Shown here: positions 1 through 64,000 of the stretch, one piece after another
How positions within the stretch are numbered: position 1 is the first letter of the stretch
Layout: each line of letters starts with the position of its first letter
Origin: an uncultured Actinomycetes bacterium
GTDB lineage: Bacteria > Actinomycetota > Thermoleophilia > UBA2241
Direction of reading: 5' to 3'
Length of the DNA: 64,000 bases
NCBI GenBank assembly: GCA_963764225.1
Contig: CAVXRL010000007.1
Location: 531,510 to 595,509 of the forward strand
Notes under the pieces: generated by a model
The model's input: only the letters and a program-made list of their open reading frames with translations
What the model was told of the DNA's origin: nothing
The model's database searches: none
Made by a program: the position numbers and the translations under genes

Positions 1-450
1 CACGGAGATCTCGTGCGTGTCCATCTCGCTGAGGTAGTCGTTCAGCCGGGCGATGTCGCCGACGTCCTGGAGCGTGCACTCGCGGACCCGGCCGGTGTCC
101 ACGTCGACGACGGCGATGCCCTCGCTGAAGTTGGTGAAGGCGACCCGCCCCGGCTCCATGAGGAAGTCGTTCTTGGGGTCGCGGCCGCAGAGCACGTACT
201 TGCTCGGCGACGAGGCGATGGCCTCCTCGACGACGTGCGGCGGGATGCGTACCATGCGCGTCTCCGCGTCGATCGTGCAGCCGCCGTCCTTGAAGATGTC
301 CCGCGCGTCCTGGGCCTCGACGAACACGCCCGTGCGCTCGAGCACCTCGAGCGAAGCGAGGTGGATGTCGTCGAGCTCCGACTCGGTGAACACGTTCACG
401 CTCAGCCCGCGGCTGCGCATGCCGCCGGCGAAGAGGTTGCGCTTCACACC
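1..450 (-). CDS. MttB-superfamily (trimethylamine/quaternary-amine:corrinoid) methyltransferase, 5' part only; gene continues past window start
   Basis: Minus-strand translation of 1-450 gives GTG-KRNLFAGGMRSRGLSVNVFTESELDDIHLASLEVLERTGVFVEAQDARDIF..., typical of the MttB-family N-terminus. GGAGG lies 6 nt before the GTG at 450. The plus-strand ORF 13..471 is its shadow. Confidence 0.6.
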
Positions 451-496
451 GCTCCTCCTGGTAGGGATTGACGAGTCTTGACTGCCCGGCGCGCGA

Positions 497-1894
497 TCAT
501 GCGCGCGCGCCCAGCCCGGCGTGCTCCTGGAAGCGCGCCACGCTGTTGATGGGCACCTCGAGCACCTCGGCGATGCGGAACTTGGCTTCCATCGCCCCGG
601 CGTGCGTGGGGTACGTGAGCTCCTGCACGGGGACACGGCCGAGGCCGAGGTCGCGGCGCACGTCGTGCATGGCGATGGGGTCGGCGAGATCGGTGACGGA
701 GCAACCGAGCTTGCCGGCCACGTAGGTCTTGGCGTCGCTGAGGCGCATGCCCCGGGTCATCTGCATGCGGCCCACCAGATCTCCGGTGGTCCGCATCCCG
801 CCCATGCCCGAAGCGAGCGCGTGGGTGCACGCCATGCCCAGCGGGTCACCCACGCCCACCTACAACCCGTCGCACTTGAGGATGTCGACGAGCGCGCGGG
901 AGACGCGTGACACGGCGTCCGCCGGCGGGTAGGGGCTCATCGGCACGCCGCCGACCCCCATGCCGACGTTGGGGTGCACGGGGATCTCCGCGACCGCCAT
1001 CGCCGGCTTGATGATGGCGCACGCCCGGGCCACGTTCCAGGCGATCGACTTGGTGGTGTTGACGTTGACGGCCGGCCCGAACATCGTCGCGCCGGCCTCC
1101 TGGGCGACCTCGAGCTGCGCCTTGGGCCACATGCCGGCGAGCCGCTTGCCCTTGTAGGTGAGCTCGCCGTGCATGCCCAGCACACACTCGCTCGCCATGC
1201 CGAGCTCGATGCCGATGTCGGGGTAGCGACCCTTGATGGTCTCGACGGCGGTCAGGGTCGCCAGGAAGTCGCCGTCGCCCGCGGCGCCGGCGGTGTCGAA
1301 GTCCATGCCGTCGGCGCCGGCCTCCCACATGCCCTCGGCGACGAACACCATGTCGCGGACCGCGTGGTCGATGGCCGCCACTTGCGCGTCGCGCGCCTCG
1401 TCGATCTTGCCGAGCGGCATGAGCTCCGACCAGTTCGGGATGGGCCCGTCGGGCATGGAGTAGCGGCCCAGGTCCGGCATCGCGCCGTATTGGCAGGGCG
1501 CGATGAGGTTGAGCTGGGCCACCTTCATCGCCTGTGCCTCGAAGCTCAGGATGGTCTTGATGGCCTTGTACGAGTAGTCGATGGCGAACAGCTCGAGCAT
1601 GTCCGCTCCGCGGTGGCTCTGGTAGCTGTAGAGCTCGTCCACCCGGGTGCCGGAGTCGAGGTTGCCGGAGCCGTCGAAGCTGAGGCAGACCTCGTCGCCC
1701 ATGTCCACCGCGCTGAACTTCGACTCGCTCGAGAAGATGTCCAGCAGGTGGTCGATCTCCGCCTCGGAGAGCGGAGAGGCCTTCGCGCGGCGGGCCCCGA
1801 GCGCGGAGCCTGCCACCAGGTCTTCGCGGATCTCCGCCGGAGTCATCTCGACGAGCCCACCGTCGCCGAGGCGCGTACGTACAGGTCGCTCCAC
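497..1894 (-). CDS. mtbB: Dimethylamine:corrinoid methyltransferase MtbB, copy 1, with in-frame UAG (pyrrolysine) codon at 860-862
   Basis: ORFs 860..1894 and 497..859 are in the same frame, separated only by TAG. The junction reads ...[45 protein letters not shown], matching the MtbB Pyl site (...[14 protein letters not shown]...). Conserved motifs are present across the 465 aa (RLGDG, YGAMPDLG, GADGMDFDTAGAAGDGDF, GMHGELTYKGKRLAG, FGPAVNVNTTKS, VGGVPM). Start is GTG at 1894 and the final stop is TGA. Confidence 0.85.
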
Positions 1895-1923
1895 TTCAGC
1901 ACCCCCGATGGCCGTCCTGAGCG

Positions 1924-1943
1924 ATTAGTTAGTTGTGTAACTA
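1924..1943. promoter_or_regulatory. Candidate TetR operator, inverted repeat TTAGTTA-gttgtg-TAACTAA, 30 bp upstream of mtbB1 start, in the mtbB1/tetR divergent region
   Basis: Inverted repeat seen directly in the sequence. An almost identical site lies upstream of mtbB2. Confidence 0.5.
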
Positions 1944-2110
1944 ATTGGTGAGGTAGACTACCAGACGCGATTGGGGTGTCAAGGAGACGCGGATGCCGAT
2001 CCGGCGGCCGGCGCGCGGTGGTCTGGCTCGCCGGCCGCGCAATCCGGTAAGGTGCGCATCGATGAGAAAGCGGGCCGTGCTGCGGCGCCCGCGGGAGACG
2101 CGAGGGAGGG

Positions 2111-2743
2111 GTGGCGGGCTTGACCAGGTACGAGCTTCCGTTCGACGATCCCACCCCCGACCTGTCGCCGACGGCGGCCAGGATCCTGGAGGCGGCCAGG
2201 CAGGTCCTCTCGAGGGACGGGTTACGGGGGCTCACGTTCGAGATCATCGCCCGGCAGGCGGGAGAGAACCCGGCCCTGATCCGCTACCACTTCGGCAGCA
2301 AGGCCGGGCTCCTGTCCGCGCTCGTGGACTCCGTGCTCTACCAGGAGGCCGTGGAGCTCGTCGAGCGACTCACGGACGTGCCCGCCGGCGACGAGCGGCG
2401 CGCCCGGCTGCTCGACCTGCACGAAGGGCTGCCGGAGGACACGGACGCGTACCGCAACTTCTTCGAGCTGATCCCGCACATCCTGCGCGACGAAGAGCTC
2501 CGGCCGCACCTGCGCGGCCTGTTCGACTGGTACCGCAAGCTGGACGCGTGGGCGCTCAAGGACGCCGGCGCCACGGAGCCGGCGGCGCACATCGCGCCCC
2601 TGGCGCTGCTCACGGTGGCGATCGCCGACGGCATCGCGCTGCAGAAGCTGGCCGACCCGGGCCTGGACTTCGAGCCGGCCTTCGCGCTGTGGCGCCGGCT
2701 CGTCCTCGGCCACGTGGAGTCGGGCGGCGAAGCAGCCGGCTGA
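2111..2743 (+). CDS. TetR/AcrR family transcriptional regulator
   Basis: N-terminal HTH with the TetR signature ...ILEAARQVLSRDGLRGLTFEIIARQAGENPALIRYHFGSKAGLL, followed by a helical ligand-binding domain. Divergent from mtbB1. Confidence 0.8.
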   Translation: MAGLTRYELPFDDPTPDLSPTAARILEAARQVLSRDGLRGLTFEIIARQAGENPALIRYHFGSKAGLLSALVDSVLYQEAVELVERLTDVPAGDERRARLLDLHEGLPEDTDAYRNFFELIPHILRDEELRPHLRGLFDWYRKLDAWALKDAGATEPAAHIAPLALLTVAIADGIALQKLADPGLDFEPAFALWRRLVLGHVESGGEAAG

Positions 2744-2820
2744 GCCCCCGGGGTCGGCCGCTGCTCCTGCGGCCGCCGGGGCGGCTGCTCGCGCGGCCGG
2801 CCGGGGCGGCCCCGTCCGTC

Positions 2821-4287
2821 TCAGCCGAGCTCGGCGTCGGCGGCGGCGCAGATCCTCGCCAGCTCCGCCGCCTTCCCCGCGTCGAGCGGCTCGGGCACGT
2901 AGTTCTCGAGGATGTCGAGCCCGCGCTCGCGCGCGACCTCCACGGGGTCGCGCAGGTGCGCGCCGTCCGGCCCGATCTCCTGCCCGATCGAGCGCTCGAC
3001 CGTCTCCTTCATGTGCCGGCGGGTGTGCGCCTGCCCCAAAAAGTGCCCGCCGGGCCCCACCGCGTCGATCACGTCGAGCGCCAGCTGCTCCTCGTCCAGC
3101 TCGAGGTCGCGGAACGCGCTCGCCGCGCGCCGGTAGAGGTCGTCGTCCAGCAGCAGGTGTTCGGGGGTGAACAGCTGGTACCGGTTGGTCAGCCCTATGG
3201 TGGTCATGAGTTCCGAGCCGACGATGCCGGCGAGCATGACGGTGTGCGCCGTCTCGGCCGCCGCCAGCCAGCTGCCCGGCAGGTCGTCGTCGGTGCCGGC
3301 GTACCCGGTCATCGCCGGCAGCCCGAAGTGGTGCACGAGCTCGCCGGGCAGGAACAGCCCCTTGTGGTTCAGCGGCGCCGTCGTGAGCGCCGCCGTCCGC
3401 GGGTCGGCGTGCACCGGCAGGGGGAAGAGGATCACGGGCGCCCCGGGGTGCGCCAGCTGCACGCACACCGTGGCGCTCACGAGCTCGGCGAAGCCCATGA
3501 CGAGGGCGCCGGCCTTGGTGGCCGGCGCCGTCGTCCCGTAGGTCGGCATGGTGACGAAGCACACGGGGACGCCGGCCTCGGCGAACACGAGCGCCGCCTC
3601 GATGCCGTCCCTGTCGTTGACGAGCGGCTGCACGGTGCCGATGAGGTTGCTCAGCGGGGGGCGGCGGCGCAGCCGCTCCGCCCCGCCCGCGACAACCGTC
3701 GCCATCTCGACCGCGTACCTCGCCTGGCGCTCACCCTGGACCATGCCCTGCAGGTGCTTGGCGGTGTTGTTCCAGGCCGCGTCGAGCTCGTGCAGCGTGT
3801 GCGTGTCGCCGGTGTCGGCGGCGGCCACGGTGGGCCACCAGAACTGCAGCGAGCCGAGGTAGTCGACCATGCGCGTGATCGCGGAGAGGTCGTCCTTGGT
3901 CGGCGCCCGGCGCAGCCCGGTGCGCCAGTCGACGACCTCGGTGCCGCAGCCGTTGGTGGTGTTGTACGTCTCGCCGCTGGAGAGGTCGAGGTCGAGGGTA
4001 CCGTCGCGCGACCCGAGCCGGAAGGTGCGCGGGGCTTCGGCCAGCGCTGCCGTCACGAGGTCGGGCGCGAAGCGCACGACGCCGGACGCGCGGTCCACCC
4101 GCGCACCGTGCCCGGCCAGGATGTCGAGCGCCTTGGGCGAGCCGAACCTGACCCCGGTGCGCTCGAGCACCAGCAGGACGGCCTCCTTGTAGCGGTCGAG
4201 CCTGGCGTCGTCGTAGAAGCGCACGGTGAAGTCCGAGCCGAGCGGCAGCAGCGGCTGCCGCCGGCTGAGATCGAGCTGAGAGGTCAT
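2821..4287 (-). CDS. MttB-superfamily methyltransferase (COG5598), non-pyrrolysine member with no in-frame stop; likely quaternary-amine or other methylamine:corrinoid methyltransferase
   Basis: 488 aa from MTSQLDLSRRQPLLPLGSDFTVRFYDD... to ...AADAELG. MttB-family motifs are present (GGHFLGQAHT, LFTPEHLLLDDD). The ATG overlaps the mtbB2 TGA (ATGA). The long ORF 2821..5136 in the track over-extends the N-terminus. Confidence 0.8.
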   Translation of the reverse strand: MTSQLDLSRRQPLLPLGSDFTVRFYDDARLDRYKEAVLLVLERTGVRFGSPKALDILAGHGARVDRASGVVRFAPDLVTAALAEAPRTFRLGSRDGTLDLDLSSGETYNTTNGCGTEVVDWRTGLRRAPTKDDLSAITRMVDYLGSLQFWWPTVAAADTGDTHTLHELDAAWNNTAKHLQGMVQGERQARYAVEMATVVAGGAERLRRRPPLSNLIGTVQPLVNDRDGIEAALVFAEAGVPVCFVTMPTYGTTAPATKAGALVMGFAELVSATVCVQLAHPGAPVILFPLPVHADPRTAALTTAPLNHKGLFLPGELVHHFGLPAMTGYAGTDDDLPGSWLAAAETAHTVMLAGIVGSELMTTIGLTNRYQLFTPEHLLLDDDLYRRAASAFRDLELDEEQLALDVIDAVGPGGHFLGQAHTRRHMKETVERSIGQEIGPDGAHLRDPVEVARERGLDILENYVPEPLDAGKAAELARICAAADAELG

Positions 4288-5681
4288 GCAGTCACCCCGA
4301 GCCCGGCGTTGGCCTTGAAGCGCTCCACCGAGTTGATCGGGATGTCCAGCACCTCGGCGATGTGGAACTTGGCCTCCATCGTGCCGGGGTGGTTCGGATA
4401 GGTGAGGTCCTGCACCTGCATACGCGCGAGGCCGAGGTCGCGCCTGAGGTCGTGCATGGCGATGGTGTCGCTGAGGTCGAGGACGGAACACCCGAGCTTG
4501 TCGGCGACGTACTGCTTGGCCTGCGGAAGGCGCAGGCCCCGGGTCAGTTGCATGCGAGCCACCAGATCTCCGGCGGTCCGCATCCCGCCCATGCCCGAGG
4601 CGAGCGCGTGTGACGAGGCCATCCCGAGGGGATCCCCGACCCCTACCTACAACCCGTCGATCTTGCAGATGTCGACCAGGGCTTTGGAGGCCCGGGACGT
4701 CGCGTCGACGGGCGGGTACGGGGTCATGGGCACGCCGCCGACCCCCATGCCGGCGTTCACGTGCACGGGGATCGTGGCCTCGGCGGTGACCGGCTTGATG
4801 AGCGCGCAGGAGCGCGCGGTGTTCCAGGCGAGCGACTTCGTCGTGTTCACGTTGACGGCCGGCCCGAAGATCGTGGCGCCGGCCGCCTCGCAGGCGCGGA
4901 GCTGGCCGAGCGGCCACTGGCCGGCCAGCCGCGTGCCCTCGTACTCGAGCTGTCCGTGCATGCCGAGCACGAGCTCGGAGGCCTGGCCGATCTCGATGCC
5001 GACGTCGGGATAGGCGTCGCGCAGCCGGCGGGCGACGCGCAGGGTGGCGAGCAGGTCGGCGTCGCCGGAGGCGCCGGCGGTGTCGAAGTCGAGCCCGTCC
5101 ACGCCGGCCTCGATCATGCCCTCCGCCACCAGCCACATGTCGTGCTCGAGGTGCCCGGCGGCCTCCTCCTGGGCGGCGCGCGCCTCCGCGATCTTGCCGA
5201 GCGGCATCAGCTGCGACCAGTTGGGCGCCGGGCCGTCGGGCTGCGAGTAGCGGCCCAGGTCCGGCATGGCCCCGTAGTTGAGCGGCACGACCGTCTGCTG
5301 CTGCGCGTCCTTGAGCATCTGCGTCTGGAACGGCAGCACGGTGCGCACGGCCTTGTACGAGTAGTCGTGGTGCCAGAGCTCGATCATGTCGGCGCCGTGG
5401 TGGTTCTGGTAGATGACCTGCTCGAGCACCGGTGAGGAGATGTCCGCGTTGCCGGAGCCGTCGAAGCTCAGGACGACCTCGTCGCCGTAGTCGACGGAGC
5501 TGAACCGGGCCGCGGAGCTGAAGATGTCCAGGAGGTGGGCGATCTCGTCGTCGCTCAGCGGTTCGACCTTGGCCCGCTTGACGGCCGCCTCCGAGCCGGC
5601 GTGCAGGTCGGCCTCGAGCTCCGCGCGCGTCAGCTCGGTCAGCGACCCGTCACCGAGCCGCGTCGGGATGCGGTGTGCCAT
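4284..5681 (-). CDS. mtbB: Dimethylamine:corrinoid methyltransferase MtbB, copy 2, with in-frame UAG (pyrrolysine) codon at 4647-4649
   Basis: ORF 4647..5681 ends at TAG 4647-4649 and the same frame continues as ...[41 protein letters not shown]... to TGA at 4284. About 70% identical to copy 1. RBS GGGAGG lies 5 nt before the ATG at 5681. Confidence 0.85.
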
Positions 5682-5717
5682 CGATCCTCCCGTCGTCCCC
5701 CCGAAGGGCGGTCGTCG

Positions 5718-5737
5718 TTAGTTAGTCGTATAACTAA
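5718..5737. promoter_or_regulatory. Candidate TetR operator, inverted repeat TTAGTTA-gtcgta-TAACTAA, 37 bp upstream of mtbB2 start
   Basis: Same half-sites and 6-nt spacer as the site at 1924-1943. Confidence 0.5.
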
Positions 5738-5825
5738 ACGAACCAGCCCTCGGACGATACCAGAAGCGGGCGCCGGGGTGTCAAGCGCACGGCGGCGGGA
5801 CGACGGGGGAACCGGAGGGCCGGCC

Positions 5826-6119
5826 TCAGAATTCCTCCGCCTCGGCGCCGGCCGGCGGCTCCTGCATGACGCCGTCCGCGTCCTGGCGCTCGGCGGCCAG
5901 TCGCTCGATGCGGTCGACGAGCTCGCGCGGAGCCTCTCCGCTGGAGAGCGCCTCACGGTCGACGGTCCACTGCCCCTGCTCGTCGAAGCGGCACGCCTCC
6001 CAGCCGCTCTCGCACACCTCCACGAGGCCCTCGCCGGTCAGCGGCAGCCCGAACTGCCGCCGGATGACCTCGGCGGCCTCGTCCACGCTGAGTCTGTCCT
6101 GTTCGAAATCCATCGTCAC
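5826..6119 (-). CDS. Hypothetical small acidic protein (97 aa)
   Basis: Intact ORF with GC3-rich codon usage. No recognisable domain. Confidence 0.4.
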   Translation of the reverse strand: MTMDFEQDRLSVDEAAEVIRRQFGLPLTGEGLVEVCESGWEACRFDEQGQWTVDREALSSGEAPRELVDRIERLAAERQDADGVMQEPPAGAEAEEF

Positions 6120-6245
6120 TCGTCCTCGCTCGCGGCCCGCGCGCTCAGCGGCGCGCCCTCACCCTCAGTCGTACCCGGCCGGACGGGCGCCGTGCGGGCA
6201 GGTGTGGCCGGGTGGGCGTGGCGCTGATGCCGTACCATTGACGGC

Positions 6246-7115
6246 ATGAGCGCCCACGCATCGCCCCAGTCGCTCTCCGTGACGTTCGCGGGACACTCGA
6301 CGGTGCTCCTGGACGTCGGCGGCGTGCGGCTGCTCACCGACCCGCTGCTGCGGCGGCGCGTCGGTGTGCTGATCCGGCGCGCCGCCGTCCCGGCGGCGGA
6401 GTTGCGGCGCGACCTCGACGCCGTGCTCATCTCCCACGCGCACCTCGACCACCTCGACGTCCCGTCGCTGCGCATGCTCGACCGGGACACCCCGGTCGTG
6501 GCGCCGCGCGGGGTCGGCAAGCTGCTGCGGCGCCAGGGGTTCGAGCCGGTCGAGCTCGAGGCGGGGGAAGAGGTCGAGCTCGCTGCTCGGCGGCAGGCCG
6601 GGGAGGAGGCGCATGCGCCGGTCACGGTGCGCGCCGTCCCGGCGTTCCACAGCGGCACGCGGTACCCGCTGGGCACGCCCTCGTCGGCTCTGGGCTACGT
6701 GGTCAGCGGCGCCCTGAGCGCCTACTTCGCCGGCGACACGGGCCTCTTCGACGGCATGCGGGAGCTCGGCCCCGTGGACGTCGCCGTGCTGCCGGTGGGC
6801 GGGTGGGGGCCGCGCCTGCCCGACGACCACCTCGGCCCCCTCTCGGCCGCGCGGGCGCTCCAGTTGCTGCGGCCGCGGGCCTGCGTGCCGGTGCACTGGG
6901 GCACGCTGTACCCGCCGTGGCTGCCGCCCGAGTTCAACGCGAAGTGGAGCGAGTGGCCGCGCGCGTTCGAGCGGTACGCGCGGCACCTGGCCCCCGACGT
7001 GGAGGTGCGCGTGCTGCCCCCGGGCGGCACGACGACGTTCACACCCGGGCAGACCATGCTCCCGGACGAGCCGGCGGCGCCCGTCGGCGAGCCGGCTCGG
7101 GACGGGTCCCCATGA
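6246..7115 (+). CDS. MBL-fold metallo-hydrolase
   Basis: HAHLDH metal-binding motif and a beta-lactamase-fold pattern. Confidence 0.75.
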   Translation: MSAHASPQSLSVTFAGHSTVLLDVGGVRLLTDPLLRRRVGVLIRRAAVPAAELRRDLDAVLISHAHLDHLDVPSLRMLDRDTPVVAPRGVGKLLRRQGFEPVELEAGEEVELAARRQAGEEAHAPVTVRAVPAFHSGTRYPLGTPSSALGYVVSGALSAYFAGDTGLFDGMRELGPVDVAVLPVGGWGPRLPDDHLGPLSAARALQLLRPRACVPVHWGTLYPPWLPPEFNAKWSEWPRAFERYARHLAPDVEVRVLPPGGTTTFTPGQTMLPDEPAAPVGEPARDGSP

Positions 7116-7993
7116 GCTCCTCGGAGCTGCGCGTCGCCCTGCTGCAGCTCGCGGGCTCCGGCTACGACCGGGAGCGCAGCCTGGCGCGCGGACTGGCCGC
7201 CTGCCGGGAGGCGGCCGAGCGGGGCGCGCACCTCGCCCTGTTCCCGGAGCTCTGGAGCACCGGCTACGCGTTCCCCGACGGCGACCTCGAGCGCTGGCGG
7301 GCGCAGGCGCTGCAGCGCGAGGACCCGTGGGTGCAGGCGTTCGCGGCCTCCGCCGCCGAGCTCGGCATGGCGGTGGCGGTCACCTACCTGGAGGCGTCCC
7401 CGGCGGGGCCGCGCAACGTGCTGACGCTCTTCGACGGCCGCGGCCACGAGGTACTCACCTACGCCAAAGCGCACACCTGCAGCTTCGATCTGCCCGAGCA
7501 GGCGCTCGTACCCGGTGACGAGTACCCCGTGGCGACGCTGCCGACGGGCGCCGGGCCCGTGGAGGTCGGAGCCATGATCTGCTTCGACCGCGAGTTCCCG
7601 GAAGCGGCAAGAGCCCTCGGCCTGGGCGGCGCCGAGCTGATCCTCGTGCCCAACGCCTGCGAGCTCGAGGCCAACCGGCTCGGGCAGGTGCGGGCGCGCG
7701 CGTTCGAGACCATGACGGCCGTGGCGGTGGCCAACTACGCGGCGCCGCGGAAGAGGCCCGTCGCGGAGGAGAACGGCCACTCCACGCTGGTCGACCCGAT
7801 CGCCTTCGACGCGGAGGGCCGCAGTCGCGACACGCGCCTGTTCGAGGCCGGCGAGGCGGAGGGGGTCTACGTGGTGACGCTCGACCTCGGCGCTCTGCGC
7901 GAGTGGCGCGAGCGGGAGGTCTGGGGGAGCAAGTGCCGCCGGCCGGAGACCTACGGCGCGCTGGTGGAACCCAGAGAGGACGTCTGCGGCTGA
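7112..7993 (+). CDS. Carbon-nitrogen hydrolase (nitrilase superfamily) protein
   Basis: MSSSELRVALLQ...LALFPELWSTGY... with catalytic E-K-C context (GAMICFDREFPE). Start overlaps the upstream stop (ATGA). Confidence 0.75.
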   Translation: MSSSELRVALLQLAGSGYDRERSLARGLAACREAAERGAHLALFPELWSTGYAFPDGDLERWRAQALQREDPWVQAFAASAAELGMAVAVTYLEASPAGPRNVLTLFDGRGHEVLTYAKAHTCSFDLPEQALVPGDEYPVATLPTGAGPVEVGAMICFDREFPEAARALGLGGAELILVPNACELEANRLGQVRARAFETMTAVAVANYAAPRKRPVAEENGHSTLVDPIAFDAEGRSRDTRLFEAGEAEGVYVVTLDLGALREWREREVWGSKCRRPETYGALVEPREDVCG

Positions 7994-8127
7994 GGATCGC
8001 AGGCCGCCGGGTCTTCAGGCGACCAAACGCGACGCGGCGGCCGGCTCACGCCGGCCGCCGCGCCGCCTCCGGGCATCAGTGTGGGGTGCGCCTCGCGGCG
8101 CCCCCCACGCTAAGCCGCCTGCGGTGC

Positions 8128-9408
8128 TTAGTCGTCGAAGTTGCCGGCGGCGCCCTTGTCGGTGTCGAGCGTCTTGGCGCGCTCGACGATCTTCTCGTCG
8201 GTCCACTCCGCGGGGTCCTCGATGCGGCCGACCTTGGGCCCGAGGTCGTACGAGCCGGCCTCCAGGATCGCCTCGACGGCGAGCGGCGCCGTGTCTCCGC
8301 CGTTGAGGACGTCGGTCATCATCTTGTAGGCGAAGTCCTCGACGCGCCTGGCCATACGCTCGCGGATCTCGGCCGGCTGCGCCAGGAACCTGCTCTCGAA
8401 CGGCAGGTTGAGGTTCTTGTAGTCGCCCTTCTTCCAGCCCTTCTCGTCGGCGTAGGCGACCACCTCGGCCCACATCTCCTCGGTCACGCCCTCGCCCTCG
8501 ACCTTGATGAAGCCGCCGTCGGCGTCGAGCTGCGCGTTGCCGTAGTCGTTGACCTCGAGGCCCCAGCTGATCATCTGCAGGGCGGTCGCCACGTTGGCCT
8601 TGGTGGTGTGCGTGCGCGCGGCGATCTCGCGCAGGCGGTCGGAGCTGTTGCCCGAGGTACCGTGCTGGGCGCCGCTCACGTTGTACGGCTCGAGGACCCT
8701 GTGGACCTCGGCGGTGAGCCCGACCTGGATGCCGGCGTCGGACGCCTCGATGCCGTGGGTGGTGCCGTTGTTAAGGGCGATCCAGTCCGCGGCGATGCCG
8801 TGGGCGTTGAGCCCCTGGATGAGGAACAGCGCCTCGTCCGGCGTGGAGAGGCCGGTGGAACCCTTGATCTCCCCGATCTCGGTCTCGAGGCCGGCCCACG
8901 CCGGGATGTACTCGTGCACGGCGAGGTTGGTGAGCAGGTTCTGGTCGTTGGGCTGGTGCGAGGCGTCGATGGCGATGGAGGTGATGCCGGCGTCGAACAT
9001 GCTGGGGATCTCGACCCGCGCCTGGGCGAGGTCCTTCTCGTTCTTCATGCCGTAGTGGTCCGCGTGGACGGCCACCGGGATGGTGATGCCCATCTCGTTG
9101 CAGAGCGAGTCGACGATGCGCGCCATGTTCCAGTAGTTCACGGCGCAGTACGCCTTCTGCCCGCCCTCGGACTTGGCGATCTCGACGATGAGCGCGGCGT
9201 TGGCCCGCTGCGCGGCCCGCAGGGCGCCGCGGATGACGAAGCTGTTGCGGCCGTTCGCGGCCATCGCGATGGCCTTGCCCTTGGCGCGCATGGCCCGGTC
9301 GATGGCCTTGCCGCTGACAAGGAGAGCCTTGGAGTTGGGGAACAGAGCCTGCACGTTGGGAGGCCGTCCCACCTGGAGGGCTCTCTCGAAATCCTCTGCG
9401 TACGCCAT
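8128..9408 (-). CDS. Class II fructose/tagatose-bisphosphate aldolase family protein (long form)
   Basis: Motifs VAVHADHYG, SIAIDASH, TEIGEIKG, NGTTHG and GAQHGTSGNS match PF01116 metal and substrate sites. Stop codon is TAA. Confidence 0.7.
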   Translation of the reverse strand: MAYAEDFERALQVGRPPNVQALFPNSKALLVSGKAIDRAMRAKGKAIAMAANGRNSFVIRGALRAAQRANAALIVEIAKSEGGQKAYCAVNYWNMARIVDSLCNEMGITIPVAVHADHYGMKNEKDLAQARVEIPSMFDAGITSIAIDASHQPNDQNLLTNLAVHEYIPAWAGLETEIGEIKGSTGLSTPDEALFLIQGLNAHGIAADWIALNNGTTHGIEASDAGIQVGLTAEVHRVLEPYNVSGAQHGTSGNSSDRLREIAARTHTTKANVATALQMISWGLEVNDYGNAQLDADGGFIKVEGEGVTEEMWAEVVAYADEKGWKKGDYKNLNLPFESRFLAQPAEIRERMARRVEDFAYKMMTDVLNGGDTAPLAVEAILEAGSYDLGPKVGRIEDPAEWTDEKIVERAKTLDTDKGAAGNFDD

Positions 9409-9553
9409 GGACGTCTCCTTCAGGGGGTTGTGGACGCTGTCTTCGGCAGGATTCTACCGAATACCAGACGGCGCTATGCGCAGTGGTGACCGAAAAGGCT
9501 CAGAGCAGCACAGCGGGGGCGTGATGGCGACAGGGCGCGGCGAGCGGCGGCGC

Positions 9554-10561
9554 TCAATCGAACGCCCCCGCCGCCGCGCGGACGGCGGCCGTGACGATCC
9601 GGTCGGCGTTCTCCTTCTTGACGTGCACGCCGTCGTAGAACGCGTCCGGATCACCGTGGAAGCTCTCGATGCGGCTGTAGTCGAGCACCGCGATGCGGTA
9701 GTCGCGGGAGAGGAACCGCAGGAAGCGCAGCAGGCGCAGCCGGCGATCCTCCCAGGCCTGCTCGCCCATCGCCCGGATGACGTAGGGATGGGTGGGCATG
9801 ATCACCAGGACCGGCGTCACGCCGATGCTGTTGAAGAGCCCGAGCGTCATCGCGAAGTACTGCTGGTTGAGGCCCCAGGAGTCTCGCCGCTGCCCGGTGC
9901 CGTGGCGGTTGGCCAGCTGTGCGGCGACGTACTGTCGCAGGGACTGATCGAGCGTGCGGCCCTGCGACTCCAGGTAGTCGTACCAGTTGTTGGTCATCAG
10001 TCCGTTGGAGGCGAACTGGTCCGGAGACCAGAACAGCGGCAGGCCGAGCGCCACGTACGCGACCTGGTCGGGCACGGCCTCGTCGAGGAGCTTCTGCGGG
10101 AAGTAGCGCGCGAGACGCTTGTCCTGCAGCAGGCCCGGGTCGAGGACCTTCTGGTAGAAGACGGAGGGCTGGATCGCCCACAAGCAGTGGAGCTTGACCT
10201 TGGGCGCCCGCTCGAGGCAGGAGCAGGCGAGCGCCCACGCGTCGGTGGGGCGCCCGTTGGAGAAGGCCGCATTGAAGGTGCGCAGCCCCGTCTTGCGGCC
10301 CAGGAGGCTCGGGTCGAAGCGCGTGCCGCGCGACCCGCCGAACACGATGAGCTCCGGCGGGGCCTTCAGGTTGTCGATGAGGTCGAGCTTGTAGGTGCGA
10401 TCGGACGCGCGGTGGGCCGAGGCGGGCAGCGACGCCGGGGGCGTGGCGTGGGTGAGCGGGAGGTCCACGTGCCCGGCCGCGGGCGGGAACATGAGGATGA
10501 ACCCGACCGAGAGACGCGCGGCCAGCCTGCCGACCCGCCGTGAACCCCTGCGCCGGTCCAT
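9554..10561 (-). CDS. Hypothetical secreted protein (signal peptide, about 335 aa)
   Basis: Starts MDRRRGSRRVGRLAARLSVGFILMF...; hydrophobic N-terminus, no known domain. The track ORF over-extends the N-terminus. Confidence 0.55.
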   Translation of the reverse strand: MDRRRGSRRVGRLAARLSVGFILMFPPAAGHVDLPLTHATPPASLPASAHRASDRTYKLDLIDNLKAPPELIVFGGSRGTRFDPSLLGRKTGLRTFNAAFSNGRPTDAWALACSCLERAPKVKLHCLWAIQPSVFYQKVLDPGLLQDKRLARYFPQKLLDEAVPDQVAYVALGLPLFWSPDQFASNGLMTNNWYDYLESQGRTLDQSLRQYVAAQLANRHGTGQRRDSWGLNQQYFAMTLGLFNSIGVTPVLVIMPTHPYVIRAMGEQAWEDRRLRLLRFLRFLSRDYRIAVLDYSRIESFHGDPDAFYDGVHVKKENADRIVTAAVRAAAGAFD

Positions 10562-10744
10562 CCGCGCGCTCCCTCGAGTGTGGACTGTCTCCAGCGGCAG
10601 GATAGAGGCACGGCGGGGCGGGCGGCGGCAGCGCCGTTGACGAGGTAAGTAGGAGCGGGGTGACGACTGCGAGCCGTGACAGCGGGCCGTCACTCTCGGC
10701 GCTCCGGGGGAATGCGTGAAGTAGGCCACCGAGGAGGTGCTTCC

Positions 10745-10912
10745 ATGGGAGGCAAGACGGACGAGAGCAAGGGTCGCCTGGAGAAGGCCGCCGGAGAGTT
10801 GACCGGCGACGAGAAGCTCAAGCGAGAAGGAGACGTGGACAAGGCCAGCGGCAAGGTCAAGAAGACCACCGACAAGGTCGCGGACAAGGCCAAGGACACG
10901 CTGGACAAGTGA
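10745..10912 (+). CDS. CsbD-family general stress protein
   Basis: MGGKTDESKGRLEKAAGELTGDEKLKREGDVDKASGKVKK... is the CsbD signature. Confidence 0.7.
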   Translation: MGGKTDESKGRLEKAAGELTGDEKLKREGDVDKASGKVKKTTDKVADKAKDTLDK

Positions 10913-11036
10913 TCTGCCGCGAGCGCGGCAGTGGGTCGGGGCCCGGGGCGAGAGAGCGCCCCGGGCCCCGCAGTACGTGGGGCGAGCGCGGCGGCGATCC
11001 GGGAGCGCGGCCGGCCGCGGCCGGCCGGAAGGACCG

Positions 11037-11330
11037 TCAGGGCAACTGGTTCACGAGGCCGGCGAACTCCTCGGGCGTGAAGGCGCGGAGCGTCTGGGTC
11101 GTGACGTAGCCCTTGGCGGCGGTCGCCATCGACATGAGGGCCGCGAACTCGTCGCCCGGGCCTTCCGCCACCATCACGTAGTCGTAGGCGCCCATCGTGG
11201 CATGGAAGCTGAGCACCTTGCCGCCGGCGGCCTCTATCCCTTTGACGACCTCCTGGTACCGCGCCGGCCCGCCCTTGAGGTCGGCCAGCCCCTTCGCGGT
11301 CAGGTTCGAGAGTATGACGTACTGCGGCAT
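11037..11330 (-). CDS. GYD domain protein
   Basis: The 97-aa protein ending ...GAYDYVMVAEGPGDEFAALMSMATAAKGYV matches the GYD family. Confidence 0.7.
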   Translation of the reverse strand: MPQYVILSNLTAKGLADLKGGPARYQEVVKGIEAAGGKVLSFHATMGAYDYVMVAEGPGDEFAALMSMATAAKGYVTTQTLRAFTPEEFAGLVNQLP

Positions 11331-11584
11331 GGCGAACCTCCGTCGTAGCGGGGTCGCACCCCTGTGTGCGGCGCCCTCTCACGGAGTTCTAGCCCGGGCC
11401 GTGCAATCGGCAACCGTTGCGACCGAGCCGGCTTCTCCGAGAGAGTCCATCATCCAGGGGGCGGCAGGAGCGCGAGCACGGTGACCGCGAGCGGGGAGTC
11501 GAGCGCCGGGATCGTCGGCGCGGCGTCAACCCGCATGCCTCGATGCGTGGAGCGGCGGTCGGACGCCCTCTCCGTCCGTGCGGG

Positions 11585-11761
11585 CTACGAGCGGAACTGG
11601 ACGAACAAGAGGCCGAGCACCGCGAGACACAGGCCACCGAGTGCCCAGCCGACGGTGCCGAACGAAGGGACGCTGCGCGCCGTGGCGCTGTAGACCGAGT
11701 AGTGGCCGAACGCCGCCACGACGATCCCGGAGCCGACCATCAGCCAGCCGATCTTCCTCAC
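11585..11761 (-). CDS. Possible small membrane protein (58 aa, GTG start), not in the ORF track
   Basis: VRKIGWLMVGSGIVVAAFGHYSVYSATARSVPSFGTVGWALGGLCLAVLGLLFVQFRS-TAG, with two hydrophobic helices. Confidence 0.25.
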   Translation of the reverse strand: MRKIGWLMVGSGIVVAAFGHYSVYSATARSVPSFGTVGWALGGLCLAVLGLLFVQFRS

Positions 11762-11925
11762 GGCAGTTGCCTCGCCTCACCCTCCATGTCAGTACGCTAC
11801 GCCGCGGGCATGGAATCGCTGTTAACTCCCCGTGAAGGAATGCGAACCGGGAAGGTCCCTGGAGGACGTGGAGCAACCGGAGTACAACGGCCGGGAGCCG
11901 TATGCCGTTTGCAGGGAAAGCGGAG

Positions 11926-12001
11926 TGGAGCCGACGCGGGGAATCGAACCCCGGACCCCATCATTACGAGTGATGTGCTCTGCCAGCTGAGCTACGTCGG
12001 C
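11926..12001 (-). tRNA. tRNA-Thr (anticodon CGU)
   Basis: Cloverleaf: acceptor GCCGACG/CGTCGGC, D-arm GCTC/GAGC, anticodon stem CATCA/TGATG with loop CTCGTAA, T-arm CGGGG-TTCGATT-CCCCG, CCA encoded. Confidence 0.85.
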
Positions 12002-12207
12002 CCATGTGAAGCCTAGGCATTCTAGGTCACCTCGTCTGCGCACGCAAAACCGTGGGCGCCTTCTTCTTCATGCTCGCCGAACGCCGACTCGATGTTTTGA
12101 CGTCCGAAACACGCTAAACTGCTCCGCACTCCGTCGACGGAGCAGCGGCGACCTCGCCGCGCCGGGCCGATCCCAGCCGGGGGCCCGCAGGACGACCAAG
12201 GAGGACC

Positions 12208-12612
12208 ATGAGGAAGTCACTGCTCACGCTCACCGTTGTGATCCTGGCGCTCGCGGCCGCCGTGCTGGCCGTCGTCGGCTTCACGGCTCCGCGCACGAGC
12301 GCCACATCCTCGCTGTGCCACAGCACGACGCTGTCGATCAAGGCGCCCAGGACCGCGAAGGCCGGTACGACCGTCAAGGTGACCGGCAGGGAGGCGCGCG
12401 CGCCGGCGCACACGGTGAAGGCGACGCTGCAGTACAGGAAGGCGACGGCGACCAGGTGGAAGAACGGCGCCTCGGCCAACCTCTCGTCGAGCGGCGCCTA
12501 CTCCCTGAAGTGGAAGGCGCCGGCGAAGACCGGCAAGTACAAGCTGCGGGTGCGCGTGACGCACGTATCAGCCTCGAACAAGTCCGCGGTCAAGACGATC
12601 GCCGTCAAATAG
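12208..12612 (+). CDS. Hypothetical secreted protein (signal peptide, 134 aa)
   Basis: MRKSLLTLTVVILALAAAVLAVVG... signal peptide. Ends with a TAG stop. Confidence 0.5.
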   Translation: MRKSLLTLTVVILALAAAVLAVVGFTAPRTSATSSLCHSTTLSIKAPRTAKAGTTVKVTGREARAPAHTVKATLQYRKATATRWKNGASANLSSSGAYSLKWKAPAKTGKYKLRVRVTHVSASNKSAVKTIAVK

Positions 12613-12880
12613 GTCAAAGTCCTGCTCGCTTGCGGCCGGCGGCGCTCTCTCCGTGCTGGAGCGCCGCCGGCCTCGTTCGTGACGGGAGCCGCCGCCCGTT
12701 CTGTTCATGTGAATGCTCGCACATGGACTGATTGGCGTGCAGACGGCCCCTTTGCAGGCCCCGCAGGAGACCAGGCGCCCATTGTGGCCCTAGGGTGTCT
12801 GCCCTACCATCTACTCGTATGAAGTACCGGCGCCGAGGTGGGGGGGAACCTGCTTCCTGAGACCGGCCGAGGGGAGAACG

Positions 12881-13546
12881 GTGGAACGCGCAGCTGAGAT
12901 CCGCGTCCTGCTCGTCGACGATCACGCGATCGAGCGGCAGGGGGTACGGTCGCTGCTCGACGCGCAACCCGACATCCAGGTCGTCGCCGAGGCCGGCGAC
13001 GGTCTCGAAGCTCTTCCTCTCGTCTCCCAGTACCACCCTGACGTCGTCATCACCGAGACCATCATGCCGCGCATGAACGGGCTCGAGCTCACCGGGCAAC
13101 TGCTGCGCCGGTACCCCGACCTCAAGGTCCTCGTCCTCACCCGCAACGACCGCGAGGACTGCGTGCTGAGGCTGGTGCAGGCCGGTGCGGGGGGATACCT
13201 GCTCAAGACGGTGGACCGCGCCGACCTGCTGGCGGCGCTCCGCGCCGTCATGCGCGGGGGGCGTGTGCTGCAGCCGTCCGCGCTCGACTGCGTGATGGAG
13301 GACTACCTGCAGCGCGTGCGTGAGCCCTCCGCGCGCCGCTATGGGGTGGAGCTCACGGCCCGCGAGCGCGAGGTCCTCAAGCTCATCGCCGAGGGCAACA
13401 CCAACCAGGACATCGCCGACTTGCTGTGCCTCAGCCGCAAGACGGTGGAGACCCACCGCAGCAACATCATGGACAAGCTCAGCCTCCACAAGGTCACGGA
13501 CCTCGTCAGGTACGCCATCCGCGAGGGTCTGGTCGGGCTGGATTAG
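12881..13546 (+). CDS. NarL/LuxR-family two-component response regulator
   Basis: REC domain (VLLVDDH...ITETIMPRMNG) plus C-terminal LuxR HTH (LTAREREVLKLIAEGNTNQDIADLLCLSRKTVETHRSNIMDKL). TAG stop. Confidence 0.8.
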   Translation: MERAAEIRVLLVDDHAIERQGVRSLLDAQPDIQVVAEAGDGLEALPLVSQYHPDVVITETIMPRMNGLELTGQLLRRYPDLKVLVLTRNDREDCVLRLVQAGAGGYLLKTVDRADLLAALRAVMRGGRVLQPSALDCVMEDYLQRVREPSARRYGVELTAREREVLKLIAEGNTNQDIADLLCLSRKTVETHRSNIMDKLSLHKVTDLVRYAIREGLVGLD

Positions 13547-13720
13547 GTCGTCCCGTCGCGGCGGGGAGGAGTGCTTCGGGCTGCCGGGGAGCCGATCCTG
13601 GATGGAGTGGCGGCGCCTCGTTCGCCCGCATTTGTGACACGATTCACCCAGAGGGATTATTATTGACGCAGTGAACGAAGGCTTGGGAGAGAAGAGAGTG
13701 GCGCTCACCTGGGTGACGGC

Positions 13721-14596
13721 ATGACCGAGGTCGGCATCGTCGCGGTCGTCAACCACGGGTTGCCGGAGCTGCGCACTGCGCTCCGGACCATCCGCGAGAC
13801 CGCTCCGCCCGAGGCGCAGCTGGCCGTGATCGCCCTCGACCTGGGGGACCATGAGGGCACCTACCTGCTGCGCCAGTACCTGCGCGGGCGCATCCACGCG
13901 GTGCAGTTCGACCACCGGCAGGACCACGGCTGCCACTGCGGCCTGGACCGCTCCGCACGCCTGGTGCGCGGCGACTACGTGGCGCGCGTCGACGACACGC
14001 TCCAGTTGAAGCCGGGCTGGGCAGAGAAGGCGGTCGCGGCGCTGGAGGCGGACCCGGGCATCGGCTGTCTCTCCCTCGTCCCCCCGAGCGACTATCAGCG
14101 AGGCCGCGGACGGCCGCGGACGGTGAACGTGGAGCCGATCGAGGTCGACCACCTCGACATGCGCTGCTTCGTGGTCCGGCGCGAGCTCCTGGCGCGGATC
14201 GGGTGCGGGGTCGCGGCCGGCCGGGAGGACGGCTGCGGGTTCCAGGAGGCGGTGCGCGCTCAGGGGCTCCGCCTCGCCTTCCTGCCGGGGCAGGCAAGCC
14301 CGCTCCGCAGCGTGGAGGTGCCGGCGGAGTACGACATCTGGCCGCTCGAAGAGGAGTTGCCGCCTCACGAAGGAGCGAGCGGCGCGCTCCAGCGTCTCGA
14401 GCAGGCGTATCAGCTCGGTGACGACGTGCTGCTCACGTGTCTCTCGTGCGGCGGCACGGAGCTCGAGACCATCGCCGCCCGCATCCGCTTCTGCGAGCGG
14501 CATCAGGTCGCCACCGGCTTCTGGTACGAGCTGCGCTGCCCCGAGTGCGGCGAGCTCCTCTACAAGGACGACTACCAGTTCCGGTGCCCCGACTGA
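13721..14596 (+). CDS. Glycosyltransferase family 2-like protein with C-terminal Cys-pair (zinc-ribbon-like) region
   Basis: N-terminus resembles a GT2 fold. C-terminus has CLSCGG...CERH and CPECG...CPD motifs. Confidence 0.45.
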   Translation: MTEVGIVAVVNHGLPELRTALRTIRETAPPEAQLAVIALDLGDHEGTYLLRQYLRGRIHAVQFDHRQDHGCHCGLDRSARLVRGDYVARVDDTLQLKPGWAEKAVAALEADPGIGCLSLVPPSDYQRGRGRPRTVNVEPIEVDHLDMRCFVVRRELLARIGCGVAAGREDGCGFQEAVRAQGLRLAFLPGQASPLRSVEVPAEYDIWPLEEELPPHEGASGALQRLEQAYQLGDDVLLTCLSCGGTELETIAARIRFCERHQVATGFWYELRCPECGELLYKDDYQFRCPD

Positions 14597-14687
14597 CCTC
14601 CTCCGCGATCAGCCGAGCGCTCCGCTACTTCGCCGCTTGATCTCGACACCAAGGCTCAGAGCCTGGCATGCCACGACGTGGGCCTCC

Positions 14688-15161
14688 TCAGAACGGCTTG
14701 GCGCTCATCGCCCACACGGTGACCGTCCAGGCCACGACGGCAATGCCGAGCGCCAGGGAGGCCGCAGCCGCCAGCCGACGGCTTCGGCGCCGCGCCGACA
14801 GCCAAATCAGCACCGTCCCCGCGATCAGCAGCAAGAAGCCGCCATCGGACGTGACGTAGCCGAGTACGACCCAGCCGGGATCCGAAGCGCCGTCTCCGAA
14901 CTCGCGCGAGCGGACCAGTTCGGCGCCGACGCGCATGACCACGTAGGAGGGAAGCGTCGCGAGCAGCAGGACGCGGAAGGCGAGGCGCCGCGACCAGACC
15001 GCCACGTCCGGACCGGAGAGAACCGCGATGTACGCCGCGGCCGCGGCTGCGCCGATGAGGGCGGCGGCGCCCGCTACGTGCAGGAGCAGAGGCAGGGCCA
15101 GATCGCCCGGCCGTCCGGCGGCGACCAGGGCGAAGAGGGCCGAGAGGATATCGGGCATCAT
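14688..15161 (-). CDS. Hypothetical integral membrane protein
   Basis: Several hydrophobic helices. Start MMPDILSALFAL overlaps the upstream stop (ATGA). Confidence 0.5.
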   Translation of the reverse strand: MMPDILSALFALVAAGRPGDLALPLLLHVAGAAALIGAAAAAAYIAVLSGPDVAVWSRRLAFRVLLLATLPSYVVMRVGAELVRSREFGDGASDPGWVVLGYVTSDGGFLLLIAGTVLIWLSARRRSRRLAAAASLALGIAVVAWTVTVWAMSAKPF

Positions 15162-15649
15162 GCGCCCGGCCTCCAGATCATGAGGGCGAACTCGGCGACG
15201 GTCGCTGCAGCCGCGCCAAGCTCCAGCCAAAGGAGGCCTCTGACATGCGGTACCGGTAGTCCCGTGTCGGCGGCTTTGCCCGTCATGCGCCTGAGACGCG
15301 AGATCCCCATGTCACTGAGGCCTCCGATCACCAGCCACAGCAGGATGGCAGCGATGACCCAGGTGTCCAGGAGCGAATAGGCGTCGCGCGTGAGCACCAG
15401 CCAGAGGCCGAGCACGAGCGTTGCCGCCACCCCCAAGCGAAGCACGGCGGCGGACACACGGACGAGGCCAGCGAGCGCGGGCATCGTCGCCGAGTCGCCG
15501 GACGTGATGGCTGCAGCGATCACCAATGCCGTCACCGGTGCGCCGACAGCGAACGCGGCGAGGACGTGCAGCGAAAGGAGCCAGCCGGCGCCGCTCACGG
15601 CGGTCAAGATCATGGATGCGATCCCTGGCGTGTCGACACGTTCGACCAC
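15158..15649 (-). CDS. Hypothetical integral membrane protein
   Basis: Four or more predicted transmembrane helices. Confidence 0.5.
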   Translation of the reverse strand: MVERVDTPGIASMILTAVSGAGWLLSLHVLAAFAVGAPVTALVIAAAITSGDSATMPALAGLVRVSAAVLRLGVAATLVLGLWLVLTRDAYSLLDTWVIAAILLWLVIGGLSDMGISRLRRMTGKAADTGLPVPHVRGLLWLELGAAAATVAEFALMIWRPGA

Positions 15650-15744
15650 CTTTCTCTGCGTGGGGTCTTCCCTCTGTGCAGTGAGCAGGTGCGCCGTGCG
15701 TCGACACGCGCGCGGGTCGAGAAACGAGAGGGGGAAGAGGAAGC

Positions 15745-15820
15745 TGGAGCCCGGTCGCGGATTCGAACCGCGGACCCCCTCCTTACCATGGAGGTGCTCT
15801 GCCAGCTGAGCTAACCGGGC
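15745..15820 (-). tRNA. tRNA-Thr (anticodon GGU)
   Basis: Acceptor GCCCGGT/ACCGGGC, anticodon stem CCTCC/GGAGG with loop ATGGTAA, T-loop TTCGAAT, CCA encoded. Confidence 0.85.
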
Positions 15821-15821
15821 T

Positions 15822-15906
15822 TGGTGGGGGAGCTAGGATTTGAACCTAGGTAGGCTGCGCCAACGGATTTACAGTCCGCCCCCTTTAACCACTCGGGCAC
15901 TCCCCC
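15822..15906 (-). tRNA. tRNA-Tyr (anticodon GUA), long variable arm
   Basis: GGGGGAG...CGGAC-TGTAAAT-CCGTT...long variable arm...CTAGG-TTCAAAT-CCTAG-CTCCCCC-A-CCA. Lies 1 nt from tRNA-Thr. Confidence 0.85.
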
Positions 15907-16000
15907 GGGAGCCGTGGAATCGTAGCCCAAAGCCGGAGCGCTTTCAACCGCGGTGGAGGCGGTCAGCGGGGAGGTCGTCCGAGGCCTGAGAAGAAGACAG

Positions 16001-16029
16001 CCGGGGTCGTCAGGGGATGACGACCCCGG
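16001..16029. terminator. Perfect 12-bp stem hairpin CCGGGGTCGTCA-ggggA-TGACGACCCCGG; T-rich tract follows on the minus strand (possible minus-strand intrinsic terminator)
   Basis: Seen directly. Lies in the 486-bp non-coding gap between tRNA-Tyr and tRNA-Met. Confidence 0.35.
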
Positions 16030-16392
16030 CCGGAAAGGTTGTGCCGCCCGGCCAGGGGAAGCGGGCGGGCACAGTGACTCGCAGTGTCATCATGCCGCCG
16101 TCGGCTGGAGGGGGATCCAGGTCCGGGGCGCTTGTGATGACAAGCGCATTCTACCCGAAATACGGACACACGCAACCGCTTCGTGGACGAATCGCTCCGG
16201 GCGGTTTGTACCCTTTGTCCTGCTTTTTCCGCCATGCGGACAGCGGCTCGCGGAGGCGCGGATCGAGACCCGGACCGAGGCGCGATCGAGGCGCGGATCA
16301 AGGCGCCGATGGAGGCGCAGGATGACCTCTGCGCGTCTCCTTGGCGCGGATTGAGCACCCTTTGGGCCTGTGGTACCGTAAGCATCCGCCGT

Positions 16393-16469
16393 GGCGGCGT
16401 AGCTCAGCTGGTCAGAGCAGCGGAATCATAATCCGCGTGTCGTAGGTTCGAGTCCTACCGCCGCTACCA
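16393..16469 (+). tRNA. tRNA-Met (anticodon CAU); elongator Met or possibly Ile2 precursor
   Basis: GGCGGCG-TA-GCTC...GAGC-A-GCGGA-ATCATAA-TCCGC...GTAGG-TTCGAGT-CCTAC-CGCCGCT-A-CCA. Confidence 0.85.
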
Positions 16470-16544
16470 GCACTCATCCCTTCGGTCGCCGGCCTGTCGA
16501 GTGGAGGGCAGGCGGACGAGCTGCCGACTTCGTCTCCGTCCTGG

Positions 16545-16724
16545 TCACGCGGGACTCCATGCGCAGGCCTGGACCGGATCCGCGGGCAGCGACCATTCGG
16601 TCTTTCGCGATCCCACAGGCGCTTCGCTGCCCTCGGCCCGGACGTCCTGCTCGTCCGCGGACTCGCTCAAGCTCATCTCCTCCATGCGCTCCAACGCTCG
16701 CCAGAACTCGATACACATCACGCT
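16545..16724 (-). CDS. Possible small hypothetical protein (about 58 aa from MCIEFWRALERMEEM...)
   Basis: GC3-rich codon usage only. No homology recognised. Confidence 0.2.
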   Translation of the reverse strand, partial: SVMCIEFWRALERMEEMSLSESADEQDVRAEGSEAPVGSRKTEWSLPADPVQACAWSPA

Positions 16725-17094
16725 CACCTCTTGACGCTCAAAGGCGGATCGCCTCTCCGCAGCCCGGGGGCCACCCAACTGCTTTCCGGGTTCCCGGGTC
16801 CTGCCCACGGAAACACCCCGCCGTGGGGCGCCCGGACGGGAAGGCGCTCGTCCTCGGGCGCGATGACGGCGGACGGACGACGACGGCGTCCCCTCATCGT
16901 GAACTCCGACGGTAGCGGCCTCTAGTGTGATGCGAGAGGCGGTGAGGAGGGAGCCGCAGCGGTTGCCGGAGTGAAGTGCCAGCCGTCCAGAGGGGGCCTC
17001 GTTTGCCACAGCACTTCAACGGGAAAGTAACTTTTCGTCCGAGATACCTCACCGTCGTCGTGTGGCGGAACGCGAAGCTGAGAGGGGTCCCACC

Positions 17095-17397
17095 ATGAAG
17101 AAGACCTTGATCGTGATGTCGGTCGTAGCCTTGGTCCTGGCCGTCATGGCCGTGCCGGTACTGGCGGCGCCAGGCGGCGCGCCGGCGGCGCACGGCGTCG
17201 ACGGCAAGACTTTCGGCGCGGCCGTGAGCGGGCTTGCTCAGAGCTCGCCCGGCGCCGTAGCCGCGCACGTGAGCGGCGGCAACTCCGGCGGCATGCCCGC
17301 CGCGCACGGACTCTCCGGCGCTGACTTCGGCGCCGCAGTCAGCGGCCTCGCGCAGAGCGCCCCGGGAGCCGTTGCAGCTCACGTCTCCGGCAAGTAG
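17095..17397 (+). CDS. Small secreted repeat protein (two copies of about 30 aa: FGAAVSGLAQS-PGAVAAHVSG)
   Basis: Signal peptide MKKTLIVMSVVALVLAVMAVPVLAAPG, then an internal tandem repeat. Confidence 0.5.
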   Translation: MKKTLIVMSVVALVLAVMAVPVLAAPGGAPAAHGVDGKTFGAAVSGLAQSSPGAVAAHVSGGNSGGMPAAHGLSGADFGAAVSGLAQSAPGAVAAHVSGK

Positions 17398-17522
17398 AAG
17401 CTGACGCGATCAGCGTAACGTCCACGGGGGGGCGGTCCCGGTCTTGGCCGGGACCGCCCCCCCGTCACTCGTGCTCCTGCTCGTGCCGCGGGTCCAGCTA
17501 CCGCGGCGCCGTCTCAACGATC

Positions 17523-18506
17523 TCAGTGAGCCGGTTGCGGCATGATCGCGCGGTCGCTGAGGGTCTTCATGAAGGCGACGAGCGCCAGCTCCTCGCGCTT
17601 CGTCAGGCCGAGGTCACCGAGCTCGTCCGTGTTGACGGTCTCGGGCACTTCAGGCGCCGCCCAGCCTGCTCCCGCGACGTCGCGCGTGTTGTAGAAGTGC
17701 ACGATGTCGTAGAGCGTCGCGAAGTAGCCATTGTGGCCGTAGGGGCGGTTCCTGGCGACGTTGCGCAGCGTCGGCACCTTGAACTTGCCCATCTCGGCCA
17801 TCCAGACGGCGTCGTCGTACCCTGCCGCGTAGAGGAAGCCGCCGAGACCGAGGTCCACGTCGCTGCTCCCAGTCAGCGCTGCGATCGTGGGGTTCGCCGG
17901 GAGGCCGAGGTTGTCGTAGGTGTGGTCGGTGAACAGCGCTTTGCCCGCGGCGATGCCGGTCGAGTCCCTCGAGGGCTCGCTCAGGTGGCACAGGTTGCAC
18001 TTGGCCTTGCCGTTGAAGAGCTTGAGCCCCAGCTTCTGCTGCGCCGTGAGCGCGTCCCTCTGGCCCGCCATATACGAATCGAAGCGCGAGTTGAAGCGGT
18101 TGACGGAACTGGACGACTCGTAGGCGGCGATGGCGAGGGCCATGTCGTCGTAGGCTTGATCGACATCAGTCCAGTCCGTGTGCGGGAAGACCTGGAGGAA
18201 GAGGTCGGCGTAGTCGCTGGCGCCGATGTCCCGGATGACCTCGGCCTTGCTCGCGTTGTGCATCTCGACGGGGTTCAGGAAGGGACCTTGGGCCTGCTCG
18301 GCGAGCGGCGATCCGAGCGTCCAGCCGGTGGCGCGGCCGTCCCAGAACATGCCGCCGATCCAGAGGCCCTCCGCTTCGTCGAAGTACAAAATCGGGCTCC
18401 AGGCGGTGTAGGCCCAGGACGGACAGGATTGAGTAGCCCGTTCGGACAACGCCCCGCCGGGTCGGCCTGCCGCCGGCCCGGCGGGCGGCAACGGCCCGAA
18501 CCCCAC
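17523..18506 (-). CDS. Cytochrome c peroxidase (CCP/MauG) family protein; only the second haem motif (CNLCH) is in frame, so the 5' region is possibly frameshifted
   Basis: ...FNGKAKCNLCHLSEP...PTLRNVARNRPYGHNGYFATLYDIVHFYN matches the CCP C-terminal haem domain. Confidence 0.6.
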   Translation of the reverse strand: MGFGPLPPAGPAAGRPGGALSERATQSCPSWAYTAWSPILYFDEAEGLWIGGMFWDGRATGWTLGSPLAEQAQGPFLNPVEMHNASKAEVIRDIGASDYADLFLQVFPHTDWTDVDQAYDDMALAIAAYESSSSVNRFNSRFDSYMAGQRDALTAQQKLGLKLFNGKAKCNLCHLSEPSRDSTGIAAGKALFTDHTYDNLGLPANPTIAALTGSSDVDLGLGGFLYAAGYDDAVWMAEMGKFKVPTLRNVARNRPYGHNGYFATLYDIVHFYNTRDVAGAGWAAPEVPETVNTDELGDLGLTKREELALVAFMKTLSDRAIMPQPAH

Positions 18507-18550
18507 GAGCCCCTCCGCTCGGGGTAGGAACGGTCCGTGAGAGGAGGGCC

Positions 18551-18826
18551 ATGATGAGTGATCTGCTGTCCCTGAACGAGGTGCGCAGCCTCCAGCGTCC
18601 GGCGCTGTTCATCGACTTCGGAGAGAAGCTGCTGTACCACGACGAGCGGTTGTTCGACCTGACGCCCGAAGCCCCCGGCAGGCCTCCCGACTACTCACCG
18701 GTCATGCTGCCCGCGCAGGTGCTCGACTTGGGGGTCGGCATCGAGTTCGGTTGGCGCCACCTGGCGGAGTGCGACTGCGACCACTGCCGCTCCCTGCGCG
18801 CCCGCCGCGGGCGGCACGCCGCCTGA
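18551..18826 (+). CDS. Hypothetical protein (91 aa) with CDCDHC motif
   Basis: Strong RBS GAGGAGGG lies 4 nt before ATGATG. GC3-rich codon usage. Confidence 0.45.
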   Translation: MMSDLLSLNEVRSLQRPALFIDFGEKLLYHDERLFDLTPEAPGRPPDYSPVMLPAQVLDLGVGIEFGWRHLAECDCDHCRSLRARRGRHAA

Positions 18827-18949
18827 CGACCGGGGAGTCGCTTTCCGGCAGCGCGGCGTGTTCACGGCGAGGAATCGAGGAAGCGGCAACAGGGAGGGCG
18901 CCCTGGGGCGCCCTTTCGCTTCTCTCGCGGCCACGGCGGTCGCGTCGAT

Positions 18950-21007
18950 CACTTGGCCGGGCACTTGGAGGGGCTCACGGGGATCTGCATGATAACGGCC
19001 CTTCGAGCTGATCTCCGTCGATCGTGATCTTGGTCCCCGTCTTGGGCAGGATGACGCTGCCGTACGGGTTCTCCATGTCGTAGTAGGTCTCGGGTCGTTG
19101 AAGGTCCGCACGGCCGGCAGGCTCTGGTACTTGACGGCCGCTGTTGTAGTGCAGCGTGATGCCGTCGGTCCGGGACAGCGTGAAGGTCGAGTCGTAGCTC
19201 TGGACGCGGTTTCGCCAGACGCACCGTCGGGGCACTTGAGCGCCTCGGGATGCGCGTCGACGGCAGGAGGAGGCCCTGCCCGGGGGCTCGGGACGGTGTT
19301 GTTGTTGGCCGTAGGTGTCCCAGTAGTTGATCAGCAGGCCGTCCTGGTACGGGAAGTGGTCGACGAGTTCCGCCGAGGTCGGGATTGTTCAGATAGCCGA
19401 AGTGGTACGGACCGACCTTCAGCGTGGAGTCGTAGCCCCTGTACGTGCGGTACTCGGCCACGTAGTACTGGCTGTACAGCTTGCTCCTCGGTGCCGGTCG
19501 TGACGCGGAAGCCGTTGGCGTAGGTCCAGCCGGCGTCGGTCTCGGCGCCGTCGAGTCGGCTATCCGGTGATGTTGATGTCGTCGACCATGAACCCGGCGT
19601 AGTTGACGCCGCCGTCGCTCCGGTACTGGAAGCCGAGGAGGACGTGCCTGCTGGCGAGAGGTTCGCGGTCAGGTCGACCCAGCCGCTCGAGAAGCCCTCG
19701 ATGCTGTTCGCCTCGACGCGTCGAGTTCGAGAGGTTGGTCGGGACCGTCTGCCAGGTCGCGCCGCCGTCGGTCGAGGCGATCAGGTTGGCGTAGTCGTAG
19801 CCCTGCTCGATGCCGTAGTTGACCTTGGCGCTGAGCGTCGCCCCGGCGGCCGAGCGTGAACGCCTTGGTCATGTTGTTGTTGAGGTTGTTGGCGGAGCCG
19901 CTGAAGTAGAACTTGGACCCGCGTAGGGAGCGCCGATGTCGGCAGTCACCGGCTTCTTCGGCAGGACGACGAACAGGCCCTGCGCCTGCTTGGTGTTGAA
20001 CTCCATCGGGCCGAGCTCGGTACTCGCGATTTCGGCCTGCACGGGCCACCTCGTAGTTGAGCCAGCCGAGCTGGAACTTCTCCCAGGCGCCCATGTGCCC
20101 CGGCTTGGTGCCGATGTCTCGTTGCCGTCGCCCATCCAGGAGCCGGAGGACATGAGCGTCCAGAACCCGGTGCCGTTCTCGCCCGAGGTGTCGTACAGGT
20201 CCGGGCAGGCCCAGGTCGTGGCCGAACTCGTGGGTGAAGACGCCCACGCCGCCGTTCTCGGGCTGGATAGTGTACTTGCCGACCCAGTAGTCGCTGTCCC
20301 CGATCTGGATGCCGCCGAGCTTGTTGAACGGCGCGGGCCGGTCTTGTCGATGTCGGGTAGTTGGCGTACCAGCTGTGGCTCCAGATGCGTCGGCGCCGAG
20401 CGCGCCGCCGCCGGCCTCCTCGCCCTCGCCCGCGTGCACCGACTGGAAGGTGTCGATGTAGCCGTCGGGCTCGTCGAAGTTGCCGTCGCCGTCGTAGTCG
20501 TAGCGGTCGCAGCGGTCGAACTGCGCCAGGTACGCGTCGATCTGGGCGGGCGTCTTGCCGGCCGCGATCTGTCGTCGTACCAGCCGTCGGCCATGTCCTG
20601 GAGGAAGAACCAGACGTTCGTCGAGGTGCCTGTCCGGGTTGTCGTCGTAGTGGAGGTCGCCAGGGCACGGTGACCCAGTCGGTCGCGTCGCCGTCCACGC
20701 TGTAGCGGCCGGAGGACTGCTCGATGTAGAAGTTGCCCATCGAGTTCACGCCGGGCGAGTCGTCGTAGAGCAGTTTGTTGAAGTAGTCGCGGCTGAAGTC
20801 CTGCATCCAGATCGTGGTGTTGTCGACGGCGCGGTCCGGCTCGGCGATGCTGTTGTGCTGGAAGTCCGTGAACTCGCCGAGGAGCGTCCAGACCGGGTCC
20901 TCGCCCTCGAGCTCGAGCTGGACGTACTGGCCCTCGGCGACCTCGACGACGCCGCCCTTGTCTTGCCGTAGCTTGCCCTTGAGCTTCTTCTCGAGGGCGG
21001 CCTGCAT
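18950..21007 (-). pseudogene. M6 (immune inhibitor A-like) zinc metallopeptidase gene disrupted by multiple frameshifts
   Basis: Homologous segments alternate among three minus-strand frames: ...TLLGEFTDFQHNSIAEPDRAVDNTTIWMQDFSRDYF..., ...VFTHEFGHDLGLP (HEXXH)..., ...DLYDTSGENGTGFWTLMSSGSWMGDGNE..., ...GAWEKFQLGWLNYEVA... and a C-terminal piece. Confidence 0.6.
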
Positions 21008-21469
21008 CAGCGCCGCCTGCTTGACCGCGAGCGGACTGTGACGATCATCTTTCTTGACGTGCCTGGTCCGCGCGTCGGAGGCGCCGTCGAGTCGGCTACC
21101 GCAGGCGAGCCCACACCAGGCGCGGCACTACAGCAGCAGCGGCAGTAACGCGAACAGCACGAGACTGAAGCAGCTTTACTGACATGTAGGAACCCCCTTC
21201 TGTCCCTCGTGTGCAGCTCGGGCAGGACCTGCGCGGTACCGGGTCCACGAATACACCCCGGGGGGTACCAGCGCAAGCTTGGGCCGGGTGCTCCGCCTGC
21301 CCGCCTGGGCCTTCTTGTAGTCAAGCTGGCAACGGCGCCCGGCCCGCCGGCTCGCGCCTCCGCCTGGAGCGGCCTCAGCCCCTCGCGATGGTGACGCCGC
21401 GCGCCTCGGCCATCCACCTGACGGGCCGGCGCGGGCAGCCGACACCGGCTCTTACTGCGTCCGGCGCCC

Positions 21470-22192
21470 TCAGGCTCCCGGACCGCCGGGTCCGCTGACC
21501 ACGCTGCCGGCGGTCTCGCCGCCGTCCATCACGATCACCGAGCCGGTGAAGTAGGCGGCCTCGTCGCTCGCCAGGTAGGCGAAGAGGCCGGCGAGCTCCT
21601 CGGGCGTCGCGTGCCGGCCCAGCGGGATGCGCTCGTTGACCTGGGCCAGCATCTCGGGCGTGTACTCCGACTCCTGCATCGGCGTCAGCACGTAGCCCGG
21701 GCAGACGGCGTTGACCCGCACCGTCGGCGCCCACTCGAGCGCCAGGGAGCGGGCGAGCGCCACGAGGCCGGCCTTGGACGCGTTGTAGTCGGCGTAGTAG
21801 CGGTAGCCGACCAGAGCGTTGGTGGAGGCCGTGAAGACGATGGAGCCGCCGCCTGCCGCCAGCATCCTCGCGGCGGCCGCCTGCGCCGCCCAGAACGCGC
21901 CGCTGAGGTTGGTGCCGATCACCTGGTCCCACTGCGGGGCGCCGATCTCCACCGCCGGGCTGCGCAGGCTCACGCCGGCGTTGTCGATCAGGACGTCGAG
22001 GGCGCCGATCCGCTCGAAGGCGGCCTCCACCTGGTCGCGGTCGCTCACGTCACAGGGGATCACGTCCGGGCCGGGCGTGCGGGCCAGGACGATCACCTCA
22101 GAGCCCTCCTCGCGGAATCGCCGCACCGTCGCCGCGCCGATGCCGCTGGTGCCGCCGGTGACCACCACGCGCTTGCCCGCCAGACCCTTCAT
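21470..22192 (-). CDS. SDR-family short-chain dehydrogenase/reductase
   Basis: TGGTSGIG cofactor motif and YxxxK (YNASK). Confidence 0.8.
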   Translation of the reverse strand: MKGLAGKRVVVTGGTSGIGAATVRRFREEGSEVIVLARTPGPDVIPCDVSDRDQVEAAFERIGALDVLIDNAGVSLRSPAVEIGAPQWDQVIGTNLSGAFWAAQAAAARMLAAGGGSIVFTASTNALVGYRYYADYNASKAGLVALARSLALEWAPTVRVNAVCPGYVLTPMQESEYTPEMLAQVNERIPLGRHATPEELAGLFAYLASDEAAYFTGSVIVMDGGETAGSVVSGPGGPGA

Positions 22193-22251
22193 CGCCGTCC
22201 TCCTCGTCGCTCCGGCTCCAGCCGTACTGCCCTTGCCTGTATCCTATCTGC

Positions 22252-22734
22252 ATGCCTGACGAGCAGGACCCCTTCATCGGTGTCGTCAGCGACACCCACG
22301 GCTACTACGACCCGCAGCTGGATGAGCTGCTGGCCGGCGCCGTGCGCATCATCCACGCCGGCGACATCGGCACCCAGGAGGTGCTCACTCGCCTGCGGGC
22401 GATCGCCCCGACGACCGCCGTGCTCGGCAACACCGACCTGCCGTACTGGGACGAGAGCCTGCCGTGGGAGACGGAGGTGCGCGAGCTCGGCCTGCGCATC
22501 CTGCTGTGCCACATCGGCAAGAGCCTCATGGGGCGGCACGACCCGGTGGCCGAGGGCTACGACCTCGTGATCAGCGGTCACAGCCACAAGGCGGCGGTGG
22601 AGTGGCGGGAGCAGACGCTGTTCCTCAATCCCGGCGCGGCCGGCAAGGCCCGGTTCGGCCTGCCGCGCACGCTCGCGCGCGTCACCGTGAGCGCGGAGGG
22701 GCGTCCCGTTCCCCAGATCGTCGAGCTGGGGTAA
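22252..22734 (+). CDS. Metallophosphoesterase (YfcE-like)
   Basis: GVVSDTHG, HAGDIG, GNTD and SGHSH motifs. Confidence 0.75.
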   Translation: MPDEQDPFIGVVSDTHGYYDPQLDELLAGAVRIIHAGDIGTQEVLTRLRAIAPTTAVLGNTDLPYWDESLPWETEVRELGLRILLCHIGKSLMGRHDPVAEGYDLVISGHSHKAAVEWREQTLFLNPGAAGKARFGLPRTLARVTVSAEGRPVPQIVELG

Positions 22735-22784
22735 GGGGCGGGGCCGGTCCGTGCGGGAAGGGCGCGAGCCGGCCTCCCGGCCGC

Positions 22785-24281
22785 TCAGCGCTTCTTGACC
22801 GCTTCGTAGGCGGCGAGCGCCCGCAGGCGGGCCTCGCCGTGATCCACCAGCGGCTCCGGGTAGGTCTCGCCGAGGGCGAGGCCGGCGCCCGCCGGCGCCT
22901 CCGGCCCCGCCAGCCAGGGGGCCTGCGCCAGCTCCGCCGGCAGGCCCGCCAGCTCCGGCAGCCACCGGCGCACGAACGCCGCGTCCGGGTCGTACCGCGA
23001 TCCCTGCGTCACCGGGTTGAACACGCGGAAGTACGGCGCCGCGTCGGCGCCGCAGCCGGCGACCCACTGCCAGCCGAGCGTGTTGTTGGCGAGGTCGGCG
23101 TCCACCAGCGTCTCCCAGAACCAGGCGGCGCCGTCCTGCCACGGCAGGAGCAGGTCCTTGACGAGGAACGACCCGGCCAGCAGGCGCGCCCGGTTGTGCA
23201 TCCAGCCCGTGGTCCAGAGGGAGCGCATCGCGGCGTCGACGATCGGGTAGCCGGTGCGGCCGCGCCGCCAGGCCTCGAGCGCGGCCGGGTCGTCGCGCCA
23301 GGGGAACGCCGCGAACCGCTCGTGCAGCGGGCGCGCGACGGTGTGCGGAAACGCGGCCAGCAACTGGTGGCCGAACTCGCGCCAGCCCAGCTGGCGGAGG
23401 AAGGCGCCGGCGGACCTGCGCAGCCCCGGCGCCTGCTCTTCGTCCCTGCTCCGCGGTCCGACCGAGGCCTCCAGGTCCATCCCGGCCTCCTCGAGCGCGC
23501 CGGCGACGCCGTACCAGACCTGGCGGGCGGTCAGCTCCCCCCAGTGCAGGTACGGCGAGAGACGGGAACTGCCGTCGAGGTCGGGACGGTCGCGGTCGGC
23601 CGCGTAGCTGCCGAGGCCGTCGGCCAGGAACGTCTCGAGGCGCTGGTGAGCGCCGGGCTCGCCCGGCCGCCACAGCTCCGCGAAGCCGCCGGCCCAGGGG
23701 CGCACGGCTTCGTCGCGCAGGGCGTCGAGCGAGAGCCCGCGCGGCGCGTCCGGCGCCGGCGGCAGGGCGCCGGGCGCCGGCAGCGGCTCGTCGGGCGCGC
23801 CGGCCGCCAGGCGGGCGCGCCAGAACGGCGTGAACACCGTGTAGGCCCCGCCGGCCTTCGTGCGCACGGCGCGCGGGTCCGCGAGCAGGTTCGCCTGCCG
23901 CACGGGCGCCGCCTCGATGCCCGACGAGCGCAAGGCCGTCTCGAGCGCCCGGTCGTCGTCCAGCTCGTCCGGCTCCAGGCCCTCGGCCCAGACGACGGCG
24001 CGGGCGTGGGCCGAGCGGGCAAGCCCCGCGACCACCGAGACCGGGTCGCCGCGCTCGACCAGCAGCCGCGACCCGAGCCCGCGCAGGGCCTCGTCCAGGC
24101 TGCGCAGCGAGTGCCAGAGCCACCAGCGCGCCGCGCCTCCCGGCGCCCAGGCGCGGCGCTCCCGCGGCTCCCACACGTACACGGGCAGGAGCAGGCCGCC
24201 CCGGTCCCGGTTCGCCCGCTCGGCCGCCTCCAGCAGAGCCGGGTTGTCGCTCAGCCGCAGGTCGCGGCGCAGCCACAGCAC
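22785..24281 (-). CDS. phr: Deoxyribodipyrimidine photolyase / cryptochrome family (GTG start)
   Basis: VLWLRRDLRLSDNPAL... at the N-terminus. FAD-binding C-terminus ...TGYPIVDAAMRSLWTTGWMHNRARLLAGSFLVKDLLLPWQDGAAWFWETLVDADLANNTLGWQW. Confidence 0.8.
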   Translation of the reverse strand: MLWLRRDLRLSDNPALLEAAERANRDRGGLLLPVYVWEPRERRAWAPGGAARWWLWHSLRSLDEALRGLGSRLLVERGDPVSVVAGLARSAHARAVVWAEGLEPDELDDDRALETALRSSGIEAAPVRQANLLADPRAVRTKAGGAYTVFTPFWRARLAAGAPDEPLPAPGALPPAPDAPRGLSLDALRDEAVRPWAGGFAELWRPGEPGAHQRLETFLADGLGSYAADRDRPDLDGSSRLSPYLHWGELTARQVWYGVAGALEEAGMDLEASVGPRSRDEEQAPGLRRSAGAFLRQLGWREFGHQLLAAFPHTVARPLHERFAAFPWRDDPAALEAWRRGRTGYPIVDAAMRSLWTTGWMHNRARLLAGSFLVKDLLLPWQDGAAWFWETLVDADLANNTLGWQWVAGCGADAAPYFRVFNPVTQGSRYDPDAAFVRRWLPELAGLPAELAQAPWLAGPEAPAGAGLALGETYPEPLVDHGEARLRALAAYEAVKKR

Positions 24282-24546
24282 GGTCGCGGGAGCTTGACTG
24301 CCTGCCGCCGAGCGGCTGCTGGCCGCTGTCTCGTTGATGGAGGTCCTCCGTCGTTGGGACCGCGCCCGCGGCGCGCGCCGTTCACATGAAGGCGCGCCGT
24401 GATGGAATATGACCGGCTGTCGCGACGGCCAACCACTACGCCATCCGGCCGGAGAGGAGGAGCAGGTGAGCGCTGAGGACGGCGGCAGGGATCTGAGCCC
24501 CGGGCATCGAGCGGCCCTGGATCGCCTGCGGTCGCAGTGGGGCCGC

Positions 24547-25380
24547 ATGGACGGCAAGACGGTGCTGGTCACCGGCGCGACCCGCGGGGTCGGCCTGGAG
24601 AGCGCCTGCCGGCTGGCGAGCCTCGGGGCCCAGGTGCTGGTGCACGGGCGCGACCCGGACCGGACCCACGGCGCTCTGCGCGCCGTCCGCAGGGAGGCCG
24701 CTCCGTACGCGTCGCCGGTCGTGTTCACGGCGGACCTCAGTTCGCTCGCCGACGTGCGCGACCTGGCAGCCGCCGTCCTGCGGGACCGGCCGCGCCTCGA
24801 CGTGCTGCTCGCCAACGCGGGCGTGTACGCGCCCCAGCGGAGCGAAACGGCGGACGGCCTGGAGCTCACGTTCGCGGTCAACGTGGTCGCGCCGATCCTG
24901 CTCGCGTCCGAGCTCCTGCCTGCTCTGCGAGCCGCGGCGCCGTCGCGCATCGTCATCCTGAGTTCGGCGTCACACTGGACGGGCGAGATCCACTGGGACG
25001 ACCTGCAGCTCGCCCGTCCCGGCGCGTACGCCGGCCTGCGCGCCTACGACCAGTCCAAGCTGGCCGTGCTCATGCTCACGCTGGCGCTCGCCCGGCGCCT
25101 GGAAGGCGCCGGGGTGACGGCCGCCTGTCTGGACCCCGGCGACGTGGCCACCGCCATGCTGGCGTCCGGCTGGCCCGGCCTCCCCGGCATCCCGGTGAAG
25201 GACGGCGCCGTCACCAGCGTGTATCTCGTTTCGGCGGCCGAGGCCTCGGGCCTGACCGGCGTCTACCTGGAGGGCGGCGAGGTCACCACGCCGCTCGCCG
25301 CCGCCCTGGACGTCGAGGCCCAGGAGCGTCTCTGGCGCGCCGTCGAGGACGTCGCCGGTCCGCTCGTGCGCGGCGCGTAG
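24547..25380 (+). CDS. SDR-family oxidoreductase
   Basis: TGATRGVG and YDQSK motifs. Confidence 0.75.
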   Translation: MDGKTVLVTGATRGVGLESACRLASLGAQVLVHGRDPDRTHGALRAVRREAAPYASPVVFTADLSSLADVRDLAAAVLRDRPRLDVLLANAGVYAPQRSETADGLELTFAVNVVAPILLASELLPALRAAAPSRIVILSSASHWTGEIHWDDLQLARPGAYAGLRAYDQSKLAVLMLTLALARRLEGAGVTAACLDPGDVATAMLASGWPGLPGIPVKDGAVTSVYLVSAAEASGLTGVYLEGGEVTTPLAAALDVEAQERLWRAVEDVAGPLVRGA

Positions 25381-25450
25381 TCGCGGGTATACACGCTGTG
25401 GGACAAGGAAGAGCGTGGTCGCGCGATCCCCGACGCGCGTGGAGGACGAC

Positions 25451-25705
25451 ATGAGCACACCACCCGTGACCATCTACTCACTCACGACCTGTGGCTGGAG
25501 CCGGAAGGCCAAGGAGTACTTCAAGCAGCGAGGCATCAAGGCGTTCGTCATCGAATACGACACCGTAGGCCCCGAACTGCAGCAGAAGATCTCGGCGGAG
25601 ATGCACAAGGAAGGCGCGGACGGGTTCCCGTTCGTGCGCATCGCCGGCAAGGTCGTCAAGGGGTACGACCCCGCCGCCTACGACAGGCTGCTGAGGGCCG
25701 CCTGA
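25451..25705 (+). CDS. Glutaredoxin-family protein (CGWS active-site variant)
   Basis: VTIYSLTTCGWSRKAKEYF...GFPFVRIAGKVVKGY. Confidence 0.6.
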   Translation: MSTPPVTIYSLTTCGWSRKAKEYFKQRGIKAFVIEYDTVGPELQQKISAEMHKEGADGFPFVRIAGKVVKGYDPAAYDRLLRAA

Positions 25706-25735
25706 GAGGCCGAGACGACCAGAGGAGCGACCAGA

Positions 25736-26068
25736 GTGGGCGAGCAGATCAAGGTGGAGTTGTACTCACTGAGCACGTGTCCGTGGAGCCGCAACACCCG
25801 CGCCTGGCTCGACAACCACCACGTGCCCTACGACTTCGTGGACTACGACCTCGCCGACGAGGGCATGCAGCGGCACATCCAGGAGGAGATGGTGAGCCGC
25901 GACGCGTCGGCGTTCCCCTACGTGAAGATCGGCGACAGCGACTTCATCATCGGCTACAACCCGGACGCGTTCGCGCGGCTGCTCGGGTTGCCGAAGGACC
26001 CCGAGCCGGCGGCGGCCGAGACCGGCGAGTGCGCCGCGGACTTCGAGGCGGGCGCGCCCGAGCCGTGA
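25736..26068 (+). CDS. Glutaredoxin-family protein (CPWS active-site variant)
   Basis: VELYSLSTCPWSRNTRAWL...AFPYVKIGDSDFIIGY. Confidence 0.6.
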   Translation: MGEQIKVELYSLSTCPWSRNTRAWLDNHHVPYDFVDYDLADEGMQRHIQEEMVSRDASAFPYVKIGDSDFIIGYNPDAFARLLGLPKDPEPAAAETGECAADFEAGAPEP

Positions 26069-26120
26069 GGGTGGCGCCGCCGCGCGCATCGTCGTGACCG
26101 ACGGCGGAGGGAAGGGAAGA

Positions 26121-26197
<77 letters not shown>

Positions 26198-26433
26198 ACG
26201 CGGGGACGGATTCTAGCGGAATGCGGCCGGAGGCGCTACCACGCGTCTGGCCTGACTCTCTCTCGCTGCCGGTCACTTGCCCGCCGTTGGCCTCGGCCTC
26301 ACATCCCCGTTGTCAGCCTTGACGACGAACGCCGCGTGTCCTTGACACACTGCCTGCGCCGTCCATAGCCTGCTTGTATTGATGCCTTCCGGGCTGGAGC
26401 CTGGTGGGGTACCGCATCACGAAGGGGGACTCG

Positions 26434-28118
26434 ATGGTTATCGTTCGCAAGGGGTCACTGCTCGGGCTCATCGTCCTGCTCATCTTGCTGGTCGCCGCCG
26501 GGGCGGCACTCGGCAAGACGCCGAAGCGCGTGATCATCGTGGTGATGGACCAGATGCAGCCCGGGTACGCGCAGCAGTACGACATGAAGAACGTACTGTT
26601 CCTGCAAGACCACGGTGTCAACTTCAAGAGGGCCTACGTCGGCGACATGGCCTCCGAGACGGTCGTGAGCCACAACGTGATGGTCAGCGGCCTGTTCCCC
26701 GAGCAACATGGGCTGGTCGGACGAGGCCATCCGCGACGTCGACAGGCGTCCTTGGTTACGGTGAGAACGCTATCGTGACCGTCGGAGACCTCGGCTACGC
26801 CGACTACGTGAAGCTCATCGATCACTACGGTCCCTATCCAAAGCTCGGCGACTACCTGCAAGGCCAAGTTCCCGGGGACGATCGTCGCCAACGTCGGCGA
26901 AAAGGGCTACCAGGTCGAGTCCATGGCGGCCAAGAGTTCCGACTGGTACGTGCGCATGGGGAGCAAGAAGACCCCGCCCGGCACGGCGGAAAAGCCAGTG
27001 CCGTACATCGCCGGGCTGCCGGGGTCGTATCGTGGCCCGTCCGGCTCTGTACCTCCGTACATCGCTTCTGACCCCCGGTTCTATGTAAGCGTGGGGAACA
27101 GCAGCACCGACACAAGCTTGGGCTTCATTCCCCCCGCGGATTACTACGGCACCAAGACCGACAAGCCCGCGTGGATGTACCCAGAGGACGGGCGCTACGT
27201 GAAGGGTCCGTACGCCGGTCACGAGAGCGGCGACATTGGGTCGCCGACGCCGCCCTGAAGATCATGGACAACGAGAAGTGGTCCGGTCTGTGGGTGACCT
27301 TCAGCGCCATCGACAAGGTCGGCCACATGTGGGGCGGTGGCGCCGTCGACACGCTGAAGAACTACAAGTGGGACCCGAACTCGATCTTCCGCGAGGTCCA
27401 CATGCCGTGGGCTGCCAAGAACGCGGATGACCAGCTCGGGCGCCTCATCAAGAAGCTGAAGCAGAAGGGCCAGTACGACGACACGCTGATCGTCGTCACC
27501 GCCGACCATGGCTCGACCTACGGCGGCAAGGGCTGGTACGGCGACAACGTGTACGACGGCGGCAATGTCGCCGGCTGGTACGCGGGCACCTGGTATCCGG
27601 GGTATGGAACGGACGCTCACGTTCCGAACACCTCGGCCGGCCCGTCGGCCCTGAAGCCGCTCATGGACACCGGCCTGGTCGACTTCAGCTATCAGTCCAC
27701 GTCGATCCAGACCTGGCTCAAGGAGCCGACCGCGGACAACATGGCGAGGTGTGCCGGTGTCATGGCCGAGCTGCCAGGCGTCATTGCCACCTACGTCAAG
27801 GACGGCGACCACTACACGCTGACCTGGGCCAGCGACTCGATGACGAGGGCTGAGCATCGCTGGTGGGCCCGTCACGGACAGGAGTTGGTCGACACGATGG
27901 CGTTCGAGGGTTCGGGCGACGTGGTCGGGCTGCTCGCGGACAAGACGCTCTACGCGGTCTACGGCGACCACGGCGGCGCTCAGAAGGACGTCCAGCGGAT
28001 CCCGATGGCGTTCTACATGCCGGGTATCTCGAAGGACACGAGCAAGGCCGGATTCCGCCTGGTCGACATCATGCCGACGGTCCTCGATACTTCGGCATCG
28101 AGCCGAGCAGCGACATGA
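26434..28118 (+). pseudogene. Nucleotide pyrophosphatase/phosphodiesterase (ENPP, alkaline-phosphatase superfamily) gene split over at least four frames
   Basis: Signal peptide then ...VIIVVMDQMQPGY...VSGLFPEQHGLVG (frame 1). ...GYGENAIVTVGDLGYADYVKLIDHYGPYPKLGDYLQGQ (frame 2). ...YVRMGSKKTPPG...HESGDIG (frame 3). ...ALKIMDNEKWSGLWVTFSAIDKVGHMWGG...IVVTADHGSTYGGKGWYG...YGDHGG (frame 1). Confidence 0.55.
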
Positions 28119-28240
28119 ACGGCAAGGCCTACAACCTCCCGATCCCCGGCAGCAAGTAGCCCGAGGCGCAGCGAGGGAGACGCGAAGGGGCCGGGGGTGC
28201 TGTGCACCCCCGGCCCCTTCGCTCGTCCGGGCGACCGCGC

Positions 28241-29339
28241 TCAGGCGGCGCCGCGGCCGCCGGCGCCGGCGCCGGCGGTGCGGCCGAGCGACGAGAGCAG
28301 CTGCTGGATGCTCTCGTTGATGGCCTCGGCCGTCTCGTGCACGGCGGCCTTCTCCGGGTAGATCTCGTAGCGCTCGCGCTCGTCCGGCGGCGTCAGGTTG
28401 GGCATGACCACGTTGGCGCCGCGCTCCAGCCCGTGGACGCGGCCGCCGGCCTTGTTGACGAGCGAGAGCGCCGTGGTGGCCGGCAGGTTCGCGTCCGGGC
28501 CGCGCCAGGCGTGTCAGGGCGAGCGCCTTGCAGGTCATGAGCTCGCTGTTGGGCGCCTGGTCCTCGGGCCAGTCGTCGTCCGCCAGCCGCCGCTCGAACT
28601 CCCGCCCCAGGGGCGTGGCCGGGTGGGGCAGGTAGGGGCCGATGCCGATCATGTCCATGTCCATGCCGCGGAACAGCTCGATGTCGGCGGCGATGCTGGC
28701 GTGGGTCTGGCCGGGGATGCCGACCATGATCCCCGTGCCTGCCTCGTAGCCCAGCTCCTGCAGGCGGCGGAGGATGCGCATGCGGTCGCTGACCTTGCCC
28801 GGCAGGTCGGGGTGGATGCGCCGGTAGAGCTCCTCGTCCGAGGTCTCGAAGCGCAGGAGGTAGCGGTCGCCGCCCGCCTCGCGCCAGGCGATGAGGTCCT
28901 CATCGGGCCGCTCCCCCAGACTGAGGGTGATCGCCGAGATGGTCGTCTCCGCGCGGATGCGGCGCAGCACGCCGGCCATCCACTCCGCGGTGATGCCGTA
29001 GTCCTCGCCGGCCTGCATGACGAGCGTGCCGTAGCCGAACGCCACCGCCTTGCGGGCGCAGTCGAGGACGACCTCCTCCGAGACACGGTAGCGCTCGACG
29101 CCGCGGTTGCCGGCGCGGATGCCGCAGTAGGTGCAGCCGCGCACGCAGTAGTTGCTCACCTCGACGAGGCCGCGGAGGTGGACGGCGTCGCCGACGTAGC
29201 GGCGTCTCGCCTCGTCCGCCGCCGCCCACAGCGTCTCCAGGCGCGCCTCGTCGGTCTCCCGCAGCCACCACTCGATGGCCTCGCGGGAGAGCTCGTCGGC
29301 GACGCCGAGCGGCGGGGGAGAGGGCGGAGAAGGCGTCAC
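28241..29339 (-). CDS. hydE: [FeFe]-hydrogenase maturase HydE (radical SAM); apparent -1/+1 frameshift near 28490
   Basis: CVRGCTYCG radical-SAM motif. ...ELMTCKALALTRLARP then the frame is lost. The other frame continues PDANLPATTALSLVNKAGGRVHGLERGANVVMPNLTPP...GRGAA-TGA, matching the HydE C-terminus. Confidence 0.7.
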
Positions 29340-29367
29340 GGGCGCGGCTCGGTGGAGGGCGGCGGCG

Positions 29368-30675
29368 TCAGCAGAGGTCGTCGACGGCGGCGCCGTCCGG
29401 CAGGCCGCTGGTCACCGGCTCCGCCGGCACGTGCCCGGCCCGCCGCGCCCGCGCCGCGCGGAGCGCCTCGAGCGCCGCCGGGAACGGCTGCAGCGCCCGG
29501 TCGAAGATGCCGAGGCTGAAGGCGATGACGAGCCCGTAGTTGGTGATCGGCACGCCTTGCTGGCGGCAGCGCAGGATGCGTCCCAGCATCGCCCTGCGGT
29601 TGAACGTGCAGGCGCCGCAGTGGATGACGAGGTCCCACTTCGAGAGGTCCGCGGGGAAGTCGTGTCCCTGCATGTGCTCGATCTCCAGCTTGCCGCCCAC
29701 GTACTGCGTGAGCCAGCGCGGGATCTTGACGCGCCCGATGTCCTCGGCGATGGGGTGGTGGCTGCAGGCCTCGGCGATGAGGATCCTGGCGCCGCTCCTG
29801 AGGTCGTCGACCGCGAGCGTGCCCTCCACCTGGCTCACCAGGTCGCCCTTGAAGCGGCTGAAGAGGATGCTGAAGCTCGTCATCGGCACCTCCGGCGGCG
29901 TGTCGGCCGCCACCTTGAGGAAGGCCTGGGAGTCGGTGACCACGAGCTTGGGCGGCCGGTTGAGCCGCTCGATGGCGTTGCGCAGCTCCCGCTCCTTGAC
30001 CACCAGCGCCATCGCGTCGCTGTCCATGAGGTCGCGGATGCTCTGCACCTGCGGCAGGATCAGGCGCCCGCGCGGCGCCTCCTTGTCGATGGGCACCACG
30101 AGCACGGCGAGCTCGCCGGTGTTGACCAGGTCGCCGAGGATCGACGGGTTGTCGATGAAGTCCGGCGGCGCCGCGTCGAGCAGCGCCTGGCGGAAGTCGA
30201 GCACGCCGCGGCCCTCGCTCGCGGCGGTCAGGACGGGCTTGAGCTTGAGCTCCTCCAGGCGCCTGACCGGCGCCGGCCGGTCCACGAGGTCGCTCTTGTT
30301 GAAGACGACGACGATGGGCGTCTCGCGCTCGAGGAACTCGTCGAGGATGCCGTCCTCGTACTCGCCCCAGCTGCCCGCCTCGGTGACCAGCACGCCGAGG
30401 TCGGTGCGGTCGAACACCTGCGTGGTCTTCTTCGCCCGCAGCTCGCCCAGTACGCCGACGTCGTCGATGCCGGCGGTGTCGATGAAGAGGACCGGGCCGA
30501 GGGGCAGCAGTTCCATCGGCTTCTCGACCGGATCGGTGGTGGTGCCGGCGAAGTCGCTGACGATGCTGACCTCCTGCCGGGTGATGGCGTTGAGCAGGCT
30601 CGACTTGCCGACGTTGCGGCGGCCGAAGATCCCGATGTGGAGGCGCATGCCCTTGGGTGCGTCCATCAGGCCCAT
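29368..30675 (-). CDS. hydF: [FeFe]-hydrogenase maturation GTPase HydF
   Basis: GRRNVGKSSL P-loop, DTAG, NKSD and a C-terminal CxH...HCGAC FeS-binding region. Confidence 0.85.
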   Translation of the reverse strand: MGLMDAPKGMRLHIGIFGRRNVGKSSLLNAITRQEVSIVSDFAGTTTDPVEKPMELLPLGPVLFIDTAGIDDVGVLGELRAKKTTQVFDRTDLGVLVTEAGSWGEYEDGILDEFLERETPIVVVFNKSDLVDRPAPVRRLEELKLKPVLTAASEGRGVLDFRQALLDAAPPDFIDNPSILGDLVNTGELAVLVVPIDKEAPRGRLILPQVQSIRDLMDSDAMALVVKERELRNAIERLNRPPKLVVTDSQAFLKVAADTPPEVPMTSFSILFSRFKGDLVSQVEGTLAVDDLRSGARILIAEACSHHPIAEDIGRVKIPRWLTQYVGGKLEIEHMQGHDFPADLSKWDLVIHCGACTFNRRAMLGRILRCRQQGVPITNYGLVIAFSLGIFDRALQPFPAALEALRAARARRAGHVPAEPVTSGLPDGAAVDDLC

Positions 30676-30695
30676 GCGGAGGTCCTTTCGGTGCT

Positions 30696-32078
30696 TCAGT
30701 CTTCCACGCCGCGGCCGCGGGTCTGGGGGGTCCCCAGACGGCACACGGCCTCGGCGGTGAGCAGTTCGTCGTACTGCTCGGCGGTGAGCAGGCCGTCGGC
30801 GAGGACGACGTCGCGGATGGCCGCGCCCTGCGCCTCGGCGCGCCGGGCGACGTCGCAGGCGGCGTCGTAGCCGATCTCCGGCACGAGCGCCGTGGCGGCG
30901 GCGCTCGAGGCGCGCACGTGCGCGGCGCAGCGCTCCTCGTCGGCCTCGATGCCCTCCACGCAGAGCCGCCGCAGCACCTCGTCGGCGCTCGCCAGCAGCC
31001 GCAGGCTCTCGAGCAGGCAGTCGGCGATCAGCGGCAGGAACGCGTTGAGCTCCAGGTTGCCGAGGCCGGCGGCGGTGGCGATCGTGGCGTCGTAGCCGAA
31101 CACCAGCAGCGCCACCTGGCTCACGGCCTCGGGGATCACCGGGTTGACCTTGCCGGGCATGATGCTCGACCCGGCCTGCCGCCGCGGCAGCCGGATCTCG
31201 CCGAACCCGGCCTCGGGGCCGGAGCTGAGCAGGCGCAGGTCGCCGCTGATCTTGAGCAGCGTCGCGGCGTGCGCCTTGAGGATGCCGGAGACCTCGACGA
31301 AGACGTCGACGTTCTGCGTGGCCTCGGTGAGGTTCTCCGCGCGGGCGAACCCGATGCTGGTGAGCTCGCGCAGCGCGTCCACCACGCGGAAGATGTACTG
31401 CCGCGGCGCGGCGAACCCGGTGCCGATGGCCGTGCCGCCGAGGTTGACCACCCGCAGCCGCTCCTCGCACTTGTAGATGCGCCAGCGGTCGCGGTTCAGC
31501 GCCTCGGCGTAGGCGCCCATCTCGCGTCCGAGCGTGGTGAGCACGGCGTCCTGCAGCTGCGTGCGCCCGACCTTGACCACGTGGGCGAACTCCTGCTCCT
31601 TGGCCTGGAACGCCTCCTGCAGCGCGACGACCTGGTCCTCGAGGCGGTGCAGCAGGTCGATGGCCGCCACGCGCAGGGCGGTGGGGAAGGTGTCGTTGGT
31701 GCTCTGGTGGAGGTTGAGGTCGTCGGCGGGGGAGACGCGGGCGTAGGCGCCGAGCGGCTCGCCGAGGAGCTGCAGGGCGCGGTTGGCGAGCACCTCGTTG
31801 ACGTTCATGTTGGTGCTCGTCCCGGCTCCGCCCTGCAGGCGGTCGGCGACGATGTGCTCGTCGAGCAGGCCGTCGGCGAGCTCGCGGCAGGCGCGCTCGA
31901 TGGCGTCGGCCTTGGCGTCGTCGCCCTCCCAGGCGCCGAGCGCGCGGTTGGTCCTGGCGCAGGCGAGCTTGACGACGCCGAACGCCCGCGCGAGCTCCGC
32001 GTGCACCGGGCGTCCGGCGAGCGGGAAGTTCTCGAGCGCCCGCTCGGTGTGCGCGCCGTGCAGGCTGCCCGCCGGCAC
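30696..32078 (-). CDS. aspA: Aspartate ammonia-lyase / class II fumarase family protein (hyd-cluster-associated AspA-like); true start may lie slightly upstream
   Basis: GSSIMPGKVNP signature and TNDTFPTA. Confidence 0.75.
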   Translation of the reverse strand: MPAGSLHGAHTERALENFPLAGRPVHAELARAFGVVKLACARTNRALGAWEGDDAKADAIERACRELADGLLDEHIVADRLQGGAGTSTNMNVNEVLANRALQLLGEPLGAYARVSPADDLNLHQSTNDTFPTALRVAAIDLLHRLEDQVVALQEAFQAKEQEFAHVVKVGRTQLQDAVLTTLGREMGAYAEALNRDRWRIYKCEERLRVVNLGGTAIGTGFAAPRQYIFRVVDALRELTSIGFARAENLTEATQNVDVFVEVSGILKAHAATLLKISGDLRLLSSGPEAGFGEIRLPRRQAGSSIMPGKVNPVIPEAVSQVALLVFGYDATIATAAGLGNLELNAFLPLIADCLLESLRLLASADEVLRRLCVEGIEADEERCAAHVRASSAAATALVPEIGYDAACDVARRAEAQGAAIRDVVLADGLLTAEQYDELLTAEAVCRLGTPQTRGRGVED

Positions 32079-32128
32079 GGCGACCTCACCGAGCAGGTCG
32101 TGTTCGCTAGCGCGTGTCGCTCATGGGC

Positions 32129-32393
32129 TCAGGGATGGCCGAACACCATCTTCTGGACGTGCACGCCCTCGATCGCGTCGAGCTTGTCGACCATCGTCTG
32201 CGCCGCGGCCTCGTCGCCGAAGAACTCGATCAGCACGATGCCGCTCGGTGAGCAGAAGGACGCGTCGACGTCGTGGAGCCCGACGCGCGTCTTGATGTTG
32301 CAGCCGTACTCGGTGAAGACGGCCTGCACGTCGCGCGCCTCCTGCAGCCTGTCGCGTGACGTGGATGCCGAGGATGATGTGGTCGTCGCTCAC
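32129..32393 (-). CDS. TM1266-like putative [FeFe]-hydrogenase system regulator (ACT-like small protein); apparent frameshift near 32355
   Basis: N-terminus MSDDHIILGIHV in one frame (ORF 32121..32393). Remainder ...DRLQEARDVQAVFTEYGCNIKTRVGLHDV...KMVFGHP in the adjacent frame (ORF 32129..32329). Confidence 0.55.
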
Positions 32394-32451
32394 GCTGGCC
32401 CTCCGTGGTCGTGGTCGTGGCTGGCTGGTCGTGCGCTCGCGGCGTGCCGGC

Positions 32452-33855
32452 TCAGCAGAGCACGTCCCGGTCGCCGGCGCGCACCTTGGCCAGCATCTTC
32501 TCGGTGAACTCGCGCCGCACCGGGTCCATCTCCGCGACCGTCTTCGCGATGGCGGTCTCGCCGATCGCGCGCGTCTCCTCGCTGCCGTAGTCGATGAGGT
32601 ACTCGAGGTACGTGCTGAGGGCGTTGGGGTCGCAGTGGTGCTTGATGTCGCCCGGCTTGGCCAGGTCCATGAAGTCCATGCCCGTGCGGCCCAGGCGGTA
32701 GCAGGCGGTGCAGAAGCTGGGGATGAAGCCGAGCTCGGAGACGTCGCGGATGACCTCGTCCAGCGTGCGGTGGTCGCCGAGCTGGAACTGGGCCGCGTCG
32801 AACTCCTCGTCCTCTTCGTAGCCGCCGGGGTTGGTGCGGCTGCCGGCGCTGATCTGGCTGATGCCGAGGGCGAACGTCTCGCTGCGCAGGTTGGCGGTCT
32901 CCCGCGTGCTCAGGATCATGCCGGTGTAGGGGACGGCGAGCCGCAGGATGGCGACGATCTTGCGGAAGTCGACGTCGCTCACCGGCTGCGGCGGGTGACT
33001 GGCCATGTCGGAGCCGCTGGCGGGCTCGAGGCGCGGCACGCTGATGGTGTGCGGGCCGACGCCGTACGCCCGCTCGAGCTCACGGATGTGCTGCAGCATG
33101 GCGAGGATCTCGTAGCGCCAGTCGGCGAGGCCGAAGAGCACGCCGATGCCGACGTCGTCGATGCCCGCCTCCATGGCGCGGTGCATGCCGGTCACGCGCC
33201 AGTCGAAGTCCTTCTTCTTGCCGCCGACGTGCACCGCGTGGTAGGTCGCGCGGTGGTAGGTCTCCTGGAACAGCTGGAACGTGCCGATGCCGCTCGCCTT
33301 GAGCTCGCGGAACTGGTCCACCGGGAGCGGCGCCACGTTGACGTTGACGCGGCGGATCTCGCCGTTGCCGCGCTTGACGTCGTAGATGGTCGCGATGCTG
33401 TCGAGCACGTACTGGAAGCCGCCGTCCTTGGGGTAGGACTCGCCGGCCACGAGCAGGATGCGCTTGTGACCCTGGTCGACCAGCACCTCGACCTCGTGAC
33501 GGATCTCCGCCTGCGTGAGCGCCCGGCGGTGGAGCTCCTTGTTGCGCACCCGGAACGCGCAGTAGAGGCAGTCGTTGTTGCACAGGTTGCTGATGTACAG
33601 CGGGGCGAAGAGCACGAGGCGCGCGCCGTAGATGGCCTCCTTGACCTCGCGCGCCGTGCCGAACAGCTCCGCCATCAGCTCCGGGTCGCTGATCGACGAG
33701 AGCACGGCCACCTCGTCCATCTCCAGCCCGTGGAGCTCGCGCGCCTTGGCGAGGATCTCGCGGACCCGCGCGGCGTCCTTGGTGGCCGCGGACTGCATCG
33801 CCTGGGCGATGGCGGCCTCGTCGATGAACTCTCCTGTGTCTACAACGGCTGTCAT
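32452..33855 (-). CDS. hydG: [FeFe]-hydrogenase maturase HydG (radical SAM tyrosine lyase)
   Basis: CNNDCLYC radical-SAM motif and C-terminal CTACYRLGRTG auxiliary-cluster motif. About 467 aa from MTAVVDTGEFID. Confidence 0.85.
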   Translation of the reverse strand: MTAVVDTGEFIDEAAIAQAMQSAATKDAARVREILAKARELHGLEMDEVAVLSSISDPELMAELFGTAREVKEAIYGARLVLFAPLYISNLCNNDCLYCAFRVRNKELHRRALTQAEIRHEVEVLVDQGHKRILLVAGESYPKDGGFQYVLDSIATIYDVKRGNGEIRRVNVNVAPLPVDQFRELKASGIGTFQLFQETYHRATYHAVHVGGKKKDFDWRVTGMHRAMEAGIDDVGIGVLFGLADWRYEILAMLQHIRELERAYGVGPHTISVPRLEPASGSDMASHPPQPVSDVDFRKIVAILRLAVPYTGMILSTRETANLRSETFALGISQISAGSRTNPGGYEEDEEFDAAQFQLGDHRTLDEVIRDVSELGFIPSFCTACYRLGRTGMDFMDLAKPGDIKHHCDPNALSTYLEYLIDYGSEETRAIGETAIAKTVAEMDPVRREFTEKMLAKVRAGDRDVLC

Positions 33856-33860
33856 GGAAC

Positions 33861-35228
33861 TTACTCCCTCGGGTCGACAGCGACAGGCTCGGCGCAGTCC
33901 GCCGTAGCCGGGATCTCGAAACTGAACTCGGCCCACTCACCCCGTTTGGAGTCGGCCGTGATGCGCCCGCCGTGCAGCTGGACGATGCGCCAGGAGTTGT
34001 AGAGCCCGACGCCGGTGCCGCGGCGGCTTTTGAGGGCCGGGTCGTCCAGGCGCGAGAAGCGGCGGAAGAGCTTGTCCTGCTGCGCCGTGTCGAAGCCCGG
34101 CCCGCTGTTCCACACGCTGATGCGCAGGCGTTCGCCGAGCTTGCGGTCGAACAGCACCTCGGCCTTGACGCGGATGTCGCCGCCCTCGTTGCCGTACTTG
34201 ATGGCGTTGTCCAGCAGGTTGACGGTGACGATGCGCAGCAGGGTGGGGTCGCAGCACACCGGCGGCAGCGCCGGCGACGGCATGCAGACCATGAGGTGCA
34301 CGCCGTGCGAGTCCGCCTGGGGGCGGACCAGGTCGACGGCCTCGTCGAGGACCTCTTCCATGACGTCCACGCGCGAGCGCGTGGCGAGCGTGAGCTCGCC
34401 GCCCTCGACGCGCGCCAGGTCGAGGTACTCGCGCACGAGGCTGAGCAGGTACTGCCCCTTGCGCGCCATGCTCTCGACCTTGGCCTTCTGCTCGGGAGTG
34501 AGGTCGCCGAGATAGCCCTGGGCGAGGACCTGGGCGTCCGTCACCATGGACGCCACGGGGCTCTTGAGCTCGTGGCTCACGAACCCGAGCATCTGGGTGT
34601 ACGCGTAGTTGGCGTCTTCGAGCTGTTCGATGCGCCAGGCCTTCTCCACGGCCTGGCTGAGGCGCTCGGTGATGGCCATCTGCAGCTCGATGTGCTGTGG
34701 GCCGTACATGTGGGGCCGCAGCGAGCTGCGGAAGATGAACCCGACCACGCGGCCCTCGACGCTGAGCGGGCAGGTGAGGCTGGAGCGCACGCCCTCGCGC
34801 ACGAGCAGGCGCGAGGAGCGGCTCTGCGGGCGGTCGTGGCTGTACGCCTCGAGGTCGCCGATGATGCGCGGCAGCCCGTTCTGCAGCACCTCGCTCAGCG
34901 TGCTGTTCTGAAGCGACTCGCGGTACCCCTGCTTCACGTACAGACGGTCGTAGGACGCCCGGTTGTAGTAGCTGGTGACCGAGCCGCCGTGCTCGTCCAC
35001 GAACGCCAGGCCCATGCGGTCGCAGGGGATGAGCGCCTGGGTGTGCTCGAAGAGGTAGTCGACGATGGCGCGCAGCGACGGCCTGGCGGCGATCTTCTGA
35101 TTGACGGTGCGGAGCACCGTCCGCGCCTCCGGGCTGATGGGTCTGAGGGCGTCGCCGTCACGGAACGGGTCGACGTAGGTGACGGCGGGGCGCTGGGTCT
35201 GCTGGGGTTCGTCGGCCATCGGCCTCAA
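33861..35228 (-). CDS. GAF-domain sensor histidine kinase
   Basis: N-terminal GAF-like region, HisKA (FVSHELKSP) and HATPase (NLLDNAIKY...GTGVGL). Confidence 0.75.
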   Translation of the reverse strand: MRPMADEPQQTQRPAVTYVDPFRDGDALRPISPEARTVLRTVNQKIAARPSLRAIVDYLFEHTQALIPCDRMGLAFVDEHGGSVTSYYNRASYDRLYVKQGYRESLQNSTLSEVLQNGLPRIIGDLEAYSHDRPQSRSSRLLVREGVRSSLTCPLSVEGRVVGFIFRSSLRPHMYGPQHIELQMAITERLSQAVEKAWRIEQLEDANYAYTQMLGFVSHELKSPVASMVTDAQVLAQGYLGDLTPEQKAKVESMARKGQYLLSLVREYLDLARVEGGELTLATRSRVDVMEEVLDEAVDLVRPQADSHGVHLMVCMPSPALPPVCCDPTLLRIVTVNLLDNAIKYGNEGGDIRVKAEVLFDRKLGERLRISVWNSGPGFDTAQQDKLFRRFSRLDDPALKSRRGTGVGLYNSWRIVQLHGGRITADSKRGEWAEFSFEIPATADCAEPVAVDPRE

Positions 35229-35298
35229 GTGTACCTCGTGCGGGCGGCCGGGCTGCCCTGAGTCGGGTCAGCCCGGCCGCCGCTGGTCTTGCGTCAGG

Positions 35299-37233
35299 TC
35301 ACGCCTGCGGGATGTGCTTGCCGCGGGCGATGTACTCCGTGTGCAGGAGCTTGTGGCTCTTGTGGCCGCACGGGCCGTCGGTGAGGAACTCACCGTAGGT
35401 GGCGAGCACGGCCGGGTTCTCGTGCGACTTGCGCACCGCGTAGGCCGAGTCCTCCGAGTAGATGGCCCTGGCCCGGGCGGCACGGATGTCCGCGCTGGTC
35501 GGGATGGGCTGGCCGCCGCCGCCCAGGCAGCCGCCCGGGCAGGCCATGAACTCGATGAAGTGGCACTCGCTGAACTTGCCGCCGGCCTTGATGTCGTCCA
35601 TGACCTTCTTGGCGTTGGCGGTGCCGTGCGCCACGGCCACCTTGAGCGTCGCGCCGTCCAGCCAGTCCCAGTCCGGCACGAGGTGCGCCACGATCTCGGG
35701 CACCGGGCCGACCTTGGGGACGGTGATCTCGGCGTACTTGACGCCCTCGAAGCCGCGCACCGGGATGATGTCGCCGTGGTCGTAGATGCTCTCGATCTTC
35801 TCCCCCGTGACCATCTCGATGACGGTGCGCAGGGCGGCCTCCATCACGCCGCCGCTGGCGCCGAAGATGACGCCGGAGCCGGTGGCCGAGCCGAAGGGGT
35901 CGTCGAAGTCGCTCTTCGGCAGCGTCGGCACGTGCAGGCCGGCCTCCTTGAACATCTTGCCGAGCTCGCGCGTGGTGAGGCCGTAGTCGACGTCCTGGAA
36001 GCCCGAGTCGACCATCTCCGGCCGGTTGCACTCGAACTTCTTCGCCGAGCAGGGCATGAGCGCGACGCTCACGATCTTGGCGGGGTCGACGCCCATCTTC
36101 TCGGCGTAGAACGTCTTGATGAGCGCGCCGAACATCTGCTGCGGGCTCTTGGCGCTCGAGGCGTTGGGCAGGTACTCGGGGTAGAAGTGCTCGAGGTACT
36201 TGACCCAGCCCGGCGAGCAGCTGGTGAACTGCGGCAGAGCCACGCTCTCGTCCTTCTCCACCAGCGCCTTGTAGAGCCGGAGGATGAGCTCGGTGCCCTC
36301 CTCGATGATGGTGAGGTCGGCGGTGAAGTTGGTGTCGAACACCTTGTCGAAGCCGGCGCGCCGCAGGGCGGTGTTCATCTCGAACGTGACCGGCGTGCCC
36401 GGCTCGAGGCCGAACAGCTCGCCCATCGCCGAGCGCGGCGCGGGCGCCGTCTGGATGACGACGTGCTTGTCGGGGTCGTCGATCGCCGCCCACACCTCGT
36501 CGGTCTCGTCCTTGGCGTACAGGGCGCCGACGGGGCAGCGGTTGACGCACTGCCCGCAGTTGATGCAGACGGCGGTGCCGAGGGGCATGTCCTCGAACGT
36601 CTCGATGGTGACCTTGTTGCTGCGCCCGACGGCCTCCAGCACGCCGACCTCCTGCACGTCGATGCAGGTGCGGATGCAGCGGCGGCAGCGGATGCACTTG
36701 TTCATGTCGCGGACGACGCTGTAGCTCGAGTCGTCCACCGCGAACGCCGGCTCCTCGGGATGGCCGTAGGGGTAGCTCGTCACCCCGTACTCCTCGGCCA
36801 GCGTCTGCAGCTCGCAGTTGCCGTTGCGCACGCAGCTGTAGCACTCGCCGCAGTGCTCGCTGAGGAGCAGCTCGAGCACGTGCTTGCGCGCCATGCGTAC
36901 CTTGCGCGTGTGCGTGTTGATCTTCTGCTGGTTCACGACCGGGAACGTGCAGGCGGGCTGCAGCGTGCGCTGGCCCTCGACCTCCACGACGCACATGCGG
37001 CACACGCCGGCTACGTCGAGGTCCGGGTGGTCACACAGCGTGGGGATCTTGATCCCGGCGGTCTTGGCGGCCTCGAGGATGGTCGTCCCGAAGGGGACCT
37101 TGGCCTCGACGCCGTCGATGACGACGCTCACCTGGGCGCCGATGGCGTCCGGGCTGGTGGTGGTGATGACGCGCCGGTGCTGCTGCGAGAGCGGCGCGCG
37201 ATGGATCGGCGTGGTCGGGTTGCTCATGCTCAC
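35299..37233 (-). CDS. hydA: [FeFe] hydrogenase catalytic subunit HydA (set 1; group A3 multimeric/bifurcating-type architecture)
   Basis: N-terminal 2Fe-2S ferredoxin domain, 4Fe-4S motifs, and H-cluster motifs TSCSPGW, MPCSAKK and EFMACPGGCLGGGGQP. Confidence 0.9.
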   Translation of the reverse strand: MSMSNPTTPIHRAPLSQQHRRVITTTSPDAIGAQVSVVIDGVEAKVPFGTTILEAAKTAGIKIPTLCDHPDLDVAGVCRMCVVEVEGQRTLQPACTFPVVNQQKINTHTRKVRMARKHVLELLLSEHCGECYSCVRNGNCELQTLAEEYGVTSYPYGHPEEPAFAVDDSSYSVVRDMNKCIRCRRCIRTCIDVQEVGVLEAVGRSNKVTIETFEDMPLGTAVCINCGQCVNRCPVGALYAKDETDEVWAAIDDPDKHVVIQTAPAPRSAMGELFGLEPGTPVTFEMNTALRRAGFDKVFDTNFTADLTIIEEGTELILRLYKALVEKDESVALPQFTSCSPGWVKYLEHFYPEYLPNASSAKSPQQMFGALIKTFYAEKMGVDPAKIVSVALMPCSAKKFECNRPEMVDSGFQDVDYGLTTRELGKMFKEAGLHVPTLPKSDFDDPFGSATGSGVIFGASGGVMEAALRTVIEMVTGEKIESIYDHGDIIPVRGFEGVKYAEITVPKVGPVPEIVAHLVPDWDWLDGATLKVAVAHGTANAKKVMDDIKAGGKFSECHFIEFMACPGGCLGGGGQPIPTSADIRAARARAIYSEDSAYAVRKSHENPAVLATYGEFLTDGPCGHKSHKLLHTEYIARGKHIPQA

Positions 37234-37246
37234 TCCTCCGCTCTCG

Positions 37247-38443
37247 TCAGGCGCTCGGGGCGCGGTTTGCGATCTCGTCGCCGAAGCCCTCGAGGATCGA
37301 GAGGAAGGCGCTCGGGCTGGTCTGGCCGAGGCCGCACTTCGAGGCGACCTGCATGGTGGCGGCGAGGTCCTTGACGCTCTTGAGGAACTCGGGCGGGCAC
37401 TCGCCCTTCTTGAGGAGCTTGACGGCCTCGAGCATCTGGGGGTTGCCCAGACGGCACGGGGTGCACTGGCCGCAGCTCTCCTCGACGAAGAAGTCGAGGA
37501 AGTTCTCGGCCACGTCGAGGATGTCGCGGTCGGGGCCGATGACCATCACCGAGCCGCCCGTCGGGATGTCCTCGAACGCCAGAGCGCGCGTGAAGTCCCT
37601 TGCGGGGACGCACACGCCGCTGGCGCCGCCGATCTGCACCGCCTTGGCGCCCTCACCGCCGACCTCCCTGAGCAGGTCGGCCACGGTGATGCCCCACGGG
37701 AACTCGTACACGCCGGGCTTCTCGCAGTCGCCGCTGATGCTGAACAGCTTGTAGCCGGTCGACTTGTCGGTGCCGAACGTCTTGAACCAGTCACAGCCCC
37801 GGCAGAAGATCGCCGCCACCGAGGCGAGCGTCTCCACGTTGTTCACCACGGTGGGGTTGTTGAGCAGGCCGGCGACCACCGGGAACGGCGGGCGGTTGCG
37901 CGGCTCGCCGCGGAAGCCCTCGAGGCTCTCGATGAGGGCCGTCTCCTCGCCGCACACGTAGGCGCCGGCGCCCATGGCCACGAGGATGTCGAAGTCGAAG
38001 CCCTCGACGCCCATGATGTTGCGCCCGAGCAGGCCGGCCGCGCGCCGCCGCTGGATGACCTCGTTGAGGTGCGGGCGCAGGTAGGTGTACTCGGCGCGCA
38101 GGTAGACGATGCCGAGGGTCGCGCCGATGGCGCGGCCGCCGATGGTCATGCCCTCGAAGACGAGGTCGGCGAACCGCGTGAGGATGACCCGGTCCTTGAA
38201 CGTGCCGGGCTCGCCCTCGTCGGCGTTGCAGATGATGTACTTCTGGTCGGCCTTCTCCGCCGCGCAGAAGCCCCACTTCATGCCGGTGGGGAACCCGGCG
38301 CCGCCGCGGCCCTTGAGGCCGCTGTCACGCATGAAGTCGACGAGGTCGGCGCGGCTCATGGCCAGGGCGGCCGTGAGGCCGGCCTCGGCCTCGATGGTCT
38401 CGTAGGTGAGGGCGTTGCCCTGCGTCTCGATCGTGGCAGGCAT
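37247..38443 (-). CDS. hydB: Hydrogenase NADH-binding flavoprotein subunit HydB (NuoF-like, short form)
   Basis: [20 protein letters not shown] and ESCGQCTPCR motifs. Confidence 0.85.
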   Translation of the reverse strand: MPATIETQGNALTYETIEAEAGLTAALAMSRADLVDFMRDSGLKGRGGAGFPTGMKWGFCAAEKADQKYIICNADEGEPGTFKDRVILTRFADLVFEGMTIGGRAIGATLGIVYLRAEYTYLRPHLNEVIQRRRAAGLLGRNIMGVEGFDFDILVAMGAGAYVCGEETALIESLEGFRGEPRNRPPFPVVAGLLNNPTVVNNVETLASVAAIFCRGCDWFKTFGTDKSTGYKLFSISGDCEKPGVYEFPWGITVADLLREVGGEGAKAVQIGGASGVCVPARDFTRALAFEDIPTGGSVMVIGPDRDILDVAENFLDFFVEESCGQCTPCRLGNPQMLEAVKLLKKGECPPEFLKSVKDLAATMQVASKCGLGQTSPSAFLSILEGFGDEIANRAPSA

Positions 38444-38446
38444 CGC

Positions 38447-38947
38447 TCACGCCTCCTTCGACGCGGCCCGGCAGGCGGCCACGATCTCTTTGGCGGTCTC
38501 GGGAGTGACCCGCGTGTGGACTTCGTCGTTGACGAGCAGAGCGGGGCCCTGGTCGCACATGCCGACGCAGCTGGCCCACTCGAGCGTGAACAGGCCGTCG
38601 TCGGTGGTCTGGTCGAAGTCGATGCCGAGCTCGGTCTTGAGCGCGTCGGCGACGGCGTCCTTGCCGGCGAAGTCGCACGAGAGCGTGCCGCACAGGCGCA
38701 CCACGAACTGCCCGGTGGGGGCGCCGTGGAGGAACGCGTAGAACGACGCGACGCTGTAGACCTCCACGGGGTGGATGTCGAGCACGTCGGCGATGGTCTG
38801 CATGGTCTCCGAGTCGATCTCGTGGAACCGCCTCTTGACATCCGCGAGGATCGGGATGAGAGAAGAGCGGCCGGGGCCGAGCTTCTCGACGAGGCTCTCC
38901 ACCTCGGCCCTGAGCTGGTCCTGATTGGTGATGATGGTCGCTGGCAT
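38447..38947 (-). CDS. hydC: Hydrogenase subunit HydC (NuoE-like 2Fe-2S thioredoxin-like)
   Basis: C-x4-C ... C-x3-C (CGTLSCD ... CVGMCDQGP). RBS GAGAGGA lies before the ATG at 38947. A GTG at 38962 is an alternative start. Confidence 0.8.
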   Translation of the reverse strand: MPATIITNQDQLRAEVESLVEKLGPGRSSLIPILADVKRRFHEIDSETMQTIADVLDIHPVEVYSVASFYAFLHGAPTGQFVVRLCGTLSCDFAGKDAVADALKTELGIDFDQTTDDGLFTLEWASCVGMCDQGPALLVNDEVHTRVTPETAKEIVAACRAASKEA

Positions 38948-38958
38948 CTGGAGTCCTC

Positions 38959-39332
38959 TCACTGCTCGAGGAGCTTCTTGACCTTGGCGACCAGCGTCTG
39001 AGGCTCCACCGGCTTGGGCTGGAACTCATCGACCGGCACGATCTCGCCGTCCTTGTCGATGTTGAGGCCCATGGCGGCGTTGACGCTGGTGAGCATGATG
39101 ATCGGCAGCTCATTACCGTTCTTGCGGATCTCGCGCGCCATGCGGAGGCCGTCGTCGGGCTCTTCCATCATGACGTCGAGGATGAGGAGGTCGGGCTTGA
39201 CCTCATCAAGCTTCTTCATGCCGTCGGCGCGATTGGCTGCGCCGATGATCTCGTAGCCCTCGCGCTCGAGGACCAGGCGGCCGGCATCGACGATGTCCGG
39301 GTCGTCGTCAATGATGAGAATCTTTGGCACCA
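38959..39332 (-). CDS. Single-domain response regulator (CheY-like REC), GTG start
   Basis: KILIIDDDPDIVDAG...LILDVMMEEPDDG...KP. Confidence 0.7.
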
Positions 39333-39702
39333 CGCTCTCCTCTGTCCGTTTGCGTTCCCCCGGGGCGGGGTCGGCCCGCCCTCCACAAGCCCGATCCACT
39401 GCCCGGTCCCGCACCCATCCCGGAGAGACCGCTGCGCGGCAGGGACGGGTGGAGGAAGGACGATCGGTCAGGCCACACACTCCACTGGATCAACGGCAAG
39501 AACTTGGCCTCAAATCCGCTCATTTTCTAACACATCAACGGCAGCTTGTGCAAGGGTGCACGAGCGTCTGAAGTTAGTATCGCACATCCTCGAACAGGCA
39601 CAAGCCGTACCTTCTGGCGAGGTGAGGGAGACGATTGTGGACAGCTCGGAGTGCGCGGCGGGGAAGAGGCGACGCCGGGGCGGCCCTTGACGCGGCGAAG
39701 CC

Positions 39703-40933
39703 TCAGAGTTGGGGCGCCGCCGCGGTCGCGGCGTCGGCCGCCGGCTCGGCCGGCCTGGCCGGCCCCTCCGGCCGCGCGTCGTGCAGCGTGACGGTGAAGG
39801 TGCTGCCGACGCCGGGCTCGCTCTTCACCGTCGGCCTCGCCGTCGTACATGTTGGCGATCTTGCGCACCGTGCTGAGGCCGAGGCCGCTGCCGAGGATCT
39901 TGACCGTCTGCTCGTTCTTGATGCGCGTGAACTCGTTGAACAGCTTGCCGGCCTCTTCCGCGCTGAGCCCGATGCCCGTGTCGCTCACGGTGACGACCGC
40001 CGCGTCGCCCTTGCGGCTGAGCGTGACCTTGACGTCGCCGCCGTCGCGGTTGTACTTCACGGCGTTCGAGATGAGGTTGTTCAGGACGATCTCGACCTCG
40101 CCGGGGTCGGCCTTGAGCTCGACGTCCGGTCCGTCCGCGAGCTCCACCGTGATGCCCCGGCGCTCGGCGTCGACGGCGAACAGTTCCATCGACGCGCGCG
40201 CGAGCTCGCGCAGGTCCACGCGCCTGATGACGCGCTCGCGCTGCCCGGACTCGATGCGCGTGAGGTCGAGCAGGTCCATGATGAGCTTCTTCATGCCGTC
40301 CACGCGCACGATGCTGCGCTCCACCATCTGCAGGTTCTGGTCGGCCTCGGTGGTGCGCAGGATGTTGAGGTAGCCCTCGACGGCGTTGAGCGGCGCCTTG
40401 AGCTCGTGCGCGAGCACCGAGATGAAGTTGAAGCGGATCTCGCGCTTCTCCTCGGCGAGCTTGCGCGCCTGCTTGCTCAGGATGAGCTGGCTGGTCGCCT
40501 TGCGCAGCGCGTAGCGCAGCTCCTCGGGCGTGAAGGGCTTGGCGAGGAAGTCGTAGGCGCCGAGCTTGGTGGCCTTGACCGCCGTCTCGAACGTGGCGTA
40601 GGCCGTGATCATGATGGTGAGGACCTCGCGGCCCTGGGCGCTCATGGCGTCGAGCACGTCCATGCCGCCGACGCCCGGCAGCTTGAGGTCGAGCAGCAGC
40701 AGGTCGACCTCGCCGCCCTCGCCGAGCCACGTCAGGTAGTCCTCGCCGCTGGTGAAGTAGCGGAACTCGTAGTCGGCGTCGACGAGCACGTCGGCCACGT
40801 GCACCCTGTACTTCTGGATGATGCGGCGGACGCCGAGGCAGAGCGCCTCCTCGTCGTCGACCATGACGACCTTGAGGGTGACCTGCTGCGGGTCCATGAG
40901 GCTCTCGCGCGCGGTCGGGTCAGGAGAGTTCAT
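39703..40933 (-). CDS. Hybrid response regulator-histidine kinase (REC-HisKA-HATPase); apparent frameshift near 39835 in the HATPase C-terminus
   Basis: REC (VVMVDDEEAL...LLLLDLKLPG), HisKA (FISVLAHELKAPLN), HATPase (NLISNAVKY...DTGIGL...GSGLGLSTVRKIANMYDGE). In-frame junk follows. The +1 frame gives ...VKSEPGVGSTFTVTL... ending at TGA 39703. Confidence 0.65.
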
Positions 40934-40935
40934 GA

Positions 40936-42990
40936 TCAGCTCCCGGTGATCTCCTGCAGGCTGGCCGGGACGTCGGTGGGCGCCTCGTACCGGGGCAGGG
41001 AGATGCTGAAGGTGGTGCCGGTGGGGCCCTTGGCGGGGTCGGCGTTGGACTCCACGCCGATCTGGCCGCGGTGCATCTTGACGATGCCGTGCGTGACGGC
41101 GAGCCCGAGCCCGGTCCCCTTGCCGACCTGTTTGGTCGTGAAGAACGGGCTGAAGAGCTTGTCCAGGTTCTCGGGGGGGATGCCCGTGCCCTCGTCCTGC
41201 ACCGTGATGAGGACGTGCTCGTCGGTACCGTCGAGCTTGACGAGGATCTCGCCTCCGTCCGGCATGGCGTGCTGGGCGTTGGTGAGCAGGTTGGTGAGCA
41301 CCTGGACGATCTGGTCGCCGTCGAGCTCGGCGACGGGGTCCTCGAGGTGGTCGACGACCTGCACGGAGACGCCCTCGGCGACGGGCAGCGTGCGCATGAC
41401 CTCGGCGACGAGGCTGGTGACGTCGGTGGGCTGGCGCACCACCCGGCTCTGGCGGGCGAAGTTGAGCAGGCCGGAGATGATCTTCTTGCAGCGGTTGGCC
41501 TGGTCGACGATGAGCTTGACGTCGTCGGCCTCCTGGGAGTCGACCTCGCAGTCCTCGAGCAGCAGGTTGGCGTGCAGGAGGAGGATGCCGAGCGGGTTGT
41601 TGACCTCGTGGGCGATGCCGGCCGCGAGCTGGCCCATGCTGGCGAGCTTCTCGCTCTTGACCAGGGCCTCCTTGGTGGTCTCCAGCGAGTGGTTGGTCTC
41701 CTGCAGTTCGTCGACCGTCTTGCGCAGCTCCTCGACGGAGTACGGCAGGCACATCTCCACCTCGGCCAGGCCCTGCCAGATGGCCACCGCGTGGTGGCGG
41801 CAGGTGTCGTACCCGCAGGCCCCGCAGTCGAGCTCGTCCTCGGGGCCGTACTTGTTCATGCGCGCGAGGATCTCCTCGACCTCCTCGCCGGACGGCATGT
41901 CGTCGAAGCGCTGGTCGAACGGAGCGAAGGTGCGCGAGAGGTCCACGTCGGCGAACTCGGCGACCGCGGCCTCCCACGCCGCCTGGTCGAAGGCGCTCTG
42001 GCGGCGGCGCGTCTCCTGGCTGACGTCCGAGCGGCGTTTGAAGACGGGGTCCTCGCAGCTGAAGCCGGCGCCCATGATGCAGCCCTCGCAGCAGAGGATG
42101 TCGAGCAGCCGGGCCTCGGTGTCGCCGTGCTCGAAGTCGGTGATGGCCTCCACCAGGTTCTGGCGGCCGTCGGCGCTGACGATCTCGCCGTCCAGCAGGT
42201 CTTCTTCGAGATCGGCGGCCTGGAGCAGGCCGCGCGTGATGGGGAAGAGGGCGCCGAGGCTGCCGTGCGGCGGGTCGAAGTCGTCGTCGCCGCCGTCGCG
42301 CCCCGTGAGGCGGATGCCGTTCGAGGCGAGCAGGGTGCGCAGCTCGACGTAGGTGAGCGCCGCGTGGACCTCTCCCTCGAACTGCTCGTAGCGCGCCTCG
42401 CCCTTCTTGGCGATGCACGGGCCGATGAACACGACCCTGAGGTCCGGCCCGTGCTTCTTGTGCAGCACGCGCGCGATCGCGAGCATCGGCGAGACGATGG
42501 GCGCCAGGTTGTCGAGGATGCCGGGGTTGTACTTGCGCACGTAGCTGACGACGGCGGGGCAACTGGTGGCGATGTGCCGGCCGTCGCTCTCCTCGAGCAG
42601 GCGCGCGTACTCGGCGGCCACGAGGTCGGCGCCGAAGCTCACCTCGTGGACCTGGGCGAAGCCGAGGTCGCGGAGGGCGCCGACCAGCGCCGCCGTGTCG
42701 CACTCCGTGAACTCGGCCGGGTAGCTCGGCGCCACGATGGCCGCGACGGGAGCGTCACCGGCCAGCAGTCCCTCGGTGTCCTCGATGCCGCTGAGCACCT
42801 GCTTGGCGTTCTGGCTGCAGATGGTGACGCAGTTGCCGCAGCCGATGCAGCGCGTCTGGATGACGCTCGCCTGCCCGTCGAGGATCTGGATGGCCTTGGC
42901 CGGGCACTCGCGCACGCAGGTGTAGCAGCGGCGGCACTTCTCCCGGATCGTCGTGACCAGCTGGAGGTAGGGGACCTTGTCTTCGTTCAT
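40936..42990 (-). CDS. Sensory [FeFe]-hydrogenase-like protein fused to a histidine kinase (group C3-like HydS-HK): 2x[4Fe-4S]-H-domain-Cx2Cx4Cx16C-HisKA-HATPase
   Basis: CRRCYTCVRECP and CIGCGNCVTIC; H-domain variants TSCPAVVSY, GPCIAKKGE and CCEGCIMGAG; CGACGYDTCRHHAVAIWQGLAEVEMC; HisKA AHEVNNPL; HATPase LTNLLTNAQHAM...DEGTGI...GTGLGLAVTHGIV. Stop TGA overlaps the start region of the next gene. Confidence 0.85.
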   Translation of the reverse strand: MNEDKVPYLQLVTTIREKCRRCYTCVRECPAKAIQILDGQASVIQTRCIGCGNCVTICSQNAKQVLSGIEDTEGLLAGDAPVAAIVAPSYPAEFTECDTAALVGALRDLGFAQVHEVSFGADLVAAEYARLLEESDGRHIATSCPAVVSYVRKYNPGILDNLAPIVSPMLAIARVLHKKHGPDLRVVFIGPCIAKKGEARYEQFEGEVHAALTYVELRTLLASNGIRLTGRDGGDDDFDPPHGSLGALFPITRGLLQAADLEEDLLDGEIVSADGRQNLVEAITDFEHGDTEARLLDILCCEGCIMGAGFSCEDPVFKRRSDVSQETRRRQSAFDQAAWEAAVAEFADVDLSRTFAPFDQRFDDMPSGEEVEEILARMNKYGPEDELDCGACGYDTCRHHAVAIWQGLAEVEMCLPYSVEELRKTVDELQETNHSLETTKEALVKSEKLASMGQLAAGIAHEVNNPLGILLLHANLLLEDCEVDSQEADDVKLIVDQANRCKKIISGLLNFARQSRVVRQPTDVTSLVAEVMRTLPVAEGVSVQVVDHLEDPVAELDGDQIVQVLTNLLTNAQHAMPDGGEILVKLDGTDEHVLITVQDEGTGIPPENLDKLFSPFFTTKQVGKGTGLGLAVTHGIVKMHRGQIGVESNADPAKGPTGTTFSISLPRYEAPTDVPASLQEITGS

Positions 42991-43008
42991 GGCACTGCCA
43001 CCGTCACG

Positions 43009-43416
43009 TCAGTCCGCGCCGGCGAGCAGCTCGCTCACCTTGGCGAGGAGCGCCGGTGCGTCGATGGGCTTGTCGAAGTAGGCGTCGACGTTCATCTCGG
43101 CGAGGTCCTCGTCCGAGCCGGGGCGGAAGTTGAGGCCGAGCGCGCTGCTCACCGACGTGCTGATGATGATGGGCACGTGGGCGGTGCGCGCGTCGCTCTT
43201 GAGGCGGGCGGCGAAGGAGAATCCGGCGTCGATGCTCGTCATCATGAGGTCGGTGATGACGAGGTCCGGGGCCTCCTCGTCGATGCGCGTCTGCGCCTCG
43301 ACCGGGTTGGTGGCGGTGACGACGCGGTAGCCGGCTCCCTCGAGGATGAAGCGGTTGATCTCGAGGAAGTCGAAGTCGTCGTCGACGATGAGTATCAGTG
43401 CCTGCTGTCCGCTCAT
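43009..43416 (-). CDS. Single-domain response regulator (REC)
   Basis: LILIVDDDFDFLE...LVITDLMM...KP. Confidence 0.75.
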   Translation of the reverse strand: MSGQQALILIVDDDFDFLEINRFILEGAGYRVVTATNPVEAQTRIDEEAPDLVITDLMMTSIDAGFSFAARLKSDARTAHVPIIISTSVSSALGLNFRPGSDEDLAEMNVDAYFDKPIDAPALLAKVSELLAGAD

Positions 43417-43537
43417 GCTCCGCCTTCAGTATAGATGCTGCGTCTTCTTCGGCGGCGGCCCGGGCGGCCCCGGTCTCCCGGGGCCGCCCTGGGGCGCGCC
43501 GCCCACGCGCCCGGCCGCCGTCTTGCTCAGACGCGTC

Positions 43538-45316
43538 TCAGACGCGGTCGTGCTCGAAGTAGTGGGTGTGCAGGAGGTGGTGCGAGATCTCGCCGCACGG
43601 CGCCCCGAGGTACTCCTCGTACAGGGCGCAGACGGCGGGATTCTCGTGCGACTTGCGCAGCTCGCGGCCCTCGTCCTCGCGGTAGATCGCCTCGATGCGC
43701 TTCCTGCGCACCTCGTTGGTGGTGAAGCGCGGCTGCCCGCCGCCGCCGATGCAGCCGCCGGGGCAGGTCATGACCTCGACGAAGTGGTACTCGGCCTCGC
43801 CGCTCTTGATCTGGTCGATGACCTTCTGCGCGTTGCCGAGCCCGTGGGCCACGGCGACCTTCAGGTCGGCGCCCTCGAGGAACGCCCAGTCTCCCTTGGC
43901 TCCCTCGACCTTGACGGTCGCCACCTTCACGCCGTCGAGGCCCTCGATGGGCTGGACGTGCAGGTCGGGGAAGGGGAACGGGGTCTCGGTGACGATCTCC
44001 CAGGCCGTGCGCAGGGCCGCCTCCATGACTCCGCCCGTGTTGGCGAAGATGTCGGCGGCGCCGGTGCTGATGCCGAGCGGCGCGTCCATCTGCTCGTCGG
44101 GCAGGCTGCGGAAGTCGATGCCGGCCTGCTTGATGAAGGCGCCGAGCTCGCGCGTGGTGAGCACGATGTCGACGTCCTGCACGCCGCTGTCGTTCATCTC
44201 GGGACGTGCCGCTTCGTACTTCTTCGCCGTGCACGGCATGACCGAGACCACGACCATGTCCTTCGGGTCCACGCCGATCTTCTCGGCGTAGTAGGTCTTC
44301 GCGATGGCTCCGAACATCTGCTGCGGGCTCTTGCAGGTGCTCAGGTTGTCGAGCATGTCGGGGTTGAAGTGCTCCATGTAGTTGATCCAGCCCGGGGAGC
44401 AGCTGGAGAACTGCGGCAGGGCGACCTGCTCGCCGTCCACGAGGGCCTTCTTGAGCCGCACGAGCAGCTCCGTGCCCTCCTCCATGATCGTGAGGTCGGC
44501 GGTGAAGTCCGTGTCGAACACGGCGTCGAAGCCGAGGCGGCGCAGGGCGGCGACCATCTTGCCGGTCACCAGGGTGCCGGCCGGGTAGTCGAAGCATTCG
44601 CCGAGAGCGGCGCGGATGGCCGGCGCGGTCTGGACGATCACCGTCTTGCCCGGGTCCTCGAGCGCCGCCCAGACGTCGTCGATCTGATTGCGCTCGGTGA
44701 TCGCGCCCACCGGGCAGACGGCGGCGCACTGGCCGCACTGCACGCACACGACGTCGCTCAGGTTCTGGGCGAACGCCGGGCCGATGAGGGTGGCGAAGCC
44801 GCGGCCCTGGGCGAACAGGCCGCCCACCTGCTGGACCTCGTTGCACACCGTGACGCAGCGGCGGCAGGCGACGCACTTGCCGGTGTCGCGGATGAGCGCC
44901 GGGGTGCTGTCGTCCACCATCCTGAGGGTCTTCTCGCCCTCGTACCGGAGGTCGCCGATGCCGAGGTCCTCGGCCAGCGTGCGCAGCTCGCAGTCGCCCG
45001 AGCGGGAGCAGGTGCGGCAGTCGCCGTCGTGCTCGGAGAGCAGCAGTTCGACCACCATCTGGCGCGCGTCGCGCACCTTGCCGGTGTTGGTCTTGACGAC
45101 CATGCCGTCGGTGGCCGGCTGGCTGCACGAGGCGACGAGGGAGCGAGCGCCCTCGACTTCCACGAGGCAGACGCGGCAGGCGCCGATGGACTGGACGTCT
45201 TCGAGGTAGCAGAGGGTCGGCACCTTCACGCCCGCCTGTCTGGCGGCCTGAAGCACCGTGGTGCCCTCGGGGACCTCGACGGTGATCCCATCAATGGTGA
45301 GGGTAGGCATGGTCAT
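43538..45316 (-). CDS. hydA: [FeFe] hydrogenase catalytic subunit HydA (set 2)
   Basis: 592 aa from MTMPTLTIDG. H-cluster motifs SSCSPGW, MPCTAKK and EVMTCPGGCIGGGGQP, plus N-terminal ferredoxin domains. Confidence 0.9.
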   Translation of the reverse strand: MTMPTLTIDGITVEVPEGTTVLQAARQAGVKVPTLCYLEDVQSIGACRVCLVEVEGARSLVASCSQPATDGMVVKTNTGKVRDARQMVVELLLSEHDGDCRTCSRSGDCELRTLAEDLGIGDLRYEGEKTLRMVDDSTPALIRDTGKCVACRRCVTVCNEVQQVGGLFAQGRGFATLIGPAFAQNLSDVVCVQCGQCAAVCPVGAITERNQIDDVWAALEDPGKTVIVQTAPAIRAALGECFDYPAGTLVTGKMVAALRRLGFDAVFDTDFTADLTIMEEGTELLVRLKKALVDGEQVALPQFSSCSPGWINYMEHFNPDMLDNLSTCKSPQQMFGAIAKTYYAEKIGVDPKDMVVVSVMPCTAKKYEAARPEMNDSGVQDVDIVLTTRELGAFIKQAGIDFRSLPDEQMDAPLGISTGAADIFANTGGVMEAALRTAWEIVTETPFPFPDLHVQPIEGLDGVKVATVKVEGAKGDWAFLEGADLKVAVAHGLGNAQKVIDQIKSGEAEYHFVEVMTCPGGCIGGGGQPRFTTNEVRRKRIEAIYREDEGRELRKSHENPAVCALYEEYLGAPCGEISHHLLHTHYFEHDRV

Positions 45317-45327
45317 GCTCTCCTTGC

Positions 45328-48300
45328 TCACGAGCCGTACTTGCCGTAGTCGCAGCGCAGGCAGCGCTTCGCCTCGGCGACCGCGACCTCCGCGGCCCAG
45401 CTCAGCTCGACCTCGTCGAAGTTGGTGACGCGGGCGCCGACGGCCAGTTCCTCGACCGCGTGGCGCTCGACGAACGCGGGGTCGGCGTCGGGGTCGAAGA
45501 ACGTCGGCGGCTCGATGTCGCGCCGCCAGAAGGCGTGGTTGACGCCGGTGAGGAGCTCGTCCATGGCGACGGCGGCCTTCTCGCCGGCGCCGATGGCCTC
45601 GACCACCGACGACGGACCGGTCGCCGCGTCGCCGCCGGTGAACACCCAGTCGACGCTCGTCTGGCCGGTGTCCGGGTCGGCGCCGAGGTAGCCCCAGCGG
45701 TTGAGCTCGACGGGGGTGCCGTCCAGCACGGCCGGCGCGTCGAGCTTCTGCCCGATCGCGGCGATGACGGTGTCGGCCTCGACCACGAAGTCGGGGTTGT
45801 GGCCGGCCACCGGACGGCGACGGCCGCTGCGGTCGTAGTCGCCCAGCGCCATCTCCTTGCAGCGCACGCCGGTGACGTTGCCGCTCGCGTCGCGGAGGAT
45901 CTCCTCCGGCGCGACGAGCGTCATGATGTCGATGCCCTCGAGGTCGGCGGCGTCGATCTCCTCGCCCCACGCCGGCATCTGCGCGCGCGTGCGGCGGTAG
46001 AGGATCCTGACGCTCTCGGCGCCGAGGCGCAGGGCGGTGCGGGCGGCGTCGATGGCCGCGTTGCCGCCGCCGATGACGGCGACGTTCTTGCCCACTTCGC
46101 CCTTGCCGCTGACGTTGTACTCCTTGAGGAAGGAGAGGCCGTCGTACACGCCCGGGCCGTCTTCGCCCGGGACGCCGATGCCGGCGCCCTGCGGGGCGCC
46201 GACGCCGACGAACACGGCCTCGTAGCCCTCGTCCCGGAGGCTCTGCAGCGTGAAGTCCTTCCCGAGCGCCTTGCCGTACTCGAAGCGCGCGCCCATGGAC
46301 TCGATCATCCTGACCTCGCGCTCGAGCTCGGGACGCGGCAGGCGGTAGGCCGGGATGGCCTGGACCAGCATGCCGCCGGCCTTGGGCTCGGCCTCGAACA
46401 CGACCGGCTTGTAGCCCAGCCGCGCGAGGAAGTAGGCGGCGGAGAGGCCGGCCGGCCCGGAGCCGACGACCGCGACCTTGCGCGCGGCGTTCTCGGCGTT
46501 CTCCACGACCTCCGGAAGCTGGATCTCCTCCTCCTGCTCCACCATGAAGCGCTTGACGTGGCGGATGGCGAGGGCGCCGTCGAGGCTGGAGCGCATGCAC
46601 TTGCTCTCGCAGGGGTGGAAGCAGACGCGGGCGCAGACGCTGGCGAGCGGGTTGCGCTCGCGGTGCAGCTTGAGCGCCTCGTCGTAGCGCTGCTCGCCCA
46701 CCAGGCTCACGAAGCCGGGGATGTTGACGCTGGCCGGGCACGCGTTGGAGCAGCGCGCCTTGAACAGCGTCGAGCAGACGCCGGCCTCGCAGTACTTGTC
46801 CTTGATGTGGGCCTCGTACTCGTGGCGGAAGTGGCGGATGGTGCTGAGCACCGGGTTGGGGGCCGTCTGGCCGAGGCCGCAGAGCGCGGTCTGGCTGATG
46901 GACTCGCCGAGGGCGATGAGACGCTCGATGTCGCCCTCCTCGCCCTCACCGTTGCAGATGCGCTCGACGATCTCGAGCATCCGCTTGGTGCCGACGCGGC
47001 AGGGCGGGCACTTGCCGCAGCTCTCTTCCTGCGTGAACTCGAGGAAGAACCGGGCGATGTCCACCATGCAGGTGTCCTCGTCCATGACGATGACGCCGCC
47101 GGAGCCCATGATCGCGCCGAGCTCCTGCAGGGTGGCGTAGTCCACCGGCACGTTGAGGTGCTCCTTGGGGATGCAGCCGCCCGAGGGACCGCCGAGCTGG
47201 GCGGCCTTGTACGCCTTGCCGTTCGGGATGCCGCCGCCGACCTCGTAGATGAGCTCGCCGAGCTGCATGCCGATCGGGACCTCGACGAGGCCGGTGTGCT
47301 GCACGTTGCCGCCGAGCGCGAACACCTTGGTGCCCTTGCTGCTCTCGGTGCCGGTGCTGGCGTACCAGGCCGACGCCCTTGAGGATGATCGGCGCGATGT
47401 TGGCGAAGGTCTCGACGTTGTTGAGCACGCTGGGCTTGCCCCAGAGGCCGCTGACGGCCGGGAACGGCGGGCGCGGCCGCGGCTCGCCGCGGTGACCCTC
47501 GATCGAGGTCATCAGCGCGGTCTCCTCGCCGCAGACGAAGGCGCCGGAGCCCATGCGGATCTCGAGGTCGAAGTCGAAGCCCGAGCCCATGATGTCGTTG
47601 CCGAGCAGGCCGTACTCGCGCGCCTGCCCGAGCGCGTGCTCGAGGCGCTCGACGGCGAGCGGGTACTCGGCGCGCACGTACACGTAGCCCTGGTGCGCGC
47701 CGATCGCGAAGGCGCCGACGACCATGCCCTCGATCAGCGAGTGCGGGTCGCCCTCGAGCACGGAGCGGTCCATGAACGCGCCCGGGTCGCCCTCGTCGGC
47801 GTTGCAGAGGATGTACTTGACGTCGTTGTCCTGCTGCTGGGCGAAGCGCCACTTCATCCCGGTGGGGAACCCGGCGCCGCCGCGGCCGCGCAGGCCCGAG
47901 GCGAGGACTTCTTCGACGACCTGCTCGGGGGTCATCGCGGTGAGCACCTTGGCGAGGGCCTGGTAGCCGTCGCGGGCGATGTACTCGTCGATGTTGAGGG
48001 GGTCGATGATGCCGGAGTTGCGCAGCACGATCTTGACCTGGCGGTTGAAGAACGGGATGTCGTCCATCTCCGCCTGCGTCCGCTCGGTGCCGGGCGCGTG
48101 ACTCACGAGACGCTCGACGACGCGGCCCTTGAGGAGGTGCTCCTCGACGAGCTCGGGCACGTCGTCGACCTTGATGTTCTGGTAGAACACGCCGTCCGGG
48201 TAGACGAGCGCCACGGGGCCCTGCACGCAGGGGCCGAGGCAGCCGGTCTCGACGACGTCGACCTCGCCGGCGAGCTCGCGAGCCTTGAGCTCCTCGCGCA

Positions 48301-48382
48301 CCGCCTTGCTCACGTCGAGGGCGCCGGAGGCGATGCAGCCGCCGCCGGTGCAGATGAGGAAGTGACTTCTCACGTCAGCCAT
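45328..48382 (-). CDS. hydB: HydB (NuoF-like flavoprotein with N-terminal thioredoxin-like domain) fused to a C-terminal GltD-like FAD/NAD(P) oxidoreductase domain; one apparent frameshift near 47327
   Basis: N-part is ORF 46946..48382 (...[13 protein letters not shown]...[10 protein letters not shown]...[10 protein letters not shown]). C-part is ORF 45328..47325 (...[20 protein letters not shown]...[10 protein letters not shown]..., then [22 protein letters not shown]...[15 protein letters not shown]...). Shifting the frame by +1 at the aagggcg/tcggcc junction restores ...[29 protein letters not shown]. Confidence 0.75.
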
Positions 48383-48399
48383 AGCAGATCCACTCGCTC

Positions 48400-48771
48400 T
48401 CAGGTCTTGATGAGGTAGGCCTCGACGGGGGTCCCGCCGACGAGGTGGTTGACGACGATGGTGTGCACTCTGGCCTTGTCGAGCAGGCCGTAGCGGTAGG
48501 TCCTGCCGTCGGACAGGGTCAGGGTCGCCATCGGCTCCTGTTCGCAGAGTCCGGCGCAGCCGGACTGGTGCAGGCTGGCGGAGGTGACGCCGTTGGCCGA
48601 GAGCTCGGTCATGAACGCGGCCACGATCTCGCGCGCGCCGGCGGCGATGCCGCAGGTGCCCATGTGCACGGTCACCTGCGTCTCCTTGCGGCCGGAGCGG
48701 AGGTCGATGTCGGCCTTCGCCTTCTCGGCCAGTGCCTTGAGCTGGTCGGGGCTCGTGATCCGGTCGGTCAT
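48400..48771 (-). CDS. Thioredoxin-like [2Fe-2S] ferredoxin (HydD-like small hydrogenase subunit)
   Basis: 123 aa with CGIAAG...CAGLC. ATG overlaps the hydC2 stop (ATGA). Confidence 0.65.
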   Translation of the reverse strand: MTDRITSPDQLKALAEKAKADIDLRSGRKETQVTVHMGTCGIAAGAREIVAAFMTELSANGVTSASLHQSGCAGLCEQEPMATLTLSDGRTYRYGLLDKARVHTIVVNHLVGGTPVEAYLIKT

Positions 48772-49307
48772 CAGGCGCTCCTCTCTACAAGGGCCGGCTC
48801 CTCGGCGTACTGGGCGAGGATCTCGTTGACGCGCTTGGGCTTGACCCGGTGGTGCACGTCGTCGTCGACCATGATCACCGGGGCGAGGCCGCAGGCGCCG
48901 AAGCAGCGGCCGATCTCCAGGGAGAACTGACGGTCCTCGGTGGTGCCGCCGATGTCGATGCCGAGTTCTTTCTTGAAGGCGTCCATGACGGCGACGCCGC
49001 CGCGCACGTAGCAGGCCGTGCCCAGGCAGATGCGGACGAGGTGCTTGCCGCGCGGGACGGTGGTGAAGAAGGAGTAGAACCCCACCACGCCGGCCACTTC
49101 GCTGTACGGTTTCCGCAGCTCGCGTGCGATGTGCTTGAGCGCGACCTCCGGCAGGTAGCCGAAGATGCCCTGGGCGAGCTGCAGCACGGGGATCAGGGCC
49201 CCGGGCTTGCCCCTGTACTCGGCGATGACCGCGTCGAGGCGCTCGAGGAGTTCCTCCTCGGTCGGCTCCTCGGTGCAGCATGCGCACTGGTTGACTGCTT
49301 CAGCCAT
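48771..49307 (-). CDS. hydC: Hydrogenase subunit HydC (NuoE-like 2Fe-2S), set 2
   Basis: ...CLGTACYVRG...CFGACGLAP. Confidence 0.8.
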   Translation of the reverse strand: MAEAVNQCACCTEEPTEEELLERLDAVIAEYRGKPGALIPVLQLAQGIFGYLPEVALKHIARELRKPYSEVAGVVGFYSFFTTVPRGKHLVRICLGTACYVRGGVAVMDAFKKELGIDIGGTTEDRQFSLEIGRCFGACGLAPVIMVDDDVHHRVKPKRVNEILAQYAEEPALVERSA

Positions 49308-49362
49308 TCCCCTCTCCTTCGCTTGGTTCTGCTGCGATCGCTTCGCAGATGATGTCCATGGC

Positions 49363-49858
49363 TCAGCCAGCGCTCTCTGGAACAGCGGTGAGTTCCGAGA
49401 AGCGTGCCGGTATGTCCGGGCCGCGCAGGGTGGTGCGCGACCCGTCGTCTTTGAGGTCGACCCGGAACTCGATCTCCGGGTTGGTGGCGAACATCGCGGC
49501 GATGGAGGCGGCCACGTCGCCCAGCGGCGGGCGGTCGACGTTGGCGAGCCGCATGTGCGCGGTCGACGCAGACCCCGCCGAGCTCGCCGGACCGCCCCAC
49601 GGTGAGGCCGCCGCCGGCGGCCTCGGCCGCCTGCCGGAAGAGGCTGAGGCCGAGGCCCGTCTTCTTGTCGCTCTTGGTGGTGAAGAACGGGTCGAGGGCC
49701 TGCTCCGGTTCCACCGGCAGGCCCGGCCCGTCGTCCTCGACGCGCATCGTGAGCTCGTCCGCCGCGCGGTCGGCGACGATGGTCGTGGCGATCACCGTCG
49801 CCCCGGCGCGCACCGAGTTCTCGAGGATGTCGAGGAGGTAGAGCGAGAGGTCATGCAT
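49363..49858 (-). CDS. Histidine-kinase-like ATPase (HATPase_c-only) protein typical of hyd operons; apparent frameshift near 49560
   Basis: MHDLSLYLLDILENSVRAGA...VEDDGPGLPV...DKKTGLGLSLFRQAAE...GRSGELGG in frame 1 (ORF 49193..49858). C-terminus ...MRLANVDRPPLGDVAASIAAMFATNPEIEFRVDLKDDG... in the adjacent frame (ORF 49363..49554). Confidence 0.6.
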
Positions 49859-50590
49859 CGCCGATGCGCCTGCCTTCGCGGCCGTGGATGGCGAGCGCCA
49901 GCTCGTCGAAGCCGGGGCGCTCGCACGTGACGGCCGTGCGCGTGGCGCCCACGTCGGTCACGTAGTGGGCGTCGGACGAGTGCAGCACCGGGAGGCCGTG
50001 GACCTTGAACCCGGCCTCCTGCTCCGAGCCGGCCGGCACGTGGCGCGAGAGCTCCACCGCGTCGAACCCGGCCTCGTCCGGGAAGAAGCCCAGCTGGCCG
50101 ATGACCCCGAAGCTGGGGCGGTCGATGTGCGCCGCCACGGCGATGCCGCCGTGCCGGTGCACCAGGGCGACGGCGGCGTCCACGCTCAGCAGCGTGGCGG
50201 TGGCGAGCGCCAGTGTCTCGCGGCCGGTCTCCAGCCCGGCCGCGTCCAGCAGGCGCTGCTCGCCGAAGAACGTCTCGTAGTCCTCGTCGGCCGGGCCCAG
50301 CGTGGCCCCGACCTCCGCGCCGGCCGCCTCGGCGGCCGCGGCGTCGGGGAAGAGCCCCACCACGTGGCACTCCTCCACGGTCGTGATCTCCATGCCGGCG
50401 AGCACGCACAGGTGCTCGCCGGCCGCCTCCTGGACGGCGGCGACGTTGCGCGCGCTGTTGTGGTCGCAGACGGCGATCATCCCCAGCCCCTCAGTGAGCG
50501 CCGATCCCACGATCACCGGCGGGGTCATCGCTTCGTCCGCGCACGGCGAGAGCGCGGTGTGCACGTGCAGGTCTGCGAAGCAGATGTTCA
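49851..50590 (-). CDS. PHP-domain (polymerase/histidinol-phosphatase-like) protein, GTG start
   Basis: ADLHVHTALSPCAD...AVCDHNS...HIDRP...HSSDAH metal-ligand pattern. Confidence 0.7.
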
Positions 50591-50937
50591 CGCATGGGTC
50601 CCCTTGACGCCCAGGGCGTACAGGCGGCCGACGACGTCGAACGTGTCGGCCGGGGAGGAGTAGAGGGCCAGGCCCTCGGCCACCGCCTTGCCGAGCACGT
50701 CGTCCTCGGGCTTGCGGCCGCCGGCGAACACCACGGCGGCGAGCTCGGCGTGGCTGGCCACGGCGATCACGTTGAGGTGGACCTGCAGGGTGACCAGGAG
50801 CCCGCCCTCCGGGGCGTGCGCCAGCACGTCACTCAGCAGGTCGGACGCGTAGCCTCGTTCGATGTCCGCATCTTTGGCGCCGGAGACCTCCGGCGTGAGC
50901 TCCGCGAACCCGAGCTCGCTGGCGATGTCCTCGAGTC

Positions 50938-52504
50938 TCATCTCGCGCTCTCCTCCTCCACACGGGCGGTGTATGGACAGAGCGCGCGCGTGGCGCGCCC
51001 CATGACGACGTCCTCGGCGAGCGCGGCGCACGTGGGCGCGCCGCAGACGCCGCAGTCGCGACCGGGCAGCGCCCGGCTCTCTTCGTCGAGCTGGGCGAGC
51101 TTGCGGATGGCGGTCGCCATGTCCGCGTCCAGGCGGATGCCGGGCCGGGCGCGGAACGGCCGCGTGCGCGTGTGGCTGCCGCCGCCGCCCGGAGCGCCGC
51201 CGCCGCCGGCGGCCCAGCGCCAGGCCGCCACCGACGTGTCCTCGGCGAGCAGCGGGGTGCCGAAGCAGCCGCCGTCGCAGATGTACGGCTCCACGACCGC
51301 GACGCCGGGCAGCCGGCCGTCCTCGACCGCCTCGAGCACCGCGAGCACGTGGGCGACGCCGCTGACCACGAGCAGGTCGTCCGCTCCGACGCGCCTGCTG
51401 TGGGGAGGCGTCGCCGGGCGTGCGGAGCGCGCGCGCCGAGAGCCGCGGCAGCACCGCTTCGCGGACGGCCGCGGCCGTCACCGTGTCGCGCTGCGCCGTG
51501 GGCCGCTGCGAGAGCAGCGCCGTGCGCTGGCTCGGGCAGGACACGGCGAAGGTGGCGCTGCGCCCGTCGAGCTCGAGCTGCGCCGCCTCCCAGGGCGACG
51601 CGAGCGGCGCGAGGTGGTCGAGCAGCGAGGGGAACTTGACCTCCACGAGGCTGACGACCGCCGGGCACACCGGCGAGATCACGGGCGCCGGGCCGTCGCC
51701 GGTGGTGGCGAGGTCGATCAGCTCCCGGCGCAGGTCGTCCTCGTAGCGGTGCACGGAGACGACCTCGTCGTAGCCGAGCCCGAGGAGCTCCTCGACCACC
51801 TCGGGCACGGAGTGGTCGCCGAAGCCGGCGAGGAGCGCCGGTGGGACCACGAGCACGTCCCCGCCGGCGAGCGCGCCGGGCACGTCCTTCATCGTGAGCG
51901 CGCGCGGCGCGCAGGCGGCGATGCACGCGGTGCAGTCGATGCAGAGGTGGTCGAGCACGTGCGGCCGCGCGTCCCGCACGCGGATCGCGGCCGTCGGGCA
52001 GGCGACCAGGCAGTGGCGGCACTCCTTGCAGAGCGCGGCGTCCACGCCGAGCGAGGAGGGCCGCGCGCCCTGGTCCGCGGCCTCCGGCCGCAGCGACACG
52101 GTGAAGCTGACGCGCGTGCCGGCGCCGGGCGCCGAGGTGACCCGGAGCCGGTCGCTGTTGCGCAGGATGTTGGGCAGGCCCATGCCCGCGCCGAACCCGA
52201 GCGCGCGGGCCTCGGCCGAGGCCGTCGACCAGCCCTCGCGCATGGCCGCGTCCACGTCCGTCATGCCCGGGCCCTCGTCCACGACGTCCACGTCCAGCTG
52301 GCCGTCGCTCACGGCCGCCTCCAGGCGGCCGCCGCCCCGGGCGTGGATGACCACGTTCATCTCGGCCTCGTAGGCGGCGATCATGGCGCGCCGCACGGCG
52401 TCGCTCTCGGCGCCGATCCGCTTGAGGTGCTGCTTGAGGTCGCGGGAGGCAGCGCCCGCGCTCGTGAAGTCCCCGCAGCGGATGTCGTAGGCCAGGTGCT
52501 CCAT
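50938..52504 (-). CDS. RsbW-like serine-kinase/HATPase domain fused to ferredoxin and a degenerate [FeFe]-hydrogenase H-domain with C-terminal Cys cluster; apparent frameshift near 51410
   Basis: N-terminus MEHLAYDIRCGDFTSAGAASRDLKQHL...NVVIHARGG (anti-sigma/serine-kinase fold). CKECRHCLVACP and CIDCTACIAAC. H-domain relics SPVCPAVVSLV and VSCPSQRTA. C-part in another frame (ORF 50938..51369): ...VAVVEPYICDGGCFGTP...RDCGVCGAPTCAALAEDVVMGRATRALCPY. Confidence 0.65.
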
Positions 52505-52507
52505 GCG

Positions 52508-53551
52508 TCAGGAGACGCGCTCTCCGTCGAGCGCCGCGTAGATGAGGCCGCAGGTCTCGAAGACGCCCTGCGGCGAGACCATGAGCAGCGTGTCGTTGTC
52601 CTGGGCGAGCTGCACCATCTCGGCGTCCGGTTGGACGCCGTTGACGAAGCAGATGCCCGGCACGTCCATGAGCTCCGCGACGCGCAGCATCTGCACGCTG
52701 GCCAGGTTGCTCACCAGCAGCGTCTTGTCCGACGCCTCGTTGAGCAGGTCGCTGACGCGGTCGCCGGCGTAGACCTTGGCGACACTGGTGCCGCCGGGCT
52801 TGCCCGGAGTCACCAGGTGGGCCCCGATGGTGGCGGCCAGTTCCTCGAGCTTCATGTTCGACCTCGCGAGCAGGGATTCCAGTTCCTTGACGATGGGTCC
52901 GATGTCGCCGCTCCCGTTGGGCTGCGGCTCGGCGCGGCTGCTGAGCCGCGCGAAGTAAGCGGCCGACTCGAGCGCCGCCGTGATGTCCATGTACTCGACG
53001 AAGATCTCGTTGGGCAGGGCGAGCGGCGTGGGGGCGAAGCTGATGATGCTCTTGACCCCCGCGCGCACGAGCACGTCCGCGACCTCCTGGGCCGCCGTGC
53101 CGGGAACGGTGAGCACGGCGATCTGGATGCCGAGGTCGCGCACCAGTCCTTCCATGCGCGCGACGTCGAAGCAGCGCACGCCGTGCACCAGGGTGTCGTC
53201 GAGCGCCGGGTCGCTGTCGAACGCGGCGACGATGGCGACCGACGGGCTCTTCTCGGCGAAGTGCGAGAGCACGGCGTGCCCGAGGTTGCCGGCACCCACC
53301 AGCACGACCTCCTGGCGCACCGAGCCGTCGAGGAAGTGCGTGATGCTCTCGATGCAGGCGGCCACGTCGTAGCCCTTGTTGGGGCTGCCGGAATAGCCGA
53401 TCTCCATGAGGTCGCGGCGCACCTGGGCGGCGCTGACGACGGCGTGACGGGCGAGCTGGTGGGAGTAGATGCTCTCGACGCCGTCGGCCTGGAGGGATTG
53501 CAGCAGCCGCCGGTAGCGGCTCATGCGCGATACGGTCTTCCTCGATACCAC
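52508..53551 (-). CDS. rex: Redox-sensing repressor Rex fused to a C-terminal DRTGG-like domain
   Basis: Rex winged helix (SRYRRLLQSL...) plus Rossmann domain (VLVGAGNLGHAV...). Then about 140 extra residues (...KVYAGDRVSDLL...GICFVNGVQP...) resembling DRTGG-domain proteins found in hyd clusters. Confidence 0.75.
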   Translation of the reverse strand: MVSRKTVSRMSRYRRLLQSLQADGVESIYSHQLARHAVVSAAQVRRDLMEIGYSGSPNKGYDVAACIESITHFLDGSVRQEVVLVGAGNLGHAVLSHFAEKSPSVAIVAAFDSDPALDDTLVHGVRCFDVARMEGLVRDLGIQIAVLTVPGTAAQEVADVLVRAGVKSIISFAPTPLALPNEIFVEYMDITAALESAAYFARLSSRAEPQPNGSGDIGPIVKELESLLARSNMKLEELAATIGAHLVTPGKPGGTSVAKVYAGDRVSDLLNEASDKTLLVSNLASVQMLRVAELMDVPGICFVNGVQPDAEMVQLAQDNDTLLMVSPQGVFETCGLIYAALDGERVS

Positions 53552-53602
53552 AAGGGCTCCCGGGCGGTGGGTGGCCTCACTGGTCCGTTACGGAACGAAC
53601 GC

Positions 53603-53619
53603 TGTGAAATCTGTCACGA
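53603..53619. promoter_or_regulatory. Candidate Rex box TGTGAA-atct-GTCACG, about 55 bp upstream of the rex start (autoregulation?)
   Basis: Resembles the Rex consensus TTGTGAA-N4-TTCACAA, with two mismatches in the right half. Confidence 0.35.
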
Positions 53620-53859
53620 TTCTCTCCCTCACGAGCGCTGGTGTCAACACTCCCGCGCAAAACAGAACACCTCCGCGCACTTGTCCAAGTTGGCCAATCG
53701 GGGCCGCTCTCTCGTGTCGCGCGTACGTTGACCTGTCGCAATCCGGGCGCGGCGCTCTGCTAAAGTGCGGGCACAGCGAGCCATGGGGGAATCTCTCGCT
53801 TCGGCGGGCCGCGGACGGCTCGCCGACCGTGTCTCGGCAGACCGTTCGACTGGAGGTCA

Positions 53860-55146
53860 TTGATGACGGTGACGACGGACAGACCGGCCCACATGCGGCA
53901 CATGCCGCACTTCGTGGCGCCGCTTGCACCCTTCACGGCGGAGAGCGCCCAGGGCAGTTGGGTCACGGACACCGACGGCAACCGGTGGCTCGACTTCGTC
54001 ATGGGCATCGCCGTGATGAACACCGGCTACTCGCACCCCAAGGTGGTCAAGGCGGTGCAGGACCAGGCCGCCAAGGTGTCGCACGCGCAGATGGGCGTGT
54101 GGCGGCACCAGCCCATGCTCGACCTCGCCGCCAAGATGCAGGAGATCCTGCCTGAGGGCATGGACCAGGTCCTGTTCCAGAACTCGGGCGCCGAGGCCGT
54201 GGAGAACGCCGTCAAGCTGGCCAAGCAGGCCACCCGGCGCCCCGGCATCATCGCCTTCCAGGGCGCGTTCCACGGCCGCACGCACCTCACCATGGCGCTC
54301 ACCGACTCGGCCGTGCACTACCGCGGCCACATGGAGCCGCTCATGGGCGGCATCTACCACGCGCGCTACTGCTACCCGTACCGCACCCCGGCGAGTGAGG
54401 ACCCCACCGCCTACGCGCTCGACGACGTGCGCCGCGTGCTCCGCGCCGAGATCGTCGGCGACGACGTGGCCGGCATCATCGTCGAGCCCATCCAGGGCGA
54501 GGGCGGCTTCGTCGTGCCGACCGCGGAGTTCATGCAGGGCCTGCGCGCCATCGCCGACGAGATCGGCGCCAAGCTCATCATCGACGAGATCCAGGCCGGC
54601 ATGGGCCGCACCGGCACGTGGTACTGCCACGAGCACTACGGCGTGAAGCCGGACATCCTGACCAGCGCCAAGGGCCTCGGCTCCGGCTACCCGATCGCCG
54701 CCATCGCGGCCAACGGCGAGCTCTGGGACAAGTGCATGCCGGGCTCCATGGGCGGCACCTACGGCGGCAACGCCGTCGGCTGCGCCGCCGCCGTCGCCAC
54801 CATCGAGGCGATGAAGGAAGAGGGGATGCTCGAGAACGCCGCCCGCCAGGGCGACAAGCTCAAGGCGTACTTCGAGAAGCTGCAGCAGGCGTACCCGGCC
54901 ATCGGCGAGGTGCGCGGCAAGGGCCTCATGATGGCCGTCGAGCTCGTCATGCCGGGCACCAAGGAGCCCAACGCCCCGGCCGCCAAGGCCTTCATCGCCG
55001 AGTGCATCAAGCGGCACATGATCGTCATGGGCGCCGGCGCGTTCGGCAACTGCGTGCGCATGCTGCCGGCCCTCAACGTCACCGACGAGGACCTGGACGC
55101 CGCCATGGCCATCTTCGACGAGGTCGCGCCCATCGCGTTCGCCTGA
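53860..55146 (+). CDS. Class III pyridoxal-phosphate aminotransferase (GabT/ArgD-like)
   Basis: ...IIVEPIQGEGGF...LIIDEIQAGMGRTG...LTSAKGLGSGYP. Confidence 0.85.
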   Translation: MMTVTTDRPAHMRHMPHFVAPLAPFTAESAQGSWVTDTDGNRWLDFVMGIAVMNTGYSHPKVVKAVQDQAAKVSHAQMGVWRHQPMLDLAAKMQEILPEGMDQVLFQNSGAEAVENAVKLAKQATRRPGIIAFQGAFHGRTHLTMALTDSAVHYRGHMEPLMGGIYHARYCYPYRTPASEDPTAYALDDVRRVLRAEIVGDDVAGIIVEPIQGEGGFVVPTAEFMQGLRAIADEIGAKLIIDEIQAGMGRTGTWYCHEHYGVKPDILTSAKGLGSGYPIAAIAANGELWDKCMPGSMGGTYGGNAVGCAAAVATIEAMKEEGMLENAARQGDKLKAYFEKLQQAYPAIGEVRGKGLMMAVELVMPGTKEPNAPAAKAFIAECIKRHMIVMGAGAFGNCVRMLPALNVTDEDLDAAMAIFDEVAPIAFA

Positions 55147-55253
55147 GCCCGCTATTCGCACACCGGCTCGTCCAGGAGGGCGGGGCGCCTTGGCGCCCCG
55201 CCCTCCTCGCGTGCGGGGGCGGGCGCACCCGGCGCCGTGCTATCCTCGCCTCC

Positions 55254-55697
55254 GTGAGCACGTCGCCCAAGTCACAGCCCAGGTTCGAGACGCGCGTGCG
55301 CGTGCGCTACGCCGACACGGACGCCGACCAGGTCTGCTACTACGCCAACTACCTCACGTACTTCGAGGTGGTCCGGGTGGAGTGGCTCCGGGCGCTCGGC
55401 TATCCCATCGGCAGGATCCTCGAGCAGGGCGTCATCCTGCCGGTGGTCGAGGCGCGCGTGCGCTATCTGCGTCCCGCGCGTGTGGACGACCTCCTCACGG
55501 TGCGCGCCACGCTCGCTTCGGTCGGCCCCGCGTCGTTCGCGTTCGACTACGAGATCGAGCGTGAGGACGGCCTGCTGCTGGTCACCGGCTGGACGCGACT
55601 CGCGGTGTGCGAGCGCGACTCCGCGCGCGCCTGCGCCATGCCCTCGTGGCTGCGTGATCTGTTTGCGCAGCTGCCCCGCTCGGTAGAGGAAGTGTGA
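55254..55697 (+). CDS. Acyl-CoA thioesterase (4HBT/YbgC hotdog family), GTG start
   Basis: ...RYADTDADQVCYYANYLTYFEV.... Confidence 0.65.
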   Translation: MSTSPKSQPRFETRVRVRYADTDADQVCYYANYLTYFEVVRVEWLRALGYPIGRILEQGVILPVVEARVRYLRPARVDDLLTVRATLASVGPASFAFDYEIEREDGLLLVTGWTRLAVCERDSARACAMPSWLRDLFAQLPRSVEEV

Positions 55698-56647
55698 TGG
55701 GTGACGTGTACCAGTTCCCGGGCGGAGACCTGCCGCCCGACTTCGAGACCAGGATGCCTCCGGACATCGAGGTCAAGCACTGCTACCGCCATCACGACCG
55801 CGAGACCGGAGTCTCGTGCTCCAACTGCGGGCGGCCGATCTGCCACGAGTGCATGATCCCGGCGCCGGTGGGGTTCCACTGCCCGGAGTGCGTCAAGGAG
55901 CAGAACGCCCGCGGCTCGCGGAGCAGGGTCGTCACCCGTGGGCAGATGCGCTCACGCTGGGACGGGGCGCTCGCCGGGTACGGAGGCGGCCTCTCCGCCA
56001 CCAAGGTGCTCGTCGCCATCAACGTGGTCATCTTCCTGCTGCGCCTCTTCCCGGTGATGGGCGATTGGATCTACCGGTGGGGGGCGATGAGCACCCCGCT
56101 TGTACTCCTGGATCATCAGTACTGGCGCATGTTCACGTCGCTGTTCCTCCATGCCGGCATCATCCACATCCTGTTCAACATGTGGGCCCTGTGGCTGGTC
56201 GGCGGGTTCCTTGAGTCGGCGCTGGGGCGCGGCAAGTTCCTCGTCGTGTACTTCATCTCGGGCTTCGCCGGTTCGGCGCTGGTGCTCTTGACGCTGTCGC
56301 CGAATCCGGTGGTCGGAGCCTCCGGGGCGATCTTCGGCCTCTTCGGCGCCCTCGCGGTGCACGCCTTCTTCAATCGTGGCGACTTCCAGTCACAGGCGTT
56401 CCTGCGCCAGATCCTCTTCATCATCGTCCTGAACCTGGTCTTCACGTTCGCGCTCGGCGGCATCTCGTGGCAAGCGCACATCGGCGGCCTCATCGGCGGC
56501 GCCGCCACCATGTTCGCGATGATCCTCGGCGGGCGAAAGGATGCCCGGCGGCCCTTCGAGCTGGCCGACGGCCTCGCCGTGGGCGGCATCGTGCTGGTCC
56601 TGGTGTTCCTCACCGCTTGGCGGGTGCTCACCGTCTCGGTGATGTGA
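55694..56647 (+). CDS. Rhomboid-family intramembrane serine protease with N-terminal zinc ribbon
   Basis: CxxC...CxxC N-terminus. GASGAIFGL (catalytic Ser) and AHIGG (catalytic His). Confidence 0.8.
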   Translation: MMGDVYQFPGGDLPPDFETRMPPDIEVKHCYRHHDRETGVSCSNCGRPICHECMIPAPVGFHCPECVKEQNARGSRSRVVTRGQMRSRWDGALAGYGGGLSATKVLVAINVVIFLLRLFPVMGDWIYRWGAMSTPLVLLDHQYWRMFTSLFLHAGIIHILFNMWALWLVGGFLESALGRGKFLVVYFISGFAGSALVLLTLSPNPVVGASGAIFGLFGALAVHAFFNRGDFQSQAFLRQILFIIVLNLVFTFALGGISWQAHIGGLIGGAATMFAMILGGRKDARRPFELADGLAVGGIVLVLVFLTAWRVLTVSVM

Positions 56648-57873
56648 GCGTGGGGGAGGGCCGCGCAGAGCGGCTGGTCGAGCCGCGCGCGGTCCTCACG
56701 CCGGCGGCCGAGCTGGCGCATCGCCTCGCCGGCCTGCAGGCTTCGCTGTCGAGCCTGGGCCTCGACGCCGCCCTCCTGCAGCAGAACGCCGACCTCTACT
56801 ACTACGCCGGCACCATCCAGCAGTCGTACCTCTACGTGCCGGCGGAGGGCGAGGCGACGCTGTTCGTGCGCAAGGTCGCCGAGCGCGCCCGCCTGGAGTC
56901 GGCGCTCGACGCGATCGAGCAGCTGGCGTCGCCCAAGGACCTTCCGCGGGTCATCGCCGAGCGCTACGGCCGCCTGCCGGCGCGGCTCGGCCTTGAGCTC
57001 GACGTGCTGCCCGTGGCGCTGTTCCGCCGCCTGGAGAAGTCGTTCCCGCAGGCGGCGTTCGAGGACGTCGGCCGCGCGGTCGTACGCCAGCGGGCGGTCA
57101 AGTCGGCCTGGGAGGTCGAGCGCATCCGCGCCGCGGCCGCCGTGGCCGACGAGGTCTGCGGCCTCATCCCCGGCCTCCTCGAGGAGGGGCTCACCGAGGT
57201 CGAGTTCGCCGGCCGGGTGGAGGCCGAGGCGCGCCGCCTGGGGCACGAGGGCTACATCCGCATGCGCGGGTTCAATCAGGAGATGTTCTACGGCCAGCTG
57301 CTCACGGGGGTGAGCGGCACGGTGCCCAGCTATCTCGACACGCCGCTCGCCGGCACGGGCCTGAGCGCCTCCGTGGCGCAGGGCGCCAGCTTCCGGCGCA
57401 TCGGCCGCGGCGAACCGGTGGTGTTCGACTTCGTGCCGGTGCGCGACGGCTACATGGCCGACTTCACGCGCGCGTTCAGCCTCGGGCCGCTGCCCGCGGA
57501 GCTCACGCGCGCCTACGCCGCCGCCCTGCGCGTGCAGGAGGCGGCGACCGCGGCCGCCCGGCCCGGCGCTGCCTGCCGCGCCGTCTGGGAAGCGGCGCGT
57601 GGCGCGGCCGAGGCGGCGGGGCTGGCCGGGAACTTCATGGGCCACGGCGCCGGCCAGGTGCCCTACGTGGGCCACGGCATCGGCATCGAGCTCGACGAGC
57701 TGCCGGTGCTCACCGGCAGCAGCCTCGAGCTCGAGCCCGGCATGGTGTTCGCGCTCGAGCCCAAGTTCGTGCTGCCGGGGCTGGGAGCCGTCGGCATCGA
57801 GAACACCTGGGTGGTCACCGACGACGGCGTGGAGCGGCTCACGCTGGCGCCGGAGGAGCTCGTGATCGTCTAG
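56644..57873 (+). CDS. M24-family peptidase (Xaa-Pro aminopeptidase/creatinase-like), GTG start
   Basis: ...VFDFVPVRDGYMADFTRAF...GHGIGIELDELP...ALEPK.... Confidence 0.75.
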   Translation: MSVGEGRAERLVEPRAVLTPAAELAHRLAGLQASLSSLGLDAALLQQNADLYYYAGTIQQSYLYVPAEGEATLFVRKVAERARLESALDAIEQLASPKDLPRVIAERYGRLPARLGLELDVLPVALFRRLEKSFPQAAFEDVGRAVVRQRAVKSAWEVERIRAAAAVADEVCGLIPGLLEEGLTEVEFAGRVEAEARRLGHEGYIRMRGFNQEMFYGQLLTGVSGTVPSYLDTPLAGTGLSASVAQGASFRRIGRGEPVVFDFVPVRDGYMADFTRAFSLGPLPAELTRAYAAALRVQEAATAAARPGAACRAVWEAARGAAEAAGLAGNFMGHGAGQVPYVGHGIGIELDELPVLTGSSLELEPGMVFALEPKFVLPGLGAVGIENTWVVTDDGVERLTLAPEELVIV

Positions 57874-57933
57874 ACAGCCGTGATCCGTCGCGGTGGGCAA
57901 GGGCAGGCCTGCCGCGTGACCTGAGGAGGAGAA

Positions 57934-58734
57934 GTGACGATGCAGCAACTGGCGCCGTCCGTGTGGGCGCACGTCCTCGAGGCCGAGGGGTTCCAGACGG
58001 CCGCGGCCGTGGTGCTCACGCCGCGCCGCGCGGTCGTCGTGGACACGCTCACCGGTCCCGAGCACATGACGCCGGTCCTCGAGTTCCTCGCCGCCGAGGC
58101 GGGCGACCGTTCCCGGCTCGTCGTCAACACGCACCACCACTGGGACCACGTGTTCGGCAACGCCGCCTTCCCGGGGGTGGACATCGTGGCGCAGCAAGCC
58201 TGCCCACGGATGATCCAGGCCGAGCTGGAGGGAGGCGACGAGTCGCTGCGCCTGCCGCCGGACGAGGGCGTGCCGCTGCCGACCGTCACCTTCGGCGACC
58301 GGCTCAGCTTCGCCGACGAAGGCGAGACGGCGCACCTCATCCACACGCCCGGCCACACCGAGGACTCGCTGGTCGTCTACCTCGCCGGCAGCAGACTGCT
58401 GCTGGGCGGCGACACGGTGGAGTGGCCGCTGCCCAACTTCTGCCAGCGCGACGGCCGGGAGCAGTGGGTGCGCAGCCTGCGCCAGCTCAAGCAGCTGCCG
58501 GTGCGCCTCGTCGTCCCCGCGCACGGGCCGGCCATGGACCGGACCATCCTCGACGCCAACGAGCGGTACGTGGAGGGCGTGTACGAGGCGGTCGCCGCGG
58601 CCAAGGCCGCCGGAGCGGGCCGCGGGGAGCTCGACCTGCCGGCGGAGCAGTTCCTGGCCGCCGGCGTCGCCGTCGACGAAGCCTACCGGCACGCGCACCG
58701 CGAGAACCTCCTCTGGGCCTGGGACGAAGTCTAG
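57934..58734 (+). CDS. MBL-fold metallo-hydrolase
   Basis: NTHHHWDH motif. Confidence 0.75.
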   Translation: MTMQQLAPSVWAHVLEAEGFQTAAAVVLTPRRAVVVDTLTGPEHMTPVLEFLAAEAGDRSRLVVNTHHHWDHVFGNAAFPGVDIVAQQACPRMIQAELEGGDESLRLPPDEGVPLPTVTFGDRLSFADEGETAHLIHTPGHTEDSLVVYLAGSRLLLGGDTVEWPLPNFCQRDGREQWVRSLRQLKQLPVRLVVPAHGPAMDRTILDANERYVEGVYEAVAAAKAAGAGRGELDLPAEQFLAAGVAVDEAYRHAHRENLLWAWDEV

Positions 58735-58742
58735 GCCCGAGG

Positions 58743-58770
58743 ACTAATTGGACATTGTCTTCCAATTAGT
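58743..58770. promoter_or_regulatory. Perfect 10-bp inverted repeat ACTAATTGGA-N8-TCCAATTAGT immediately upstream of or overlapping the rrf2 start; candidate Rrf2 operator
   Basis: Seen directly in the sequence. Confidence 0.45.
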
Positions 58771-58783
58771 GTACAAAGGACCC

Positions 58784-59230
58784 ATGAAGCTCTCCACACA
58801 AGCGGACTACGCCGTGCGCGCCGTCTACGAGCTCGCCCGGCGCGAGCCGGGCGTGGTGCTGCACACCGGCGACATCGCCGCCGCGCAGCACATCCCGGTG
58901 CCGCGGCTCGCCAAGGTCATCCACGACCTGGCGCGCGCCGACCTGGTGCGCACGCAGCGCGGCCACCAGGGCGGCGTCATGCTGGCGCGTCCGGCCGCCG
59001 ACATCACGGTCAAGGACGTGTACGAGGCCGTGGAGGGTCCCATCTTGCTGTGCCGCTGTCGTCAGCGCGTGGAACCGTGCGTCGACAACGGCTGCGACAC
59101 CCACGAGTTCTGGCACGGTGTCGAGACGCTCCTCACCGAGGAGCTCCAGACCATGACGTTCGCGGCCCTGACCGACGCGCGGCGACGCGCGTGCGTCTCG
59201 AGCGGCCGCCCGCAGGCGACGGGGAGGTGA
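58784..59230 (+). CDS. Rrf2-family transcriptional regulator (IscR/NsrR-like, Cys-containing)
   Basis: MKLSTQADYAVRAVYELAR... HTH, plus CRC...C...C cysteines. Confidence 0.8.
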   Translation: MKLSTQADYAVRAVYELARREPGVVLHTGDIAAAQHIPVPRLAKVIHDLARADLVRTQRGHQGGVMLARPAADITVKDVYEAVEGPILLCRCRQRVEPCVDNGCDTHEFWHGVETLLTEELQTMTFAALTDARRRACVSSGRPQATGR

Positions 59231-59238
59231 CAACTTAC

Positions 59239-59475
59239 ATGGCAGTGATCAAGGAGCAGGTCGAGAAGGCCCTGGGCGACATCCGCCCGGCTCTGCAGGC
59301 CGACGGTGGCGACATCGAGCTGGTCGACGTGCAGGACGACGGCGTCGTCCAGGTGCGCCTCCAGGGCGCCTGTGCAGGGTGCCCGATGTCCCAGCTCACG
59401 CTCACCAACGGTGTGGAGCGCCACCTCAAGAACGTGGTGCCCGGCGTCGAGCGGGTCGAGAACATCGGGTTCTGA
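59239..59475 (+). CDS. NifU-like (Nfu-type) Fe-S cluster scaffold domain protein
   Basis: ...GGDIELVDVQDDGVVQVRLQGACAGCPMSQLTL... with a CxxC motif. Confidence 0.75.
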   Translation: MAVIKEQVEKALGDIRPALQADGGDIELVDVQDDGVVQVRLQGACAGCPMSQLTLTNGVERHLKNVVPGVERVENIGF

Positions 59476-59649
59476 GCTGCAAGCGTGCGGCGGCGGCCGG
59501 CCGGGTCACCCGCGGGTGACCCGGCCGGCCGCCGCCGTTCTGCCGTCCGCGGGCAACGGGCATATACTGTCAAGTCCGGACGGTAAGGCCGGAGGGTCTG
59601 CAGATCCGACGGGGCGCCGACAGGCGCCCCGAACGTCGAGGAGGTTGTC

Positions 59650-61881
59650 GTGAGGGGCCCACAAGACCACAGCCGCGCGGAGGAGTACCACGGTCGTGAG
59701 GCCGTCAAGGCCACGACCCGGGCGGCTCAGGAGGAGTTCACCGGCGAGCTGGAGGGCAAGGCCGAGCTCAGCGACGCCGACCTGCGCGACCCCGCGCTCT
59801 ACATCAACCGCGAGCTCAGCATGCTCGACTTCTTCGAGCGCGTCCTGGACGAGGCCCGCGACGGCAACAATCCCCTCATCGAGCGCGTCAAGTTCGTCGG
59901 CATCGTCGGGTCGATCCTCGGCGAGTTCTTCATGGTCCGCATCGCCGGCCTGCGCCAGCAGGTCGAGGCCGGGGTCACCGAGGCTTCGGCCGACGGCTAC
60001 ACGCCGCAGCAGCTGCTTCCCCTGGCGCAGGAGCGCGCCTGGAACGTCATGAAGGCGGCGCGCCAGTGCTTCAGCGAGCTCAGGCCCGAGCTCGACGCCG
60101 CCGGCATCCACATCGTCGACTACGGCGACCTCGGCGCCGAGCAGCGGGCCGAGCTCGGCCGGTACTACCAGGAGCAGGTCTTCCCGGTGCTGACGCCGCT
60201 GGCGTTCGACCCCGGGCGGCCCTTCCCGCACATCTCCAACATGAGCCACAACCTCGCCGTGCTCCTGCGCGACGCCAACGGCGACGACCGGTTCGCGCGC
60301 GTCAAGGTGCCGGATTCTCTGCCGCGCCTCGTGCCCGTGCGGCAGCCCGCCGGCGCGGAGGTCCCCGATGACGGCGTGGAGCACCAGTGGTTCACCTGGC
60401 TGGAGCAGGTCATCGCCGCCAACCTCGAGACCCTGTTCCCCGGTATGGACCTCCTCGAGTCGCACGCGTTCCGCGTGACGCGCGACGCGGAGCTCGCCAT
60501 CCAGGAACTGGAGGCGGACGACCTCCTCGAGACCATCGAGCAGTTCGTGCGCAGGCGCCGCTTCGGGTCGGTCATCCGCGTCACCATCGACGACAAGATG
60601 CCGCCGCCCGTGCGCGACATCCTCGCCGAGAACCTCGAGCTGGGCGAGTCCGACATCTACGAGGTGCGCTCGCCGCTCGGCCTCAGCAGCCTCTGGGGCG
60701 CCGGCGCCATCGACCGGCCGGAGCTCAAGTACGCGCCGCTGGTGCAGTCGGTGCCGCCGTCCATCGCCGGGCTGGAGGGGACCGAGCTCTTCGCCGCCAT
60801 CCGCCACCGCGACGTGCTGCTGCACCACCCCTACGACTCGTTCGACCCGGTGGTGGAGTTCCTGCGCGCCGCGGCCAACGACCCCGACGTGCTCGGCATC
60901 AAGCAGACGCTGTACCGCGTGGGGCGCAACGCGCCCGCCGTCGAGCAGCTCATGGAGGCGGCCGCCAACGGCAAGGACGTCGCCGTGCTGGTCGAGCTCA
61001 AGGCGCGCTTCGACGAGGAGAGCAACATCGGCTGGGCCAAGGCGCTCGAGCGTGAGGGAGCCCACGTCGTGTACGGGCTCATCGGGCTCAAGACGCACTG
61101 CAAGGCGCTGCAGGTGGTGCGCCGCGAAGGCGAGCGTATCCGGCGCTACACGCACCTCGGCACCGGCAACTACAACAGTGTCACCACCAAGCAGTACACC
61201 GACCTCGGGTACCTCACCGCCGACGACGACATCGGCGCCGACGCCAACCTCGTCTTCAACCACCTGACCGGGGGCGGGCAGGCCACCGAGTACCGCAAGC
61301 TGCTGGTCGCGCCGGTCAACATCCGCCAGGGCATCGCCGCCCGCATCGACCGCGAGATCGCCCACGCCGAGGCCGGGCGCGAGGCGCACCTCATCTTCAA
61401 GATGAACTCCCTGGTCGACAAGCCGATGATCCGCAAGCTGTACCGCGCCTCGCAGGCCGGGGTGAAGGTGGAGCTCAACGTGCGCGGCATGTGCTGCCTG
61501 CGGCCGGGCGTGCCCGGGGTGAGCGAGAACATCACCGAGCAGAGCGTGGTGGGCCGGTTCCTCGAGCACAGCCGCATCTACTGGTTCCGCAACGACGGCG
61601 ACGACGAGGTCATCCTCGGCAGCGCCGACCTCATGCCGCGCAACCTCAACCGCCGCGTCGAGATCCTGTTCCCCGTGCAGGACAAGGGCATCCTGCGCCG
61701 CATCCGCGACGAGATCCTGCCGGCGTACATGAGCGACAACATGAAGACCCGCGTGCTCGGTGCGGACGGCAGGTGGACGCACATCTGGCCCGCGGAGGGC
61801 GAGGAGCCGCTGAACGCGCAGGAGTGGTTCGTGGCGCGGGCGCGCGAGCAGGCCGTGGACGTGAGCGAGCTGGCCCGATGA
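59650..61881 (+). CDS. ppk: Polyphosphate kinase 1
   Basis: ...YINRELSMLDFFERVL... N-terminus. PLD-like C-terminal domains (...HCKALQVVRREG...; ...LEHSRIYWF...). Confidence 0.85.
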   Translation: MRGPQDHSRAEEYHGREAVKATTRAAQEEFTGELEGKAELSDADLRDPALYINRELSMLDFFERVLDEARDGNNPLIERVKFVGIVGSILGEFFMVRIAGLRQQVEAGVTEASADGYTPQQLLPLAQERAWNVMKAARQCFSELRPELDAAGIHIVDYGDLGAEQRAELGRYYQEQVFPVLTPLAFDPGRPFPHISNMSHNLAVLLRDANGDDRFARVKVPDSLPRLVPVRQPAGAEVPDDGVEHQWFTWLEQVIAANLETLFPGMDLLESHAFRVTRDAELAIQELEADDLLETIEQFVRRRRFGSVIRVTIDDKMPPPVRDILAENLELGESDIYEVRSPLGLSSLWGAGAIDRPELKYAPLVQSVPPSIAGLEGTELFAAIRHRDVLLHHPYDSFDPVVEFLRAAANDPDVLGIKQTLYRVGRNAPAVEQLMEAAANGKDVAVLVELKARFDEESNIGWAKALEREGAHVVYGLIGLKTHCKALQVVRREGERIRRYTHLGTGNYNSVTTKQYTDLGYLTADDDIGADANLVFNHLTGGGQATEYRKLLVAPVNIRQGIAARIDREIAHAEAGREAHLIFKMNSLVDKPMIRKLYRASQAGVKVELNVRGMCCLRPGVPGVSENITEQSVVGRFLEHSRIYWFRNDGDDEVILGSADLMPRNLNRRVEILFPVQDKGILRRIRDEILPAYMSDNMKTRVLGADGRWTHIWPAEGEEPLNAQEWFVARAREQAVDVSELAR

Positions 61882-62360
61882 AGGTCTACTTTCTGCGGCA
61901 CGGCAGGGCGGAGAGCCGCTCGGCGTGGCAGGGCCGCGACGCCGACCGGCCGCTCACGCCCGAGGGCGAGCAGGCGCTGCGGCGCGAGACCAGGGTCCTG
62001 CGGGACCTCGACCTCGCGCTCGACGCCATCGTCACGAGCCCGCTGGCGCGCGCGCGGCGCACGGCCGAGATCGTGGCGGAGGACCTGGGGCTGCAGGGCA
62101 AGCTCGTGGAGGACGAGCGGCTGGCGCCGGGGTTCGACGTGCGCCGCCTGGAGCAGGTGCTGGCGGCGCACGAGCCGGCCGACGCGCTCATGGTCGTCGG
62201 GCACGAGCCCGACTTCAGCGCCACCGTGGCCGAGCTCATCGGCGGCGGCGAGATCGTGATGAAGAAGGGCGGGCTGGCACGCGTCGACGTCACCGCGCCC
62301 GTGGCCGGCGGCGGCGAGCTGGTGTGGCTGCTCACGCCGCCTCTCCTGGGGAGCAGATGA
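61878..62360 (+). CDS. sixA: Histidine-phosphatase family protein (SixA-like)
   Basis: MKVYFLRHGRAE... with RHG motif. Start overlaps the ppk stop (ATGA). Confidence 0.7.
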   Translation: MKVYFLRHGRAESRSAWQGRDADRPLTPEGEQALRRETRVLRDLDLALDAIVTSPLARARRTAEIVAEDLGLQGKLVEDERLAPGFDVRRLEQVLAAHEPADALMVVGHEPDFSATVAELIGGGEIVMKKGGLARVDVTAPVAGGGELVWLLTPPLLGSR

Positions 62361-64000
62361 CGATGGAGGTCGAAGCCAAGTTCCTGGTGCCGGACGCAGA
62401 GACGCTGGCGCGTCTCGTCGAGACCGCGGCGCTGGGCGGCTACAGGGTCGAGCCCGGCGCCGAGCGCCACGACGCGGACACGTTCCTCGACACGCCGGGG
62501 CGGCGGCTGCTGGCGGCGGGGTACTACTTCCGCCGGCGGGAGACCGACGACGGCGTGCGGCTCACGCTCAAGCAGCTGGTCGCGCCGGCCGAGGGCGTGC
62601 TCCGGCGCGAGGAGATCGAGGCGCTGGTGGCCGCCGACGTGCCCGTGGCCGAGTGGCCGGACGGCGAGCTGCGCAGCCGTGTGGAAAGCCTCACCGGCGG
62701 CGAGCCGCTGGAGCCCATGCTCACGCTCTCGCAGGTGCGCGTGGCCCGCGTGGTGCGCAAGGCCAGGCGCGAGGTCGCCGAGCTCAGCTGCGACCGCGTC
62801 ACCGCGAGCGCGCAGGACGGCGAGCGCGGCTGGCTGGAGTGCGAGGTGGAGGCGCGCGGCCAGGGCGGCGACGCCGACGTGACCGCGCTGGCGGCCGTGC
62901 TGCGCGACGAGTGGGGCCTCACGCCCGAGGGCCGCGCCAAGTTCACGCGGGCGCTCGAGCTGGCCACCGACGAGGACGACGGCCTGCTCATGAGCGCCGC
63001 CGAGCGCGCCGTGCACGAGGCGCACGCCTCCGGCGACGGCGCGCGCGCCCGGCGCGCGCAGGCGCTGCTCGCGCTCGACCGCGGCCTCTCGCAGGTCGAG
63101 GCCGGCCGCGTGGCCGGGCTCTCGGACCGTCGCGTCCGCTACTGGCTCGCGCGCTACCGCGCCGAGGGCGCCGGCATCTACGGCGACGAGGCGGCCGACC
63201 CCGGCGCCGGCGCGACCGGCGAGGCCGCTCCCGCGGCGGCGCCGAAGAAGCGGCCCGACATCTTCCCGGCCGACACCATGACCGAGGCGGCCGTCAAGAC
63301 GCTCGCGTTCCACCTCGCCAGGATGCTCGAGCACGAAGAGGGCACCCGGCTGGGCGAGGACCCGGAGGAGCTGCACGACATGCGCGTCTCCACGCGCCGC
63401 ATGCGCATGGCCCTGCGCGTGTTCGCCGACTACCTGGACCCGGAGGTGATGCGGCCGGTGCTCAAGGGGCTCCGCCGCACCGGCCGTACGCTGGGCAACG
63501 TCCGCGACCTCGACGTGTTCAACGAGAAGACGCAGGTGTACCTGGACGGCCTGCCCGACGAGCACACGGGCGACCTCGACGGCCTGCTGGAGGCCTGGAA
63601 GGCCGAGCGCGACAAGCAGCGCGAGGCCCTGGTCCGGTACCTCGACGGCAGGCGCTACCACCGCTTCGTCGAGGCCGCGCAGGAGCTGCTCGACGGCCCG
63701 GTGGAGGCGCTGGCGCCGAAGCACGTCGTCTCGCCGCGCCCGCAGCGCGTGGCCCAGGTGCTGCCCGGCGTGCTCTACAAGGACATGGCCGTGGTGTGGG
63801 CGTTCGAGGGGCAGCTCGGCGGCCTCCAGACGCCGCTGCCGCGGTTTCACGCGCTGCGCAAGGCGTGCAAAGGCCTGCGCTACACGCTGGAGTTCTTCGA
63901 GGGCGTGCTGGGCCCGGGCGCGCGGCCGCTCATCAAGCGGGTCAAGGGCCTCCAGGACCACCTCGGCGACCTGCAGGACGCGGTGGTGACCAGCGGCGTG
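62357..64000 (+). CDS. CYTH domain-HTH-CHAD domain protein (polyphosphate-granule-associated type), 3' end beyond window
   Basis: MEVEAKFLVPD... CYTH start. CHAD-like helical C-terminus with conserved Arg/His. Start overlaps the sixA stop (ATGA). Confidence 0.65.
   Translation, partial: MTMEVEAKFLVPDAETLARLVETAALGGYRVEPGAERHDADTFLDTPGRRLLAAGYYFRRRETDDGVRLTLKQLVAPAEGVLRREEIEALVAADVPVAEWPDGELRSRVESLTGGEPLEPMLTLSQVRVARVVRKARREVAELSCDRVTASAQDGERGWLECEVEARGQGGDADVTALAAVLRDEWGLTPEGRAKFTRALELATDEDDGLLMSAAERAVHEAHASGDGARARRAQALLALDRGLSQVEAGRVAGLSDRRVRYWLARYRAEGAGIYGDEAADPGAGATGEAAPAAAPKKRPDIFPADTMTEAAVKTLAFHLARMLEHEEGTRLGEDPEELHDMRVSTRRMRMALRVFADYLDPEVMRPVLKGLRRTGRTLGNVRDLDVFNEKTQVYLDGLPDEHTGDLDGLLEAWKAERDKQREALVRYLDGRRYHRFVEAAQELLDGPVEALAPKHVVSPRPQRVAQVLPGVLYKDMAVVWAFEGQLGGLQTPLPRFHALRKACKGLRYTLEFFEGVLGPGARPLIKRVKGLQDHLGDLQDAVVTSGV

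Follow-up and report, generated by a model that had tools for sequence, protein, structure and literature searches.

In Methanosarcina, the genes of pyrrolysine (Pyl)-dependent tri- and dimethylamine demethylation are found in a single operon, mtbC-mttB-mttC-mttP(QS)-mtbB (MM_1687-MM_1693; Paul et al. 2000, via bioRxiv 10.64898/2025.12.02.691841). In M. mazei mttB and mtbB are co-transcribed, and the one-cluster arrangement is canonical in the genus (bioRxiv 10.64898/2025.12.02.691841). In Eubacterium limosum, the corrinoid protein MtqC is common to MtpB, MtcB and MtyB (PMC12155760; for the MtqC/MtqA system see also PMC8604678), and the substrates of the non-Pyl MttB enzymes characterised so far are all acidic quaternary amines (PMC12155760). 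The substrate-binding residues of the non-Pyl glycine betaine methyltransferase MtgB are Y97, R312, H348 and F356, of which R312 and H348 bind the carboxylate (PMC13080624). Pyl-type mttB and mtbB are already known from Actinobacteriota MAGs, and those of Stordalen Mire express both genes (PMC10805028).

Here we describe a TetR-associated methylamine methyltransferase cluster located at the low-coordinate edge of a 64-kb stretch of DNA (hereafter the window) from an uncultured soil member of Thermoleophilia. Our best reading, from sequence, is that this cluster would strip methyl groups from tri- and dimethylamine under repressor control. We put at roughly 80% the probability that it is a TetR-controlled, two-operon cluster for corrinoid-dependent methylamine demethylation in a probably anaerobic organism.

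Like the Methanosarcina operon, the cluster brings together a Pyl-type mttB, a Pyl-type mtbB and a corrinoid protein, joined in some relatives (L001, L004, L011 and L020) by a transporter. On the other hand, it has one corrinoid gene where Methanosarcina has two dedicated corrinoid proteins (MttC and MtbC), and it contains two mtbB paralogs and two extra non-Pyl MttB paralogs. Its regulator is a bacterial TetR with a palindromic operator instead of AmzR, the permease of the relatives belongs to the APC family instead of being a DME-family MttP, and the methyl acceptor is presumably tetrahydrofolate instead of coenzyme M. With the MtqC/MtqA system of E. limosum, the cluster would share the use of one corrinoid protein by several MttB-superfamily substrate methyltransferases (MT1), in a bacterium and with a putative link to tetrahydrofolate. 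However, the E. limosum system is devoid of pyrrolysine enzymes and handles acidic quaternary amines, whereas the paralogs of this cluster belong to a different clade and are without the acid-binding residues identified in MtgB. Both mttB with mtbB in one cluster (Methanosarcina) and corrinoid sharing among several enzymes (E. limosum) have precedent. The Stordalen Mire MAGs belong to the same phylum and carry the same gene types, together with non-Pyl MttB genes; that survey addressed gene presence and expression, without the operon layout, shared corrinoid gene or TetR operator described here (PMC10805028).

Gene order and pyrrolysine codons

We compared the window with 21 related loci (L001-L021), including L021, a contig that matches the window at 99.1% identity across 15.7 kb and extends 5.35 kb past coordinate 1. 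Operon A consists of mtbB2 followed by mttB-like2. Operon B runs from mtbB1 to a Pyl-type mttB, a gene for a 208-aa corrinoid protein and mttB-like3, its 3' part being known from L021. Window coordinate 1 cuts operon B within mttB, and the operon had looked anomalous because of this truncation. Gene order is identical in L001-L015 and L020-L021, and a TetR gene occupies the equivalent position in L001-L015 and L021. The features of the cluster within the window are the following:

1..447, minus strand: 5' part (149 codons) of mttB, Pyl-type trimethylamine:corrinoid methyltransferase, running off the window
497..1894, minus strand: mtbB1, dimethylamine:corrinoid methyltransferase, 465 residues including Pyl, TAG at 860-862
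763..862, minus strand: PYLIS_2 (mtbB pyrrolysine insertion sequence) from the mtbB1 TAG, Rfam 62.6 bits, gathering score 36
1925..1944, no strand: putative operator O1, TTAGTTA-N6-TAACTAA, in the intergenic region of the divergent genes tetR and mtbB1, past the putative -10 element and before the mtbB1 start
1955..1982, minus strand: putative mtbB1 promoter, read by hand, TTGACA (1977-1982), 16-nt spacer, TAGTCT (1955-1960)
2111..2743, plus strand: TetR-family regulator, PF00440 (E=6e-11) and PF17940, divergent from mtbB1 and convergent with mttB-like2
2821..4287, minus strand: mttB-like2, non-Pyl MttB-superfamily methyltransferase, 488 aa, uninterrupted ORF, PF06253 (E=1e-55)
4284..5681, minus strand: mtbB2, dimethylamine:corrinoid methyltransferase, 465 residues including Pyl, TAG at 4647-4649
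4550..4649, minus strand: PYLIS_2 from the mtbB2 TAG, Rfam 67.2 bits, gathering score 36
5718..5737, no strand: putative operator O2, TTAGTTA-N6-TAACTAA, upstream of mtbB2
5754..5784, minus strand: putative mtbB2 promoter, read by hand, TTGACA (5779-5784), 19-nt spacer, TATCGT (5754-5759)

The presence of two mtbB genes with an in-frame TAG at the pyrrolysine position, proposed in the first-pass annotation of this DNA, was borne out by TIGR02368, PF09505 and PYLIS_2 alike. With their halves joined by an X at the TAG, MtbB1 and MtbB2 scored 417.5 and 404.3 bits against TIGR02368, above the full-length equivalog cutoff of 369.1, whereas the N-terminal half alone stayed below it at 309 bits. Both halves of each gene match Dimeth_Pyl (PF09505), the break falling at profile position 354. 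The two proteins are 67% identical to each other, and the TAG is found at the Pyl site in all MtbB homologs (38/38), with a conserved reading frame beyond it. A search of the PDB returned no relative of MtbB with a solved structure. An exact look-up gave a match for the N-terminal 344 aa of mtbB2; for the 488-aa mttB-like2 protein there was no record.

The gene following mtbB1 had been taken for a non-Pyl member of the MttB family starting 46 bp downstream. Its family was correctly recognised: the partial gene (1-447) matches PF06253 (E=5e-20), scores 169.5 bits over 132 residues against TIGR02369, and encodes 149 residues with 100% amino acid identity to the start of the 492-aa MttB of L021, which at full length reaches 681 bits against a cutoff of 525. 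The non-Pyl part of the claim did not stand, since the L021 gene has a TAG at codon 328, with a PYLIS_3 match of 73.4 bits (Rfam, above the gathering score), the same codon is TAG in 14 orthologs, and 15 of 15 MttB homologs have a TAG at the Pyl site and a conserved frame beyond it. The end of the window falls 535 nt short of this codon, and the TAG is seen in L021 and the orthologs only. Counted from the GTG start codon at 445-447, the distance to mtbB1 is 49 nt. On sequence criteria we assign the gene downstream of mtbB1 as a genuine Pyl-type mttB.

The corrinoid gene past the window edge

Neither tblastn with the neighbouring corrinoid protein nor a scan for the DxHxxG...SxL...GG motif detected an MtxC-type corrinoid gene within the window, in agreement with the earlier statement that it holds no B12-binding protein. 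The evidence for such a gene comes from L021 and the relatives, beyond the window itself. In L021 it lies at 16732-17358, begins 17 nt past the mttB stop and encodes 208 aa; from L021 we infer its position, in the same operon as mtbB1, at about 1.05 kb past coordinate 1 of the window. The encoded protein has the make-up of an MtxC-type corrinoid protein, with a B12-binding_2 cap and a B12-binding Rossmann domain (PF02607 and PF02310) and the DxHxxG motif (GDLHDIGKNLV). It scores below the NCBIfam equivalog cutoffs for MtgC_2 (223.7 vs 370), MtbC (NF041607; 191.9 vs 350) and TIGR02370 (186.9 vs 215.3), and is thus assigned to none of MtbC, MtgC and pyl_corrinoid; with every NCBIfam equivalog cutoff missed, its sequence points to no particular partner methyltransferase. 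Throughout the 120 matches listed in a homolog search, identity was at least 86%, and no paralogous context (MT2, activase, pyl) emerged.

The corrinoid gene is present in the operon in L021 and nine other relatives. Four of the 14 related loci (L006, L008, L012 and L015) lack it at the equivalent place, so that it is polymorphic across the wider group. Two of these, L008 and L015, keep a 20-aa remnant of the gene, which indicates secondary loss.

The first-pass annotation had stated that an MttB-family gene follows each mtbB instead of a corrinoid protein, and had itself named, as an observation that would speak against its reading, corrinoid genes of the same operon lying just past the window edge. 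This is what L021 contains downstream of mtbB1. With a corrinoid gene about 1 kb farther on, the layout loses much of its apparent oddity. The annotation's other suggestion, a shared corrinoid partner encoded elsewhere, is instead essentially supported, as there are one corrinoid gene, five MT1 genes and a common operator. Our best reading is that the five substrate methyltransferases of one regulon would share a single corrinoid protein.

The two non-Pyl MttB paralogs

As previously described, mtbB2 ends in a stop codon that overlaps the ATG of an MttB-family ORF of 488 aa without internal stop. The TGA of mtbB2 and the ATG of mttB-like2 form an ATGA overlap (GCATGACC), and the PF06253 match of mttB-like2 spans residues 22-486 with no in-frame UAG, as in non-Pyl members of the superfamily. 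The adjacency of mtbB2 and a non-Pyl MttB gene is conserved in at least 14 related MAGs, but the overlap itself is not, the relatives having gaps of 8-55 nt. In L021, the start of mttB-like3 overlaps the stop of the upstream corrinoid gene as TGATG.

We placed the two paralogs by equivalog scores, pairwise identities and an MtgB active-site test, in direct comparison with MtgB and Pyl-MttB. Against TIGR02369, mttB-like2 and mttB-like3 score 272 and 289 bits, both below the cutoff of 525. In addition to its score, the missing in-frame TAG and a Thr (ACC) at the Pyl-equivalent position set mttB-like2 apart from Pyl-MttB; mttB-like3 likewise has Thr at this position. It is 63% identical to mttB-like3 and 27-28% identical to MtgB and Pyl-MttB. 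Its best match among solved structures is MtgB of Desulfitobacterium hafniense (DSY3156; PDB 2qne, 9yce; E=4e-44, 27% identity), likewise a non-Pyl PF06253 member, which has Leu where mttB-like2 has Thr at the Pyl-equivalent position. The MtgB residues Y97, R312, H348 and F356 correspond to C, M, T and Y in mttB-like2 and to C, L, T and Y in mttB-like3. We rejected mttB-like2 as an MtgB, given that at least three of the four substrate residues differ. By these comparisons, mttB-like2 and mttB-like3 are assigned to an uncharacterised clade without the glycine-betaine-binding residues of MtgB. More distant members of this clade, P0036 and P0104, are orphan genes whose neighbourhoods contain neither a corrinoid gene nor mtbB, and genomic context consequently gives no clue to the substrate.

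Putative regulation, proposed scheme and alternative readings

The palindrome TTAGTTA-N6-TAACTAA has two matches in the window, against 0 expected by chance. At 27 sites, from 13 loci and the window, its arms show no variation, unlike the spacer and flanks. The regulator has a TetR_N HTH domain, and the conserved inverted repeat is found at both putative promoters; from position and conservation, we predict that the TetR protein binds this palindrome. The TTGACAC box of the putative mtbB1 promoter is conserved in relatives. A consensus promoter and terminator scan of positions 1-6300 called nothing, the putative mtbB1 and mtbB2 promoters included.

We propose that MttB would take a methyl group from trimethylamine, and MtbB1 and MtbB2 from dimethylamine, each of them using a UAG-encoded pyrrolysine to methylate the cluster's one corrinoid protein in its Co(I) state. 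The products of mttB-like2 and mttB-like3 would methylate this corrinoid protein as well, with a different methylated amine as the donor. The scheme further requires that pylTSBCD, a reductive activase and a methylcorrinoid:tetrahydrofolate methyltransferase be encoded elsewhere in the genome. TetR, bound to TTAGTTA-N6-TAACTAA just downstream of both promoters, would switch the five methyltransferases together.

This scheme presupposes that the organism decodes UAG as pyrrolysine, which the TAG codons suggest. ARAGORN found no tRNA-Pyl (pylT) in the window or the 21 loci, where tblastn with the M. mazei PylRS catalytic domain, a query validated against the PDB, gave no PylS match below E=6; no methylcorrinoid-to-acceptor methyltransferase (MT2) or activase was found in the window or the 21 loci scanned either. 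If the absence of pylT and pylS from these loci reflected an organism without such decoding, the interrupted mtbB and mttB would be pseudogenes or encode truncated proteins, and the use of TAG as an ordinary stop in about 6 of the 47 other window genes could be seen in the same light. Pyl-decoding bacteria, however, also retain TAG as an ordinary stop codon. We reject this reading as hardly credible, because the TAG and the frame downstream are perfectly conserved: the TAG sits exactly at the Pyl codon in every MtbB and MttB homolog, the frame past it continues uninterrupted and in register, with high GC3 and a conserved protein sequence, and only the joined halves reach the equivalog cutoffs. 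Moreover, expression of such genes has been reported in Actinobacteriota (PMC10805028), and PylRS has been found in Actinobacteria (PMC9630628). We regard it as very improbable, too, that the architecture is of a new kind, with a non-Pyl MttB homolog that replaces the corrinoid partner of MtbB or forms with MtbB a dedicated pair without a cluster-encoded corrinoid protein. The window and the clusters of four related loci do lack a corrinoid gene, but L021 and nine other relatives have one in the same operon, the remnants in L008 and L015 point to secondary loss, and MttB-family proteins contain PF06253 only and no B12-binding domain. Of the new pairing of a Pyl methyltransferase with an MttB homolog, the conserved mtbB2-mttB-like2 adjacency survives, while mtbB1 is followed by a true Pyl-type mttB and then the corrinoid gene.

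Another possibility, which we consider unlikely, is a sequential cascade in which the substrate of the non-Pyl paralogs is a non-acidic methylammonium compound, quaternary or tertiary (for example tetramethylammonium or another trimethylammonium), and the demethylated product enters the MttB and MtbB steps, all on one corrinoid protein. The two paralogs share their operator with mtbB and mttB, although co-regulation by itself is no proof of a metabolic link. The ATGA overlap joining mtbB2 to mttB-like2 would mirror consecutive steps, but it is replaced by gaps in relatives, and the other clade members are orphans without mtbB or corrinoid neighbours. The carboxylate-binding R312 and H348 of MtgB (PMC13080624) are replaced by M/L and T, and since the known non-Pyl MttB substrates are all acidic (PMC12155760), a clade diverging at these residues may bind something different. 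More speculatively still, the substrates could extend to tetramethylammonium, choline-like amines or trimethylamine handled without Pyl. In that case an abundant lineage of soil actinobacteria would have, in this regulon, a full cascade that removes N-methyl groups step by step onto one corrinoid protein.

Under the two-operon scheme that we favour, the locus gives a detailed organisation of Pyl-dependent tri- and dimethylamine demethylation in an abundant uncultured soil Thermoleophilia lineage: a single corrinoid protein is encoded alongside five methyltransferase genes, and both promoters have the same TetR operator. In soils and peat, members of this lineage could be rivals of methylotrophic methanogens for methylamines. 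In addition, mttB-like2 and mttB-like3 represent a defined, putatively co-regulated pair of uncharacterised non-Pyl MttB enzymes that is directly testable for substrate.

[FeFe]-hydrogenases and their maturases are encoded in the same window, and the probable anaerobic lifestyle fits their presence. Soil metagenomes contain hundreds of near-identical homologs from this lineage, and two of the related loci, L016 and L018, are from palsa MAGs of a site of the Stordalen Mire kind.

Probable continuation of a methylamine operon beyond the window edge

The first 5,700 nucleotides of the window (G+C ~70%) carry four methyltransferase genes on the minus strand and one regulator on the plus strand.

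Features of window positions 1-5,700
4284-5681, minus strand: mtbB2, pyrrolysine (Pyl)-type dimethylamine:corrinoid methyltransferase gene, single in-frame TAG at 4647-4649
2821-4287, minus strand: mttB-like2, 488-aa MttB-family ORF without internal stop, GC3 0.98
2111-2743, plus strand: TetR-family gene between the two gene pairs
497-1894, minus strand: mtbB1, paralog of mtbB2, single in-frame TAG at 860-862
GTG start at 445-447, running off the window edge, minus strand: partial MttB-family gene, 49 nt past the mtbB1 stop, ribosome-binding site AGGAGGAG

Our reading agrees with the first-pass annotation that the TGA stop of mtbB2 shares bases with the ATG of mttB-like2 at 4284-4287 (GCATGACC), that the frame at 2821-4287 is uninterrupted, and that no MtxC-type corrinoid gene lies within the 64-kb window. 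An MttB-family gene does follow mtbB1, with its start 3 nt away from where it had been placed.

Searching for exact matches to the protein encoded by the N-terminal part of mtbB2 (344 aa) retrieved a near-identical contig, L021 (ENA ERZ25039483:contig_4089). It shares 99.1% identity with the window across 15.7 kb (L021 1-15682 = window 15691-1) and reaches 5.35 kb beyond window coordinate 1. In L021 the partial gene encodes an MttB of 492 aa whose codon 328 is an in-frame TAG (...SFVAGL-TAG-SDSKLGDAQ). This MttB scores 681 bits against the 525-bit trimethylamine methyltransferase equivalog cutoff, and the gene has an Rfam PYLIS_3 match (73.4 bits); its earlier labelling as non-Pyl was therefore wrong. 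At 17 nt past the mttB stop, preceded by GAGGAGG, L021 encodes a corrinoid protein of 208 aa, which matches PF02607 and PF02310 and contains the motif GDLHDIGKNLV. Its stop overlaps (TGATG) the start of mttB-like3, a third MttB-family gene of 500 aa without TAG, whose product shares 63% identity with MttB-like2. Projected onto the window, the corrinoid gene would start ~1.05 kb past coordinate 1, so the proposal that an MttB homolog stands instead of a corrinoid protein does not hold for mtbB1. The apparent operon anomaly is largely a window-edge artefact, and the cluster is a further example of an already known system type.

In the classical Methanosarcina layout (MM_1687-MM_1693), mttB and mtbB are co-located and co-transcribed with corrinoid proteins and a transporter (bioRxiv 10.64898/2025.12.02.691841). 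Here, in contrast, five substrate:corrinoid methyltransferase genes accompany one corrinoid gene, two extra non-Pyl MttB paralogs belong to an uncharacterised clade, a putative TetR operator occurs at both promoters, and the methyl acceptor is presumably tetrahydrofolate.

Probable pyrrolysine codons

Each half of mtbB1 and mtbB2 matches Pfam Dimeth_Pyl, with the break at profile position 354. Joined, the halves score 417.5 bits (MtbB1) and 404.3 bits (MtbB2) against the NCBIfam equivalog cutoff of 369.1 for dimethylamine methyltransferase, whereas the N-terminal half alone (309 bits) falls below it. The two proteins are 67% identical, and Rfam PYLIS_2 matches both TAG sites above the gathering score.

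Searches of the window and of every locus turned up neither tRNA-Pyl nor PylS. Because the TAG and its downstream frame are strictly conserved, read-through is by far the likeliest reading; the Pyl codon is TAG in 38/38 MtbB and 15/15 MttB homologs. Read-through is also supported by the presence of PylRS in Actinobacteria (PMC9630628) and by the expression of Pyl-type mttB and mtbB in Actinobacteriota MAGs (PMC10805028). Among the 47 confidently called window genes (mtbB halves excluded), 38 end in TGA, 3 in TAA and ~6 in TAG; the amber codon has therefore not been purged from the genome, despite its probable read-through in the methyltransferase genes. TAG as an ordinary stop is normal in Pyl-decoding bacteria.

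Conservation of the cluster and its corrinoid gene

With MtbB1 as the query, species-representative genomes yielded 20 loci (L001-L020), nearly all from uncultured Thermoleophilia or Actinomycetota MAGs of soil and peat. L001-L015, L020 and L021 share a recurring order: mtbB2, mttB-like2, tetR on the opposite strand, mtbB1, Pyl-type mttB, usually the corrinoid gene, in some an APC permease, and mttB-like3. Intact copies of the corrinoid gene occur in L005, L009, L010 and L021, and copies with a single frameshift in L001 (~13345), L004, L013 and L020; L007 and L011 also have the gene. In L021, mttB-like2 has a single frameshift at ~11800; the window copy is intact. Such single frameshifts in long-read MAG contigs are probably indels introduced by assembly, not true biological differences.

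The corrinoid gene is missing between mttB and mttB-like3 in 4 of 14 related genomes (L006, L008, L012, L015). Secondary loss by recent deletion is indicated, since L008 (12921-12980) and L015 (10651-10707) keep its last ~20 codons, about 90% identical. In these four relatives a corrinoid protein encoded elsewhere must therefore serve, as the first-pass annotation had suggested for the window; for the lineage of the window itself, such dependence is most improbable.

The APC-family amino-acid-type permease, a candidate methylamine transporter, separates the corrinoid gene from mttB-like3 in L001 (~13560-15100), L004 (~13800-15080), L011 and L020, and adjoins mtbB copies in the distant loci L018 and L019 (1959-3497; the copy on which the PF13520 assignment was tested). 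The window's lineage, represented by L021, lacks it. Extra mtbB paralogs occur in L001 (18150-19547), L005 (19495-21030), L006 (17443-18882), L008 (17655-19253), L009 (18218-19603 and 20093-21031) and L019 (three copies), bringing the number of dimethylamine methyltransferase genes in such lineages to three to four or more. These paralogs are ~60% identical to MtbB1/MtbB2, all with TAG at the Pyl site (...DGY-TAG-VGTGDPLGM), and adjoin ABC-transporter genes in L005, L006, L008 and L009.

In a more distant Actinomycetes MAG (L014, 10001-19000), Pyl-type mtbB and mttB lie with a saccharopine-dehydrogenase-like gene, an SBP_bac_5 binding protein and two non-Pyl MttB genes, and no corrinoid gene was found within 10 kb. 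Pyl and non-Pyl MttB genes thus cluster outside the window's genus as well.

Non-Pyl paralogs, regulation and lifestyle

MttB-like2 and MttB-like3 share 27-32% identity with D. hafniense MtgB and with the Pyl-MttB of the cluster, fail the MttB equivalog cutoff (272 and 289 bits, respectively) and have Thr at the Pyl-equivalent position. The residues by which MtgB binds glycine betaine are Y97, R312, H348 and F356 (PMC13080624); since C, M/L, T and Y align with them, we rejected MtgB orthology. That both residues binding the carboxylate are lost speaks against binding of an acidic betaine in the way seen in MtgB. From co-location and co-regulation we infer that both paralogs may use the cluster's corrinoid protein, for which MtqC, common to MtpB, MtcB and MtyB, is a precedent (PMC12155760). 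Their clade is large in soil metagenomes; other members are orphan genes with neither corrinoid nor mtbB genes adjoining. One 402-kb contig (L023; 10001-11458, 19939-21458) holds three members of this clade within 21 kb, with no corrinoid, mtbB or Pyl-type mttB neighbours; one is directly followed by a DNA_alkylation (PF08713) gene.

Within its 64 kb the window contains just two copies of the inverted repeat TTAGTTA-N6-TAACTAA (1925-1944, 5718-5737; zero expected by chance), each between a TTGACA/TAnnnT promoter-like pair and an mtbB start. Across 27 sites (13 loci and the window) the arms of 7 nt never change, the 6-nt spacer has 12 variants and the flanks vary. Neither putative mtbB promoter was called by a consensus promoter scanner. 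The repeat at both promoters, together with the divergent TetR gene, points to a single TetR repressor that would bind and control both operons. Directly upstream of the mtbB2 promoter lies a 97-aa ORF (5826-6119, minus strand) without Pfam or NCBIfam match, found in L021 and apparently missing from L001, the closest species-level relative.

Hydrogenase genes of window positions 29368-49307
29368-30675, minus strand: HydF maturase
32452-33798, minus strand: HydG/HydE-like radical SAM protein (maturase)
35299-38947 and 43538-49307, minus strand: two HydABC-type [FeFe]-hydrogenase gene sets
40936-42990, minus strand: sensory hydrogenase-like protein fused to HisKA/HATPase (histidine kinase)

Response regulators are scattered among these genes on the same strand. 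The [FeFe]-hydrogenases and HydF/HydG maturases suggest a hydrogen-metabolising, anaerobic lifestyle, which is compatible with Co(I) chemistry.

Follow-up and report, generated by a model that had tools for sequence, protein, structure and literature searches.

The window, i.e., the whole 64-kb stretch of DNA analysed here, belongs to an uncultured member of Thermoleophilia (Actinomycetota), a high-GC soil actinobacterium (window GC ~0.70). The features considered below lie near its left end and are listed in Table 1. The coding frame of mtbB1 runs on the minus strand from GTG at 1894..1892 to TGA at 499..497 (466 codons including the stop), and its sole internal stop is TAG at 862..860 ("cta" at 860–862 of the plus strand), preceded by the residues VDILKCDGL. 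With the TAG rendered as X, the translation of 465 aa matches Pfam PF09505 (Dimeth_Pyl) at positions 4–462 of 463 (540 bits, E = 4e-162), and it scores 417.5 bits with the NCBIfam equivalog TIGR02368 (cutoff 369.1); given the full-length match and the score above the cutoff, the two halves are not a chance pair of open reading frames. Sequence search of the PDB found no MtbB homolog. The motif TRLGDG, conserved in MtbB2, sits 5' of an alternative ATG at 1846, hence, GTG at 1894 is favoured as the start. Dimethylamine would be the substrate of MtbB1.

The product of mtbB2 is 67% identical to MtbB1 without gaps and has the TAG at the same codon 345. Its stop is overlapped by four bases by the start of the uninterrupted MttB-superfamily gene; cluster members of the latter's product bear the name trimethylamine methyltransferase family protein, and the gene probably encodes a non-pyrrolysine (non-Pyl) methyltransferase. 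The mttB gene 3' of mtbB1 is cut by the window edge; its orthologs (71–97% identical) have a TAG at codon 328 followed by ~160 further codons and then a gene for a B12-binding protein, which suggests that the window copy is also of the Pyl type. The palindrome TTAGTTA-N6-TAACTAA has exactly two matches in the window, where none is expected by chance; in 13 related loci it is kept at each of the two corresponding sites. It is probably the operator of the divergent TetR regulator, and the two would together control the mtbB operons. The window also holds an [FeFe]-hydrogenase island.

Table 1. Positions of genes and sequence elements of the mtbB1 locus, in window coordinates
Feature	Position	Strand	Remarks
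mttB, 5' part, 3' of mtbB1	1..447	-	First 149 codons, cut by window edge; PF06253, E = 5e-20
mtbB1, dimethylamine:corrinoid methyltransferase	497..1894	-	465 codons + stop, single in-frame TAG
PYLIS_2 (Rfam RF02509)	763..862	-	62.6 bits, E = 1e-13, model 1–100 of 100
Hairpin inside PYLIS_2	767..794	-	66–96 nt past UAG; 7-bp core stem, AGAU loop, invariant GGA-GAY
UAG codon 345 of mtbB1, taken as pyrrolysine	860..862	-	TAG at homologous codon in 84/84 mtbB copies; PYLIS_2 position 1
Palindrome TTAGTTA-N6-TAACTAA	1925..1944		31 nt 5' of mtbB1
TetR-family regulator, divergent	2111..2743	+	PF00440, PF17940; same position in relatives
Uninterrupted MttB-superfamily gene	2821..4287	-	488 aa; PF06253, E = 1e-55, positions 31–498 of 500
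mtbB2, second paralog	4284..5681	-	465 codons; TAG 4647–4649
Palindrome, second copy	5718..5737		37 nt 5' of mtbB2

The UAG codon and the sequence 3' of it

The 84 mtbB copies from the window and 35 related loci (40–96% identity) all have TAG at the homologous codon, while TGA, TAA, or a sense codon is never seen there. In these copies the TAG is followed by 78–124 in-frame sense codons, and by at least 102 in all except three low-identity copies. The best 120 database homologs of MtbB1 (65–91% identity) are nearly all annotated as proteins of ~344 aa with the same end point. The codon directly after the TAG is GTG or GTA in mtbB1 and mtbB2, and GTN, ATC, ATA, GCG, or GCA across the copies.

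The coding-potential score per codon is +0.48 and +0.41 after the TAGs of the two mtbB genes (gene mean 0.61), and from -0.23 to -1.01 after six other TAG stops of the window. The region of mtbB1 past the TAG differs from its orthologs by 15–29 synonymous and 13–17 non-synonymous codon changes; by these two measures, the part past the TAG is translated in frame, and this frame is seen to evolve under purifying selection. TAG terminates six of the 46 confident genes of the window, so that the depletion of TAG as a stop codon, proposed as a check in the preliminary description, is not seen here. Bacteria known to decode Pyl likewise keep TAG undepleted as a stop, which makes this evidence neutral. 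Genome-wide reassignment of UAG is ruled out, since the sequence past the six other TAG stops looks non-coding; as UAG still serves as a stop elsewhere, its decoding in mtbB would proceed by competition rather than by reassignment.

The 100 nt starting with the UAG match the Rfam family RF02509 ("Pyrrolysine insertion sequence mtbB"; gathering score 36) in both paralogs, with a score of 67.2 bits (E = 5e-15) at 4649..4550 of mtbB2, and model position 1 aligns to the U of the UAG in each. The consensus of RF02509 reads UAG-AUA-GGU-GUC-GGC-GAC-CCU-AUG-GGU-AUG, i.e., IGVGDPMGM after the UAG; the alignment of position 1 thus identifies the TAG of mtbB1 with the Pyl codon curated for mtbB. Within this element, the consensus hairpin was computed with RNAalifold from 78 distinct mtbB copies. 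The fraction of hairpin cells that are paired is 96.2%, versus 85.2% after shuffling (none of the 500 shuffles attains 96.2%) and 29–47% with the partners slid. Compensatory changes from C-G to G-C are seen for the pair 81/90 (11 sequences, none broken) and for the pair 78/93 (18 sequences). A possible role of the conserved hairpin is to shift the balance from termination towards read-through.

Hence, the single TAG at 860–862, described earlier as splitting an otherwise continuous 465-aa MtbB homolog, is borne out by both family models, and its assignment to the known Pyl site of MtbB agrees with the flanking residues, which are as first written, with the start of PYLIS_2, and with the conservation of TAG in every copy.

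Pyrrolysine machinery and related loci

No tRNA with a CUA anticodon is present in the 64-kb window, and PylSc, PylSn, PylC, PylD, a putative PylB fragment, the lineage pylT, and a corrinoid protein have no match there, lineage-specific queries included. The absence of pyl genes, pylT, and a corrinoid protein gene from the window, stated in the preliminary description, is therefore correct for all of them, but in the case of the corrinoid gene it is probably due to where the window ends, as the syntenic position falls just past position 1. Nor were tRNA(CUA) and PylS found in the 10-kb flanks of 35 mtbB loci (L001–L035).

The 33 related loci come almost all from Thermoleophilia MAGs with GC ~0.70, the best being 96% identical. 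Gene order in these relatives is TetR, mtbB (annotated as 344 + ~110 aa), mttB (327 + ~130 aa), a B12-binding protein, and an unsplit MttB; the corrinoid protein gene (B12-binding_2/B12-binding) is found two genes 3' of the mtbB1 ortholog. The relatives carry at least four to five divergent TAG-containing mtbB paralogs within 21 kb. These paralog classes (at least four to five) differ in the residues directly after Pyl, and their substrates might differ as well. Across a dozen relatives at the species level, as in the source genome, two paralogs and the downstream mttB stay intact.

With a PylS profile built on M. mazei, D. hafniense, and M. alvus, the best 120 of 3,754 matches are all Methanosarcina-like or Desulfitobacterium-like. 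The PylSc of the lineage was found among 50%-identity representatives by choosing Arg-rich, Lys-poor sequences; they form an Arg-rich clade, one member of which (P0519) is named by NCBI [quoted passage not shown]. The 641-kb contig L038 (GC 0.72) carries pylSc (TIGR02367, 316 bits, cutoff 178), pylSn (TIGR03912, 121.5 bits, cutoff 51), tRNA-Pyl with the anticodon CUA (17173–17245), pylD, and pylC. A radical-SAM gene at the pylB position of this contig, running off the end of the locus, is probably pylB. The lineage PylD matches PF21455 and, on a long-read contig with frameshifts, scores 129 bits with TIGR03911, less than its cutoff (150); PylC occurs on L038 as a single frameshifted gene in two pieces and on L121 as an intact 414-aa gene. 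tRNA-Pyl(CUA) is also present on four other contigs (L071, L073, L082, L085), all with GC ~0.70, and 63 of the 80 metagenome contigs bearing PylSc have GC of at least 0.65.

The gene order BacA–Amidase_3–pylSc is common to L038, the NCBI Thermoleophilia contig, and the metagenome contigs L053, L075, and L079. In the latter three (GC 0.70–0.75), an mtbB gene follows pylSc: in L079, a complete mtbB with the in-frame TAG adjoins pylSc, and in L053 and L075 the contig end leaves only the portion after the TAG. An mtbB operon 88% identical to that of the window shares a sample assembly with L038. Among the contigs and MAGs searched, none was found in which a close mtbB1 ortholog provably accompanies the pyl cassette; the links between cassette and mtbB are at the level of the class, the synteny, the sample, and an adjacent paralog. 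We infer that the source genome itself carries a pyl cassette.

Proposed reading and its alternatives

The comparative data strongly support reading UAG 345 as a conserved pyrrolysine codon in a functional MtbB, and such a codon would imply a pyl system. The same claim of the preliminary description gains from the conservation of TAG, the second paralog, PYLIS_2, purifying selection, and the pyl genes of the lineage. Very probably, mtbB1 is a functional Thermoleophilia mtbB, whose UAG 345 is decoded as Pyl by tRNA-Pyl(CUA) with the split synthetase PylSc/PylSn, with the pyl genes located elsewhere in the genome. Under this proposal, PylB, PylC, and PylD would convert lysine to Pyl; tRNA-Pyl(CUA), charged by PylSc/PylSn, would insert Pyl at codon 345, and the hairpin in the 100 nt after each UAG may aid read-through in competition with termination. 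In the resulting 465-aa MtbB1, Pyl would activate dimethylamine, the methyl group being passed to a Co(I) corrinoid protein, predicted to be encoded two genes 3' of mtbB1, just past the left window edge, with the UAG-containing mttB in between, and then presumably to tetrahydrofolate. The operons of mtbB1 with mttB and of mtbB2 with the mttB-like gene, with one palindrome before each and the divergent TetR repressor between them, would form a small regulon.

An erroneous TAG, from sequencing or from assembly, or a nonsense mutation in a pseudogene could be argued from the frameshift errors of related long-read MAG contigs, e.g., in pylC and pylD of L038. The codon reads TAG, however, in the two window paralogs and in every one of the 84 copies, drawn from numerous independent short-read and long-read assemblies, which makes an assembly artefact very unlikely; TGA and TAA never occur at the site, the frame past it is open and conserved, and PYLIS_2 matches from the UAG onward, so that this explanation can practically be discounted. 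Highly improbable, too, is a product made without Pyl, either as two polypeptides (344 aa and ~120 aa, the second re-initiated at the GTG after the TAG) or by read-through with a standard amino acid. A GTG following the TAG could start translation, and the window lacks pyl genes; yet across the copies no start codon is kept at that position, and re-initiation is rejected for this reason. Moreover, the conservation of TAG alone, and not of stop codons in general, is the signature of a specific UAG decoder, such a decoder is encoded in the lineage, with pylSc adjoining a TAG-containing mtbB on the same DNA, and Pyl is the catalytic residue of methylamine methyltransferases by their established biochemistry (Krzycki 2004, cited in PMC10805028).

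In a third alternative, the genes are of the Pyl type, but this genome lost, or never had, the pyl cassette, the mtbB copies being orphans acquired by transfer and non-functional or only partly functional. The absence of the cassette from the window, with none tied to the source MAG, is compatible with such an origin, but two paralogs and mttB kept intact, with purifying selection past the TAG, are hard to explain without a decoder, and the lineage cassette lies in the conserved chromosomal neighbourhood BacA–Amidase_3–pylSc and not on an obvious mobile element; we consider this origin very unlikely.

Published work indicates that Pyl-dependent use of methylamines reaches past methanogens, Firmicutes, and Deltaproteobacteria to abundant Actinomycetota of soils and wetlands, and the mtbB1 locus lends this further weight. 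More speculatively, the Thermoleophilia living in soils, peat, and lake sediments could constitute a large reservoir of pyrrolysine decoding that has mostly gone unnoticed, with mtbB paralogs possibly diversified towards other methylated amines and, given the [FeFe]-hydrogenase island, with anaerobic H2-evolving oxidation of methylamines; on balance, this wider picture is rather doubtful. If it is true, methylamine oxidation by high-GC actinobacteria would compete with methylotrophic methanogens, or feed them. As gene callers split these genes (344 + ~110 aa and 327 + ~130 aa), metabolic surveys under-count or mislabel them. The expanded mtbB paralogs are concrete candidates for novel Pyl-dependent substrate specificities, and the PylSc/PylSn and tRNA-Pyl of Thermoleophilia, a divergent GC-rich variant, may be of interest for genetic-code expansion. 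Knowledge of the pyrrolysine mechanism itself is left unchanged by mtbB1.

Comparison with known systems

MtbB1 belongs, over its full length, to the same family as MtbB1–3 of Methanosarcina (TIGR02368, PF09505, RF02509), with one UAG at the same codon, the common motif (I/V)GVGDP(M/L)GM after it, and the next 100 nt in the same RNA family. The window genes differ from those of Methanosarcina in the bacterial host with GC ~0.70, in the operon with a Pyl-type mttB, and in the divergent TetR with a palindromic putative operator. Coenzyme M, which receives the methyl group from the corrinoid protein in methanogens, cannot do so here; the acceptor is presumably tetrahydrofolate. MtbB (PF09505) is a fold family distinct from the MttB superfamily, whose non-Pyl members (e.g., the glycine betaine methyltransferase MtgB) are, like the neighbour at 2821–4287, full length without an in-frame stop.

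The bacterial split-synthetase systems of Desulfitobacterium hafniense (pylT-pylSc-pylBCD-pylSn) and Acetohalobium arabaticum are matched in the lineage by PylSc (~52% identity to that of D. hafniense), PylSn, tRNA(CUA), PylC, and PylD, and UAG remains a stop codon in these systems as in the window genome. The hosts of the known split-synthetase systems are Firmicutes or Deltaproteobacteria, whereas the lineage belongs to Actinomycetota; its cassette is spread over ~11 kb in the BacA–Amidase_3 neighbourhood, as opposed to one compact operon; and its mtbB paralogs are many, while D. hafniense has few Pyl genes.

Another close case is that of the Stordalen Mire MAGs of Actinobacteriota, for which expression of Pyl-encoding mttB and mtbB is described by Ellenbogen et al. 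(2023; PMC10805028): the same phenomenon in the same phylum, where mtbB and mttB of uncultured, high-GC organisms are likewise truncated at an amber codon. In the relevant part of that paper, Pyl is deduced from gene truncation and a pyl cassette is not reported, while the conservation of TAG, PYLIS_2, and the pylT, pylSc, pylSn, pylC, and pylD of the lineage are documented here. One related locus (L025, "palsa_647") carries a palsa-type isolate name resembling those of the Stordalen Mire MAGs, the resemblance being one of name only. PylRS is, furthermore, listed for two Actinobacteria in the survey by Guo et al. (2022; PMC9630628). In view of the published Actinobacteriota cases, the NCBI Thermoleophilia PylSc, and the prevalence of high GC among PylSc-bearing contigs, the initial suggestion that encoded Pyl was not established at such GC was overstated. 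As TAG-containing mtbB and pyl machinery have already been reported for the group, the phenomenon is not new; mtbB1 is a good fresh example of it, and the locus, a well-supported case, strengthens a thin body of publications that in essence comprises a multi-omics paper and a survey of PylRS.

The mtbB1 gene and its in-frame TAG codon

Translation of mtbB1, the gene under study, yields 465 sense codons, one internal stop, and a terminal TGA; the internal stop is a TAG (the plus strand reads cta), which confirms the single TAG in an otherwise continuous 465-aa MtbB, with the flanking residues given in the preliminary description. With the stop masked, the product matches the Pfam family PF09505 (Dimeth_Pyl) over positions 4–462 of 463 (E = 4e-162) and scores 417.5 bits (cutoff 369.1) against the NCBIfam equivalog TIGR02368. 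These matches show one TAG-interrupted gene, hence two chance ORFs at this place are rejected. The GC content of the window is about 0.70 from end to end.

The Rfam family PYLIS_2 (RF02509), the pyrrolysine insertion sequence, is a curated family of 100 nt starting at the in-frame UAG of mtbB genes. It matches mtbB1 with 62.6 bits (gathering score 36, E = 1e-13), position 1 of the model falling on the U of the UAG; past the UAG, the family consensus translates as IGVGDPMGM, and mtbB1 has VGVGDPLGM. Due to this alignment and agreement, the TAG is identified with the known pyrrolysine (Pyl) codon, and its assignment to the Pyl position of MtbB is borne out. All tests of membership in MtbB and PYLIS_2 that could be run place mtbB1 in both.

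A hairpin inside PYLIS_2, 66–96 nt past the UAG, is predicted in mtbB1, in its paralog mtbB2, and in the consensus of 78 distinct mtbB copies (columns 72–99 of their alignment). Standard pairs occupy 96.2% of the hairpin cells, a share that none of 500 shuffles attains (85.2% in shuffles) and that drops to 29–47% with slid partners, the structure being derived from the same alignment and the copies being mutually related. Compensatory C-G to G-C changes at synonymous sites are seen in 11 sequences at pair 81/90, which is broken in none, and in 18 sequences at pair 78/93. All 78 copies, from genomes with GC of 0.44–0.75, use GGA for the Gly of the loop region; indeed, GGA-GAY is invariant here, low-GC lineages included, GGA being an unexpected Gly codon at the GC content of the host. 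The hairpin may favor read-through. The result corroborates rather than discovers, since the canonical mtbB structure was noted earlier (Have et al., 2013; PMC3639795) and is present in Rfam.

Features of the window (minus-strand features are given in the direction of reading)
Feature	Location	Strand	Remark
mttB	447..1	-	first 149 codons, cut by window edge
mtbB1	1894..497	-	
In-frame TAG of mtbB1	860-862		
PYLIS_2 match, mtbB1	862..763	-	
Hairpin in PYLIS_2, mtbB1	794..767	-	
Palindrome TTAGTTA-N6-TAACTAA	1925-1944		upstream of mtbB1
TetR-family gene	2111-2743	+	divergent
MttB-superfamily gene	4287..2821	-	unsplit, 488 aa; start overlaps mtbB2 stop by 4 bases
mtbB2	5681..4284	-	465 codons
In-frame TAG of mtbB2	4647-4649		
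PYLIS_2 match, mtbB2	4649..4550	-	67.2 bits
Palindrome TTAGTTA-N6-TAACTAA	5718-5737		upstream of mtbB2
Small gene, no known identity	6119..5826	-	upstream of mtbB2
[FeFe]-hydrogenase island	29368-47325		
HydF	29368-30675		
Radical-SAM/BATS maturase	32452-33855		
HydA-like catalytic subunit, first	35299-37233		
NuoF-like partner of first HydA-like gene	37247-38443		
Hydrogenase-domain histidine kinase fusion	40936-42990		
HydA-like catalytic subunit, second	43538-45331		
NuoF-like partner of second HydA-like gene	45328-47325		

Conservation of the TAG codon and of the downstream frame

The TAG might be a sequencing error or the mark of a dead gene. The paralog mtbB2, 67% identical to mtbB1 with zero gaps, has its TAG at the identical codon 345. 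Among 5.8 billion proteins searched, the best 120 homologs (65–91% identity) are almost all called at about 344 aa; gene callers ended each at the same place. Every mtbB copy of the window and of 35 related loci, 84 in total (40–96% identity, several paralog classes), carries TAG at this codon, never TGA, TAA, or a sense codon; the TAG is followed by 78–124 in-frame sense codons, at least 102 in all except three low-identity copies. Trained on the genes of the window, a codon-usage score for coding potential gives +0.48 and +0.41 per codon over the 120 codons past the TAGs of mtbB1 and mtbB2 (gene mean 0.61), and -0.23 to -1.01 past six other TAG-terminated genes of the window. Between mtbB1 and nine orthologs, the post-TAG part shows 15–29 synonymous and 13–17 non-synonymous codon differences; judged by such comparisons, purifying selection acts on that frame in this region. 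With the TAG conserved in the paralog and in 84 of 84 copies, and the downstream frame coding, both error and gene death are excluded for practical purposes. Nor has UAG been reassigned; TAG accounts for six of the 46 confident terminators in the window. The reading of mtbB1 as a functional mtbB whose TAG is a Pyl codon appears right in substance.

Gene neighborhood and proposed working

The mtbB1 gene stands in an operon with mttB, which is judged to be of the Pyl type from its orthologs (71–97% identity to the fragment in the window): about 20 of these have TAG at codon 328, followed by about 160 further codons, so the window probably begins inside a third Pyl gene. In relatives, mttB is followed by a gene for a B12-binding corrinoid protein, in some by a permease, and then by another unsplit MttB and an ABC transporter. 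The statement that no cognate corrinoid protein gene is present holds for the window, the gene probably being missing because of where the window was cut.

The AT-rich palindrome has exactly two matches in 64 kb (chance expectation none), 31–37 nt upstream of the mtbB start codons, and 13 related loci keep it at the two corresponding sites; the divergent TetR probably uses it as its operator. The MttB-superfamily gene, translationally coupled to mtbB2 via the overlap, probably encodes a methyltransferase of the non-Pyl kind that acts on a quaternary amine. In many relatives (L021–L024, L026, L028–L032), tRNA-Thr(UGU) lies directly 3' of one mtbB paralog class (e.g., L021, 11452–11527), for which conserved synteny is the only account offered.

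In the scheme established for this family (Krzycki, 2004, as cited in PMC10805028), Pyl-tRNA(CUA) inserts pyrrolysine at a UAG in competition with the release factor; the methylamine is bound and activated by Pyl, and its methyl group passes to a Co(I) corrinoid protein. In mtbB1, the UAG, followed by PYLIS_2, would be decoded in the same competition, and the Pyl of MtbB would bind and activate the methylamine for transfer to the corrinoid protein; onward transfer, in a non-methanogen, would be to tetrahydrofolate. TetR and the palindrome would hold both mtbB operons off without substrate.

The [FeFe]-hydrogenase island, probably unusual for Thermoleophilia, suggests an anaerobic lifestyle of the source actinobacterium, possibly with electron-bifurcating metabolism.

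Pyrrolysine machinery in the lineage

The window contains no tRNA(CUA) and no match to PylSc, PylSn, PylC, PylD, a putative PylB fragment, the pylT of the lineage, or a corrinoid protein; the absence of pyl genes and pylT from the window, noted before, is upheld with lineage-specific queries as well. Neither tRNA(CUA) nor PylS occurs in the 10-kb flanks of the 35 related mtbB loci.

A scan with one genome per species gave 33 related loci, the source contig not being among them, nearly all from MAGs labeled Thermoleophilia (Actinomycetota), many of them long-read "MFD" MAGs; their GC is 0.68–0.73, the best match is 96% identical, and a genome may carry up to five divergent TAG-containing mtbB paralogs within 21 kb. 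One locus (L007, JBLMXT010000224.1; GC 0.71), with cluster member MGE5229213.1, is labeled "Deltaproteobacteria bacterium" at NCBI; its mtbB is 92% and its MttB about 90% identical, every other close relative is labeled Thermoleophilia, and this MAG is probably mislabeled or mis-binned.

The PylRS sequences of M. mazei and D. hafniense used here agreed exactly with PDB 2q7e and 3dsq. Several of the 194 PylS-like representatives in a 50%-identity library are Arg-rich and Lys-poor, as high-GC DNA would give, and their profile retrieves a large clade with about 65–78% mutual identity. The contig L038 (part of a 640,917-bp contig, GC 0.72) carries an 11-kb cassette with BacA and Amidase_3, PylSc (TIGR02367, 316 bits, cutoff 178), a corrinoid protein gene, PylSn (TIGR03912, 121.5 bits, cutoff 51), tRNA-Pyl with anticodon CUA, PylD, a frameshifted PylC, and a radical-SAM gene at the pylB position. 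On this long-read contig, pylC lies in two fragments and pylD is likewise disrupted (18368–20727), probably by homopolymer frameshift assembly errors rather than decay; both are intact on short-read contigs of like synteny (L121, L122). At lineage level, pylT, split PylS, pylC, and pylD are encoded.

A metagenome scan with the PylSc clade above gave 80 contigs, 63 of them with GC of at least 0.65. Three (L053, L075, L079; GC 0.70–0.75) share the BacA–Amidase_3–pylSc synteny, with mtbB immediately after pylSc; L079 has a whole mtbB with in-frame TAG, and L053 and L075 stop inside mtbB, past the TAG. An 88% identical mtbB operon, in the order MttB-TetR-mtbB-mttB, comes from the sample assembly of L038; neither cluster members nor accession numbers tied the pyl cassette and mtbB to one MAG. 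From the L038 cassette and the linkage on metagenome contigs, Thermoleophilia has Pyl machinery, with pylSc on the same DNA as TAG-containing mtbB. The source genome itself very likely has pylT and pylS.

The rarity in bacteria, and novelty at this GC content, claimed in the preliminary description are overstated: Actinobacteriota MAGs expressing Pyl-encoding mttB and mtbB are described by Ellenbogen et al. (2023; PMC10805028), PylRS genes are reported in two Actinobacteria among 81 bacteria (Guo et al., 2022; PMC9630628), and the NCBI pipeline already names clade member P0519 (GCA_041648235.1) [quoted passage not shown]. This kind of finding is already published, and mtbB1 is a further example; the topic is thinly covered for Thermoleophilia, since full-text literature searches found nothing specific on pyrrolysine there. 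Less ordinary are the large number of divergent TAG-containing mtbB paralogs that a genome may carry and the presence of an [FeFe]-hydrogenase island in the window. The stretch from pylSc to pylSn in the Thermoleophilia cassette region includes SAM-methyltransferase, corrinoid protein, and radical-SAM genes (L038, 10903–13378; L121, 8858–11550), which the classical pyl operon lacks.

Follow-up and report, generated by a model that had tools for sequence, protein, structure and literature searches.

Two 20-bp, AT-rich palindromes of the form TTAGTTA-N6-TAACTAA precede the two mtbB genes of the window, the whole 64,000-nt stretch of DNA analysed here, and both are probably (at about 0.8, judged from sequence comparison) operator sites of the TetR-family protein whose gene lies at 2111/2120-2743 and which would repress both mtbB operons. 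The arrangement is kept in about 30 relatives and is therefore almost certainly that repressor's operator. A single TetR repressor for both operons had been proposed in an earlier note, and comparative genomics strongly supports this idea through conservation, co-occurrence with tetR, a position suited to a repressor and a prediction test, from which we infer binding.

Palindromic sites in the window

1925-1944, no strand assigned: proposed operator O_B, TTAGTTA-GTTGTG-TAACTAA (TTAGTTAGTTGTGTAACTAA), exact match in the tetR/mtbB1 divergent region
5718-5737, no strand assigned: proposed operator O_A, TTAGTTA-GTCGTA-TAACTAA (TTAGTTAGTCGTATAACTAA), exact match upstream of mtbB2
2111-2743, plus strand: TetR-family regulator gene (PF00440 TetR_N, PF17940 TetR_C_31), proposed repressor

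The near-identical inverted repeats described earlier in front of both mtbB genes are real; the second had been placed correctly and the first one nucleotide off (1924-1943 instead of 1925-1944). O_B lies 30 nt from the mtbB1 start (GTG at 1894), as noted before, and O_A lies 36 nt, not 37, from the mtbB2 start (ATG at 5681). O_B indeed sits in the region divergent with the TetR-family gene at 2111-2743, whose product carries PF00440. The 64-kb window contains exactly these two matches to the motif, where none is expected; no match appeared in 100 dinucleotide-preserving shuffles, and no third site was found in the 64 kb even when three mismatches were allowed. The half-site TTAGTTA occurs four times in the window against 0.10 expected, and all four copies fall within O_A and O_B.

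Proposed target operons

497-1894, minus strand: mtbB1, dimethylamine methyltransferase (PF09505, E 1e-117), in-frame TAG (Pyl) at 860-862
763-862: PYLIS element of mtbB1 (Rfam RF02509, PYLIS_2; 62.6 bits against a gathering score of 36)
4284-5681, minus strand: mtbB2, dimethylamine methyltransferase (PF09505, E 6e-111), in-frame TAG (Pyl) at 4647-4649
4550-4649: PYLIS element of mtbB2 (Rfam RF02509, PYLIS_2; 67.2 bits against a gathering score of 36)
1-447, minus strand: 5' part of mttB (trimethylamine methyltransferase type), second gene of operon B, truncated by the window edge
2821-4287, minus strand: non-Pyl MttB-family methyltransferase (PF06253, E 1e-55), second gene of operon A, without internal stop

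Both mtbB read-through frames are 465 codons long and contain one TAG each, at codon 345, and the domain, the in-frame UAG at the conserved position and the PYLIS element downstream of it assign both genes to the Pyl-containing MtbB type. The two proteins are paralogues with 65% identity. Operon A consists of mtbB2 and the non-Pyl mttB-family gene, whose ATG overlaps the mtbB2 stop (ATGA, 4284-4287). Operon B consists of mtbB1 and a Pyl-type mttB; in relatives these are followed by a corrinoid-protein gene, an APC-family permease gene and a further non-Pyl mttB. The mttB part in the window matches TIGR02369 (E 9e-50, residues 16-147), and its full-length orthologue in a related locus (L019) carries a TAG in frame at the Pyl position. 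With ARAGORN, neither the window nor 23 related loci gave a tRNA-Pyl.

Conservation of the palindromes and association with tetR

The comparison set comprised 581 kb from 37 related loci of uncultured Thermoleophilia MAGs, with approximately 10-20 kb inspected around each locus, and the arrangement proved common to about 30 species-level MAGs of related uncultured actinobacteria from soil and peat. All 47 exact N6 sites in the 37 loci and the window lie upstream of an mtbB2 orthologue or in the tetR-divergent region, with a single exception (L022), in which one site precedes an extra mtbB1-mttB copy; off-target palindromes with up to two mismatches were absent from the 581 kb. In 29 loci the mtbB2 orthologue is preceded by a site orthologous to O_A (class A), with 96% identity in the half-sites against 37-40% in the flanks; sites orthologous to O_B (class B) occur in 25 loci, always adjoining tetR, with 98% against 40-44%. 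Mean pairwise identity falls from 0.96-0.98 in the half-sites to 0.61-0.69 in the spacer and 0.37-0.44 in the 14-nt flanks, and by this comparison strong sequence-specific selection acts on the palindrome at both positions.

The 7-N6-7 layout, with 7-bp arms and a 6-bp spacer, also resembles tyrosine-recombinase core sites, and the asymmetric spacers GTTGTG and GTCGTA share their orientation on the plus strand, so that the palindromes could be directly oriented recombination sites flanking the 3.8-kb tetR-mttB-mtbB2 cassette or, given the 65% identity of the paralogous mtbB1 and mtbB2, relics of their duplication. The spacer consensus is TACGAC/TATGAG in one site class and TGTAAC/TGTGAC in the other, a difference that would prevent strand exchange; the position of the palindrome relative to the -10 element and the start codon is conserved, which also speaks against a recombination site, and the locus yielded no recombinase gene. 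Protein identity of 65% and diverged flanks mark the duplication as old; invariant half-sites in about 30 species nevertheless indicate selection and not a relic. We rejected both the recombination-site and the duplication-relic explanation on the basis of spacer difference, conserved position and half-site selection, and regard them as extremely improbable.

As expected for operators of the TetR-family protein, the palindrome accompanies tetR in all 26 tetR-containing loci (TetR identities 51-100%), in every case at most about 250 nt from the tetR start, and is lacking in six loci with mtbB paralogues and no tetR (L026, L027, L030, L031, L033 and L037). In at least seven MAGs (L001, L002, L007, L008, L020, L025 and L036) mttB, not mtbB1, directly follows the tetR-proximal site, and in L024 this site has no downstream gene and stands alone with tetR. 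The earlier view of the first site as an mtbB operator therefore needs amending, in that the site belongs to tetR and to the divergent promoter, whichever gene this promoter serves. That the site is kept with tetR despite a changed or lost downstream gene implies autoregulation, and the tetR-proximal site thus probably also controls tetR itself.

The assignment of the site to this TetR rests on co-localisation within the approximately 10-20 kb inspected around each locus, and the palindrome might instead be the DNA operator of a regulator encoded elsewhere, with the neighbouring TetR binding another site. We consider this unlikely, as no regulator gene other than tetR is conserved in the locus, tetR is syntenic in every locus long enough to contain it, the site accompanies tetR in 26 of 26 loci even where the downstream gene was lost or replaced, and the tetR-divergent region contains no other conserved block that could serve as TetR's own operator. 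The pairing of this TetR with the palindrome was further examined by blind prediction in two later loci with more distant TetR homologues (67-69% identical), each of which contained exactly two exact sites in the expected places. In L020 (TetR 63% identical) the mtbB2 site has N2 instead of N6 spacing, and a nested N2 palindrome is present inside many tetR-proximal sites, which makes the exact binding register and stoichiometry uncertain. A search of metagenome contigs with the exact pattern, intended to extend the regulon, was uninformative: it gave at least 120 matches, those listed were almost only on AT-rich contigs (GC 0.17-0.53), and among the listed loci the four with GC above 55% encoded no homologue of a protein from the locus.

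Putative promoters and site geometry

1955-1982, minus strand: putative mtbB1 promoter from sequence and conservation, -35 TTGACA at 1982-1977, 16-nt spacer, -10 TAGTCT at 1960-1955
5754-5784, minus strand: putative mtbB2 promoter, -35 TTGACA at 5784-5779, 19-nt spacer, TGG-TATCGT -10 at 5759-5754
1954-1959, plus strand: putative tetR -10 TAGACT, overlapping the opposite-strand mtbB1 -10

Because a generic sigma-70 and terminator scan of 1800-6300 returned neither a promoter nor a terminator, the promoter calls are drawn solely from cross-species conservation; the distance between -35 and -10 is atypical, at 16 nt in class B and 18-19 nt in class A. At both sites TTGACA is followed by TGGTAnnnT. 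Class B loci keep TTGACA and TAnnnT in 23-24 of 25 cases with the palindrome at a fixed 9-10 nt, and in class A loci TTGACA and TA(T/C)(C/A/G)GT are conserved. O_B begins 10 nt and O_A 16 nt downstream of the respective putative -10, and the distance ranges from 9 to 17 nt across loci. The palindromes thus lie just downstream of a putative promoter and upstream of the start codons, the position of a repressor site. The tetR -10 heptamer TAnnnTA is present at 23 of 25 class B sites and at none of the 29 class A sites, and it is kept in L024 although the forward promoter has been lost there; the -35 of tetR would fall within the O_B spacer.

If these promoters are right, both palindromes are part of the transcribed mtbB leaders, where a 7-bp A/U hairpin might affect mRNA stability or translation or bind a protein, and TetR would be irrelevant. 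The hairpin is indeed present in the MFE folds of both leaders and is followed by a second, G+C-rich hairpin, which pairs with the Shine-Dalgarno sequence in some lineages. RNAalifold on 25 class A leaders found compensatory changes in none of the seven pairs, and the few variants break pairs (A-C, G-A, C-A), which argues against an RNA hairpin. Folding z-scores of the leaders are weak (-1.65 and -1.9), and an Rfam search with E values up to 1 gave no match in either leader, the two PYLIS elements being its sole hits. The palindrome of L024 stays with tetR where no gene lies downstream in that orientation, and the paralogous mtbB genes without tetR lack it, again contrary to a role in the mRNA. 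An invariant stem sequence in drifting surroundings points to sequence-specific and not structure-specific recognition. Given the missing covariation, we rejected the RNA hairpin as the main explanation and consider action at the RNA level very improbable.

Regulation by TetR at the DNA level would proceed as follows. The effector-free dimer would bind each TTAGTTA-N6-TAACTAA site, between about +4 and +30 of the transcript and past the -10 of a strong conserved promoter, and block binding or promoter escape of RNA polymerase at operons A and B. As O_B overlaps the putative divergent tetR promoter, the repressor would also limit its own synthesis, comparable to the tetR/tetA arrangement. Binding of a small methylated amine to the C-terminal domain would then release the repressor. 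Candidate effectors are trimethylamine, dimethylamine and, among the quaternary amines, compounds like choline or glycine betaine; the non-Pyl MttB-family genes in the operons make a quaternary amine as plausible an effector as a methylamine. Only tentatively do we suggest that a dedicated TetR sensor of trimethylamine/dimethylamine, or of a quaternary-amine precursor, switches on the whole Pyl-dependent methylamine demethylation system in these non-methanogenic soil and peat Thermoleophilia.

The TetR-family protein and its relatives

Comparison with homologues makes TTG at 2120, after GGGAGG at 2103-2108, the more likely true start of tetR. The protein matches PF00440 over residues 25-71 (E 6e-11; 42.3 bits, cut-off 24) and PF17940 TetR_C_31 (32.4 bits against 27.4). 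An AlphaFold2 model has nine helices (pLDDT 74.7), and its top Foldseek matches in the PDB are all TetR-family proteins (TM 0.6-0.7). The HTH domain, the modelled all-alpha two-domain fold of about nine helices, with its C-terminal domain for ligand binding and dimerisation, and the palindrome near its own gene place the gene product in the TetR family. The HTH segment ENPALIRYHFGSKAGL is invariant or nearly so across 38 homologues, down to 65% identity; as this invariant recognition-helix region matches the invariant half-sites, we counted it in favour of the pairing of TetR and palindrome. A test for covariation between HTH residues and operator bases had no power, since both are essentially invariant.

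The organization resembles Tn10 TetR/tetO in that a TetR-family repressor gene is divergent from its target, the palindrome overlaps the promoter region, the operator probably acts on target and repressor gene alike, and release by a small ligand is expected. Here, however, a second operator 3.8 kb away would serve another operon, the proposed targets encode catabolic corrinoid methyltransferases and not an efflux pump, and the operator is 7-N6-7, whereas tetO spacing is shorter; the sequence relation is limited to the family HTH. A precedent for a 7-N6-7 palindrome with a TetR-family dimer is the AmtR box of Corynebacterium glutamicum, tttCTAT-N6-AtAGa(t/a)A, in which the 6-bp spacing is essential (PMC2723105). 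Both systems involve an actinobacterial TetR-family regulator, an AT-rich 7-N6-7 palindrome and genes of nitrogen-compound metabolism (PMC2723105); AmtR differs as a global regulator that is released by the GlnK protein instead of a small ligand and is not autoregulated. Orthology to AmtR was rejected, with only the HTH aligning (E 2e-5, residues 21-96) and TTAGTTA differing from tttCTAT.

BetI, the choline-responsive repressor of the bet genes, is likewise a TetR-family repressor of methylated-amine (choline, glycine betaine) metabolism. The match to the BetI-type C-terminal domain PF13977 is weak (20.9 bits, below the 27-bit cut-off), and an orthologue of BetI was rejected, as the NCBIfam equivalog models TIGR03384 (35.4 bits, cut-off 201.3) and NF001978 (30.3 bits, cut-off 118) matched in the HTH only; neither betA nor betB was found at the locus, the neighbours being mtbB and mttB. 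The nearest solved relative in a profile search is a TetR of Saccharomonospora viridis (E 4e-10, residues 19-178), which was also among the top Foldseek matches and whose alignment includes the conserved W-Y of helix 7. This protein is actinobacterial, like the source of the window, but only about 22% identical. Its structural-genomics entries are 4ICH, 4KWA with choline, 4NEL with N,N-dimethylmethanamine and 4JNN with benzamidine, and we found no literature on its function, operator or physiological ligand. Choline and trimethylamine in 4KWA and 4NEL are the only lead to the effector and may not be physiological ligands.

Implications for methylamine metabolism

The literature searched contained no published account of how bacteria regulate pyrrolysine-dependent methylamine methyltransferase genes and no relevant TetR regulator of mttB or mtbB. 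TetR and its operator are thus a plausible candidate for the first regulator of bacterial Pyl-dependent methylamine genes, and, if the protein does sense amines, they would be the first transcriptional regulator-operator pair defined for genes of pyrrolysine enzymes in bacteria. Mechanistically this would be a textbook local TetR circuit, and hence of little conceptual surprise. TetR may yield a sensor for small methylated amines, which, should it respond to amines as suggested, would be a ready TetR-type biosensor part for TMA/DMA.

Actinobacteriota of Stordalen Mire express Pyl-dependent mttB/mtbB genes (PMC10805028). That study concerns the same gene system and lineage, and one of our loci (L020) comes from isolate bog_752, whose name matches the genus Bog-752 given there. 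The study demonstrates transcription of such operons in nature; it covers the presence and expression of the genes and proposes neither a regulator nor an operator. In thawing permafrost peat, Actinobacteriota with exactly this locus express the genes and compete with methylotrophic methanogens for methylamines (PMC10805028). A defined repressor-operator pair would offer a testable handle on when these organisms consume TMA/DMA, and the palindrome motif can be used to annotate the regulon in MAGs.

A conserved palindrome upstream of both mtbB genes

The earlier note had placed inverted repeats upstream of both dimethylamine methyltransferase genes, mtbB1 and mtbB2, and exact matches to TTAGTTA-N6-TAACTAA indeed precede each of them within a window of ~70% G+C. 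The coordinates given for the site before mtbB2 (5718-5737) held, while those for the site before mtbB1 were off by one (1925-1944 is correct); the gap to the start codon is 30 nt for mtbB1, as reported, and 36 nt instead of 37 for mtbB2. The first site lies between mtbB1 and the proposed repressor gene tetR, in the divergent region to which it had been assigned. No further match was found in the 64 kb with up to three mismatches allowed, none occurred in 100 dinucleotide-preserving shuffles, and all four occurrences of the 7-mer half-site in the window (0.10 expected) fall inside the two palindromes. Only tetR is encoded on the plus strand; the remaining genes of the locus, all on the minus strand, form two operons, A (mtbB2 and a non-Pyl mttB) and B (mtbB1, mttB and more genes past the window edge), with tetR located between them and divergent from B.

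Features of the locus in the window
1-447, minus: mttB, trimethylamine type, 5' part; gene cut by the window edge
497-1894, minus: mtbB1, in-frame TAG at 860-862
763-862, minus: PYLIS_2 (Rfam, mtbB), starting at the mtbB1 in-frame TAG; 62.6 bits vs gathering score 36
1925-1944: palindrome O_B, TTAGTTAGTTGTGTAACTAA, exact match
2111/2120-2743, plus: tetR, TetR family (PF00440 and TetR_C_31)
2821-4287, minus: MttB-family gene, non-Pyl type, internal stop absent
4284-5681, minus: mtbB2, in-frame TAG at 4647-4649
4550-4649, minus: PYLIS_2 (Rfam, mtbB), starting at the mtbB2 in-frame TAG; 67.2 bits vs gathering score 36
5718-5737: palindrome O_A, TTAGTTAGTCGTATAACTAA, exact match

An MtbB2 scan with one genome per species yielded 37 loci, nearly all in MAGs of uncultured Thermoleophilia (Actinomycetota) that originate from soil, peat and lakes. 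With 8 kb from the start of the window added, the search space was 581 kb and contained 47 exact N6 sites. At spacings of N0, N1, N3-5, N7-9, N11 and N12 there was no site in the 581 kb even at one mismatch, N10 gave no exact match there, and the 11 exact N2 matches are nested within N6 sites or lie in L020, the most divergent syntenic relative. Off-target sites at up to two mismatches were not seen in this space. Each syntenic locus has two site positions, one upstream of the mtbB2 orthologue (class A, 29 loci, two of them added later) and one in the tetR-divergent intergenic region (class B, 25 loci), the exception being L022 with a third. Mean pairwise identity over the 14 half-site positions is 0.96 in class A and 0.98 in class B, compared with 0.61 and 0.69 in the spacer and 0.37-0.40 and 0.40-0.44 in the 14-nt flanks.

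The class B site is associated with tetR and not with the type of gene it precedes. Every tetR-containing locus (TetR identity 51-100%) has a class B site at most ~250 nt from the tetR start, and loci with other mtbB paralogues only and without tetR, Bacillota loci among them, have no site (L026, L027, L030, L031, L033, L037). In seven loci the site directly precedes mttB because mtbB1 is absent (L001, L002, L007, L008, L020, L025, L036), and in L024, where the downstream gene is missing and only a convergent ORF is present, the palindrome is kept 64 nt from the tetR start. When the prediction was tested on two contigs encoding more distant TetR homologues, P0115 (69% identity) and P0120 (67%), both contained two exact sites and no more, the first in the tetR-divergent region and the other upstream of the second mtbB. 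The recognition-helix region of TetR, ENPALIRYHFGSKAGL, varies little or not at all among 38 homologues with identities down to 65%, which fits the invariant half-sites.

The palindrome would be transcribed and could form a 7-bp hairpin, and might instead act at the RNA level in the leader. Against this, no pair showed a compensatory change when 25 class A leaders were analysed with RNAalifold, rare variants break pairs, the folding z-scores were unremarkable, Rfam gave zero matches in the leaders, and an invariant sequence combined with a free loop is the expectation for protein-DNA recognition. Conservation, positional specificity, co-occurrence with tetR and the successful blind prediction strongly support the palindromes as predicted operators and, with them, the earlier proposal of a single TetR repressor over both mtbB operons.

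Variation in operator number and spacing is seen in two relatives. The third exact copy in L022 (44-63) stands before an extra pair of mtbB1-like and mttB genes, so that the regulon there would comprise three operator-controlled promoters. In L020 (Stordalen isolate bog_752; TetR 63% identical; sites at 9952-9975 and 13636-13655) the mtbB2 site reads TTAGTTA-TG-TAACTAA, with spacing N2 instead of N6, and an N2 palindrome is likewise nested in N6 at most tetR-proximal sites of other MAGs (TTAGTTA-TG-TAAC-TAACTAA). A single dimer on 7-N6-7 may be too simple a model for the binding register and stoichiometry.

Putative promoters and autoregulation

The same boxes precede both operators on the transcribed (minus) strand. 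The putative mtbB1 promoter consists of TTGACA(cccc), 16 nt and TGG-TAGTCT, followed after 10 nt by the palindrome, and that of mtbB2 of TTGACA(cccc), 19 nt and TGG-TATCGT, followed after 16 nt; a generic sigma-70 scan called neither. The TTGACA -35 and the TAnnnT -10 are kept across species in both classes, with 9-10 nt between the end of the -10 and the palindrome in class B and 12-17 nt in class A. If these boxes are promoters, the palindromes would span roughly +4 to +30, a classical place for a repressor.

In 23 of the 25 class B loci the -10 is the heptamer TAnnnTA, and none of the 29 class A sites has A as its seventh base. This heptamer reads TAnnnT on both strands and can therefore provide mtbB1 and tetR with back-to-back -10 elements. 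Between operator and tetR there is no other conserved block, and the distance to the tetR start is only 53-80 nt in several loci. In the forward direction L024 has lost the -35 together with the T of the -10, and it retains the reverse TAGACT. We infer a tetR -35 inside the operator spacer. The spacer of class B sites is conserved as TGTAAC or TGTGAC, giving GTTACA or GTCACA on the opposite strand. TetR on O_B would switch off both promoters, and autoregulation of tetR is probable from this layout.

TetR relatives and possible effector

The best profile match among PDB sequences is a TetR-family protein of Saccharomonospora viridis (E 4e-10, residues 19-178), crystallized as 4ICH, 4KWA with choline, 4NEL with N,N-dimethylmethanamine and 4JNN with benzamidine; the same entries were among the top Foldseek matches of the AF2 model (pLDDT 74.7). 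By analogy, a small methylated-amine effector is a lead. An assignment as BetI was rejected, with equivalog models at 35 and 30 bits vs cut-offs of 201 and 118. An earlier example of the 7-N6-7 geometry is the AmtR box, tttCTAT-N6-AtAGa(t/a)A, in which the 6-bp spacing is essential (PMC2723105).

The putative circuit, in which a local TetR repressor acts through a palindromic operator and probably also on its own gene, is of a very common kind, and its interest lies in the genes controlled rather than in the mechanism. We found no description in the literature of a regulator or operator for Pyl-type mttB or mtbB. Expression of Pyl-encoding mttB and mtbB in Stordalen Mire has been described for Actinobacteriota (PMC10805028), among them the genus Bog-752, whose name matches that of isolate bog_752 (L020).

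Further features of the locus

The PYLIS_2 model is built on archaeal mtbB and here matches in an actinobacterial MAG; tRNA-Pyl was found neither in the window nor in 23 related loci. The stop codon of mtbB2 and the start codon of the non-Pyl mttB-family gene that follows it overlap (ATGA, 4284-4287), which suggests translational coupling of the Pyl enzyme with its non-Pyl MttB paralogue. The leader between O_A and the mtbB2 ATG (5682-5717, minus) contains a G+C-rich segment, GACCGCCC...GGGAGGAUC, able to pair with the Shine-Dalgarno sequence, and a different, also hairpin-forming G+C-rich segment occupies this place in other MAGs; the alignment has too many gaps for covariation analysis, and z-scores are weak (-1.65). 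For tetR, the GTG annotated as the start (2111) is probably wrong, since homologues begin with M-x-R-Y-E-L-P and the spacing of GGGAGG (2103-2108) is better for TTG at 2120.

In L019, operon B continues with a Pyl-type mttB containing an in-frame TAG, a B12-binding (corrinoid) protein, an APC-family permease and another non-Pyl mttB. A single 739-codon ORF (16744-18963) there joins a B12-binding cap domain, an Arg-rich nonsense-looking stretch and the permease, probably representing corrinoid-protein and permease genes fused by a frameshift or MAG assembly error.

A third mtbB paralogue is present in many MAGs. It shares ~60% identity with each of the two window copies, is divergent from mtbB2 and lies immediately upstream of mtbB2 in L001-L029 (e.g. 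L001 8371-9405, minus), and it also occurs in L027, L032 and L034. Near its own start the palindrome is absent, and another conserved block lies upstream (e.g. ...GCGGAGG(C/T)CCGC...GCGGTCGAA...); at this position the window contains a 97-aa ORF (5826-6119) that is unrelated. In L001 the mtbB3-mtbB2-mttB-tetR segment is repeated 7.6 kb apart (9949 and 17549) and near-identical around the operator sites; the repeat is a recent tandem duplication, or else it arose in assembly. L016 and L035 are contigs of MAGs labelled Deltaproteobacteria, and their Thermoleophilia-type locus with 85% MtbB2 identity may point to mis-binning; L035 has mtbB reading frames that look fragmented and a degenerate operator (TTAGTTATCCGACTAAGCTTAA).

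Upstream of mtbB2, the window has a tRNA cluster (Thr-CGT, Thr-GGT, Tyr, Met; 11926-16469). L003 and L013 have these tRNAs beside the locus as well; the chromosomal neighbourhood is thus conserved, which argues against a recent horizontal insertion of the cassette.

Follow-up and report, generated by a model that had tools for sequence, protein, structure and literature searches.

A second dimethylamine methyltransferase gene with a conserved in-frame UAG, most probably read as pyrrolysine, in an uncultured Thermoleophilia bacterium

We found that mtbB2, one of two mtbB paralogs in the 64-kb stretch of DNA analyzed here (the window), is very probably the gene of a full-length and functional dimethylamine:corrinoid methyltransferase (MtbB). 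Its in-frame UAG, codon 345, appears to be translated in an anaerobic Thermoleophilia host, most probably as pyrrolysine (Pyl), and it would be read by tRNA-Pyl(CUA) and PylS, with the biosynthesis genes pylBCD encoded elsewhere in the genome, outside the window. In the MtbB family, the active-site pyrrolysine activates the methylamine so that its methyl group can pass to the Co(I) corrinoid protein, and the residue inserted at codon 345 would have the same catalytic role in this host. To our knowledge, this family has long been defined by an in-frame UAG that all mtbB paralogs carry. The coordinates of the genes and elements discussed below are collected in Table 1.

Table 1. Features of the two mtbB operons and their surroundings (positions are those of the window)
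Feature	Position	Strand	Remarks
mttB, 5' part, downstream of mtbB1	1..447	-	In-frame TAG (codon 328) past the left edge of the window
mtbB1 (paralog)	497..1894	-	466 codons; TAG codon 345 at 860-862; hairpin as in mtbB2 at 765-796
Palindrome TTAGTTA-N6-TAACTAA, mtbB1 copy	1925..1944		31-50 nt before the mtbB1 start; in the divergent upstream region common to mtbB1 and the TetR gene
Gene of a TetR-family regulator, flanked by the two mtbB operons	2111..2743	+	Pfam TetR_N, TetR_C_31
MttB-superfamily gene, non-Pyl type (no in-frame stop)	2821..4287	-	Pfam MTTB over 31-498/500
mtbB2 (dimethylamine:corrinoid methyltransferase gene)	4284..5681	-	466 codons; translation, PF09505, TIGR02368
mtbB2 post-UAG part, 120 codons	4287..4646	-	Probably one protein with the upstream part; coding GC pattern, dN/dS
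Predicted mRNA hairpin, 13 bp, loop AGAU	4552..4583	-	nt +67 to +98 from the U of UAG; extends PYLIS_2 helix 2
Putative pyrrolysine codon of mtbB2 (in-frame TAG/UAG, codon 345)	4647..4649	-	Aligned to the RF02509 UAG
Palindrome TTAGTTA-N6-TAACTAA, mtbB2 copy	5718..5737		37-56 nt before the mtbB2 start codon

The gene, its paralog and conservation across the TAG

The reading frame of mtbB2 (reverse strand, 5681 to 4284) begins with an ATG at 5679-5681, preceded by a GGGAGGA ribosome-binding site, ends with a TGA at 4284-4286, and contains a single internal stop, the TAG of codon 345. Its product matched Pfam family PF09505 with 525.7 bits, covering positions 4-462 of the 463-position profile, and the NCBIfam equivalog TIGR02368 with 404.3 bits (cut-off, 369.1) over positions 1-464 of 466. 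Both mtbB copies span positions 4-462 of the PF09505 profile (E-values of 1e-157 and 4e-162) and both exceed the TIGR02368 cut-off (404 and 417 bits vs 369). A search of the PDB found no solved structure related to mtbB2 by sequence, and a search of a plasmid collection gave no match. Judged by its sequence, mtbB2 is confirmed as a genuine second Pyl-type dimethylamine methyltransferase gene.

The first-pass annotation had described mtbB2 as a second paralog with the same in-frame UAG, about 70% identical to mtbB1, and this description was borne out: the TAG is codon 345 in both copies, and their ungapped identity is 67% at the amino acid level and 73% at the nucleotide level, which makes the earlier figure a fair one. 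The TAG of mtbB2 also has the sequence context given there (KIDGL before it, VGVGDPLGM after it). This agreement between the two copies is far beyond chance. Identity is 64% before the TAG and 75% after it. The nine codons that follow the TAG (VGVGDPLGM) encode the same protein sequence in both paralogs with eight synonymous differences, and the dN/dS between the copies, calculated on either side of the TAG as had been proposed, is 0.33 downstream versus 0.57 upstream.

The TAG was found at the codon-345 position in all 66 distinct homologous copies (37 genome loci), which belong to MAGs of Thermoleophilia, other Actinomycetota, and Bacillota, and in every one of them the C-terminal part is in frame and starts exactly 3 nt later. 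A random error or a pseudogene, considered very unlikely from the two paralogs alone, is excluded by this constant association of the TAG with an in-frame C-terminal part. Nearly all of the database homologs listed are 344-aa fragments that end at the TAG codon. An independent assembly (L001; ENA ERZ25039483) contains an identical mtbB2, including the TAG, which argues against a sequencing error.

The region downstream of the TAG also behaves as coding sequence. The codon-position GC pattern of mtbB2 is unbroken across the TAG (4201-5550), and after the TAG the values for GC1, GC2, and GC3 are 0.69, 0.45, and 0.88, a coding-type pattern. The conservation expected downstream of the TAG holds in 25 orthologs, with a dN/dS of 0.183 downstream versus 0.197 upstream and of 0.065 in the first nine post-TAG codons, these being pairwise values that are phylogenetically non-independent and in which the extreme GC3 bias keeps dS compressed. 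By these patterns, translation clearly runs on through the TAG of mtbB2. The same codon also serves as a stop in this genome, as indicated by the response-regulator gene at 12881-13546, which terminates with TAG here and with TGA in seven orthologs. Since UAG is still a stop at other genes, its decoding would be either conditional or ambiguous, which is also the case in other bacteria that use Pyl.

Operon context, pyrrolysine machinery and alternative readings

The two mtbB copies each head one of two neighboring operons. The mtbB2 operon consists of mtbB2 and a non-Pyl MttB homolog, whose ATG overlaps the TGA of mtbB2 (ATGA) and which scored 272 bits against the model of the Pyl-type trimethylamine methyltransferase (cut-off, 525). 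In the mtbB1 operon, mtbB1 is accompanied by an mttB of the Pyl type and by genes for a corrinoid protein and a further MttB homolog. In L001, where mttB is present in full length (...FVAGL*SDSKLG...), it is followed by the corrinoid-protein gene (L001 16732-17358, just beyond the window) and then by another non-Pyl MttB gene. No corrinoid-protein gene adjoins mtbB2. The synteny of mtbB2, the MttB-like gene, and the TetR gene is kept in ~25 loci. The palindrome found before each operon has two matches in the window, with 0.00 expected, and in 27 loci it is conserved upstream of the orthologs of both genes, mtbB2 and mtbB1. It is likely an operator, probably that of the intervening TetR regulator, which would be a candidate repressor binding to both copies. 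The window also contains an [FeFe]-hydrogenase together with HydE/F/G, which points to an anaerobe. The host is an uncultured, high-GC (~70%) Thermoleophilia bacterium of soil and wetland, from a group in which pyrrolysine use has been noted before.

No pyl genes or tRNA-Pyl were detected in the 64-kb window using ARAGORN, the Rfam, Pfam, and NCBIfam models on ~50 ORFs, and tblastn with the Methanosarcina mazei PylRS, and the same search found no pylT, pylS, or pylBCD within 10 kb of mtbB in the 37 genome loci. The radical-SAM genes of the window are HydE and HydG. The window has five tRNAs, none with a CUA anticodon.

The machinery is present in relatives. A related MAG (GCA_012514235.1; JAAZAR01) codes for PylSc, PylSn, PylB, PylC, and PylD, all exceeding the NCBIfam cut-offs, and for a tRNA-Pyl(CUA), and one of its contigs (JAAZAR010000040.1) carries an mtbB2 ortholog with 83% identity, the TAG kept, and the same synteny. 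In the pyl locus of a relative (L160), PylB, PylC, and PylD scored 444, 337, and 212 bits, each over its cut-off, and the same locus recurs in four other contigs of high GC (from the ENA accession series of L001 and with the same PylSc clade). There is a large PylSc clade on contigs of 67-76% GC, some members of which are named by NCBI as the large subunit of a Thermoleophilia pyrrolysine--tRNA ligase. The relatives have a split synthetase, with a PylSc of 286 aa and a PylSn of 109 aa, and their pyl locus, in which one corrinoid-protein gene and one radical-SAM gene separate pylSc from pylSn and pylT-pylDCB, is over 10 kb away from the methyltransferase genes. The sources of the related MAGs and contigs are soils, peat, a lake, sediment, and an anaerobic digester. 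The first-pass annotation had argued for functional Pyl decoding; the read-through part of this claim is supported by conservation and selection, and the pyl genes were seen in relatives, not in the 64-kb window. Actinobacteriota MAGs have been reported to express Pyl-encoding mtbB and mttB (PMC10805028), and a count made in 2022 included only two PylRS-encoding genomes of Actinomycetota (PMC9630628); these were the only two publications found that link pyrrolysine with Thermoleophilia, Actinomycetota, or Actinobacteriota.

Gene callers annotate the two sides of the TAG as ORFs of 344 and 112 aa, an ATG is located eight codons past the TAG in mtbB2, and the window is devoid of pyl genes, all of which would fit a split or truncated gene, in which translation would stop at the UAG after 344 residues and the 112-120 codons beyond it would be a small subunit with its own initiation or else a remnant in decay. 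We regard this as highly improbable, considering that the codons from the TAG to that ATG are the most constrained of the gene (dN/dS of 0.065, with VGVGDPLG identical in the paralogs through eight synonymous changes), and such constraint at the protein level would not be seen in an untranslated spacer. In addition, all copies, whatever their phylum, keep the frame with exactly 3 nt, the profile match runs without a break over the TAG site, and the codon is TAG, never TGA or TAA, throughout the 66 copies, whereas a genuine stop of this genome swaps with TGA. The chance that the TAG arose as an artifact of sequencing or assembly in a long-read metagenome is practically negligible. Errors or pseudogenes do occur in such assemblies, since a second copy in one locus (L015) has a frameshift beside the TAG site, but the same TAG recurs in the independent assembly, the paralog, and 66 distinct copies that come from many studies and sequencing platforms.

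If the UAG is translated, another amino acid could in principle be inserted, either a standard one by a near-cognate or suppressor tRNA or one assigned through a genome-wide conversion of UAG to sense. The identity of residue 345 is deduced, the window has no tRNA-Pyl, and genome-wide reassignment of UAG to Pyl is reported for some archaea, as cited in a preprint (bioRxiv 10.64898/2026.05.24.727570). Read-through of this kind is nevertheless very unlikely here, as other genes of the window use TAG as a stop, with TGA in its place in orthologs, no tRNA of the window (0/5) has a CUA anticodon, the TAG occupies the catalytic position of Pyl in a family that is defined by this residue, and related genomes with the orthologous gene have a complete pyl set and tRNA-Pyl(CUA). 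Insertion of pyrrolysine at codon 345 is the reading that we prefer.

A predicted hairpin in the mRNA downstream of the UAG

The Rfam model RF02509 (PYLIS_2) represents a predicted structure following the UAG of mtbB (Theil Have et al. 2013, PMC3639795). The two TAG regions matched it with 67.2 and 62.6 bits (gathering score, 36), scores that derive here mostly from conserved coding sequence, and the mtbB2 TAG coincides with the UAG (positions 1-3) of this model of the mtbB UAG region. For helix 1 of PYLIS_2, the match was rejected as evidence of a recoding structure, with 57% of cells paired, no covariation, and pairing that does not exceed that of shuffled sequences. Over its full 100 nt, the region of mtbB2 has a fold that is not better than that of shuffles (z = +0.28).

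The hairpin at +67 to +98 is present in the minimum-energy and the centroid folds of both paralogs. Among the 66 copies, 94% of its cells are paired and compensatory changes are found at four pairs, three of them between two wobble positions. Its covariation score was reached by none of 500 shuffles, although the sequences are related and part of the covariation signal comes, therefore, from few events. Within the hairpin region dS is halved, and the loop is encoded by the rare codons GGA and GAT. As a tentative model, to which we assign a rather low probability, the hairpin, maintained by compensatory changes at synonymous positions and with a loop in rare codons, might be a genuine cis-acting mRNA element of bacterial mtbB, from Bacillota to Actinomycetota, that favors Pyl insertion over termination or protects the mRNA; in combination with the TetR/operator pair before the two operons, it could make the expansion of the code conditional on methylamine supply.

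Significance and comparison with known systems

Nothing new about how pyrrolysine works is added by mtbB2; rather, a complete multi-gene cluster of pyrrolysine "customers" (two mtbB and mttB) is now placed in Thermoleophilia. In the habitats named above, bacteria that are not methanogens may hence use up di- and trimethylamine under anaerobic conditions, competing with methylotrophic methanogenesis. For annotation, it should be noted that standard gene callers split such genes into the two pieces mentioned above. The conserved putative operator and the covarying hairpin could provide handles on the regulation of UAG read-through in bacteria that use UAG as a stop.

The best-known counterparts are MtbB1/2/3 of Methanosarcina, which belong to the same family (PF09505, TIGR02368), matched end to end and over the equivalog cut-off. 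The two systems share the single in-frame UAG at the homologous position, the presence of several UAG-bearing paralogs per genome, and the clustering with corrinoid-protein and mttB genes. However, the host here is a high-GC (~70%) Thermoleophilia bacterium and not a methanogenic archaeon, each mtbB is coupled to a gene of the MttB superfamily (a non-Pyl member in the case of mtbB2), the pyl genes are not adjacent, and UAG is not avoided as a stop.

The resemblance extends to the bacterial Pyl systems of Acetohalobium arabaticum, Desulfitobacterium hafniense, and Bilophila, since the relatives of our genome have the split pylSn and pylSc, pylB, pylC, pylD, and tRNA-Pyl(CUA), and UAG has a dual meaning in both cases. 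They differ in the phylum, Actinomycetota here, and in the position of pylSc, which in the relatives lies apart from pylSn and pylT-pylDCB. With respect to PYLIS_2, helix 2 of the model is present in both TAG regions, but it is longer here (13 bp) and covarying, whereas helix 1 is unsupported.

In-frame UAG of the mtbB paralogs

We found that mtbB2, the dimethylamine methyltransferase gene under study, is a single 466-codon frame whose sole internal stop is a TAG at codon 345, and that its paralog mtbB1 likewise has 466 codons and a TAG at codon 345, as the first-pass annotation had described for homologous codons. Its estimate of about 70% identity also holds (67% for protein and 73% for DNA in a gap-free alignment), with 64% before the TAG and 75% after it. 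The window contains no further mtbB copy. Pfam PF09505 (Dimeth_Pyl) spans the TAG in both (profile positions 4-462 of 463), NCBIfam TIGR02368, the equivalog model for dimethylamine--corrinoid protein Co-methyltransferase, scores them at 404 and 417 bits, above its curated cut-off of 369 bits, and Rfam RF02509 (PYLIS_2), a model covering 100 nt after the mtbB UAG, matches both sites with its UAG on the window TAG. Therefore, the stop sits at the known pyrrolysine position of the family. Searching the PDB by sequence found no solved structure of a relative.

Features of the window and of related loci
Feature	Location	Strand	Remarks
mtbB1	497-1894	(-)	TAG 860-862
mtbB2	4284-5681	(-)	TAG 4647-4649
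mttB	1-447; 15236-16717 in L001 (independent assembly)	(-) in window	downstream of mtbB1
MttB-superfamily gene	2821-4287	(-)	488 residues, without internal stop
TetR-family gene	2111-2743	(+)	between the two mtbB operons
Palindrome	1925-1944; 5718-5737		TTAGTTA-N6-TAACTAA
13-bp hairpin	765-796; 4552-4583	(-)	+67 to +98 after each UAG; lengthened helix 2 of RF02509
Third mtbB paralog	about 300-600 nt upstream of mtbB2, in relatives	opposite	divergently transcribed
NarL-type response-regulator gene	12881-13546	(+)	terminal TAG
[FeFe]-hydrogenase cluster	27222-39480	(-)
HydG	32452-33936	(-)
HydA-like large subunit	35299-37233	(-)
Two composite proteins	40936-42990; 50588-52504	(-)	iron-hydrogenase large-subunit-like domain and 4Fe-4S motifs joined to histidine-kinase or ATPase domains
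Second NuoE/F-like gene set	45328-49307		with pyridine-nucleotide oxidoreductase genes
pyl locus of relatives	L160 (JAAZAR010000071.1) 10001-17961; also L155-L159
PylSc	JAAZAR010000071.1 pyl locus		320 bits, cut-off 178
PylSn	JAAZAR010000071.1 pyl locus		127 bits, cut-off 51
PylD	JAAZAR010000071.1 pyl locus		212 bits, cut-off 150
PylC	JAAZAR010000071.1 pyl locus		337 bits, cut-off 248
PylB	JAAZAR010000071.1 pyl locus		444 bits, cut-off 348

GC content by codon position keeps one frame across both TAGs (over 5550-4201 and 1650-451) in a genome of ~70% GC and a GC3 of ~0.95, and the nine codons past the TAG encode the identical peptide VGVGDPLGM in both paralogs despite eight synonymous differences. 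Conservation continues downstream, as the first reading had predicted: against 25 orthologs (81-92% identical), the Nei-Gojobori dN/dS of mtbB2 is 0.197 for codons 1-344, 0.183 for codons 346-460 and, in the nine codons directly following the TAG, 0.065. Between the paralogs it is 0.57 before the TAG and 0.33 after it; these ratios are pairwise and non-independent, with dS compressed by the GC3 bias, but the upstream-versus-downstream contrast is still fair.

Nearly all of the best 120 database homologs are 344 residues long, having been truncated at this same codon during gene calling. Scanning one genome per species yielded 37 loci with about 70 mtbB copies. Almost all loci belong to MAGs of uncultured Actinomycetota, Thermoleophilia or others, sampled in Danish soils, Swedish lakes, an anaerobic digester and a bog at Stordalen Mire; a few are from Bacillota. 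The TAG stands at the homologous codon at the start of 66 distinct 100-nt regions, with the C-terminal part exactly 3 nt later; the two exceptions are a partial match in locus L036 and a frameshifted mtbB1-type copy in locus L015 (about 14294-14975), the only broken copy seen, where a 1-nt shift beside the TAG marks a pseudogene or else an error of long-read assembly. In the independent assembly L001, mtbB2 is identical, TAG included. Taken together, these findings rule out a sequencing error and a pseudogene, the two readings that the first-pass annotation had held very unlikely, and also a split gene.

Gene neighborhood and candidate operator

The stop codon of mtbB2 overlaps the start of the adjacent MttB-superfamily gene (ATGA), so the two are translationally coupled. 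The latter scores 272 bits, far under the cut-off of 525 for Pyl-type trimethylamine methyltransferases, and is therefore a non-Pyl MttB member; the pairing is kept in about 25 Thermoleophilia loci (83-94% identity). Downstream of mtbB1, the mttB gene also contains an in-frame TAG, at codon 328. This TAG lies just beyond the window and was read in L001, where the gene is followed by one for a corrinoid protein and by a further MttB gene of the non-Pyl type. Three UAG-containing genes thus lie within about 7.5 kb.

Each mtbB start codon is preceded, at a distance of 31-56 nt, by a perfect palindrome, for which zero matches are expected by chance in this GC-rich window of a 70% GC genome. In 27 loci both mtbB orthologs have it at the equivalent upstream position. 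It is probably an operator, presumably of the TetR protein encoded between the operons.

In many relatives there is a third mtbB paralog, which has diverged further (about 56-60% identity) and also has the TAG at the same codon (L002, L003, L006-L008, L010-L012, L014, L017, L019, L020, L026 and L030). The window has in its place a small ORF (5826-6119) and a gene of the metallo-beta-lactamase fold.

The hydrogenase cluster further holds NuoF-like and NuoE-like subunits, the maturases HydF and HydE, an aspartate-ammonia-lyase/fumarase-type gene, a GAF histidine kinase and a response regulator. Judging from gene content, the [FeFe]-hydrogenase with HydE, HydF and HydG points to an anaerobe, a lifestyle that fits corrinoid-dependent methylamine use. 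The two composite proteins, beside which the second NuoE/F-like set is found, may be hydrogen- or redox-sensing kinases.

Pyrrolysine machinery in the lineage

ARAGORN found five tRNAs in the window, all ordinary and none of them tRNA-Pyl. About 50 window ORFs scanned against Pfam and NCBIfam included no PylS, PylB, PylC or PylD (HydE and HydG account for the two radical-SAM/BATS genes), and tblastn with the Methanosarcina mazei PylRS, a query checked against the PDB, gave no match in the window or the 37 loci. We also searched metagenome contigs with the PylRS motif RPMLAPNL, back-translated for high GC. A PylSc homolog was encoded on 114 of the 116 matching contigs, about 90 of them with 67-76% GC, some also with tRNA-Pyl(CUA) and some with mtbB/mttB genes. 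A protein search from one such PylSc retrieved a large clade, some of whose members carry the NCBI name 'pyrrolysine--tRNA(Pyl) ligase large subunit [Thermoleophilia bacterium]'.

One PylSc (P0229) is located on JAAZAR010000071.1, from the same MAG (GCA_012514235.1) as locus L026 (JAAZAR010000040.1), which has an mtbB2 ortholog of 83% identity with the TAG kept and the same MttB-like and TetR neighbors. Besides the genes tabulated, its pyl locus holds a corrinoid protein and tRNA-Pyl(CUA), and four more high-GC contigs from the ENA accession series of L001 share the layout. The order in relatives is pylSc, corrinoid protein (opposite strand), radical-SAM, pylSn, a Germane-domain gene, tRNA-Pyl and pylD-pylC-pylB, set among housekeeping genes >10 kb from the methyltransferase genes. 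A full pyl set in a MAG with an mtbB2 ortholog, and in the four contigs, means that the lineage has a complete pyrrolysine system. Functional Pyl decoding, proposed from the paired amber codons, is supported by translation past the TAG and by the pyl genes of relatives; although the window holds neither pyl genes nor tRNA-Pyl, we infer that its own genome encodes the machinery.

Downstream hairpin and uses of UAG

The RF02509 matches were rejected as proof of a recoding structure, since helix 1 is unsupported (57% of cells paired and no covariation among 66 copies). In mtbB2 the 100-nt stretch is no more stably folded than shuffled sequence (z = +0.28); in mtbB1 it is (z = -2.76). The 13-bp hairpin is present in every predicted fold, with 94% of cells paired in the 66 mtbB copies, compensatory changes at synonymous sites in four pairs (three linking two wobble positions) and a covariation score reached by 0 of 500 shuffles, part of this signal coming from a few events in related sequences. 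Its codons have a dS half that of the remaining gene and a dN of zero, and its loop, GGAGAU, consists of codons rare in the window, GGA (5.7% of Gly codons) and GAT (7.3% of Asp codons). Because of the relatedness of the copies and the small number of events, these data are suggestive of a conserved hairpin, which might bear on UAG decoding.

The mtbB pyrrolysine UAG has long been known in Methanosarcina and several bacteria, and to our knowledge its presence in every mtbB paralog is a defining property of the family. This agrees with PMC3639795. PylRS was reported in two Actinobacteria in a 2022 survey (PMC9630628), and in the 2023 Stordalen Mire study Actinobacteriota MAGs expressed Pyl-encoding mttB and mtbB, with the genus 'Bog-752' listed among the most active methylotrophs (PMC10805028). 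One of our loci (L021) belongs to a MAG with the matching isolate name bog_752, presumably of common origin with that genus. The in-frame UAG of mtbB2, correctly read in the first-pass annotation, is an ordinary family feature in a moderately unusual host; anything new could develop only from the probable operator and the hairpin.

UAG also serves as a stop here. The 44 automatically selected ORF ends of the window are 35 TGA, 3 TAA and 6 TAG, two of the last being the internal mtbB TAGs. The terminal TAG of the NarL-type response-regulator gene is replaced by TGA at the same codon in seven orthologs, which indicates that UAG terminates there; the mtbB UAG, by contrast, is invariant. In this genome UAG thus does end genes as well, and it is not reassigned genome-wide. 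Such dual use of UAG is what is known in Pyl-decoding bacteria.
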